Of a stretch of DNA of 64,000 bases, positions 1 through 64,000 are shown in pieces; positions within the stretch are counted from its first letter, which is position 1; each line of letters begins with the position of its first letter. Made by a program: the position numbers and the translations under genes. The stretch covers positions 124,001 to 188,000 of the forward strand of contig JAPDFW010000072.1 of NCBI GenBank assembly GCA_028826165.1, written 5' to 3'. Source of the DNA: Anaeramoeba ignava BMAN. Taxonomy: Eukaryota; Protista; Anaeramoebae. The notes beneath the pieces are model-generated. The model did not search any database. It saw only the letters and a list, made by a program, of their open reading frames with translations, and was not told the origin of the DNA.

Positions 1-716
1 ATTCTAATTATAATTTTAATTTTAATTCTAATTTTAATTTTAATTCTAATTTTAATTTTTAATTTTAATTTTAATTTTAATTCCAATTCCAATTCTAATT
101 ATAATTATAATTTTAATTTTAATTTTAATTTTAATTTTAATTTTAATTTTAATTTTAATTTTAATTTTAATTTTAATTTTAATTCTAATTCTAATTCTAA
201 TTTTAATTTTAATTTAATTCTAATTCTAATTCTAATTCTAATTCTAATTTAATTCTAATTCTAATTCTAATTCTAATTTATAATTTTAATTCTAATTTTA
301 ATTTTAATTCTAATTTTAATTATAATTCTAATTCTAGTTTTAATTTTAATTTTAATTCTAATTTTAATTTTAATTCTAATTCTAATTCTAATTCTAATTC
401 TAATTCTAATTTTAATTCTAATTTTAATTCTAATTATAATTTTAATTTTAATTTTAATTCTAATTTTAATTTTAATTCTAATTCTAATTTTAATTTTAAT
501 TCTAATTTTAATTCTAATTTTAATTTTAATTTTAATTTTAATTCTAATTCTAATTCTAATTCTAATTTTAATTTTAATTTTAATTTTAATTCTAATTCTA
601 ATTATAATTCTAATTCTAATTTTAATTTTATAAATGAATTCTAAATTTAATTTTATAAATGAATTTTAATTTTAATTTTATAAATGAATTCTAAATTTAA
701 TTTTATAAATGAATAG
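1..716. repeat. (AATTTT/AATTCT)n microsatellite filling an intron
   Basis: Degenerate hexamer repeat ending at a TAG acceptor in frame with the downstream ORF. Confidence 0.85.
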
Positions 717-3199
717 GAAATCTGTACGATCCAAAAAAAATGAAAAATAATTCCGAAATTATTATCAATTCTGCAAATTTAAAAAATCATTTCCAAAACG
801 CAAAAAATTGGGATAAAAATAAAACAAATACTTTCATTGAAAAAATGGATAATTTCCGCAAAAAAGAAAAAGAAAAGGAAATGGAATCAATTCTTTTAGA
901 AGTTTCAAAAATGTTTGTTCAAGAAAATCCTGATTCAAAATCAAAAGATGAATCAATTCAAACAATAGAAAAAATTTACAAAGAAATTGAGGATTTATTT
1001 GATCCAGAAATAAAAGACTCAGAAAATCAACCAAATTTATTAAGTCTTTATAAGCTTCTTGTTTTGGCAATCGAGAAAGAACTGAGTGATAAACAAAGAC
1101 TTTATTACACTTGCTTTGAAAACTATTGTTCAATGAAGAAATATTTTGAAGAATCTAAAAAAACAACAGATTTCATAAATTTAAAGTCAGATTTCCCAAG
1201 TTTAGAAATGAAGGATGATTTGAGAATTATTATAAATGCAAAATGGACTTCTGAACAACTTGAATCTTTAAACAAATTATTTCAATTTGGAAGTGATTTA
1301 AAATGCAATTCAAATGATCCAATCGAAAATTATAAACAATTTTTAGTTAGATATAATCTTGAAAAATTTCTTGCAAAAGAAAAATCAAATTTACTCTCCA
1401 TTTCAGAGCAAACAAAATATAAAGTACTGGAAATCGAAGACGAAAAAGAAAAGAGAAAATCAAAATCAATATCAAAGAGCAGTTACAAAAAATTTTCGAA
1501 AGATTCAAAAATTAAGAAATATATTAGTTTTAATAAATCAGCTTGCAATTCCAAATCATCTACTGAATTCAAAACAAAATTTGAAGAATGGAAATTTAAT
1601 ACAAGCGAATTACCTTCATTTACATTTCAAGAAATTGCCCGAATAACTAGTCTTAAAGAACAAAAACTCAAATCAAGTAGTGTTGAATCAAAAATCGATG
1701 CTTTGGAATTGGATAAAATTGATCCAAAATCATTTTTCTCAGACAAAAACTGGTTTAAAAAATCACCACTTTTTACTCCTGAAAAAACAATCATTTCCAA
1801 AAAAACAATCTCAATTCCAAAAAAACAATCCTTGAAATTGGTTCCTTATCTTGTTCTCAATCATCCTAATTTAATCAAAGTGAAATCTTTTTATGAAACT
1901 TCAGATTCAATTGAAGTAAATTTGGATTCGGATTTACAACTTACACTTGCTGAATATAAAAAACTTTCAAATTACCACGAAGATTTATTTTATTTTTATT
2001 TAAAGAAAGCACTCGAAGTTCTTGAAAGCCTTACATTTGATTCAATTTATTTCTCCAAAATTAGATTGGATGACATATTGATTGATTTTGATACTGGATC
2101 TGTTTTAATTCAGAATTTACATAATTTCCAACTTCCTGGAATTGATGAAGAAAAATATTTATTCAACAAAGAAACTGAATGGAATATTTTCCCAGAACTT
2201 AAAAAAGATGAGGAATTCAAACCAAGGATTGAGGAAGTTTTACCTAAAGATTCAAAACTTATTCAAAAAAAGCAGATCAAATTTCTTCTTGGATTTGATA
2301 CATTTTATCCAACAATTCCACAACCTTTATATTGGAATAAATCCAAAAAATACGTTAAAGAACCACTCAAAACAGATTCCGAGATTTATCGAAAAATTTA
2401 TTTATCAGTTTTTGCCACTTTTGAAAGTCTTAATTTCAATAGAATAACACCATTTTTTAAGATTACATCAATAAGTAGAATTCAAAAATTAAGAAAATGG
2501 GCAAATTATCAAATGAAAAAATCTGAAATTTCAAATCAACTCATTGAAAATCAAATTGAAATTCAACCTAATTATAGTCTTAATAAAGATTTCTATTGTG
2601 AAGGTTTAATTAAGTCAAAAGAAAAAGATACCCATCTTAATGAAGTTTATTTGTTTCACGGCAAAAGATTCAATCACAATCAACATGAATTATCAGAATA
2701 TATTGTTCAATCTTTTCCTCAAGTTCCCAAAATTTTCAACAATGAAATGAATCTTTTTTTCGATAATTTTGGATTATCCGATTTTTATTCAATTTATATT
2801 CCGAAAAAAGAAACAACATCAAAATCAGAAACAATATCAAAAACAAATTTTATTTATGTTTCAAGAGTTTGTTTGGGTTCATTTACCGCTTTTGATAAAA
2901 ATTCTAATTCTAATTCCAATTCCAATTCTTTTTATTATAATGTGAAAAATGATAGTTATTCTAATGATTCCAAAATATTTATTGTTCAAGATCCAAATCA
3001 ATTTTATGATGAATTCGAAATTGGATATCAACTTAATTTAACCAATTCTTTTTCACAAGAAACTCCCAAAATAAGCAAACCAAAAAATTCTAAAATTGAA
3101 AAAATAAAGACCAAAAATATAGTTAGATCTGATTCAGAATCAATAAAAGACAAGTTGAAATCTGACAATAAAAAGAAAAAGGGAAATAGAAAGAAATAA
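717..3199 (+). CDS. 3' exon of a large protein with a degenerate protein-kinase-like region and a C-terminal PARP/ADP-ribosyltransferase-like domain; 5' end lies upstream of the window
   Basis: ORF 740-3199 reads open back to an acceptor aatag| at 716 after a microsatellite intron. Kinase-like segment LNHPNLIKVKSFYE...IYFSKIRLDDILID lacks HRD/DFG. PARP-like segment KITSISRIQ...NEVYLFHG...YVSRVCLG...FIVQDPNQFYDEFEIGY. Confidence 0.55.
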
Positions 3200-3951
3200 T
3201 GATATCAAGGAATTTCCAAATCACAATTTAATTTCAATTTCAATTTCAAAATCAATTTCAAAATCAATTTCTAAATCAATTTCTAAATTAATTTCAAAAT
3301 CAATTTTAATTTCTAATTTAATTTCAAAATCAATTTTAATTTCAAAATCAATTTTAATTTCTAAATCAATTTTAATTTCTAAATTAATTTCAAAATCAAT
3401 TTCTAAATCAATTTTAATTTCAATTTTAAAATCAATTTTAATTTCAATTTCTAATTTCTAAATCAATTTCTAATTCAATTTTAATTTCAAAATTAATTTT
3501 AATTTCTAAATTAATTTTAATTTCTAAATTAATTTTAATTTCTAAATTAATTTCAAAATCAATTTCTAAATCAATTTTAATTTCAAAATCAATTTTAATT
3601 TCTAATTTAATTTTAATTTCAAAATCAATTTTAATTTCTAATTTAATTTCTAATTTAATTTTAATTTCAAATTTCAAAATCAATTTTAATTTTAATTTTA
3701 ATTTCAAAATCAATTTTAATTTTAATTTTAATTTCAAAATCAATTTTAATTTCTAAATCAATTTTAATTTCAAATTATTCTTTCTCTTTTTTTTTATTGA
3801 TTTTTTTTTTTCGTCTTTTCATATTTTTTTTAAAAGAAAAATAAAAAAGAGAAAGAAGAAAATTTTTTTTTTGCTTTTTTTTTTTTCATTTTTTTCATTT
3901 TTTTTCTATTTTAAAAAACAAAACAAAAATCAAAAAAAACTTTTTTAAAAA

Positions 3952-15291
<11,340 letters not shown>

Positions 15292-15504
15292 AAAACAATT
15301 CAAATTTAAAAATTAAAAAATTAAAAAATTTCTCTTTCTTCAATTATTTCAAAAATTTTCTTATTAAAAAAAAAAAAGAAAGAAAATAAAAGAAAAGCCA
15401 AAAAAAGAAAAGAAAAATTTTTCAACTTCTTTCAAATTTTGATTTTGTTTTTTACTTGATTTGTTAATTAACTTTTGAGAGAAAAACAAAATGAGAAATT
15501 TTAG

Positions 15505-17493
15505 TTATTTTTTATCTGATTGAATAGGGGTTGAGGGATCATAAACATATTTAACATCTCCTCTAGAATTCCAAATAGTATAATTATCAAAGACCAAATT
15601 TCGTTCAACAATAATAGGAATTCTAGTTGCTTTCCCACCAGATTTAAAGATGATGACTTTTTGATCAATATTAGCACCGCTGAAGGTATAATCGGTGTTT
15701 TTGAATCTGATCTGAGTAAAACAATTTTCATGAACAAAAAAAGGATCTTGCGGAATTTCATCAACAATTTCTGTTGAAGGTTCAAAAGAAATTGTGCCTT
15801 CAAGAACATATTCAGGATCGAAATATTTCCCTGTGAATTTTTTAGTGATTAAGTTCCATTTAATTGTGTTTTTGTTTTTGTTTAAAGAAATGGATCCTGA
15901 TTTTTTTGTTAATTCATAACTAATTATTTTTCCTCGATTTTCAAATGGAAGTTTTGCTTCGAAATACTCGAAATTATTAGGGATTTGATCGTAATTTAAA
16001 ACAGAAAGCTTTAGTGTTATTTCCATTTTGTTTTGAGCTATTACTCTTGCTTGATATATTCCTTTTATTGGTATTTGTGTTGATTGTTTTAGTTTGTATT
16101 CACATAATTTAAATTTTTCATTTGAAGGCGGTGTAAATCTTATATGTGAAATCTTTTAATTTCATAAATGAATTTTATTTAATTTTAATTTTAATTTTAT
16201 AAATGAATTTTATTTTAATTTTAATTTCATAAATGAATTTTAATTTTTAATTTTAATTTAATTTTATAAATTGAATTTTAATTTTATAAATGAATTTTAT
16301 TATAATTTTTATCCGATTTTAATTTTATTTTATTTATATTTTAATTTATAAATTGATTTTAATTTTAATTTTAATTTTAATTTTAATTTTAATTTTAATT
16401 TTATTTAATTTTAATTTTTTAAATGAATTTAATTTTAATTATAATTTTAATTTTAATTTTAATTTTAATTTTAATTTTAATTTTAATTTTATTTTAATTT
16501 TAATTTTAATTTTAATTTTAATTTTAATTTTAATTTTAATTTTAATTTTAATTTTAATTTTAATTTTAATTTTAATTTTATTTAATTTTGATTTTATAAA
16601 TGAATTTTAATTTTAATTTTTAATTTTAATTTTAATTTTAATTTTCAAATTTTAAATTATACTTTTGGTCCTTCTTGAGAAACTTCAACAGATTTATCAA
16701 CAGCAATATATTCAATTTGAGAACTAAACAAAGAATCAGTTTTTGCATTTGGAGAAGAATTAATAATAGAAACAGCAAGACTTGTAGTTCCTTCTAGTAA
16801 AGCCTTGCAAAAAATATTTCCAAAAACAACAATTTTATCGAAAATCTTTTCTTTTTCTCGATCGTATTGAACACAATTAATATGTTCCTGAACTGATAAA
16901 TGAATGGATTGTTTTCCTTGATAAAGAAATGGTTTCCAAACAGGAATTCTTGATTTCAAATCTTGATTGACAGGAAAACCTTTTTTCAAGATATCTTTGA
17001 TATTTTTAAAGGAATCATCATTTGGAGATCCAAATGGAATCATGTATGAAAAAAGATAAATTAATTCTGCAATTTGTTCTCCTTTTAATTGAGTTAATTT
17101 TTGTTTTGAAATGAAATTTGATATTTTTTCCAAAAATGATAAAGTCATTGAAATTTCCGGAAATCTTGATAGTGATTTTTCAATCTCTTCTTTTGATTCT
17201 TCATTCTCGTTAAGAACTTGAACTTCTGGAATGGAAGCAAAGTAAAATGAGTCTTTTTTAAGGAGAACAATTGGCCAAACATTTTCAACTGAAATTACTG
17301 GTGTAAAACTTAATATTTCAGGTTTCTTTGTAAACTCGCTTTTTAACATCTCAGAAATCTCTTGGTTCGAAGGAATTGGATGATAAGAACTTCCCTTCAT
17401 CTTTCTTACTCGAGCCTCAACTGTTGAAAAGTGTCGTGAAAATACAACTGTTAAATCAGTTGATAAAATCCATACTGCTCTTAATGAAAACAT
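15505..17493 (-). CDS. AP5M1: AP-5 complex subunit mu (adaptin medium chain, MHD domain), 2 exons
   Basis: N-terminus MFSLRAVWIL...VVFSRHFSTVEARVRK, PVWKPFLYQGKQ, FTPPS and YTFSGANID fit AP5M1. Exons 17493-16663 and 16152-15505. Confidence 0.85.
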
Positions 17494-18042
17494 TTTTTTT
17501 CTTTCTTTCTTTTTCAATTAAATGAAAAAATGAAAAATGAAAAATGAAAAAATTTTGAACTATTTTTTAATTTTAATTTTGATTTTGATTTTAATTTTAA
17601 TTTTAATTTTAATTTTAATTTTGATTTTAATTTTAATTTTAATTTTAATTTTAATTTTAATTTTAAATTTTAAATTTCAAAATGAATTTTAATTTTAAAT
17701 TTAATTTTGATTTTGATTTTAAATTTTTAATTTTAATTTTAATTTTAATTTTAATTTTAATTTTATAAATTGATTTTAATTTTAATTTTAATTTTAATTT
17801 TAATTTTAATTTTAATTTTAATTTTAATTTTAATTTTAATTTTAATTTTAATTTTAATTTTAAATTTTAAATTTTAAATTTCAAAATGAATTTTGATTTT
17901 AATTTTGATTTTGATTTTAATTTTAATTTTAATTTTAATTTTAATTTTAATTTTAATTTTAATTTTAATTTTAATTTTAATTTTAATTTTAATTTTAATT
18001 TTAAATTTAATTTTAAATTGAATTTGATTTTAATTTTTGAGT

Positions 18043-21000
18043 TCAATAATCCTCTTCTTGCATAAATAATGAGGCTTGAGGCGATAAACCACTTTCCAAA
18101 AGAGTTTTATTAAGTTGATCTTTATCATTTAAACTAACTTTAAAATGAAGAACAGGACACAAAAGATAAAAATTATCAAGTTCAGGAACAAGTAGTTCAG
18201 CATAAGTAAAAATATCTTGAACTAAATATTCCTCTTTAAAATTTCTTCTAAATTGTTGACCATTCAAAGTTCTTAATAAAATCTGAACAGTTCCTTTTTC
18301 TCCTTTTTCTGGTTCTGGTTTCAATTCTTTTTCTTTTTGTTTTTTCTTGTTTTCAATTCTTTGACTTCGACTTAATTCTGCTTGTTGTGCTTCTAATTCT
18401 CGTCTTTCTTTTTCTTCTTCTTCTTGATCTCTTAGTTCATCCAATTCAAGTGATTTTGCAAATTCATAATCTTGCTCTTGTCTTACAAGAACACTGCTTG
18501 TTTTTCTCATCATAGCCTTATTATTTAATTTAACTATTGTATATGATTCTTGTATTGATCTGATTTGGAATTCAAAATCAAATGGATTGATATTTCCTAA
18601 TTTTAATTTTATAAATGAATTTTGATTTAATATTGATTTTAATTTTAATTTTAATTTTAATTTTATAAATGAATTTTGATTTTAATTTTGATTTTAATTT
18701 TAATATTGATTTTAATTTTATTTTTAATTTTAATTTTAATTTTAATTTTAATTTTAAATTTAATTTTAATTTTAATTTTATTTTTAATTTTAATTTTAAT
18801 TTTAATTTTAATTTTATAAATAAATTTTGATTTTGATTTTAATATTAATTTTTATTTTAATTTTAATTTTAATTTTATAAATTTTGATTTTAATTTTAAT
18901 ATTGATTTTAATTTTATAAATGAATTTTTAATTTTGATTTTAATTTTTATTTTTATTTTATTTTAATTTTAATTTTAATTTTAATTTTAATTTTAATTTT
19001 AATTTTAATTTTAATTTTAATTTTAATTTTAATTTTAATTTTAATTTTAATTTTAATTTTAATTTTAATTTTAATTTTAATTTTGATTTTAATTTTAATT
19101 TTAATTTTAATTTGATTTTAATTTTAATTTTAATTTTAATTTTATAAATAAATTTTAATTTTAATTTTAATTTTAATTTTAATTTTAATTTTAATTTCAA
19201 ATTTAATTTCAAAATGAATTTTAATTTTATAAATAAATTTGTTAATAATCTTCAAATACCTTGAATATTAGCAAGAATACTAACATTTGCACCATTTTCA
19301 AGAACAAAAAATACTGGAAATTGTTTAATATTCAAGAGATCCTTGAAATAATTTTTAGCTTTTTCTTCCAAAGAATCATAATCACCCATCCAAAAAATAA
19401 ATTCTCTTAAAATTTGACGAGTATTAGAATTTGAAAGGGAATTTTGACAAAAATCAGTAACAAAAGCTTGAGATTCCTCTTTTTCAGTATGTAAATATAT
19501 GGCCAAAGGTTTTGCATCAAATTTTGCTAAAGCTAAACACTTAACAAATGTTTCTTCAGTTATTTGAGGATGAATAGCTCCATATTTATTTTCAAATTGC
19601 GTTAAAAGTTTAGGATTTGTTCCGATTGGTTTTGGTGAAAGTGCAAGTAATTTTGGAATTGTTAACAATTCTTCTTCCTCTTTTGATTTTGGTAAAATTT
19701 CATCAAATGTTAAATATTGGAAATTGGGAATATTTTCAAAATCTTCATATTGATATTGATTTTGATTTTGATTTTGATTTTGATTTTTGATTTTGATTTG
19801 ATTTTTGATTTGATTTTTGATTTGATTTTTTTCTTGCATTTCTTCTTTTTCCTCTTGTTTTTTGTGGTCGAGATTTTGTTCTTGTTATTCTTTGATTCGA
19901 ATACGGTATCATATCTCTTTCACTTTGTTGAACATCTTGGAAAAAAGATGCAAAAAGAAGTAAAGGATTTGTGCCTTTTTTTTGGAATCCGAGCTCTTCA
20001 ATCTTTTTGAATTTAATTTTGAATTTATTTTTGAATTTAATTTTGAATTTATTTTTGAATTTATTTTTGAATTTATTTTTGAATTTATTTTTAAATTTAA
20101 TTTTAAATTTAATTTTGAATTTAATTTGGAATTTATTTTTGAATTTATTTTTGAATTTAATTTTAAATTTATTTTTGAATTTAATTTTGAATTTATTTTT
20201 GAATTTATTTTTGAATTTAATTTTGAATTTATTTTTGAATTTATTTTTGAATTTAATTTTGAATTTATTTTTGAATTTAATTTTAAATTTATTTTTGAAT
20301 TTATTTTTGAATTTAATTTTAAATTTATTTTTAATTTTAATTTTGTATTTAATTTTAAATTTATTTTTAAAATTAATTTTAAATTTATTTTGAATTTAAT
20401 TTTAAATTTAATTTTAAATTTTATTTGGAATTTAATTTTGAATTTATTTTTGAATTTAATTTGGAATTTATTTTTAAATTAATTTTTGAATTTATTTTTG
20501 AATTTAATTTTGAATTTAATTTTGAATTTAATTTGAAATTTAATTTTAAATTTAATTTTGAATTTATTTTTGAATTTATTTTTGAATTTATTTTTAGATT
20601 TAATTTGGAATTTAATTTGGAATTTATTTTTAGATTTATTTTTGAATTTATTTTTGAATTTAATTTTGAATTTAATTTTGAATTTAATTTTGAATTTAAT
20701 TTGGAATTTAATTTTAAATTATTTTTGAATTTATTTTTGAATTTATTTTTGAATTTATTTTTGAATTTATTTTTAAATTTGGAATTTAATTTTAAATTTA
20801 ATTTGGAATTTATTTTTGAATTTATTTTTAAATTTAATTTTGAATTTATTTTTGAATTTAATTTTGAATTTATTTTTAAATTTAATTTTAAATTTATTTT
20901 TGAATTTAATTTTGAATTTATTTTTGAATTTAATTTGGAATTTAATTTGGAATTTATTTTTGAATTTAATTTTAAATTTATTTTTGAATTTAATTTTAAA

Positions 21001-21405
21001 TTTATTTTTAAATTTATTTTGGAATTTATTTTTAAATTTAATTTTAAATTTATTTTTAAATTTATTTTTAAATTTAATTGGAATTTAATTTTGAATTTAT
21101 TTTTAAATTTATTTTTAAATTTATTTTTGAATTTATTTTTGAATTTATTTTTAAATTTAATTTGGAATTTATTTTTGAATTTATTTTTGAATTTAATTTT
21201 AAATTTGGAAATTGATTTTATTGGAATTAATTACTTTCTTATGGTCTTGAAGCTCTCCAACACCATTCGTTAAAATTTGTCTTTGAGGTTCTAATCTTGT
21301 TAATTGAAATAACTTCTGTTTCATTTCCAAAATAGTAGTTTTACCATTTAAAGAAAGATTAAAAACATTAGCATCAAATTGAATTTCAAATTTAAACTTT
21401 TGCAT
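18043..21405 (-). CDS. Ubiquitin-like + UAS + coiled-coil + UBX domain protein (FAF1/FAF2-like p97 adaptor), 3 exons
   Basis: Exons approx. 21405-21235 (UBL: TILEMKQKLFQLTRLEPQRQIL), 20002-19260 (FENKYG...AKFDAKPLAIYLH, UAS) and 18596-18043 (RQEQDYEFAKSLELD; UBX LRTLNGQQFRRNF...TLLESGLSPQASLF). Confidence 0.8.
20003..21234. repeat. 12-bp-unit minisatellite (TTTTGAATTTAT variants) filling a 1.2-kb intron
   Basis: Regular 12-nt periodicity; it generates the spurious LNLF/FEFI ORFs. Confidence 0.9.
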
Positions 21406-21521
21406 TTTATTATTATTATTTTTATTATTTTTATTATTTAGAAATTAAATTGAGAAAAAAAATGAATTTTTATTTTTTTATTTTATTTTTTCATCATTTT
21501 TTTCTTCATTTCAATTTTAAA

Positions 21522-22950
21522 ATGAAAAGAGTTTTTGAAGACTATAAAAATTTATCAGATAATTTAACAACGTTATTTCTTGATTCTGACAACAACGATC
21601 ACGATTTCAAAATTAAAACGGAAGACAAAACATTTTTCTGCCATCGTTCATTTTTAAAGTATCGTTCAGAATATTTTGCGGGAATGTTCCGTTCAAATTA
21701 TCAAGAAAATCAACAAGGCGAAATAACGTTTCCTGACATTTCAACAAAAACAATGGAAAAAGTTTTGCTTTTTCTTTACACTGGAAAAGTCGAAATGGAT
21801 CAAGACAATGCTGTCGATCTGCTGCTAGTTGCAAACAAACTGCTCATTGAAACTTTGAAGAAATTCTGTGAACAATACGTTTCAGCAAATCTTTCAGCCG
21901 AAAACATATTCGACGTCTGCGAAATTGCTGCCCATTTTGCATGCGAATATCTCCAGAAAAAATGCCTTAAATACATCAATATGCACACAGAATCCCTCTT
22001 CAGCCACCGCGGTTTTCTCCAGATTTCCGAGACCCTTATGGAGCTTATTCTCAAATCCGATTTTCTGATGATAAACAAAGAAATCAACTTGCTTCACTTG
22101 CTTGTCAAATGGGGCCAGAAGCAAGCCAAGCAATTTGTCCAAGACAGAGTCAAAGGAATCCAAACAGAGGCGGTGTGCGAAGAAATAGGGCATCTTCTCA
22201 AGTACATTCGCTTCGTCTCGCTGTCGCAAATTGAGTATAATTCAGTTAAAGAACTCAAAATAATCCCAAAAGATTTGGAACCAAAAACTGTCAAAATTTT
22301 TCACCGCTTCAACGGAAGCAAAAAACAAAATGATCGCCGAAGCTGAGAATAATCAGGACCTTGTTTTCTTGCGTCCACGAAGCTCGCGCTACTTCCTCAA
22401 GTCCGTTATTCTTAAAGAATCAAGAGAATATCAAGAAGCAATCCAAAATTGGATCAATGATAAAGAATTTCTTCAAAATATGGAATTGAGATTTACTTAC
22501 GATAAGGACGGCACCCGCGGCGAAGACTTCTATCGCATTTGCGGCGGGGCAGGAAAATCTCTTGTTGTTATACACTCAACCAACGGAAACATCTTCGGTG
22601 GATACACTGTCGTAGGTTGGCCTGCAACCCCAACTAGTAACGCTGTTTATGATCGCGATGCTTTTATGTTTACTTTAAAAAACCCACTTGGTTTGCCACC
22701 TGAAAAATTTTCCGTTATTAACGGAAAAGAAAACATGGCTGTTTACTCAATCTCTAGTTATGGTCCTGTCTTCGGTGGTGGTTACGACCTCTCAATCCAG
22801 ACAGACATGAAAAACGGTAATTTCAATTTCGGTTATACTTTCCAAACTCCTGCTGGTATTACTTATGGATCTACTCAAGCCCAGAATTTCCTTACTGGTG
22901 CTGCTAATTTTCAAGTTCAGAAAATGGAGGTTTTTTGTCAAAAGAAATGA
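21522..22950 (+). CDS. BTB/POZ-BACK-TLDc domain protein, intronless, one apparent frameshift near 22325
   Basis: BTB: FCHRSFLKYRSEYFAGMF...VLLFLYTG. BACK-like helices follow. TLDc: GKSLVVIHSTNGNIFGGYT...AFMFTL...GPVFGGGYDL...MEVF. The frame break lies in an A-run. Confidence 0.85.
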
Positions 22951-23161
22951 TCCTTTTTTTCTTTTGATTTTTTTGATTCTTTTTTTTTTTCCCTAATTCC
23001 ACTTTTTTTTTTTTTTTTTTTCAAATAAAAAACAAATTTTTTTTTTTATTTGAATTTTTTATTTTTTAAAAAAAAAAATATTTCTTTTTCATAAATTGAA
23101 ATCAAATCTTAAAAAAAAAAAGAATGAAAATCCATAAAAAAAAAAAAAAAAAAGATCCAAT

Positions 23162-26100
23162 TCAAACTAATTGAATATCTTTCACTAAGTTTCTCATAAT
23201 TGTATCTGAAACAGAGCGAAAAACATTATCAATATTCTTTGTATTTACGGCACATGTTCTAAACACATATAATTTTCTTGTTCGATTTCCTTGTAAACCT
23301 GATGCTTGAACGAATTTATTCTTAATGAATCGATAAGCTTCATTATAATTATTTGGTTGACCTTTTTTTTTATTTAAATTTAAATTTAATTTTTTATTTA
23401 ATTTTTAATTTTTTAATTTTACCATCATAATCACTAAAACAACTTCTTAAATCTGTTTTTTTAATTTGTTTTTTAAAAAGATCTTTTTTATTCAGAAATA
23501 AAATCATTGAAGAACCTGAAAACCAAACACTTGAACAAATTTCATGAAATAGACTTAAAGCTTCCTATTTTTTATCCGATTTTAATTTTTTATATTAAAT
23601 TTTTTATCCGATTTTAATTTTTTATTTTTAATTTTAATTTTTTTATATTTTTTTAAAATCATTACATGCATTCTATTAACTGTTTCATCTTCTCTAAGTT
23701 TTTGTTCATAAGCTGCTAATGAAGCACAAAAAATAACTGAAGTAACATTATAAAAATAATGAATCCTTTTTTTGTTATAAATTAAAAATAATTCTTTAAA
23801 AAAAAAAGAATAAAAAGAAGAATAATTTTTAGAATATAAACCATTTTCTTCGAGCAGTTCTTTGACCTCCAACATCAATCATTGTAAAAGTAAGATTATT
23901 TATTCTGAAACGTGATTCAATAATTTGATCTGTTCTAATTCTACATTGAAGAATATCTTCAGAATTAGGAGTATATCCATTTTTTCCAATTCTATCTATG
24001 TTATCAAAGAAACTATTTTTTTTGGGATTTTAATTTTAATTTTAATTTATAAATGAATTTTAATTTTAATTTTAATTTTAATTTTAATTTTAATTTTAAT
24101 TTTAATTTTAATATTAATTTTAATTTTAATTTTAATTTTAATTTTGATTTTGATTTTTGATTTTAATTTTTATATTTTTGATTTTAATTTTTTTTAATTT
24201 TAATTTTTAATTTTAATTTTGATAATTTTAATTTTGATTTTAATTTTAATTTTAATTTTAATTTTAATTTTAATTTTAATTTTAATTTTAATTTTAATTT
24301 TTAATTTATTTAGAATTTTAATTTTAATTTTGATTTTGATTTTTAATTTTAATTTTAATTTTAATTTTAATTTTAATTTTGATTTTAATTTTGATTTTAA
24401 TTTTAATTTCAATTTTAATTTTAATTTTAATTTTAATTTTAATTTTAATTTTAATTTTAATTTTAATTTTAATTTTAATTTTAATTTTAATTTTAATTTT
24501 AATTTTAATTTTAATTTTAATTTTAATTTTAATTTTAATTTTAATTTTAATTTTAATTTTAATTTTAATTTTAATTTTAATTTTAATTTTGAATTTAATT
24601 TTGATTTTGATTAAATTATTTACTAAGGAGCTGAATCATTTAATTGAAATTGAAGATGTCTTTGTTCAAAAGTTTCTTTTATTCCTTCATCTTCCCATAA
24701 ATTTTTGATCCATTTTGCTATTTCTTCATTCATTACAGAATCAGTATATTCAAGTTTATCAATTCCATTTGCAGCTTCCTTTAAATTATTTAAAAAGCAA
24801 ATTATTATTATTAAAATGATATTTAATCATTTTAAGTCAAAATAATGATTTTTTTTTAAAGTAAATCAATATCAAACTTGATTAGAAATATTTTTTTTTA
24901 ATTTTCGAGATTCTTCAACAAGAATTTTCATTTGTGAAATGCAATTGTTGAAAATAGACGGTTTATTTTTTTCAATTTCATCATCTGAAAATTGTCCATC
25001 TTGTAAAATTCTCATTTGTTTAAATAATGTACTTTTTCCAGATTCACCAGCACCTAATTAAATTAATATTAAATTAATTATAAAATTTATTATAAAATTA
25101 ATTATAAAATTGATTATTAAATTAATTATAAAATTAATTATAAAATTATTTATTAAATTAATTATTAAATTAATAATTAAATTAGTTATTAAATTAATTA
25201 TAAAATTAATTATTAAATTAATTATTAAATTAATTATAAAATTAATTATTAAATTTATTATTAAATTAATTATTAAATTAATTATAAAATTTATTATTAA
25301 ATTTATTATAAAATTAGTTATAAAATTGATTATTAAATTAATTATAAAATTAGTTATAAAATTAATTATTAAATTAATTATTAAATTAATTATAAAATTA
25401 ATTATTAAAATTAATTATTAAATTAATTATTAAATTAATTATTAAATTAATTATTAAATTATTTATAAAATTAATTATAAAATTATTTTATAAAATTATT
25501 TATAAAATTAATTATAAAATTATTTATTAAATTAATTATTAAATTTATTATTAAATTAATTATTAAAATTAATTATAAAATTAATTATTAAATTTATTAT
25601 TAAATTTATTATTAAATTAATTATAAAATTAATTATTAAAATTAATTATAAAATTAATTATTAAATTTATTATTAAATTTATTATTAAATTAATTATAAA
25701 ATTATTAAATTAATTATAAAATTAATTATTAAATTAATTATAAAATTAATTATAAAATTAATTATTAAATTAATTATTAAATTATTTATAGAATTTGTTA
25801 TTAAATTAATTATTAAATTTATTATAAAATTAATTATTAAATTTATTATAAAAATTTATTATAAAATTTATTATAAAATTTATTATTAAATTTATTATTA
25901 AATTTATTATTAAAATTAATTATAAAATTTATTATTAAATTAATTATAAAATTAATTATAAATTAATTATTAAATTAATTATAAAATTTATTATTAAATT
26001 AATTATTAAATTAAATTATAAAATTTATTATTAAAATTAATTATAAATTTATTATAAAATTTATTATAAAATTAATTATAAATTAATTATTAAATTAATT

Positions 26101-27373
26101 ATAAAATTTATTATTATTAAATTAATTATAAAATTTATTATAAAATTAATTATAAATTAATTATAAAATTTATTATTATTAAATTAATTATAAAATTTAT
26201 TATAAAATTAATTATAAATTAATTATAAAATTAATTATTAAATTAATTATAAAATTTATTATTAAATTTATTATTAAATTAATTATAAATTATTAAATTA
26301 ATTATAAAATTGATTATAAAATTAATTATTAAATTAATTATTAAATTAATTATAAAATTAATTATAAAATTATATATAAAATTGATTATAAAATTAGTTA
26401 TAAAATTAATTATAAAATTAGTTATAAAATTAATTATTAAATTAATTATTAAATTTATTATTAAACTATTTATTAAATTAATTATTAAATTAATTATTAA
26501 ATTTATTATTAAATTTATTATAAAATTAATTATTAAATTTATTATTAAATTATTTATAAAATTTATTATAAAATTTATTATTAAATTAATTATAAAATTT
26601 ATTATTAAATTTATTATAAAAATTGATTATTAAATTAATTATAAAATTAATTATAAAATTAATTATTAAATTAGTTATAAAATTTATTATAAAATTAATT
26701 ATTAAATTAATTATAAAATTAATTATTAAATTAATTATAAAATTAGTTATTAAATTAATTACTAAATTAATTATTAAATTAATTATTAAATTATTTATAA
26801 AATTAATTATTAAATTAATTATAAAATTTATTATAAAATTTATTATAAAATTAATTATAAAATTATTTATAAAATTTATTATAAAATTGATTATTAAATT
26901 AGTTATAAAATCTTCGAATTTAATTTGGAATTTAATTTGGAATTTAATTTGGAATTTATTTATAGAATTTGTTTTATTTATTTTGTGATGACTTGTCCTT
27001 TTTTTTTGGATTGACTTTATATTAATTTTAAATTGATTTTTTTATAAATAATTTGCTATTTTTTTATTAAAATTATTAATAATTGTAAAATTTTTTTTTT
27101 TTGAATTGTTTGTTAAATGAAATTAGGAAACATTTTTAATATAAATCAAGTTAAAATAATCCAAAATAAATGCTTGTAAAAAAAATTTTTTTTTTTAATT
27201 AAAAGAAAAAAAAAAAGAAAAAAAAAAAAGATAGAAGAAAAATTACCAAGTAAAAGAATTCGGAAGTTATCTTGCATTTGAAATCTTTCTTTTTGAAGAA
27301 CAACTTGAATCTTTTTATCCCTTTTCATAAGATTCTTCTCTTCTTCTGACATTCCTGAATTGCAATTTCCCAT
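23162..27373 (-). CDS. Heterotrimeric G-protein alpha subunit, multi-exon
   Basis: MGNC N-terminus (myristoylation/palmitoylation-type), LLLG|AGESGKST across the intron 27246-25054, [20 protein letters not shown], ending DIQLV-stop. Confidence 0.93.
25054..26910. repeat. 12-bp-unit AT-only minisatellite (AAATTAATTATT variants) in G-alpha intron 1
   Basis: About 1.8 kb of near-pure A/T periodic repeat; source of the spurious KLII ORFs. Confidence 0.9.
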
Positions 27374-27877
27374 CTTATAAAAAATCAACGATCAAATATA
27401 ATAGAAAAATTATATTAAAAAAAAGTTTTTTAATGGAAGTGTGAAAAAAAAAATGATAAAATAAAAGAAAAAAGAAAAAAGAAAATAAAAGAAGATAAAA
27501 TGAAAAAAATGGAAAAAAAAAATAATTTTCAATAAAAAAAAATATAATTAAAATAAAATTTTTTTTTTAGTTACTTCAAAATAAAAGAAAATAAAAGAAA
27601 ATAAAATAAAAGAAAATAAAAGAAAATAAAAGAAAATAAAATAAAATAAAATAAGATCTTTTTTTATTTTACAAAAAAAAAAATCAAAAATAAATTAAAA
27701 ATCAAACAAATAAAAATTAAGATTAAATCAAGAACAAAAAAAAAAAATCAAGAACAAAAAATAAAATAAAAAAAACCAAAACCAAATCATTTTATAAAAA
27801 ATTGAGTAATTTTTAAATTTTATTTTTATTTTTATTTTTTCATTTTCATTTTTTCATTTTTTTTCTTTATTTTTAAA

Positions 27878-30573
27878 ATGGAAAAACATAAAAGAAATGA
27901 TAAAAGAAATGATAAAAGAAATGATAAAAGAAATGATAAAAGAAATGATAAAAGAAATGATAATAGAAATGATAAAAGAAATGATAATAGAAATGATAAT
28001 AGAAATGATAATAGAAATATGAAAAGGAAAAAAATGATTATAAACATAAATCTCATAAAAGAAAAACTCAAAATGAAAAAAAAACACAAAAAATTGAAAA
28101 AGAAAAGGATTATTATCAAAAGAAAAGAACCAAAACAAAAAACAAAATAAATTATTATGATTATCAACCATTAAAAGCTATTCCTGAAATAGATAATCCA
28201 TCAACAGAAGAAAAAAATGGTTGGCTTGCAAATCTTTATGAAAATAATCAATTCCAACAACAAAAAATAATCAAAATGAACCAAGAATATTATTCTCAAC
28301 ATTGTCCTTATTTAGATACTATTGATCGTTCTCGTTTGGATTTTGATTTTGAAAAAGTTTGTTCTGTTACTTTAAGTAGTGTGAATGTTTATGGTTGTTT
28401 AGTTTGTGGAAAATATTTACAAGGTATTTTTCTAATGAATTTTAATTTTGATTCTATAAATGAATTTTGATTTTAATTTTAATTTTAAATATAATTTTAA
28501 TTTTAAATATAATTTAAATTCTATAAATGAATTTTGATTTTAATTTTAATTTTAAATATAATTTTAATTTTAATTTCAATTTTAATTTTGAATATAATTT
28601 TAATTTTAATTTTAATTTTAATTTTAATTTTAAATTTAATTTTAATTTTAATTTTAAATTTAATTTTGATTTTAAATATAATTTTAATTTTAATATTAAT
28701 TTTAATTTTAATTTTAATTATAATTTTAATTTTAATTATGATTTTAATTTTAATTATGATTTTAATTTTAATTTTTATTTTAAATTTTAATTTTAATTTT
28801 AATTATAATTTTGATTTTAATTTTAATTTTAATTTTAATTTCAATTTTAATTTTAATTTTAATTTTAATTTTAATTGTATTTAGGAAGAGGTGCTGGATC
28901 TTGTGCTTTTTTACATAGTTTAGAATTAGAACATCATGTTTTTATAAATTTAAAAACCGGAAAAGTAAAATTTAAATTTAAAAATTATCAAATTTAAAAA
29001 ATTATCAAATTCAAAAAATTATCAAATTTAAAAAATTATCAAATTAAAAAAAAAGGTTTATTGTCTTCCTGATGATTATGAAGTAGATGATCCATCGCTA
29101 AATGATATTAAAGTATTCTTTCCAAAATCCTTTTTAATTTACTTCAAAAACAAATTTTTACATTTCAAATTATTTTTTTCAAAATAAAAATTTTTTATAG
29201 TATTTTTTAAAGCCTATTTATAATCAAGAACAAATTACAAAACTTGATCAATCTGCAATTTTAAAAAGAGCTTTTGATGGAACTTCTTATATTCCAGGAT
29301 TTGTAGGATTAAATAATATTAAACGAACTGATTGGTTGAATGTATCAATTCAAGCTTTAGTTCATGTTAATTTAATTCGAGATTTTTTCATCTCAATTGA
29401 AAATACAGAAAAAGTAAATAATTATTTAAATTGATTTGAATTTAAAATTATTTAAATTATTAAAATTATTTAAATTATTTAAATTATTAAAATTTATTAT
29501 TAAATTTAAATTATTAAAATTAAAATTATTTAAATTTATTTAAGTCCTCATTATTAGTTGAAACTTTTGGCGAATTAACTCGAAAAATCTGGAATTCTCA
29601 AAACTTTAGAGGTCATGTTTCTCCTCATGAACTTCTTCAAGTTATTCGTACAGCTTCAGCAAAGAAATTCGAAATGGGACCTAATTATGATCCTTTTGAT
29701 TTTTTAACTTGGTTTTTAAATTCTCTCAATTTCGATATTTTAAAGAAAAATAGAACAAAATCAACAGTAATTACAGAAGCATTCCAAGGAAAATTGAAGA
29801 TCAATACCCAAAAATACTCATCCGCAAAACAAAATGAAACTGATCCACAAAATTCTCCTGTTGTTTCAAATACTCCTTTCTTTTTCCTTTCTCTAGATCT
29901 TCCTCCTTTGCCTTTGTTTCCAGATAACTCAAAGAAAAACATCATTCCTCAAGTTCCAATTTATAATCTTCTTAAAAAATATGATGGAATTAGTTTTCAT
30001 GTAAAAATTTTTTTTTTGCCAATTCAAAAAAATTTTTTCACCTTTTTTTTGACACTTTTTTTTTTCTTCTTAGGATTTGCCAGTTAGACGAGAAAAACGT
30101 CAATATGTTATTACTAAATTACCTCGTTTTCTATTAGTTCATATTCGTCGATTTTCTAAAAATTTTTGGTTTGAAGAAAAAAATAATACAATTGTTAATT
30201 TTCCGTTGAAAAATTTAGATTTATCAAAATATTTAAAAACAGAAGATTATAATTTTCAAGAGAAAGAAAAAGAGAAAGAAAAGAAAAAGAAAAAGAAAAA
30301 GAAAAAAATGATTCTGATAGTGATTCTGATAGCGATGATGATAGTGATGATGAAAATTCTTCAATAAGTTTTTCTAGATATCATTTAATTGCAAATATTT
30401 GTCATGATGGACCTTCTCCTAAAGAAGGAAAACTTAAAATACATTTACTTAATAAAAATTTAGGAAAATGGTTTGAATTTGATGATTTGGATGTCAAAGA
30501 AGTTATTCCTCAAATGGTTGCTGTTTCTGAAGCTTATATTCAAATTTATCAACTTGATGATCCTAAAATTTAA
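27878..30573 (+). CDS. USP39: U4/U6.U5 tri-snRNP-associated protein 2 (USP39/Sad1), multi-exon
   Basis: CPYLDTIDRSRLDFDFEKVCSVTLSSVNVYGCLVCGKYLQG|RG, YIPGFVGLNNIK, FRGHVSPHELLQ, LDLPPLPLF, EKNNTIVNFP and SEAYIQIY. Start at 27878 is tentative because of frameshifts in A-rich low-complexity parts. Confidence 0.92.
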
Positions 30574-30723
30574 ATTGAATTTTAAAAAGATTTTAAATTT
30601 AATTTTAAAAAGATTTTAAATTTAATTTTAGAAAGATTTTTAAATTTAAATTTAAAAAGATTTTTTATTTTTAATAAAAAAAAATGAAAAAAATTTAAAA
30701 AAAATTTTCATTTTCTCTTTAAA

Positions 30724-31716
30724 ATGAATCAAGAGAATTGTTATAATAAAAAAGAGTTGTTATCTTTATTTGCAGATTTAAATTGGTTTATGTATTTCCA
30801 AAAAGGTGAAGGAGCTACAACTGAAACAATTTTACAACCTGTTTGCTTTACAATATCAAAAGGTTTATCAAAAGATTTATCAAAAGATTCACCAACAGAT
30901 TTATCAACAGAATCACTAAAAAATGGTATTTTAATTTTAATTTTAATTTTAATTTTGATTTTAATTTTAATTTTAATTTCAATTTTAATTTTAATTTTAA
31001 TTTTAATTTTAATTTTAATTTTAATTTTAATTTTAATTTTAATTTTAATTTTAATTTTAATTTTAAATTTAATTTTAATTTTAATTTTAAATTTAATTTT
31101 AATTTTAATTTTAATTTTAATTTTTAATTTTAATTTTAATTTTAATTTTAATTTTAATTTTAATTTTAATTTTAATTTTAATTTTAATTTTAATTTTAAT
31201 TTTAATTTTAATTTTAATTTTAATTTTAATTTTAATTTTAATTTTGATTTTAATTTTTAATTTTAATTTTAATTTTAATTTTAATTTTAATTTTAATTTT
31301 AATTTTAATTTTAATTTTAATTTTAATTTTAATATTAATTTTAATTTTAATTTTAATTTTAATTTTAATTTTAATTTTAATTTTAATTTTAATTTTAAAT
31401 TTTAAATTAAAAAGAAGAAAAAAAAGAAACACAATGGTTTTATCTTGATATGGAATTTAAAGTACAAGGACCATTTGAACAAAAGGAAATGAGAGATTGG
31501 TTTCTTGATGATTTTTTTCCACCATATTTGTTTATTTCTCGAGAACAAGATTTAATTTTTTCACCTTTAAATCAAGTTTATCCTTATGAAAAAACAACTT
31601 TTCTTCCAGATTCAATTCCTCAATTTCCTGATTATCAAACTCAAATTGGTTCATTTCCTTCTCAAATAAGTTGGTATACTCAAAAAAAATTAATCCAAAT
31701 TTTCGGTCAAAAATGA
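30724..31716 (+). CDS. Small GYF-domain protein, 2 exons
   Basis: Exon 2 encodes WFYLD...VQGPFEQKEMRDWFLDDFF (GYF consensus; the GYF tripeptide is DFF). Microsatellite intron approx. 30927-31414. Confidence 0.75.
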
Positions 31717-32673
31717 TCTTTTCTTGTGGATTTATTTATTTTCTTCTTCCAATTTAAAAGAATATGAAATGTTTTTTTTTTAAAATAAACGAAAAAGAAA
31801 AATAAATAAAAATAAATTAATTCCACTTTTTTGATTTGATTTTTGATTTTAATTTTGATTTTAATTTTGATTTTGATTTTGATTTTGATTTTGATTTTGA
31901 TTTTGATTTTGATTTTGATTTTGATTTTGATTTTGATTTTGATTTTAATTTTGATTTTGATTTTGATTTTGATTTTGATTTTGATATTGATTTTGATTTT
32001 GATTTTAATTTTGATTTTGATTTTGATTTTGATATTGATTTTGATTTTAATTTTGATTTTAATTTTGATTTTGATTTTGATTTTGATTTTGATTTTGATA
32101 TTGATTTTGATTTTGATTTTAATTTTGATTTTGATTTTGATTTTGATATTGATTTTGATTTTAATTTTGATTTTGATTTTAATTTAAATTTTGATTTTAA
32201 TTTTGATTTTAATTTTAATTTTAATTTTGAATTTTAATTTTAATTTTGATTTTGATTTTGATTTTGATTTTGATTTTAATTTTAATTTTAATTTTAATTT
32301 TAATTTTGATTTTAATTTTGATTTTGATTTTGATTTTGATTTTGATTTTGATATTAATTTTAATTTTGATTTTGATTTTGATTTTAATTTTAATTTTGAT
32401 TTTGATTTTGATTTTGATTTTGAATTTGATTTTAATTTTGATTTTAATTTTGATTTTAATTTTGATTTTGATTTTGATTTTAATTTTAATTTTGATTTTG
32501 ATTTTGATTTTGATTTTAATTTTGATTTTTATTTTGTTTTTGATTTTGATTTTGATTTTGATTTTAATTTCATTTTTTATTTTTCATTTTTCATTTTTCA
32601 TTTTTCATTTTTCATTTTTCATTTTTCATTTTTCATTTTTCATTTTTCATTTTTCTTCAATTTCCAATAAAAA

Positions 32674-33258
32674 ATGACTGAAATTCAAGCAACAAAAGAA
32701 ATGTGTTATTTTTGTTTTGATACAATCCTCAGCAAATTTACCAAAGAAGAACCAAAAGGATATGAATTTAAAAAAGGGGTGAAATGTCCATTATTTGTAA
32801 CATGGAAAATCAAGAAAAAAGAAGATTATCATTTAAGAGGTTGTATTGGAACATTTCAAGACATGGAACTTAAAGAAGGACTTGAGAGCTTTGCACAAAA
32901 ATCCGCATTTTCTGATTGGCGGTTTCATCCGATTGAAGAAAAAGAAATTGAATCATTGAATTGTTCAGTTTCTTTATTAGTAAATTTTGAACAAGCAAAA
33001 AATTGTCTTGATTGGGAAGTTGGAAAGCATGGCATAAGAATAAAGTTTAAGGGATATAGTGGCACTTATCTGCCCGAAGTAGCTACAGAACAAGGTTGGG
33101 ATAAAGAGACTTCTTTGCGCCACTTGGTTCAAAAGGCTGGTTATCATGGTTCTTTTGATAATGAACTCATGGAATCTATTCAATTGACAAGATATCAATC
33201 TTCCAAAATTCATTCTACTTATGATGAATTTCTTAATTGGAAAAAATCAAGAAAATGA
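32674..33258 (+). CDS. AMMECR1: AMMECR1-family protein
   Basis: MCYFCFD, PLFVTWK, LRGCIGTF, CSVSLLVNFE, DWEVGKHGI, TYLPEVA.EQGW and LTRYQSSK. Confidence 0.95.
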   Translation: MTEIQATKEMCYFCFDTILSKFTKEEPKGYEFKKGVKCPLFVTWKIKKKEDYHLRGCIGTFQDMELKEGLESFAQKSAFSDWRFHPIEEKEIESLNCSVSLLVNFEQAKNCLDWEVGKHGIRIKFKGYSGTYLPEVATEQGWDKETSLRHLVQKAGYHGSFDNELMESIQLTRYQSSKIHSTYDEFLNWKKSRK

Positions 33259-33359
33259 TTTAATTTTAAATTTCAATTTTAATTTTAATTTTCATTTTCA
33301 TTTTAATTTTAATTTTAATTTTAATTTTAATTTTAATTTTCATTTTAATTTTAATTTTG

Positions 33360-33543
33360 ATTTTAATTTGATTTGAATAAATCCAATATTCAAGTATTTG
33401 AAATGATTTATTACTTAATTCATTTATTAGAAGTATCATTTGTTACAGATAAAAACATTCCTCGATATAATTCACTTCTCATTATTAATATTAATTTTGG
33501 AAATTTATATTGTTTTTCTTTTCTTTCAATTATAAAATCTTTT
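33360..33543 (-). pseudogene. Isolated 3' fragment of an RCC1-BTB family gene
   Basis: Near-identical to the KDFIIERKEKQYKFPKLILIMRSELYRGMFLSVT segment of the copies at 37.7-43.4 kb, with no upstream gene body. Confidence 0.8.
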
Positions 33544-33965
33544 AATTAATTTATTTCAAAAATGGAATAAAGAATATTAAATAATTAAATTTAAAATTAA
33601 TTATATTTTATATATTTTATTAATATTTCTTTATTTAAAACAATATAAAACTATTCCCAATAATTTAATAAAATAAATAAAATCTTTTAATTAATTTATT
33701 TCAAAAATGGAATAAAGAATATTAAATAATTAAATTTAAAATTAATTCTATTTTATATATTTCATTAATATTTCTTTTATTTAAAATAATATAAAACTAT
33801 TCTCAATAATTTAATAAAATTGATGAAATATTTTAATAAATTTATTTCAAAAATGGAATAAAGAATATTAAATAATTAAATTTAAAATTAATTTTATTTT
33901 ATATATTTTATTAATATTTCTTTATTTAAAAATAATATAAAACTATTCTCAATAATTTAATAAAA
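33533..33965. repeat. About 147-bp tandem repeat, 3 copies
   Basis: ttatttcaaaaatggaataaagaatattaaataattaaatttaaaattaatt recurs near 33551, 33696 and 33842. Confidence 0.8.
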
Positions 33966-34778
33966 TTGAGAAGAAAAATTGAAATATTTTAATAAAAATA
34001 AATATTTAATTTTAATAATAATTAATAATAATTTAATTTAAATTTATTTTATTTTAATTTGATATAATATTTTTATTTATTATATTAATATTTTTATTTA
34101 TTTATTATTCAATTTTAATTATAATAAAATATATTAAAAAGTGGAATAAATATTTTAATAAAGATAAATATTTAATTTTAATAATAATTTAATAATAATT
34201 TAATTTAAATTTATTTTATTTTATTTTAATTTAATGTTTTTATTTATTATATTAATATTTTTAATTATTTATTATTCCAATTTTAATTATAATAAAATAT
34301 ATTAAAAATAAAATTAAAAATTAAAAATTTTAAATAAATTGAATTTAACATGATTGAATAAGATAAACTTTCTAAAAATAATTTACTAATTATTCTATTT
34401 TTGATTTTGATTATAATTTATTAATATTTAAATATTAATTAATAATAAATTTTATTTGATTTTTTTTATTTTAATATTTTAATTAATGAATTTAAATTTA
34501 ATTATTATTAATTTCTATTTTCAATTTTTATTTTTATTTATTATATTAAAAATATTCAATTTTTTAAAATTTATTATTTTTTTTTTTTGGATTATTTTTT
34601 ATTAATTAAATTTTTAATAAATATTTTAAATTAAAATTAAATTATTTAAAATTAAATTTGTTTCTTATTTATTATTTTAAAGAAATTAATTTGATTAAAA
34701 GTAAATTAAAATTGAATTAAATTTTGAAAAAAAAAATTAAAAAAAAAAAAGTTTGATTTTCTTATTATTAATTAATTT

Positions 34779-36323
34779 TTAAATGAAATAAGATTCAACT
34801 TCATCAACAACCCATTTATCATAAGAACCAGCTAAATAACTTTTAGCTTCATTTGTTCCATAAGTAATTCCATTAGGTAGATTATAACTTCTACCAAAAT
34901 TTGAATAACCAGATTGTAAATTAGGTTTTAAATAAATATCATCTCCACCATTATAACCAAACCATGGACCACGATCGTTAAAGCGAGAATAAATTGCATA
35001 TTGTTCTTGACCTTGTTTAATTGTAAACTTTGCAGGTATTCTATCTCCTTTATCATTTCTTAATGAAAAAATAAATGCATTTGAGTCATTAATCCATTCT
35101 CCACTTTGTGAATATTTAAATCCAACTTGAGTAAAACCTCCAAAAATAAAATTATCTTTTGTTTTGATAATAACTAATGTTTTTCCTTGCCCATCAACTG
35201 CTTTATGCCAATTTTGAGAATTAAATCCATCTCTTTTTGCTGAAAATCCTTTTTTCATTTTAGAAAAAAAATCATTATCATTTATCCATTCTTGTAATTT
35301 CTTAACATATTCAATATCTTGAATAATTTCTGAATCTGCAAATGCTTTTCCGAATTCCTTCATTTTCTTTTCATATTCCAAATCTTTTTGATATTGATCT
35401 CGATATTTATCAAAAATAGGTTTCATATCTTCAACTTCTTTCTTCCATTTCTCTTCAATTTCAATTTTCATTTGTTGATTTTCCTTCTCTTTGTTTTCAA
35501 TTTCTTTGTTTTTATCTTCAATTTCTTTGTTTTTATTTTCAATTTCTTTCTCTTTATTCTCAACTTCTTTCTCTTTGTCTTCAATTTCCTTTTCTTTGTT
35601 TTCAATTTCTTTTTGATTGTCTTGAATAACTTTGTTTTGAATATCAACTAAAAAAGATTTAGGAAAAAAATCAAATTGTTTTAATTTATCAAAATCTTGT
35701 TTTGAAATTGAATCTTTATCAAATAATGAAAAAAAAGAATGAAATAATCTTTTCTTTTCAATTCCTTTTTCTTTTTCTTTTTCTTTTTCTTTCTTTCCTT
35801 TTAATCTTTGATTTCTTTTTTCAATCCAATTATTTAAAAATTGAAAAAAATCAAATTGAAAAATTTCTTTTTTTTCTTGTTTAAATTGAATAAATTTGAT
35901 AATTTCTTCTTTAGTTAAATTGAATAAATTTTCATTATTCTGAATTTGGGAAAAATTTTGATTTATTAATTCAAAACATTTTATTTCAATTTCATTTGAA
36001 TTTAAATTTCGATTTTGGAATAAAAATTGGAAAAAATTTGAATAATTAATTGAATTTAAAATTTTTTTTTGAATAATTTCTTTCAATAAATTTAATTTAA
36101 AATAAATTGAAATTTCCAATAATTGAATAAGATTTTCTTTATTCTCAAAAGAAATATTTCCATAATAAATATAACTTAAAATTGATTCCATTTCTTTTTT
36201 ATTAAATTTATTTAAAGAAATAGAAAGAGATTCTTGCCTTAATGATTCATTAAAAAGGAGATCTTGAAGATAAAATTGATTTATGAACTTTAATTTCAAA
36301 AGGATTTGATTTATTCTCAACAA
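34779..36323 (-). CDS. BTB(partial)-coiled-coil-TLDc protein; 5' end degenerate
   Basis: MESILSYIYYG...LLEISIYFKL (BTB C-half), EIENKEK coiled coil, TLDc GFSAKRDGF...KTLVIIKTKDNFIFGGFT...GPWFG...DEVESY. No clean in-frame ATG upstream. Confidence 0.75.
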   Translation of the reverse strand: MLRINQILLKLKFINQFYLQDLLFNESLRQESLSISLNKFNKKEMESILSYIYYGNISFENKENLIQLLEISIYFKLNLLKEIIQKKILNSINYSNFFQFLFQNRNLNSNEIEIKCFELINQNFSQIQNNENLFNLTKEEIIKFIQFKQEKKEIFQFDFFQFLNNWIEKRNQRLKGKKEKEKEKEKGIEKKRLFHSFFSLFDKDSISKQDFDKLKQFDFFPKSFLVDIQNKVIQDNQKEIENKEKEIEDKEKEVENKEKEIENKNKEIEDKNKEIENKEKENQQMKIEIEEKWKKEVEDMKPIFDKYRDQYQKDLEYEKKMKEFGKAFADSEIIQDIEYVKKLQEWINDNDFFSKMKKGFSAKRDGFNSQNWHKAVDGQGKTLVIIKTKDNFIFGGFTQVGFKYSQSGEWINDSNAFIFSLRNDKGDRIPAKFTIKQGQEQYAIYSRFNDRGPWFGYNGGDDIYLKPNLQSGYSNFGRSYNLPNGITYGTNEAKSYLAGSYDKWVVDEVESYFI

Positions 36324-37026
36324 AAATTGAAAAATGAATAATTTTTAATTAAATTTTACTTTTTTCTAAATTTTTCATTTCATTTTGATTTTGATTTTGG
36401 TTTGATTTTATTATTTTAATTATTCATTTTGTTTTTGTTTTTTTGTTTTTTGTTTTAAAAAGGAAAAATGAAAAATAAATTTTTAAATAAAAATATTTTA
36501 AATTTAAATTTTTAATTTAATTTTCTTTTTGATTTATTATTTTAAATTAATTTGGTTATAAATTATTATTATTTTTATTAATTTTTTTTGTTTCTGTGTT
36601 TGTTTTTGCTTGTGTTTTTGTTTTGTTTTTAAAAAAGGAAAAATGAAAAATTTAAATAAAAATAAATAAAAAAATATTGGATTTTTAAAATAAATAAAAA
36701 ATATAAAAATGAGAATGTTAAAATTTAAATTAATAATTAATTTATTTTTAAACATTTTAAATTTATTATTTTAAATTAATTTATTTAAATAATAAATTAT
36801 TATTTTTTTTTTTATTTTTTTTAATAATAAAAATATTTAAATCTAAAAAATTATTTTAATTTTTAATTTTAAATTTAATTTTTTTAATTTTAAAAAATAT
36901 TATTAAATAATTTTTTAAATTTAAAAACAAATTTAAAAATTTAAATATTAAATTATTATTTTTCAATTTAAATATCAAAAAGATAAAATTTTAATTTAAA
37001 AAATCTAATTTTCAAAATATTTTTAA

Positions 37027-37560
37027 ATAATAAAATATTTAAATCTAAAACATTAAATTATTATTTTAAACATAAAATTAAATATTAAATTATATTTTTA
37101 AATTAATTTATAAATTAAATATTAAATTAAACTTATTCTTATTTTTACAAAATTATTATTTTAATTAAAATTAAATATTAAATTATTTAAATTAATTTTA
37201 AATTAAAATAAATTAAAATATTTAAATAATAAAATATTTAAATCTAAAACATTAAATTATTATTTTAAACATAAAATTAAATATTAAATTATATTTTTAA
37301 ATTAATTTATAAATTAAATATTAAATTAAACTCTATTCTTATTTTTATGTTACTATTTTAATAATAAAAATATTTAAATCTAAAACAATAAAATTATTTA
37401 AATAAATATTAAAATATTTTTAAAAATTTTAAAAAACATTAAATTATTATTTTTATATTTATATGTTAAATATTTAAATAATAAAATATTTAAATCTAAA
37501 ACATTAAATTATTATTTTAAAATTAATTTATTTTTAAATTAAATATTAAATTAAATCTAA
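37027..37560. repeat. About 199-bp AT-rich tandem repeat (2 full copies plus partial copies)
   Basis: taataaaatatttaaatctaaaacattaaattattattttaaa recurs near 37028, 37227 and 37479. Confidence 0.7.
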
Positions 37561-37697
37561 CCTTATTTTTTATTTTTATTAATTTTGATTATTTAAATTT
37601 TTAATTAATAAATCAAATTAAATATTAAATTATATTTGATTTAATTGGAAATAAACTTATTCTTATTTTTAATTCCATTATTAAATTTTTAATTAAT

Positions 37698-39381
37698 TCA
37701 TAAATTTATTTGATTTTGAAAAATAATTTGAATTTCATCTTTAATTTGATTTGAATAAATCCAATATTCAAATATTTGAAATGATTTATTACTTAATTCA
37801 CTATAATCTGCAACTTTATTAGATTTATCATTTGTTACAGATAAAAACATTCCTCGATATAATTCACTTCTCATTATTAATATTAATTTAGGGAATTTAT
37901 ATTGTTTTTCTTTTCTTTCAATAATAAAATCTTTTTCATTTTCATTTAAATAAATTCTTTTTATTGTTTCTTCTATTTTTTCATTTGAATTTATAATTTC
38001 TTTAATTTCAAAATATAATATTGGATTTATAATTCTGTTTGAATAAATTATTTCAAATATTTGATTTGATTCTTTAATTGATTTTTTTGAAATAATTTCT
38101 TGAAGTTTTTCAATTTGATTTTGATTTTGATTTAATCTATATTTCAATATTAATTTATGAGCTTCAATTATTTCTCCATTTTCAGTTTTAAATGAAATAT
38201 CACAAAATTCTTTTCTTTCAAATAATTTTATCAAATCTTCTTCAAGATTGGAAAAAGGAGAAAAAGGAGAATAATAAAGAAATGATTTGTGATATCCACA
38301 AGAAATATGATAATTATAAATATTTTCATTAAATCTTAATTTAGGAAGTTCAATTTGAATTGGCACTTTATGATCTTTTGTATCTCCAGTTCCTAATTGA
38401 CCATAATAATTAGAACCAAATCCTATCAATTTTGAATTGGATGTTAAAATCAAATTGTGATAATATCCAACAGAAAAATCAAGAATATCATCATCATTTT
38501 CAAATAAAAATGATTTGATTTCAGTAAATTCATAAGTATTTCTATATTTGCCAAGTCCATTATATGGAAAATAACCACATGAATAAAGTTTTCTTTTTGG
38601 ATTTTGATCTTGATTTTCATTTTCAATCAACATTATTGACTGATAATAACTAGTTTGAATATCAATTATTTTGCCTTTTGGAATATTTTGGATTTTGGTT
38701 AATTTATGGATATTTGTTTCTTTTCTTGATTCTCCTAATCCAAGTTGACCATGATAATTGAATCCGCATCCAAATAATTCTTGAATTGAATTTAAAAGAA
38801 AAACACAACTTGAAGTATCTCCTGAAAATATTTTAGAAACATTTTTCATCATTAAAATTGGTTTTTGTGTATCATTAAGTGTTTCAGAATAAAAACCAAG
38901 TTGACCAGTGTCATTTGAACCAATTCCATAAGCATTTTGATTTGAAGTTAATAAGTAAATTGAACTAGCTCCAGAAACAATATCTTCGAATTATTCTATC
39001 ATTTGTATCTTCAATTAATGATGAAATATTGATAAATTCATTTGGATTTTCTGGATAAATATCTTCTCCTTTGGCAAATACATTTCCTTCTTTTGTTAAA
39101 ATAGCTTCGTTTTGATAACCAACAGTTACTTTTTGAATATTTTCTTCAATTTGGATTTTTGAAGGATTTTGTTTTGAATCTTTTAAATATTCTATTGCTT
39201 TTCCGTTTTCAAAAAGGAAAATTGTTGAAAATATTCCTGATGAAATTTGTTTAATTTCATTTTCATTTTCATTTTCATTTTCATTTTCAAATTTAAATTG
39301 AATTGGTTTTGTTATTATTTTTCGTTCATTTTTGAAAAGAATTGGATCGTCATTTTGACCAAAAAATAAACAATCATTCAT
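37698..39381 (-). CDS. RCC1-repeat + BTB protein, tandem copy 1 (frameshift near 38985; C-terminus eroded, possible pseudogene)
   Basis: RCC1 blades GCGFNYHGQLGLG, GFGSNYYGQLGTGD; BTB-like FCDISF...AHKLILKYR. The last approx. 35 codons are decayed relative to the paralogs. Confidence 0.8.
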
Positions 39382-39688
39382 TTTTGAAAAGAAAAAAATG
39401 AAAAAATGATTTTGGAATTTTTAATTTTAATTTTAATTTTAATTTTAATTTTAATTTTAATTTTAATTTTAATTTTAATTTTAATTTTGATTTTGATTTT
39501 AATTTTAATTTTGATTTTAATTTTGATTTTAATTTTAATTTTGATTTTAATTTTAATTTTAATTTTAATTTTAATTTTAATTTTAAATTTTAATTTTAAT
39601 TTTGATTTTAATTTTAATTTTAAATTTTAATTTTAATTTTATTTTTAATTTTAATTTTAATTTTAATTTTAATTTTTAATTTTAGATT

Positions 39689-41474
39689 TTAATTTTGATT
39701 TTGATTATTAAATTTGTTAATTAATAAATCAAATAAATTTGGATTTGTTTGATTTAATTGAAAATAATCAATTCCAATTTGAATTTCATCAATTATTTCT
39801 TGTGTAATTTGAATTTCATCTTTAATTTGATTTGAATAAATCCAATATTCAAATATTTGAAATGATTTATTACTTAATTCACTATAATCTGTAACTTTAT
39901 TTGATTTATCTTCAGTTACAGATAAAAACATTCCTCGATATAATTCACTTCTCATTATTAATATTAATTTTGGAAATTTATATTGTTTTTCTTTTCTTTC
40001 AATTATAAAATCTTTTTCATTTTCATTTTCACTTTCATTTAAATAAATTCTTTTCATTGTTTCTTCAATTTTTTCATTTGAATTTATAATTTCTTTAATT
40101 TCAGAATATAATTTTGGATTTATTATTCTGTTTGAATAAATCATTTCAAATATTTGATTTGATTCTTTAATTGATTTTTTTGAAATAATTTCTTGAAGTT
40201 TTTCAAATTCATTTTGATTTTCATTTTCATTTAATCTATATTTCAATATTAATTTATGAGCTTTGATTATTTCTCCATTTTCGGTTTTAAATGAAATGTC
40301 ACAAAATTCTTTTCTTTTAAATAATTTTATCAAATCTTCTTCAAGATTGGAAAAAGAAGAAAGAAAAGGAGAATAATAAATAAATGAACTTTCTTCTCCA
40401 CAATAAACATGATAATTAGAAATATCTTCATTAAATCTTAATTTAGGAAGTTCAATTTGAATAGGAGTTTGTGGAGATTTTGTATCTTCAGTTCCTAATT
40501 TACCAAAAGAATTAGCACCAAATCCGATTAATTTCCCTTTTGTTGTTAAAATCAAATTATGATTACTTCCAACAGAAAAATCAAGAATATTATCATCATT
40601 TTCAAATAAAGATGATTTGATTTCAGTAAATTCATAAACATCATTATTTTTGCCAAGTCCATTAAATGGATTATAACCACATGAATAAAGTTTTCTTTTT
40701 GGATTTTGATTTTGATTTTCATCTTCAATCAACATTACTGAATGAAAAAATCCAAATTGAATATCAATTATTTTGCCTTTTGGAATATTTTGGATTTTGG
40801 TTAATTTTTGGATTTGTGTTCCTCTTCTTAATTTTCCTAATCCAAGTTGACCTTCAGAATTGTTTCCAGATCCAAATAATTCTTGATTTGAATTTAAAAG
40901 GATAACGCATTTTGTGTTATTTCCTGAAAATATTTTAGAAACATTTTTCATCATTAAAATTGGTTTTTCTGTTTTTCGAAGTTTTCCACAATCAAGACCA
41001 AGTTCACTATAAGAATTTGAACCAATTCCATAAGCATTTTGATTTGAAGTTAATAAATAAACTGATTCCCTTGCACAAATAATATCTTTAATTATTCTAT
41101 CATTTGTATCTTCAATTAATGATGAAATATTGATAAATTCTTTTGGATTATTTGGATTAAATATCTGTTCCTTTAGCAAATACATTTCCTTCTATTGTTA
41201 AAATAGCTTCGTTTTGCAAACCAACAGTTACTTTTTGAATATTTTCAATTTGGATTTTTGAAGGATTTTGGTTTGAATATTCTTCTTGTAAGTATTCTAT
41301 TGCTTTTCCATTTTTAAAAAGGAAAATTGTTCCAAAATTTCCTGATGAAATTTGTTTAATTTGTTTTTGATTTTCATTTTCAAATTTAAATTGAGTTGGT
41401 TTTTTTATTGAATCTGGTTCATTTTTAATAAGTTTTGGATTTGAATTTCTTCCAGAAACAAAAATATCATTCAT
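39689..41474 (-). CDS. RCC1-repeat + BTB protein, tandem copy 2 (frameshift near 41165)
   Basis: Same architecture, with complete C-terminus IDYFQLNQTNPNLFDLLINKF. Confidence 0.85.
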
Positions 41475-41626
41475 TTTGAAAAGAAAAAAATGAAAAAATG
41501 AAAAATGAAAAATGATTTTTAATTTTAATTTTGATTTTAATTTTAATTTTAATTTTAATTTTAATTTTAATTTTAATTTTAATTTTAATTTTAATTTTAA
41601 TTTTAATTTTAATTTTAATTTTAATT

Positions 41627-43417
41627 TTAATTTTGATTATTAAATTTGTTAATTAATAAATCAAATAAATTTGGATATGTTTGATTTAATTGAAAATAAT
41701 CAATTCCTATTTGAATTTCATCAATAATTTCTTGTGTAATTTGAATTTCATCTTTAATTTGATTTGAATAAATCCAATATTCAAATATTTGAAATGATTT
41801 ATTACTTAATTCACTATAATCTGTAACTTTATTAGATTTATCTTCTGTAACAGATAAAAACATTCCTCGATATAATTCACTTCTCATTATTAATATTAAT
41901 TTTAGGAAATTTATATTGTTTTTCTTTTCTTTCAATAATAAAATCTTTTTCATTTTCATTTTCATTTAAATAAATTCTTTTTATTGTTTCTTCAATCATT
42001 TCATTTGAATTTATAATTTCTTTAATTTCTGAATATAATTTTGGATTTATTTTGGAATTGTTTGAATAAATCATTTCAAATATCTGATTTGATTCTTTAA
42101 TTGATTTTTTTGAAATAATTTCTTGAAGTTTTTCAAATTTTGATTTTGATTTTCATTTAATCTATATTTCAATATTAATTTATGAGCTTCAATTATTTCT
42201 CCATTTTCGGTTTTAAATGAAATATCACAAAATTCTTTTCTTCTAAATAATTTTATCAAATCTTCTTCAAGATTGGAAAAAGAAGAAAGAAAAGGAGAAT
42301 AATAAATAAATGATTTTTCATATCCACAAGAAATATGGTAATTAGAAATATCTTCATTAAATCTTAATTCAGGAAGTTCAATTTGAATTGGGATTGATTG
42401 ATCATTTGTATCTCCAGTTCCTAATTGACCATAATAATTATTTCCAAATACTATTAGTTTCGTATTGGAAGTTAAAACCAAAGTATGTTGATATCCAACA
42501 GAAAAATCAAGAATATTATTATCATTTTCAAATAAAGATGATTTGATTTCGGTAAGTTCATCAATATCTCCATTTTTGCCAAGTCCATTATATTCATATC
42601 TTCCACATGAATAAAGTTTTCTTTTTGGGTTTTGATTTTCATTTTCATTCTCAATCAGCATTATTGAATGATATCTTCCACATTGAATATCAATTATTTT
42701 GCCTTTTGGAATATTTTGGATTTTAGTTAATTTTTTGATTTTTAGTTTTTTTCTTTTTGATTTTCCTAATCCAAGTTGACCATAATAATTATTTCCGCAT
42801 CCAAATAATTCTTGATTTGAATTTAAAAGAAAAACAGAATATGAAGAATTTCCTGAAAATATTTTAGAAACATTTTTCATCATTAAAATTGGTTTTTCTG
42901 TTTCTTTAAGTGTTTCAGTATCAAAACCAAGTTGACCCCAATGATTAGAACCAATTCCATAAGCATTTTGATTTGAAGTTAATAAGTAAATTGAAAATCT
43001 TGAACAAACAACATCTTGAATTATTCTATCATTTTTATCTTCAATTAATGATGAAATATTGATAAATTCATTTGGATTATTTGGATTAATATCTTTTCCT
43101 TTGGCAAATACATTTCCTTCTATTGTTAAAATAGCTTCATTTCGATAACCAACAGTTACTTTTTGAATATTTTCTTCAATTTGGATTTTTGAAGGATTTT
43201 GTTTTGAATCTTCTTGATTTAAATATTCTATTGCTTTTCCATTTTTAAAAAGGAGAATTGTTCCAAAATTTCCTGATGAAATTTGTTTAATTTGTTTTTC
43301 ATTTTCATTTTCATTTTCATTTTCAAATTTAAATTGAATTGGTTTTTTTATTTCATCTGGTTCATTTTTGAAAAGAATTGGATATTGATTTGAACCAAAA
43401 AATATAATTTCATTCAT
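41627..43417 (-). CDS. RCC1-repeat + BTB protein, tandem copy 3 (frameshifts near 42140 and 41900)
   Basis: Same architecture across ORFs 42071-43417, 41877-42074 and 41627-41965. Confidence 0.85.
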
Positions 43418-43493
43418 TTTTGAAAAGAAAAAAATGAAAAAAATATTTTTGGATTTTTTTAATTTTTGATTTTTAAATTTTCTTTCTTAAAAT

Positions 43494-46400
43494 TTATTTG
43501 AGAATTTTAATTTTTGGACCTCTTTTTTTAAGTTGTTTTTTTCTTTCTTTTTCTGCATATTTTCTTTGTTTTTCATCACTCATTTTACTTATTCTTTCTT
43601 CTTCTTCAATTCTCTTTTTAGCTTTTTCTTCCAAAATTTTTTCTTCTTGTGCTTCTTGTTCAATTTTTTTAATTTTTTTATTTTCTAAGTCTCTAATTTT
43701 CTTTGCTTTTTGTGCTTGAGAAACAGTTAATTTGAAGGTAGAAATTGTATCAATAAATATGAACATAAATTCCATTAATTCTTCCATTTTATTCATTTCA
43801 TTTTTTGGAGGAATATTGAAAATAAATCGGACATTTTTTTGACTAATTTTTATAATTTATTTTATAATTTTTTATTAAATTTATTTTTAATTTTATTTTT
43901 AATTTTATAATTTATTTCTAAATTCATTTTTAAATTTATTTCTAAATTTATTTCTAAATTCATTTCTAAATTTATTTCTAAATTTATTTTTAAATTTATT
44001 TGTAAATTTATTTCTAAATTTATTTCTAAATTTATTTTTAAATTTATTTCTAAATTTGTTTCTAAATTTGTTCTAAATTTGTTCTATAATTTATTTGTAA
44101 ATTCATTTTTAAATTTATTTTATAATTTATTTTTAAATTTATTTGTAAATTTATTTCTAAATTTATTTTTAAATTTATTTGTAAATTTATTTCTATAATT
44201 TATTTGTAAATTCATTTTTTAAATTTATTTCTAAATTCATTTTTAAATTTATTTTATAATTTATTTTTAAATTTATTTGTAAATTCATTTCTAAATTTAT
44301 TTGTAAATTTATTTTTAAATTTATTTTTAAAATTTATTTTAAATTTATTTTTAAATTTATTTTAAATTTATTTCTAAATTTATTTTTAAATTTATTTTAT
44401 AATTTATTTTTAAATTTATTTTTAATTTTATTTCTAAATTTATTTTTAAATTTATTTTTAATTTTATTTCTAAATTTATTTTTAAATTTATTTTTAAATT
44501 CATTTCTAAATTTATTTTTAAATTTATTTTTAAATTCGTTTTTAAATTTAGTTTTAAATTTATTTCTAAATTTATCGAGTTATTTTTAAATTTATTTTTA
44601 ATTTATTTTATAATTTATTTATGGAGTTATTTCTAAATTTTTAAATTCATTTTTAAATTTATTTCTAAATTTATTTCTAAATTTATTTTTAAATTTATTT
44701 CTAAATTTATTTTTAAATTTATTTCTAAATTTGTTTTATAATTTATTTGTAAATTTATTTTTAAATTTATTTCTAAATTTATTTTTAAATTTATTTCTAA
44801 ATTTGTTTCTAAATTTATTTTTAAATTTATTTCTAAATTCATTTTATAATTTATTTTTAAATTTATTTTTATAATTTATTTCTAAATTTATTTCTAAATT
44901 CATTTCTAAATTTATTTTTAAATTTATTTCTAAATTTATTTCTAAATTTATTTTTAAATTTATTTCTAAATTCATTTTTAAATTTATTTTTAAATTTATT
45001 CATTTCTAAATTTATTTTAAATTTATTTTTCTATAATTTAGTTCTATAATTTATTTCTAAATTTATTTCTAAATTCATTTTTATAATTTATTTCTAAATT
45101 TATTTCTAAATTCATTTTTATAATTTATTTTTAAATTTATTTCTAAATTCATTTTTATAATTTATTTTTAAATTTATTTTTAAATTTATATTTCTAAATT
45201 TATTTTATAATTTATTTTTAAATTTATTTTAAATTTATTTGTAAATTTATTTGTAAATTTATTTTTAAATTTATTTTTAAATTTATTTTTAAATTTATTT
45301 GTAAATTTATTTTTAAATTTATTTGTAAATTTTTAAATTTATTTGTAAATTTATTTTTAAATTTATTTGTAAATTTATTTTTAAATTTATTTTTATAATT
45401 TATTTTTAAATTCATTTTTAAATTTATTTTTATAATTTATTTCTAAATTTATTTTTATAATTTATTTATAATTTATTTATAATTTATTTATAATTTATTT
45501 CTAAATTCATTTTTATAATTTATTTATAAATTTATTTCTAAATTTATTTTATAATTTATTTATAGAGTTATTTCTAAATTTCTAGAGTTATTTCTAAATT
45601 TTTAAATTCATTTTTAAATTTATTTCTAAATTTATTTTTATAATTTATTTCTAAATTCATTTCTAAATTTTTAAATTCATTTCTAAATTTCTAGAGTTAT
45701 TTCTAAATTTTTAAATTCATTTCTAAATTTATTTTATAATTTAGTTTTAATGTTTTACAATTTGTTAAAAATGTTTCGATCTGAAATATGAATAGAAACA
45801 AAAAATTCTTTATTTTTATTTAAGAATTCAAGAATTTTTGGAGTAATAATTTTATCAACAATTCCAGAAAAAGGAGTTGATATCGCAAAATTAGCAGGAG
45901 GATCTGAATAAAGATCTGTATAAGTTGTCTATATTTTATTGTTTATTATTTTATATATATTTTTTTTAAGTAAATTTTTTAATAAAAATAAAGTTAGTTA
46001 AATCACAAACAAGATCAGAACAATTTCTTCTCATTTTTGACATTTCGGTTTTTTTAGAAATTGCAAAAACAATAGGATCTAAATTTTTGATTGCAAAATC
46101 AATAGTAATAGTATCTTTAGTATCAAGTAAAAAATTATCGACTAAAAAGAAAATAATATCTTGACGTTTTTGAAGCTAATTTTAAATATAAAAAAATTTT
46201 TCGAATTAATTTTAATTGAAACAATCTCAAAAAAATATTTAAAATAAATCGAATAAATGAAAATATTACTTGAAATGTAAAAAGAGCAGAATGGATATTT
46301 ATTCTTCCCGTACAATAAAGCTGGAACTCATGGTAACCATTCTTAACAAAACCAGTTGTTTCATCAGGTCCAATTTGAGCAAATTGACGTGTTAATAAAG

Positions 46401-46851
46401 GATAAAAAACTTCTCCAAATTTAAGAGTTATTTGCTTATTTTTTTCAATTCCAATATAGCAAAAACCAGCATAAAGCACTAATAATACAATCATTGAAAA
46501 ATCAAAAGGTCCAAATTTTGGTTTAACGTTTATATATTTTTTCTCTTCTTTTTTTGGAGTTTTTTTTTTTGTTTGTTTTTCATTTGAACTTAAATCTTCA
46601 AAATCTGTCAAATCTGTATCTGAAAAATTATCAGTATCATCAATAGGAGCATCAGAAAAATCATCAGTATCATCAAATTGCTGAAAGTTTATAAATTAAA
46701 TTTTTTAATTTTTAATTTTAATTTTATTTTAATTTTTTAATTTTTATTTTTAATTTTAAATTTTTATTTTTTAATTTTTTACTTCTAAACTAACAGAACA
46801 AATAGTAGAAATGAATAGTAAAGAAAATATTATAATATAAAAATAATTCAT
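43494..46851 (-). CDS. CCDC47: PAT complex subunit CCDC47 (DUF1682), multi-exon
   Basis: Signal peptide MNYFYIIIFSLLFISTICSVS, acidic segment, one TM helix, YIGIEKNKQI, EFQLYCTGR, and a basic C-terminal coiled coil ending QRKYAEKERKKQLKKRGPKIK. Confidence 0.8.
43845..45755. repeat. 12-bp-unit minisatellite (TAAATTTATTTT/C variants) filling a 1.9-kb CCDC47 intron
   Basis: Regular 12-nt periodicity between the last two exons. Confidence 0.9.
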
Positions 46852-46958
46852 TTTAGAAAGAGAAAAATGAAAAAAATTAAATTCAAAAAAAATTTTTTTT
46901 TATTAAATTCTTACAAAAAAAAAGAAAAAAAAAAAGAAATTTCAAAAGAAAATTAAAA

Positions 46959-49719
46959 CTAATTTTGAAAAAAATCAAAAGGAGTTTGATTTAGATTCAT
47001 TTCATTTTCTAAAATGGAATCATCTTCATTAATTTTTTTTTCATCTTTTGAATCATTTTTTAAATCATTTTTTAAATCATTTTTTTCAAATTGAAAATCT
47101 GATTCTAATTTTTGTTTTGGAAGAGAATTTTGGTCAATAAGATCACTTCTTAATGGAATATGAGAAATCACAGGAGTTTGAAACAAATGAAAATCTGATT
47201 GGCCATCTGAATATATTTCATTCCCAAAATTCTCATTCTCACTATCTTCTATTAAATCATGTTGATTTGGATTTAAAAGAGAATCCGGCAAAATTGGATC
47301 ATTAGTTTCAATTAGATTACTATCAAAGGGGCTTTCTCCATGAAGCTGGTAATTCTCTTGGTAATTCATTGTTGGTTGGTCATCCACGATGGAGTCAATA
47401 AATCCCCTTTGCTGATCATAATAAAGATCTGCTGAATTTTCATTTGAAGAATCGACTGATTGATTTTCAGTATTTTTTAAATATAAAAGTTTCGAATTTG
47501 GATCAAAAAGGAACTTTTTCCCAATCGAGTTTTTGGATATCAAAAACCTTCCAAACTGTGCAAAAGCGCTATGTCTTCCGTTTGGATGATAAACATTTGC
47601 ATAACAAGAATAAATTTCAGGATGAATTTTTCTAGCAAAACCAATCACTTCTTTTCTTGTTGCTGGGCGCCCAATATATTTCAATGTTTCCACAACATAG
47701 AACCATCCTGGCTGTCTATTCGGGCAATTTTTCACGAGTAATTCTTGCAGTTTTTGCTTGTAAGTTTTGTTGTTATTTTGCTGTTGAAAATATTCTTCTA
47801 AATTATTGATCTCCCATTCTTGAAGATAATAAAGATGATAATGTTTATCATAACGAACCACTGATGATCTCTTGCTATGCAGAAGAAAACTTCCAAATGG
47901 ATGATGTGCCTTTTTTTCTCCGTATGCTTCTACATAGCATTCCCATAATTTATTGTTTTTTTCTTTTGCTTTTTGTAGTATTTCTGATCGTGTTGATGGT
48001 TTTCCTAATTCTTTTAATGCTTCACTTGCATATTCCCATCCTTTTTTCCTATTAGGTAGCTTTTTTGTTAATATTTGTGTTATTTTAGATGGTCCTCCTT
48101 TTACTTCAGATAAATCTTGTGATTCAATCCATTTTTCTGCTGCTTTTTTCATTTTTTCTTTTTTGAGTCGTTCTTTTTTTGCTTCTTTTTCTGCTTGAAT
48201 TCTATATTCTTCATTAACTTCATTTTCATTTTCATTTTCATTTTGAATTTGATTTTGATTTTCATTTTGAATATTTTGAAGTTGAATTTGATTTAAATTT
48301 TGAATTTCATTTTGAATTTCATTTTCATTTTGATTTTCATTTTCATTTTGATTTTCATTTTGAATATTTAGATTTTCATTTTCATTTTGAATATTTAGAT
48401 TTTCATTTTCATTGAAATCACTATAAAAATCTAAATCTTCTATTTTAGAATACCATTTAGTTAAACTATAAACTCGTTGTTTTGGATGGAATGTAATTGA
48501 AGAATGATTATGTCTTAAAAGAAAACTACCAAAAATTATATGACCTTGTTTTGTTCCAAAAATTTCTTCATAACATTTCCATAAATCAGGAAACAATTCT
48601 TTAGCCTTTTCTGTAATTTCAGCCCTTGTTGAAGGACGATTAATATTTTCCAGTACAATCTGAGTATATTGATAGCCTGTTAATTTATTACTTCCAATTC
48701 GAGTATTGATAAGCTTTTTTAATCTTTTTCCTGGTGTTTTTTCATCAGGAGATAAATTTTCATTTGATTTTCGTTTTAAATTTCTTGATGTAGATGAATC
48801 AAATAAAGGATTTTCTAGTGATCCAAAAATCAGTTGATTTAATTTGGGATCATCAAAAAAATCTGAATTTTGTTCATAAAATTCCTCATTTTGAAGTGGA
48901 TCTTCTTGATCCTCATTTTTTTCTTGTTCGTTAAAATTTTCCAAATCAATTTCAGGATTTAAATTCATATTTTCATCTTTTTCTTGAATATAATTAATTT
49001 CTTCTGGAATTTCAAAATCATTTTTAGTTAAATATAATTGATTATTTTGATTATTTTCATTTTGATTATTTGGAATAAGTGTAAAAGGTTGTGATGAAAA
49101 ATATCCTTGATTTTGATTTTGATTTTTATTTTGATTTTGAATTATATTTTGATTTTGATTTTGATTTTGATTTTGATTTTGATTTTGATTTTGATTTTGA
49201 TTTTGATTTTGATTTTGATTTTGATTTTGATTTTGATTTTGATTTTGATTTTGATTTTGAATTATATTTTGATTTTGATTTTGATTTTTATTTTGATTTT
49301 GATTTTGATTTTGATTTTGATTTTGATTTTGATTTTGATTTTGATTTTGATTTTGATTTTGATTTTGATTTTGATTTTGATTTTGATTTTGATTTTGGTT
49401 TTGGTTTTGAATTTGATTTTGATTTTGATTTTCTTGGTTTTGAAATGGTATTTGATAAGTTAATTTTCCTCTTTGTGGGTTATTTGAAAAATTATTATTG
49501 TTTTCAACTGAATAAGGAAATTTAAATTCAAAATTTCTTTCTTGATTAAAAATTGGTGAAAATGAATCTAATAGTGAATTTTGTAGTTGTGATGAATATT
49601 GATTTGAATAATTGGAAATTGAAGGGATATGAAGAATATTTGGAATAGAATTTTTTTGGGTTTTTAAATTATTATTTTCATTTTCATTTGTGTTTTAAAT
49701 TTAAATTATTATTATTCAT
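46959..49719 (-). CDS. Uncharacterised protein with three copies of a approx. 70-aa helical (winged-helix-like) domain and Q/N-rich linkers
   Basis: ORF 46959-48968 has 3 repeats of G(Y/W)xY...L..IGRP(S/A)TR.E(I/V)...A......W.CY...(Y/F)...FG.FL(L/I). Coding-like sequence continues upstream through a (QN)n tract to approx. 49719; the start is uncertain. Confidence 0.65.
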
Positions 49720-49808
49720 TTAATTCAAAAAAACAAAAAAAAATTAAGAAAAGAAAAGAAAAAAATGAAAAAAAAATGATTTCATTTTTCTTCTTTTAAA
49801 AAAAAAAA

Positions 49809-52800
49809 ATGAATCAAGATAACCAGTAAAATTAAAATTAAAATTAAAATTAAAATTCATTTATAAAATTAAAATTAAAATTCATTTATAAAATTATAAA
49901 TTAAAAGAAAATTCTTAAATCTTATTTATTTTTTATCATTTATTTTCTTAATTTAATTAAAAACAAAAAGACAAAATTTTCAACTAGACAATAAAGATAC
50001 TTCAAAAATAGCAAAAATATTAATTAATTTTAGGAAAGAAAATGAAACAGAAAAACAAAGTAAATCAAATTTCATTTTTAAAAAACAAAATTCATTTTTT
50101 TTTTCTTTTTTTAACAAAAATAAAAATAATAAATTTAAAAAGAACTTGATCCAAAAAGCAAAGATGAATTTGTTATTGAAACTTTAGTTTTATTTTTGGA
50201 TTTATTTTCTAAAATTGAAGATATCATTGAAAATTCTCTTTTTCTTTTACAAAAACTTATTATAACTGAAAACGGTAAAGAGAAAATGTTTTTTGTTTTT
50301 CTTTTTTTAATTTGAATTAATTTAAATCAAATTAGAAAATCAAAAAGAAAACCAAACTTTAAAAGGAATTGATTTAATATTGAAATCAATGATTAATTTT
50401 CCTGATAATAAAGAAATTCAAAGACAAGCTTGTTCTCTTTTAAGTGTTCTTTCTTTAGATGAACGTACAAAAAAATTAATCAAATCAATGAAATCCAAAA
50501 CAAAAATCAAATAAAACAAAAATAAAATAAAATTATTTTTAATCAATTAGAAAACAAAATTGAAATCAAAAATTTGAATGGAGTTGAATTGATCCAAAAA
50601 GTGATTTCAAAATTTCCTGATGATCAAATTCTTATAAATTCTGCATCTAAAACATTATCTAATATTTCCATTGATAATTCAAGTAAAATCATTTTAATTC
50701 AAAAACCATTTTAATTCAAATTTAAATTTTGAAAAAAAAATTAAGAGGAAAAAAAAGAACTAGAAAGTTTGAAAAAAGAATATGAAACATCTCAAACCGT
50801 ATTTCATTTTCCAAAAATTCAAACCAAAAAAAAAAAAAAAGAATCAACAATTTATTCATCTTCCCAAATTTATATCATTTTTTTTCTACTTTTACTTCTT
50901 TTTTATTTAATTCATTTTCTCAACAATTTAGAAGAAGATGTTTGTTTTTTATTTTTTTACAAATTCCAAATTTTCATATTTAATATTTTAATATTTAAAT
51001 AGAAAGGATCTTTGATACATTTTTTAGCAACTAAACAACCTATTAATTTTGGTCTTCTAAAGAATTTATCAGAAGATAGTCAGGTTTTAAATCAGCAAGA
51101 TGTATTGCTTTGATTAAATCTATTTCAAAATCCAAAATCTTATTAAATATTTATTTTCATTAATAAAATAAATAGGATGTAAAAAATGAAAAAATTAAAA
51201 CAACTTTTTAAAATTTAATCAACTTGATTTTGCTTAAAAATATTAAATAGGGTGTAAAAAAATAATTTCCCAATTTTAATCATTTTCAAAATTTATGAAA
51301 AACTCTTGTTTAGGATGTAAATATTTTTATTTTTATTTTTATTTTTATTATTACTAAATGAGGTTTAATATTTGAAATTGGAAATTGTTGTTCTATTCAA
51401 AAAAAAAGTGGTCTCCAGTTCATTACTTATGCCAAAATGAATCAATCACATTTGAAATTATTGATTTTTTGGTTAAGAAAGGAGCAAATTTTAATTTAAG
51501 TGGAGTAAATATTTTTTTAATTGATTTCAAATTGATTAATTTATTCATTTTCTTTTCTCAATATTTTTAATAATAGAGAGTAATAATTTCTCTAATAAAT
51601 AAAATGATTATCCATTTTTTTTTTAATTAGTATTTAAATAAATTAATAAATTAGGTTGTAAATTTTCTTTGTGAAAATAAAGTTTTGATCTTGTTTTGGG
51701 AAAAATTATATATATATATATATATTTATATATTTAAAAACATCTAGCAAGTAAAATATCAAAGAATAATACATCATTTTTTTTTTACATTCATTATTGG
51801 AATTATTTTTGGAAATGATCATTTTAAACAATTTTAGAAAGTAAAAAAATTTGAAAAAATTTCTCAAAACATTTTATTTTTTCAAAATTCTCAAAAAAAA
51901 AACCAAATTTAGAAAGTAAAAAATTGTTAATTTCCTTTCCAAAAAATAAAGTGATTAAAAATAATATTTTCTTTGAAAAAAATAGTATGTAAAATATAGA
52001 AAAGAAAACAATATTATATTATAGAATAATAAATTTTATATTAAAAGTAACAATCCTAAATCTATTTTTTTTCAAATCAAAATAGTTTGTAAAATTTTCA
52101 TTTCTTTTCCAAATTTAATATATTTTTTTTTCATTCATATTCCTTTTTAAAATTTTTTTTTATTATTATTTAAAAATCAGGATGTAAAAACATTTTGAAT
52201 TAATTTAAATTTATGGATAAAAGATTTAACAAACAAAAAATTAGACTGTAAAAAAACATTTCTTTTTTTTTAATTTTTTTGCAAGAAATTTAATAAAGAA
52301 AATGATCATTTGAAAAAAAACAAAGTTTGTAAAAAAGATTTCCTTTAATTATTTCCACAAATTATTAATTGTTAATTTTTTTATAATAATAAAATAAATT
52401 ACTCCAAAAAAAAAAAGGATGTAAAGAAATAAAAATTTTTAATTTTTCAATGAAATTAATTCCTTTTTCTTAAAAAAAAAAAAGTGGACACCATTACATG
52501 AATTATGTAAAAACAAATCAATTACAGTAGAAATGATTCAATTATTAGTAAATAATGGGGCTGATTTTCATATTCAATCTGTACTTTAAATATAAATCCA
52601 TAATATATATTTTTGAGATTAAATTTTTACAAATCAAATTTCTTTTCTATTCTTTTTAATAGTCAGTAAATTATAATTTTATTTTTTGTTATTTTTGTTC
52701 TGAAAATTTTTCTAAATTGATATGGAATAGATGGTGAATAAAATAAATTAAATCAAATTTAAATTCAATTAAATCAAATTTTCAATTATTTATTAGAAAG

Positions 52801-54593
52801 TAAAAATTATATTATCATTTAAATAATATTTATTATTTTCAAATTCTAATGGATTTATTATTATTTATTTATTTATTTATTTAAATAGCCTGTAAATAAT
52901 TTCAAAATTTGTTTTATGAATCAATTCAATTATAAAATTTCTTGTTATTTATCGAAAGGATGTAAATAGTTAAACTTTTTCTTTTGAAGGAAATTTTCTA
53001 ATTCAATTTCAATCAAAAATCATCTTAATTTCCAAAATCAATAGAAAGTAATCCATCCTTAAATCAGAAACCAAAGAAAATAAATCAAAATTTTTTTAAT
53101 CATCTTTCATGCAAATTAATAGGATGTAAATTAATAAATAAATTTTCAAAATTTGAGACTTAAAAAAAATATAATTTGGAAATAGTTTGTAAATTTTAGG
53201 TTATTTTCAATAATTTAGTAAAACAATTTATTAACAAAAAAATAAAAGAGTGTAAAATATTATTTAATTGGAATAAATTGAGAATAAAGTCGAATCAAAT
53301 CTAAAATATGAAAAAAAAAGGCTGTAAATAATTAAATTAGAAATAAATTATGAAATGGCTTATTAAACAAATTATTTAATTTAAAGAGTGTAAATTTGAA
53401 AAATAATGAATTTTATTTTGTTTTACTTTTAAAATCAATTCTAAATTAAAATTAAACAGCCAGTAAATTTACCTTATTATCTAAAAAAAAACATGAATAT
53501 TAAATGAAAAAAAATTATTTTAATCAATAGAGAGTAAAAAATATTAAACAAAAATAGAAAAGAAATCAATTAATCTTAAATCAAAAAAAAAAAAAACATA
53601 ATTGAATAAAATTAGTTTGTAAATGATAGAAATTATTTGAAATTAACATTTTTCTAAGTTTTATTTTCTGAATTTTGAATTTTTAGGCAAGTCCTTTTCA
53701 TAATTTATGTGGAAACACATCAATCACAGCAGATATGATTAAAATTTTGATTCAAAAAGGAATTGATTTCAATTTACAACTTGTAAATAAATAAATGATT
53801 TTTTTTTTCAAAATGAAAAAGTGGAATAAATAATTAATTTTAAATAACAACAATAAGGTTGTAAAATTTTTTTTTTATAAAAGAATAAAGTTTGGATATT
53901 GAATATTGAATAATATTATTTAGGATGTAAATAAATTAAAAAGGGAAAATTATTGATAGATTAAATAATAAAATATTTTTTGGATTATTGAAACAAAAGT
54001 CTGTAAATAATTTAGATTATGATTAAATAAAATGAATGATTTAAGTTTTTTTTTTCTTTTGTTAAAATTTGAATAGGAAGTAAATTATTATTAATTTTTT
54101 AACTTTTAATTTTTAATTTTTTAATTTTTTGGAATAAAATAGTGGGTAAATATCATTTTATTTTATTTTCAATTTTGATTTTATTAATTATTGGAATAGA
54201 TTGTAAATTTTCTTTTTAGGAAATAAAATTTAAATTATTTTTATTGTGATTAATTAAATTAATTAGAGAGTAAATTAAAAATTAAAATTGAAAAATTAAA
54301 AATTAAAAACTAATTTTCATTCTTCAAAAGGGAGTAAATTTAATTTTAAATTTAATTTTAAATTGAATTTTAAATTAATCAAAAACAAAAATTACAAATA
54401 TTTTTAGCCAAGTCCATTATTTGTTCTTTGTCAAAATCCATCAATTACAGAAGAAATTATCAATTTAATTAAAACAACAAAAGCTGATTTTAATTTGAAG
54501 ATTGGAGATGATTGGTATATTGAGGATAAAAGTTATTCAAGAGGAACAAAACCAATTGATTTATTGAAGGATTCTTTGAAGAAATTGATTTAA
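49809..54593 (+). CDS. Gene A: ARM-like repeats + 5 ankyrin repeats whose inter-repeat loops are encoded by 36 single-codon micro-exons
   Basis: Exons 49809-49825, 49971-50059, 50143-50274, 50336-50464, 50551-50682 (ARM-like [26 protein letters not shown]) and 50746-50798. ANK exons 51003-51101, 51409-51504 ([10 protein letters not shown]), 52485-52580 ([10 protein letters not shown]), 53687-53782 ([10 protein letters not shown]) and 54408-54593 (stop TAA). All are GT-AG and frame-consistent; ANK exons are phase 0. Confidence 0.85.
51176..51316 (+). other. Gene A micro-exon array 1: three 3-nt exons (D,G,D)
   Basis: ag|GAT|gt 51176, ag|GGT|gt 51251, ag|GAT|gt 51314. Confidence 0.8.
51577..52420 (+). 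other. Gene A micro-exon array 2: eleven 3-nt exons (R,V,Q,K,K,Y,F,D,T,F,D)
   Basis: AG|NNN|GTAA with codons starting at 51577, 51655, 51748, 51838, 51913, 51986, 52086, 52181, 52245, 52326 and 52418. Confidence 0.8.
52663..53618 (+). other. Gene A micro-exon array 3: fourteen 3-nt exons (S,M,K,P,D,K,D,F,S,A,S,P,R,F)
   Basis: AG|NNN|GT with codons starting at 52663, 52731, 52797, 52889, 52959, 53045, 53123, 53186, 53249, 53321, 53387, 53460, 53531 and 53616. Confidence 0.8.
53858..54333 (+). other. Gene A micro-exon array 4: eight 3-nt exons (V,D,S,E,W,I,R,G)
   Basis: AG|NNN|GTAA with codons starting at 53858, 53924, 54000, 54077, 54143, 54200, 54267 and 54331. Confidence 0.8.
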
Positions 54594-54795
54594 AAATTCC
54601 ACTTTTTTCTTTTTAAATCAATTCCACTTTTTTTTTTCAAATCAATTTTACTTCGATTTAAGAATAAAACAACAAATTTCAAACAAAATTTTGATTTTGA
54701 TTTTGATTTTGATTTTGAATTCTTTATTCTTAAAAGAATTGAAAAAAAATTGAATTGAATTGAAAATTGAATTGAAAAATTGAAAAAGAATTTTG

Positions 54796-57700
54796 TTAAA
54801 CCAATTTTTTGAGGTTTTCTTTTAATAAATCTTTTGGTGTCTTTGATGAAACTATAGTTCTTCCAATTCTCCACATTCCTTGAGTTTTCGAATAAAAATT
54901 AGCATTAGTTTCCTTCAGTAATTTTATCATATCTTCGTTAACTGAACGATTGTTACAAAGAAAATGTAATGGTGTTAACTAAAAATAATATAAAAATAAT
55001 ATAAAAATAATATAAAAATAATAATTATTTTTTTTTGATTGATTTTCTATATTTTTATTTTTAAATTACTCCCTAATTTAAAAGAGAAAAAGAAAATTAT
55101 TAAAAAGAAAAATCAATTTATGAAATTTTAATTCATTTAAATTTACTTCCTAATTTAATGTAAAAAAAATTTAAATTAAAATTAAAATTAAAATTAAAAA
55201 GAAAAATGTCTTTTGGGAATTTACTCTCTATTTCATTTATTCCAAAAAAAAATAATAATAAAAATAAAAATAAAAATAAAAATAAAAATAAAAATAAAAA
55301 TTTTTCACTTTCTAAATGTTTGAATTTTAATAAATATTTTTATAAATAACAATAATAAAAATTAAACTTGATAAATTTACATCCTTCTACAATTATAGAA
55401 AACAGAAAAAAAAACAGTTTTGTTTTTGTTTGAGTTATTATTGAATATTTCCTTTTTTTGGAAAAATTAATTTACTTCCTATTAAAAAATTTTTTTTAAA
55501 TTTAAAAAGAAAAAGGAAAAAGGAAAAAGGAAAGAAAATAAAGATTTAATTTATTTTTTATATTTACGGTCTATTTATTGAGAAAATTAAATAAATTTTA
55601 AATTTTATATAAAATAAAAAAGAAAAATTTATACCATTTTTAAATTAAAATTAAGTCCTTTTTCAATCAAAAGTTTGAGAATATCTGTTGTAATAGAAAT
55701 ATTGCCGCATAATTCATGAAGAGGAGAAAACTAATCAATAAAAAAAAAATAATCAATAAAAAATCAATAAATTTAAATTTAAAAAAAATTTACCCACTAT
55801 TTTGGATTATAAATTATTTTCAATTTCCAAAATAAAAAGTTGATTTTTAAAAAATTTTTTTCAATTTACAGTCTATTTCATCAAATTTTATGAATAAAAA
55901 ATCATTTCAAAAAAAAATGTATAAAAATTTATTGATCAATTCTTTACATGCTATTTATTAATAAATTTTAAATTAAATTTAATTTGAAATGAAAAAAAAA
56001 AAAAATTTTACTTTCTAAAGAAATGAGAAAGAATTATTAAATTGGATTTATTTGATTTATTTTTGAAAATTTACCATTTGAATATGAAAATTTGCTTTTG
56101 TTTTTTCCAAGATTAATTCAACTATTTCCTTTGTAATTGATTTATTTCTGCATAAATCATGAAGTGGTGTCCACTTTTTATTATTTTTATTTTTTAAAAA
56201 AATTTAATAAAGAAATGATTTTAATTGTTTCTTTTTTTTTTGGATTACAAACTATGAAATTTTAAATTTTGAGAGAATAAAAACATTTTTTAAGATCAAA
56301 AAGAGGGAAATTTCTTTTTATTTTTGAAAAAAAAATGTATTACATACTATTTTGGAAATGAAATATAAAAGGATATTTTTTTTACTTTCAATTAATGAAA
56401 AAAATTGTTTCTTTTTATTTTTATTTTTCTTACATCCTATTTTATGTAATTATTTATAAAGGAAAGATGAAAGTTTAATAAATATTTTCTGAATTTATTT
56501 TTTACATTCTATTTGAATGAAATTAAATTTCCAAAAAAAAAAAAATAATAAATAATTAAGATTGATATGAAAAAATTTCTATTTTACTGACTAAAGAAAT
56601 TCGAAAAAAAAAAGTGTAATCAAAAAGGAAGTTTTTTTTTTAAATGAATTTGTTGGAAAAAAAAATATTTTCTCAAAAAGAATAATAATTACATACTATA
56701 TTAAAAATAAGTTAATTTTCTATAATGGTTTGATAAATATTCTTGTTATTTACAAGCTAAATATCATTTAAATTAAAAATTATTATTTAGAATTCCAAAT
56801 AATTTTATTTCTCTTTTATAAAAATTACATACTAATTTAAAGAATTTTTAATAATGGAAATTAAAACAAAAAAAAGATTTATTGTTTAGTTTTTACTTTC
56901 TATTATTTTTTTTTTCAAAAAAAAAAAACTAATTTAATCATTTTCTTCTTTTGTTTAAAATATTAGATCAAAATATACTCCATTTAAATTGAAATTGGAA
57001 TTATTCTTAGCAAGTAATTCAATATGTGAGTAAGTAATATTGAGGTTTCTGCAAAAATAATGAACTGGTGACCACTTTAAATAATATATTTTATTTTATT
57101 TTTTATTTTTACTTTTTTTTTCAACAAAAAATTAATTAATTAATTTATTACGTGCTAATTTATTTTGATAAAAATTATTTTGATAAATTTTATTTTGATA
57201 AAATTTACAGACTATTTTTAATAAATAAAAAATCAGAATATAAATTTGTTTGGTTTTTTGTTTTTTTGGTTTTTACTTGCTATTTATTTTTTTGAAAAAT
57301 AATTCATTCAATTTTGGGAAATATTAATATAAATATGATTATGATTATTTAAGCAAAAAAAATACATCTTTTTGATTTAAATCAGCTCCTGATTCAATAA
57401 AATATTGAAGTATATCAATATCAAGTGAAGGTTGTGTTGCAAAAAAATGAAATGTTGTTGATTTCTAATTTTGTTTTTGATCATTAGAATGAAAAAATCA
57501 ATATAAAAAAATCATTTGGAAAGAAAGATTTTTTTTTTAAAATCAAAAATAAATACATTATGCTGTTTTGTTTTTTGGGAAATCAAATCAAAAAAAAAAG
57601 AAGGAAAGATAATATGGTTAATATTATTTTGTTTTAGAATTGTTAAAAATAATTAAATTACCATTTCGGAAGCATCAAAATCTTTTTTCAAGTTTTCTAA

Positions 57701-60700
57701 TTTTTTGGGTAGAATATCGGATATGATTGAATTAGAATCTGGTTTTGGGGAAGGAATTTTATTTTCTATGTTATTTTTGGGGGATTTGACTCTATTGAGG
57801 TTGCTTTGTTTTTGGGTTCTTGAGAGGCTTTTAGGTTTGTTGGTTGTTTCTTGATTTTCTTGATTATTTATTATTTATTATTATTTATTATTTATTATTT
57901 ATTATTATTATTTATTATTTATTATTATTTATTATTATTTATTATTATTTATTATTTATTATTATTTGATTTTGTGAATGAGAATTACCTGTCGATTGAT
58001 TATTTAATTGGAATTGATTCATAACAGGTTTTTGATTTGGTGAATGGAATTGATTTGATTGATTAGTCTTATTTGGGCTTATGGTTCGATTTGGTGAATG
58101 GAATTGATTCATAACAGGTTTTTGATTTGATGATTGGAATTGATTTGATTGATTAGTCTTATTTGGACTTATGGTTCGATTTGGTGAATGGAATTGATTT
58201 GATTGATTAGTCTTATTTGGGCTTATGGTTCGATTTGGTGAATGGAATTGATTCATAACAGGTTTTTGATTTGGTGATTGTAATTGATTTGATTGATTAG
58301 TCTTATTTGGACTTATGGTTCGATTTGGTGAATGTGGTTTCCTTGGATCTAAATTTTAATTTTAAATTTAATTTAAATTTTAAATTTATAAATTTAAATT
58401 TTATAAATTTATTTACCTGAAGGTTTTAATTTTTTCAAACATTGAGTAAATTGGTCTAAAGAACATCTTTCTTTTGGATTAAAATCCCATCCTTTTTTAA
58501 TTAATTCTGATAATTCTTTTGGGAAATTATTTGTAAATTCTGGTCTATTTCCATTCATAACAGTCATAGTAACTTGAATAAAATTAAGATTATCAAATGG
58601 TTCTTTTTTAGCAAAAATAGAATATAAAATCATTGCTAAACTATAAATATCACATGAAGCATCATATTCATTTCCTTCATTAAATAGTTCAGGAGCAGAA
58701 TAACGAAATGAACCAGTAGTTTTAGTGACTTTCATTGTATGTTCTTTAACTCTTGAAACTCCAAAATCTGAAATTTTTGGTTTATTACTAAAAATCAAGA
58801 TATTTTCAGGTTTTAAATCTCGATGAATAATAGATTTAGAATGTAGAAATTTTATTCCTTCAATAATATCAAGTGAGAATCTTATTTGTTCATCAAATGT
58901 TAAATTTATAATCTTGTTTTTTAAATCACCTTCTAAAGCATAATCCATCACAATTCCAAGCATACTATCCATTTCAACTATTCCATAAATTCTCACAATA
59001 GATGGATGATTTAATTTTGTTGCAAAGTTAATTTCATTATGAAATTCTTTTTTTGCTTTTTCATCATTTAAAATATTAAATTTCTTAATAACAACATCTT
59101 TTGATTTCCATTTTGCTTTGAATATTTGACATGTTTCTCCAATAGAAAATGGTTTTGATTCAATTTGTAATTCTTTTAACGGAATTGGTTTAATTTGTTC
59201 ATTTATTCCTAATTTTTAATTTTAATTTTGATTTTAATTTTAATTTTAATTTTAATTTTAAATTTAATTTTAATTTTAATTTTAATTTTAATTTTAATTT
59301 TAATTTTGATTTTGATTTGAATTTTAATTTTAATTTTAAATTTTGATTTTAAATTTAAATTTTAATTTTAATTTTAATTTTAATTTTAATTTTAATTTTT
59401 AATTTTAATTTTAATTTTGATTTTAAATTTGATTTTGATTTTTAATTTTAATTTTAATTTTGATTTTGATTTTAATTTTAATTTTAATTTTAATTTTAAT
59501 TTTAATTTTAATTTTAATTTTAATTTTAATTTTAATTTTAATTTTGATTTTAAATTTTGATTTTAATTTTAATTTTAATTTTAATTTTGATTTTAATTTT
59601 GATTTTAATTTTAATTTTTAATTTTAATTTTGATTTTAATTTTGATTTTGATTTTAATTTTAATTTTGATTTTAATTTTAATTTTAATTTTAATTTTAAT
59701 TTTTAATTTAAATTTTTAATTTTATAAATTTATTTACCTGAAGGTTTTAATTTTTTCAAACATTGAGTAAATTGATCTAAAGAACATCTTTCTTTTGGAT
59801 TAAAATCCCATCCTTTTTTAATTAATTCTGATAATTCTTTTGGGAAATTATTTGGGAATTCAGGTCTATTTCCATTCATAACAGTCATAGTAACTTGAAT
59901 AAAATTAAGATTATCAAATGGTTCTTTTTTAGCAAAAATAGAATATAAAATCATTGCTAAACTATAAATATCACATGAAGCATCATATTCATTTCCTTCA
60001 TTAAATAGTTCAGGAGCAGAATAACGAAATGAATCAGTACTTTTAGTAACTTTCATTGTATGTTCTTTAACTCTTGAAACTCCAAAATCTGAAATTTTTG
60101 GTTTATTACCAGAAATCAAGATATTTTCAGGTTTTAAATCTCGATGAATAATAGATTTAGAATGTAGAAATTTTATTCCTTCAATAATATCAAGTGAGAA
60201 TCTTTATTTGTTCATCAAATGTTAAATTTATAATCTTGTTTTTTAAATCACCTTCTCCAGCATAATCCATCACAATTCCAAGCATACTATCTATTTCAAC
60301 TATTCCATAAATTCTCACAATAGATGGATGATTTAATTTTGTTGCAAAGTTAATTTCATTATGAAATTCTTTTTTTGCTTTTTCATCATTTAAAATATTA
60401 AATCTCTTAATAACAACATCTTTTGATTTCCATTTTGCTTTGAATATTTGGCATGTTTCTCCAATAGAAAATGGTTTTGATTCAATTTGTAATTCTTTTA
60501 ACGGAATTGGTTTAATTTGTTCATTTATTCCTAAATTTTAATTTTTAATTTTAAATTTTGATTTTTAAATTTTGATTTTTAATTTTAATTTTAATTTTAA
60601 TTTTGATTTTAATTTTAATTTTAAATTTTAATTTTGATTTTAAATTTTAATTTTAATTTTAATTTTGATTTTAATTTTGATTTTAATTTTGATTTTAATT

Positions 60701-63005
60701 TTAATTTTAATTTTAATTTTGATTTTTAAATTTAAATTTTTAATTTTATAAATTTATTTACCTGAAGGTTTTAATTTTTTCAAACATTGAGTAAATTGAT
60801 CTAAAGAACATCTTTCTTTTGGATTAAAATTCCATCCTTTTTTAATTAATTCTGATAATTCTTTTGGGAAATTATTTGGGAATTCAGGTCTATTTCCATT
60901 CATAACAGTCATAGTAACTTGAATAAAATTAAGATTATCAAATGGTTCTTTTTTAGCAAAAATAGAATATAAAATCATTGCTAAACTATAAATATCACAT
61001 GAAGCATCATATTCATTTCCTTCATTAAATAGTTCAGGAGCAGAATAACGAAATGAATCAGTACTTTTAGTAACTTTCATTGTATGTTCTTTAACTCTTG
61101 AAACTCCAAAATCTGAAATTTTTGGTTTATTACTAAAAATCAAGATATTTTCAGGTTTTAAATCTCGATGAATAATAGATTTAGAATGTAGAAATTTTAT
61201 TCCTTCAATAATATCAAGTGAGAATCTTTATTTGTTCATCAAATGTTAAATTGTGCATTCTCTTTTTTAAATCACCTTCTAAAGCATAATCCATCACAAT
61301 TCCAAGCATACTATCCATTTCAACTATTCCATAAATTCTCACAATAGATGGATGATTTAATTTTGTTGCCAACTTGATTTCATTATGAAATTCTTTTTTT
61401 GCTTTTTCATCATTTAAAATATTAAATTTCTTAATAACAACATCTTTTGATTTCCATTTTGCTTTGAATATTTGGCATGTTTCTCCAATAAAAAATGGTT
61501 TTGATTCAATTTGTAATTCTTTTAACGGAATTGGTTTAATTTGTTCATTTATTCCTAATTTTTAATTTTAATTTTGATTTTAATTTTAATTTTAATTTTA
61601 ATTTTAATTTTAAATTTTGATTTTAATTTTGATTTTAATTTTGATTTTAATTTTAATTTTGATTTTAATTTTAATTTTAATTTTAATTTTAATTTTAAAT
61701 TTTAATTTTAATTTTGATTTTAATTTTAAATTTTTTAATTTTGATTTTAATTTTAATTTTTATTTTTTTAATTTTTAATTTTGATTTTGATTTTAATTTT
61801 AATTTTGATTTTAATTCTAAATTTTAAATTTAATTTTAATTTTATTTTGAATTTAAATTTTGATTTTAATTTAAATTTTAATTTAAATTTTAATTTTGAT
61901 TTTAATTTTGATTTTAATTTTAATTTTAATTTTAATTTAAATTTTAATTTTAAATTTAATTTTAATTATTAATTTTGATTCAAATTTTTAATTTTATAAA
62001 TTTATTTACCTGAAGGTTTTAATTTTTTCAAACATTCAATAAATTGATCTAAAGAACATTTTCTTTTGGATTAAAATTCCATCCTTTTTTAATTAATTCT
62101 GATAATTCTTTTGGGAAATTATTTGGGAATTCGGGTCTATTTCCATTCATAACAGTCATAGTAACTTGAATAAAATTAAGATCATCAAATGGTTCTTTTT
62201 TAGCAAAAATAGAATATAAAATCATTGCTAAACTATAAATATCACATGAAGTATCATATTCATTTCCTTCATTAAATAGTTCAGGAGCAGAATAACGAAA
62301 TGAATTAGTAGTTTTAGTAACTTTCATTGTATGTTCTCTAACTCTTGAAACTCCAAAATCTGAAATTTTTGGTTTATTACCAGAAATCAAGATATTTTCA
62401 GGTTTTAAATCTCGATGAATAATAGCATTAGAATGTAGAAATTTTATTCCTTCAATAATATCAAGTGAGAACTTTATTTGTTCATCAAATGTTAAATTGT
62501 GCATTCTCTTTTTTAAATCACCTTCTCCAGCATAATCCATCACAATTCCAAGCATACTATCCATTTCAACTATTCCATAAATTCTCACAATAGATGGATG
62601 ATCCAATTTCATTGCCAACTTGATTTCATTATGAAATTCTTTTTTTGCTTTTTCATTGTTTAAAATATTAAGTCTCTTAATAACAACATCTTTTGATTTC
62701 CATTTTGCTTTGAATATTTGGCATGTTTCTCCATTAGAAAATGGTTCGGGTTCAATTTGTAATTCTTTTAACGGAATTGCTGGAATAATTTCTTGGTTTG
62801 TTTGGTTTTTCAGTTTTTCCACTAATGATAATAATGCTCTGTTTGGAATTGGTCGAAAATCATCAAAAGAAGATCGGCAAAAAATACAACTGTTACTCTT
62901 TTTTAAACATGATTCACATATTGTATGTCCTTCTTGGCAAATGATCATCGGTTTTTTTAATTTTGAATAATTTTCAAAGCATTGTGGACAAATTTCTGGT
63001 TCCAT
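54796..63005 (-). CDS. Gene B: RING finger + four tandem protein-kinase (TKL-like) exons + S/P/N-rich linker + 5 ankyrin repeats with 23 single-codon micro-exons
   Basis: Exon 63005-62010 (RING CPQC...[11 protein letters not shown]...CIFC plus kinase 1), kinase exons 61554-60762, 60530-59738 and 59208-58417 ([18 protein letters not shown]), linker 58348-57662 and a 6-nt exon 57562-57557. ANK exons 57464-57366, 57074-56979, 56173-56075, 55730-55635 and 54978-54796 (stop). Single-base frame breaks near 62060, 61228, 60203 and in the AAT tract 57870-57960 make full continuity an inference. Confidence 0.75.
55070..55570 (-). other. Gene B micro-exon array 4: seven 3-nt exons (T,E,D,K,R,E,G)
   Basis: Lowest coordinates 55568, 55476, 55381, 55309, 55225, 55147 and 55070. 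Confidence 0.8.
55794..56014 (-). other. Gene B micro-exon array 3: four 3-nt exons (K,H,T,W)
   Basis: Lowest coordinates 56012, 55948, 55870 and 55794. Confidence 0.8.
56249..56899 (-). other. Gene B micro-exon array 2: nine 3-nt exons (K,Y,L,Y,S,N,D,Y,F)
   Basis: Lowest coordinates 56897, 56829, 56754, 56693, 56588, 56506, 56434, 56344 and 56249; all read TAG|NNN|GTAA on the minus strand. Confidence 0.8.
57152..57279 (-). other. Gene B micro-exon array 1: three 3-nt exons (Q,S,H)
   Basis: Plus-strand ac-NNN-ct at 57277-79 (CAA), 57209-11 (TCT) and 57152-54 (CAC). Confidence 0.8.
58005..58335 (-). repeat. Coding tandem repeat ([18 protein letters not shown] / NQxQSxNQKPVM) in the gene B linker
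   Basis: 54-nt and 36-nt units interleaved, about 4 and 3 copies; Ser-Pro rich. Confidence 0.85.
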
Positions 63006-63549
63006 TTGTAAAAAAAACAAAACAAAACAAAACAAAAATGAATTAAATGAGATAAAAAAAATGAAAAATGAAAAATGAAATTTAATTTTCCTTTTTTTCT
63101 TTTTTTTAATTTTAATTTTAATTTTTGATTTTAATTTTGATTTTAATTTTGATTTTGATTTTGATTTTAATTTTAATTTTAATTTTAATTTTAATTTTGA
63201 TTTTAATTTTAATTTTAATTTTAATTTTAATTTTATTTTTGATTTTAATTATAATTTTAATTTTGATTTTAATTTTGATTTTAATTTTGATTTTAATTTC
63301 AATTTTTGATTTTAATTTTGATTTTGATTTTATTTTTAATTATGATTTTAATTTTAATTTTTAATTTTAATTTTAATTTTAATTTTAATTTTAATTTTAA
63401 TTTTAATTTTAATTTTAATTTTAATTTTAATTTTATTTTTAATTTTAATTTTAATTTTAATTTTTAATTTTAATTTTAATTTTGATTTTAATTTTGATTT
63501 TAATTTTGATTTTGATTTTTAAATTTGATTTTAATTTTCTTTATTGATT

Positions 63550-64000
63550 TTAATTATTAAATTTGTTAATTAATAAATCAAATAAATTTGGATTTGTTTG
63601 ATTTAATTGAAAATAATCAATTCCAATTTGAATTTCATCAATTATTTCTTTTGTAATTTGAATTTCATCTTTAATTTGATTTGAATAAATCCAATATTCT
63701 AATATTTGAAATGATTTATTACTTAATTCACTATAATCTGTAACTTTATTAGATTTATCCTCAGTTACAGATAAAAACATTCCTCGATATAATTCACTTC
63801 TCATTATTAATATTAATTTAGGAAATTTATATTGTTTTTCATTTCTTTCAATAATAAAATCTTTTTCATTTTCATTTTCATTTAAATAAATTCTTTTCAT
63901 TGTTTCTTCAATTTTTTCATTTGAATTTATAATTTCTTTAATTTCAAAATATAATTTTGGATTTATTATTCTGTTTGAATAAATCATTTCAAATATTTGA
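63550..64000 (-). CDS. 3' part of another RCC1-BTB family gene (runs off the window)
   Basis: MIYSNRIINPKLY...RSELYRGMFLSVTED...FDLLINKFNN is near-identical to the C-termini of the 37.7-43.4 kb copies. Confidence 0.85.
   Translation of the reverse strand, partial: QIFEMIYSNRIINPKLYFEIKEIINSNEKIEETMKRIYLNENENEKDFIIERNEKQYKFPKLILIMRSELYRGMFLSVTEDKSNKVTDYSELSNKSFQILEYWIYSNQIKDEIQITKEIIDEIQIGIDYFQLNQTNPNLFDLLINKFNN

Follow-up and report, generated by a model that had tools for sequence, protein, structure and literature searches.

Micro-exons of animals and plants are known as single exons or as small clusters amid long introns. The Schistosoma micro-exon genes (MEGs) are assembled from symmetric exons of 6–36 nt that encode the bulk of a secreted protein; their variable splicing has been shown by cDNA and they have been proposed to make protein variants. 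In Dscam arrays, RNA pairing makes the choice among homologous exons of full size mutually exclusive, and such arrays have been cited as a means of diversifying a binding surface through splicing. In recursive splicing, as at Drosophila ratchet points and vertebrate RS-exons, internal pairs of 3′ and 5′ splice sites allow stepwise removal of intervals of tens of kb, and the ratchet points are juxtaposed AG/GT sites of which nothing is left. Very short micro-exons of animals and plants measure 3–15 nt, mostly preserve the frame, often encode surface loops and are routinely missed by annotation and spliced aligners (PMC7821500, PMC8831610). Introners are lineage-specific bursts of tandemly multiplied introns (PMC9860276). 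Our literature search returned no report of micro-exons in Anaeramoeba or of arrays of 3 nt exons. Here, we describe two neighbouring ankyrin-repeat genes of the anaerobic amoeba Anaeramoeba ignava in which the inter-repeat loops appear, from the DNA sequence, to be encoded one amino acid per 3 nt exon.

Like the micro-exons of animals and plants, the A. ignava units are candidate spliceosomal exons of down to 3 nt that are unannotated; unlike them, up to 14 follow in succession, nearly all are 3 nt long, the introns are minimal and each gene contains 23–36. As in MEGs, short symmetric exons come in runs and could be skipped without loss of frame. However, the A. ignava exons are of 3 nt and lie only in the loops between ankyrin repeats, and the proteins appear to be cytosolic; the repeat bodies are exons of 96–99 nt and the upstream parts are RING-kinase or ARM-like, and homology with the Schistosoma genes is not implied. 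The stepwise removal proposed here through internal splice-site pairs resembles recursive splicing, but the A. ignava intervals span only ~0.3–1.1 kb and the units keep 3 nt between the sites: AG-N0-GT[AG]A does not occur on the gene strand of either gene, AG/GT[AG]A is not enriched and only two of the 59 triplets begin with GT (both GTT). An introner-like burst, with many introns at closely spaced positions in one lineage, is a plausible origin of the arrays, although the introns of these two genes bear no surviving copy signature. As in Dscam, tandem arrays lie within one gene; single codons, however, cannot serve as homologous alternatives to one another, and in A. ignava joint inclusion is the reading that the evidence favours.

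Genes A (forward strand) and B (reverse strand) are convergent, and their arrays are placed between phase-0 ankyrin exons of 96 or 99 nt with AG and GT at their edges. Positions refer to the window, the whole 64,000 nt stretch of DNA that was analysed, which is ~82% A+T and holds many simple repeats. Pfam searches (PF00023 and PF13606) were run exon by exon, with five exons outside the query set; one exon scored above the curated cut-offs and three others reached E values of 7e-4 to 7e-3, under the cut-offs. The upstream part of gene A comprises ARM-like exons. Its first ankyrin-like exon (51003–51101; 99 nt, phase 0) is an open frame preceded by TAG and followed by GTATTG; it ends in NQQD and had no match when searched alone against Pfam. 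Array A1 (51176–51316) contains three single-codon exons (51176–51178, 51251–51253 and 51314–51316; D G D), which with the flanking exons give NQQD-DGD-WSPVH, an ankyrin hairpin of canonical length. Exon 2 (51409–51504, 96 nt) matches Ank_3 at profile positions 3–29 (E = 0.0012, under the cut-off) and is followed by array A2 (51577–52420), with 11 single-codon exons (R V Q K K Y F D T F D) and introns of 61–97 nt. Exon 3 (52485–52580, 96 nt) exceeds both cut-offs, with 25.2 bits for Ank (cut-off 21.1; profile positions 3–31 of 33) and 24.5 bits for Ank_3 (cut-off 22.3). The 14 single-codon exons of array A3 (52663–53618; S M K P D K D F S A S P R F) lead to exon 4 (53687–53782, 96 nt; Ank_3 E = 0.0007, under the cut-off), and the eight of array A4 (53858–54333; V D S E W I R G) place a final Gly before x-SPL, like G-x-TPLH. 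The last exon (54408–54593) encodes a fifth ankyrin-like repeat, a C-terminal tail and a TAA stop; alone it found no match in Pfam or in a protein homologue search.

Gene B, on the reverse strand, is a RING-kinase-ankyrin gene in which a linker and then a RING-kinase region lie upstream of the ankyrin part. Its ankyrin-like exon 1 (57366–57464, 99 nt) is followed by array B1 (57152–57279; three single-codon exons, Q S H), exon 2 (56979–57074, 96 nt), array B2 (56249–56899; nine, K Y L Y S N D Y F) and exon 3 (56075–56173, 99 nt; Pfam Ank E = 0.0015, under the curated cut-off). Array B3 (55794–56014; four, K H T W), exon 4 (55635–55730, 96 nt) and array B4 (55070–55570; seven, T E D K R E G) come next, and the final Gly of B4 sits before L-TPLH. 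The last exon (54796–54978), which closes the gene with a fifth ankyrin-like repeat, a tail and a TAA stop, gave no Pfam match alone. The sequence-only reading had spoken of a candidate receptor-diversification system; the RING-kinase and ARM-like parts, and related public models in which no signal peptide was seen, leave the term receptor unsupported.

In a motif scan, AG-N3-GT[AG]A matched 36 times on the forward strand and never on the reverse strand of 51003–54600, and 23 times on the reverse strand of 54800–57464, where the two forward-strand matches are antisense and within an ankyrin exon. The units per array (3, 11, 14 and 8 in gene A; 3, 9, 4 and 7 in gene B), up to a longest run of 14 consecutive 3 nt exons, are identical to those counted in the sequence-only reading, and the change of motif strand with gene strand that it reported is borne out. 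With every other spacer from N0 to N8 the same motif gave 0–5 matches over both gene regions, and the five N1 matches look like AGA or AGT triplets out of register. When nothing was imposed after the GT, all 59 AG-NNN-GT sites between ankyrin exons continued as GTAA (57) or GTGA (two); every unit reads (A/T)AG-NNN-GTAA(A/T), with GTGA in two, and has splice sites on both sides. The strict motif TAGNNNGTAA has 46 matches in the window, compared with 2.3 ± 1.6 in dinucleotide shuffles, and none of 100 shuffles attained 46. The layout extends across the genome: in its 43 Mb TAGNNNGTAAA occurs 2597 times; by spacer, TAGN3GTAAA is found 2597 times against 645 for N2 and 361 for N4. Units are spaced 57–105 nt apart in the two genes. 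Their introns measure 54–102 nt, and the family-wide median of 71 nt matches the published intron mode of 76 nt (supplement, PMC11550330); the array introns are thus ordinary in size. GTAA directly follows 57 of the 59 micro-exons and three of eight ankyrin exons (p = 1e-4), an excess that fits a need for strong intronic pairing where the exonic bases vary freely.

The ankyrin exon covers Pfam Ank positions 3–31 and the triplets fill positions 32–33 and 1–2, supporting the hairpin as the insertion point originally proposed. Counted by hand, seven residues separate N from the TPLH-type motif when the triplets are included (NQQD+DGD+W-SPVH, NLEA+kdg+K-TPLN) and four when they are not; a seven-residue hairpin also occurs in paralog L042, encoded contiguously as NIKDDVGVTPL. 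Three units are the commonest size among the clean arrays of the family (19 of 38), and such arrays spell kdg, kde, rde, nyg and dgd, often a KDG-type turn, supplying the hairpin residues missing from the exons. The canonical hairpin length would thus be reached only with the triplets included. Against Ank_2, the model P0012 of a paralog reaches 63 bits. NCBI models that join ankyrin exons directly yield repeats of 32 residues, which is near the canonical length, and a fully skipped isoform is therefore not structurally absurd.

The triplets also behave as codons. None of the 59 in genes A and B is a stop, as had been noted earlier, and on intron base composition this has P = 0.002. Across the family, one stop was found among ~380 triplets compared with 26 expected from position-specific base use, and since this one is an antisense false match at 57029 there are no real stops; TAT (23), TAC (3) and TGG (11) are in use, compared with no real TAA and no TGA. 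In GC content at the three codon positions the triplets (0.42/0.36/0.085) resemble the ankyrin exons (0.35/0.30/0.16), that of the introns being 0.13. Ahead of xTPLH[DEN]LC exons, D occupies the last unit in 11 of 17 cases (background 13%) and Y or F the penultimate one in 12 of 17 (background 15%). Paralogs share the order of loop residues (kikgdayfrg/kikenayfrg, ideqgqpg/ideegqpg). Paralog blocks of 85–92% identity agree best in the splice flanks (98.2%), followed by the triplets (95.8%), the ankyrin exons (94.5%) and the introns (92.8%); these statistics ignore kinship among paralogs, the comparisons being phylogenetically non-independent, and BLAST blocks below 85% were left out as AT-rich low-complexity noise. 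The closest pair, L035/L040, is 97% identical in all sequence classes alike and is too close to separate them, and in L034/L037 the ankyrin exons are 81% identical compared with 89% for introns. Loops differ widely among distant paralogs, so that constraint is weak over much of every long array. Taken together, these signs make a strong, if indirect, case for translation of the triplets.

The array layout recurs at about 20 of 30 paralog loci in the A. ignava ankyrin family. A constant exon size of 3 nt, as first described, holds for genes A and B but not family-wide, since three paralogs have a 6 nt exon, GGAGGA, in common. A recent origin by duplication was considered for genes A and B and rejected: introns are no more alike than shuffled sequence (mean pairwise local score 14.42 in both cases; adjacent introns 15.2) and identical adjacent triplet pairs are at chance (24 versus 23.8 expected).

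We consider it probable that these are spliceosomal one-codon exons, recognized by intron definition, released by stepwise intron removal and for the most part constitutively included as hairpin residues. In this large family, the repeat body (Ank positions 3–31) would be encoded by one phase-0 exon of 96–99 nt, and each inter-repeat hairpin residue by a 3 nt exon flanked by short GT-AG introns of ~55–105 nt, every intron presumably being recognized across its own length. A 3 nt exon is probably too small to hold the upstream 3′ splice-site complex and the downstream U1 site at once, a limit drawn from the spliceosomes of other eukaryotes. Because both complexes are probably not accommodated together, the removal of neighbouring introns would proceed in sequence, in the manner of recursive splicing, with one codon left behind per step. 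Position-specific conservation favours mostly constitutive use: the kept loop order, the recurrent Asp and Tyr/Phe and the canonical three-unit hairpins suggest that most units are normally included, giving canonical hairpins of three residues or, at certain junctions, fingers of 7–14 residues. As arrays gain or lose single units, loop length would shift residue by residue.

A different use of genuine exons, put forward in the sequence-only reading with up to 2^36 inclusion patterns for gene A, is conceivable: each transcript would include its own subset, and many ankyrin modules with loops of varied length and sequence would result. Loss of any subset would preserve the frame and yield isoforms free of premature stops, and one skipped unit would leave an intron of ~150 nt, well inside the range annotated for the A. 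ignava genome (median 102 nt, longest 4168 nt; PMC11550330). The strong variation of long loops among paralogs agrees with such combinatorial or stochastic inclusion, and ankyrin exons that diverge about as fast as introns or faster (the 94.5% versus 92.8% and 81% versus 89% above) hint at diversifying pressure. However, the splice sites are strong throughout, loop order and particular positions are conserved, and the hairpin of a three-unit array is canonical only when no unit is skipped; we hold combinatorial inclusion to be possible but unlikely. That the arrays act as a splice-level generator of diversity, with stochastic or regulated skipping giving each ankyrin module a population of hairpin fingers of varied length and sequence, is a tentative proposal that we think rather unlikely. 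If it were true, the binding surface of recognition modules joined to RING-kinase or ARM-like regions would become variable while the DNA stays unchanged.

It is improbable that the triplets never enter the mRNA, each interval of ~0.3–1.1 kb being one long intron and the units being relics of intron multiplication or aids to its stepwise removal. Copying of intron-plus-3-nt units could by itself yield the fixed 3 nt spacing, and ankyrin exons are joined directly in the NCBI models P0012 and P0155 and partly in P0151. Public gene models, as the sequence-only reading had anticipated for standard gene finders, skip the triplets or extend into introns; P0013, P0017, P0151 and P0155 run into introns or end early, which makes public models unreliable at array loci. 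A protein search with the ankyrin part of P0012 retrieved two more A. ignava proteins, both NCBI genome models, and three unrelated ankyrin proteins; the A. ignava matches were genome-annotation models from NCBI, with no transcript-derived protein among the matches, and exact protein look-up gave single-member clusters in NCBI and UniRef. Untranslated triplets would not be expected to avoid stops (none real against 26 expected), to show codon-position GC and KDG-type turns or to be conserved above introns, and zero-length recursive splicing needs AG/GT sites, which are missing (0–1 matches for N0). Chance, to which the AT-richness and abundant simple repeats of the window might lend themselves as a low-complexity artefact, has practically no probability and is refuted by the shuffles (46 matches against 2.3) and spacer controls, and is at odds with the strand switching and the like layout at ~20 paralog loci.

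If transcripts confirm the one-codon exons, the 23–36 per gene would be the densest packing of introns and exons known to us, and would call into question the minimum exon size for a spliceosome. The arrays would then offer a natural system for the study of obligatory sequential splicing. They would also argue for a mode of intron gain in which a codon and an intron are added as one unit, with protein loops lengthening or shortening by single residues. Public annotation would be wrong at many loci of A. ignava, with loops absent and models truncated, and the reported mean intron length would probably be inflated.

The window has an A+T content of 80–85% and is part of contig C73 of a 42.8-Mb assembly. 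At 51003–57464 two convergent genes, gene A (+ strand) and gene B (− strand), are represented by their 3′ halves and end in TAA stop codons at 54591–54593 (+) and 54796–54798 (−), respectively, as read from the sequence. Each contains five ankyrin-type exons, all in phase 0 with flanking AG and GT; exons 1–4 are 96 or 99 nt in length and the fifth is longer, with a tail. When seven of these exons were submitted to Pfam one by one, one passed the Ank cut-off, three matched below it and three gave no match. The matches span profile positions 3–31 of 33; the residues of the hairpin turn are therefore missing from the ankyrin exon, in agreement with the earlier placement of the insertion point at the ankyrin hairpin. 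Between the ankyrin exons lie candidate single-codon exons of the form AG-NNN-GT[AG]A, 36 on the + strand in gene A (arrays of 3, 11, 14 and 8) and 23 on the − strand in gene B (arrays of 3, 9, 4 and 7), exactly as counted in the sequence-only reading. Spacers of N0–N2 and N4–N8 between AG and GT yield only 0–5 matches. The unfiltered AG-NNN-GT matches between ankyrin exons (n = 59) continue as GTAA in 57 cases and GTGA in two, giving the consensus (A/T)AG-NNN-GTAAA, and the window contains 46 instances of the strict form, TAGNNNGTAA, versus 2.3 ± 1.6 in dinucleotide-preserving shuffles. The unit pattern is real and well past chance expectation. Successive units in genes A and B are separated by 54–102 nt (family-wide median 71 nt), and each such stretch opens with GT and closes with AG. 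Intron length in A. ignava has its mode at 76 nt and its median at 102 nt (supplement of PMC11550330), and each interval is therefore an ordinary A. ignava intron.

Seven concordant lines of indirect sequence evidence strongly support the reading of the triplets as translated codons. As claimed earlier, none of the 59 triplets of genes A and B is a stop (P = 0.002 under intron composition). Among 380 family triplets (family statistics are drawn from about 45 loci) a single stop occurs, versus 26 expected from position-specific base use, and it is an antisense false hit at 57029; TAT (23), TAC (3) and TGG (11) are common, TGA is absent and TAA is confined to the false hit. The GC content by codon position is 0.42/0.36/0.085 in triplets and 0.35/0.30/0.16 in ankyrin exons; that of introns is 0.13. 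The commonest array size is three units (19 of 38 cleanly parsed arrays), and many such arrays spell kdg, kde, rde, nyg or dgd. By our own count, they place seven residues from the N of GAD.N to the T of TPLH, a distance that is four residues without the triplets and likewise seven in ...NIKDDVGVTPL, the one family-member junction found to be contiguous. Of the 17 arrays before xTPLH[DEN]LC exons, 11 end in Asp (background 13%) and 12 have Tyr or Phe as the penultimate unit (background 15%), a few of the 17 rows being overlapping views of one gene; a by-eye comparison of ten loop-4 arrays, from eight paralogs plus genes A and B, shows Gly as the final unit in seven. Unit order is kept between paralogs (kikgdayfrg/kikenayfrg, ideqgqpg/ideegqpg and tksnen/tksnien/tkfdien). 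In paralog blocks of 85–92% identity, where the pairs are not independent and the rates thus indicative only, identity is 98.2% in splice-site flanks, 95.8% in triplets, 94.5% in ankyrin exons and 92.8% in introns, and gapped columns amount to 6.4% in introns versus 0.6% in triplets. A GTAA 5′ splice site follows 57 of the 59 micro-exons but only three of eight ankyrin exons (p = 1e-4), as expected if the exonic bases, free to encode any residue, leave the 5′ site dependent on intronic pairing.

The architecture extends through the family and the genome. An ankyrin exon used as query gave 121 genome matches, and about 20 of the 30 loci listed from these, which include genes A and B themselves, carry gene-strand units at a density of 9–32 per 3 kb, with other spacer lengths at background in the paralog loci. 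Parsed gene by gene, the paralogs invariably show the order ankyrin exon, array, ankyrin exon. The excess is genome-wide: TAGNNNGTAAA has 2597 matches versus 645 for N2 and 361 for N4, and among the matches listed for it there are more periodic clusters on contig C1. Dense periodic runs with a spacing of ~65–80 nt lie at C1:409309–413053 (about 40 units), 942330–942793, 1058077–1058584 and 1796394–1797770. Near-identical lone copies of one ankyrin exon, each with just 1–2 micro-exons nearby, occur at loci L014–L018, L023 and L024 (contigs C42, C25, C57, C79, C51, C108 and C142) and may be gene fragments borne by a dispersed repeat. The exon length of 3 nt, earlier held to be constant, stands as a rule, but not an invariable one: a 6-nt exon, TAG-GGAGGA-GTAAAA, lies inside a 3-nt array at L035:8170–9060 and is conserved in L040 and L020 (C71 and C20 paralogs). 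In a three-way alignment of these loci an Ile unit (TAG-ATT-GTAA) is present in L040 and L020 and its AG is lost in L035; two introns therefore become one, which shortens the loop by a residue. The introns of genes A and B resemble each other no more than shuffled sequences do, giving no trace of copying, and adjacent triplets show no duplication (24 identical pairs versus 23.8 expected).

The earlier label of 'receptor' is unsupported. Upstream of the ankyrin module, gene B has a linker exon and then a kinase ORF, which belongs to a tandem set of RING-kinase genes, and gene A has ARM-like exons; the public paralog model P0012 has the layout RING-kinase-linker-ankyrin, ARM-like exons are also upstream in P0151, and no signal-peptide-like N-termini were seen on inspection of the paralog models. 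Four tandem kinase copies with a common motif occupy 58409–63035 (−), of which only the last runs on into the gene B ankyrin module; the upstream ORF at 62049–63035 (−) opens with a Cys-rich RING-like stretch resembling P0012. Translation of other ORFs in the window reveals tandem ORFs, RCC1-like plus BTB-like, at 37698–43417 and 63550–63987 (−), a family with near-identical C-terminal halves. Long, ORF-mimicking simple-repeat tracts (6668–7227, 14148–15291, 19971–21273, 24219–24614, 30724–32677, 49091–49525 and 57870–57970) encode IYLF, NEKQ, FNLE, ILIL and DF repeats.

Gene models were expected to miss the units, and the triplets are indeed absent from the NCBI models examined (P0012, P0013, P0017, P0151 and P0155). 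P0012 (KAJ5067461.1) has its ankyrin exons joined to each other with nothing between. In P0151 three arrays are skipped and a fourth is replaced by read-through of an intron, and P0155, P0013 and P0017 extend into an intron and then stop. The last four models thus end early from intron read-in or contain intron-derived residues; two of them are named 'palmitoyltransferase', for which no support was seen in their sequences. Micro-exons are unmentioned in the A. ignava genome paper, the intein paper and the A. pumila preprint, and full-text searches of the literature uncovered no paper describing 3-nt exon arrays. The single-codon exon layout, as proposed earlier, appears to be undescribed in the searchable literature.

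Judged from sequence, the single-codon exons are probably included constitutively for the most part: the splice sites of the units are uniformly strong, the canonical hairpin of three-unit arrays needs all three and particular loop positions are conserved. Substantial combinatorial use, the hypothetical diversification mechanism of the sequence-only reading, seems rather unlikely beside these features; it is favoured by the frame being kept by any subset of units, by the intron of only about 150 nt that one skipped unit leaves, by long loops that are very unlike between distant paralogs and by ankyrin exons that change as fast as introns or faster. Between the paralogs L034 and L037 (C61 and C128), identity is 81% in ankyrin exons and 89% in the surrounding introns, a difference that could stem from diversifying selection acting on the repeat bodies or from patchy gene conversion in them. 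That the triplets, with their shortage of stop codons, are left out of the mRNA altogether is improbable.

Introns of such short length are usually recognized across the intron itself, and a 3-nt exon is probably too small for a spliceosome to seat the upstream 3′ splice-site complex and the downstream U1 site simultaneously, so that neighbouring introns are probably removed in turn. Zero-length recursive sites (AG-GT[AG]A) are absent on the gene strand of genes A and B. Under the proposed mechanism, the short introns of the arrays would be recognized across themselves and excised one step after another. Such stepwise removal would be like that of ratchet-type recursive splicing, with the difference that every step in an ankyrin array would leave one codon in the message.
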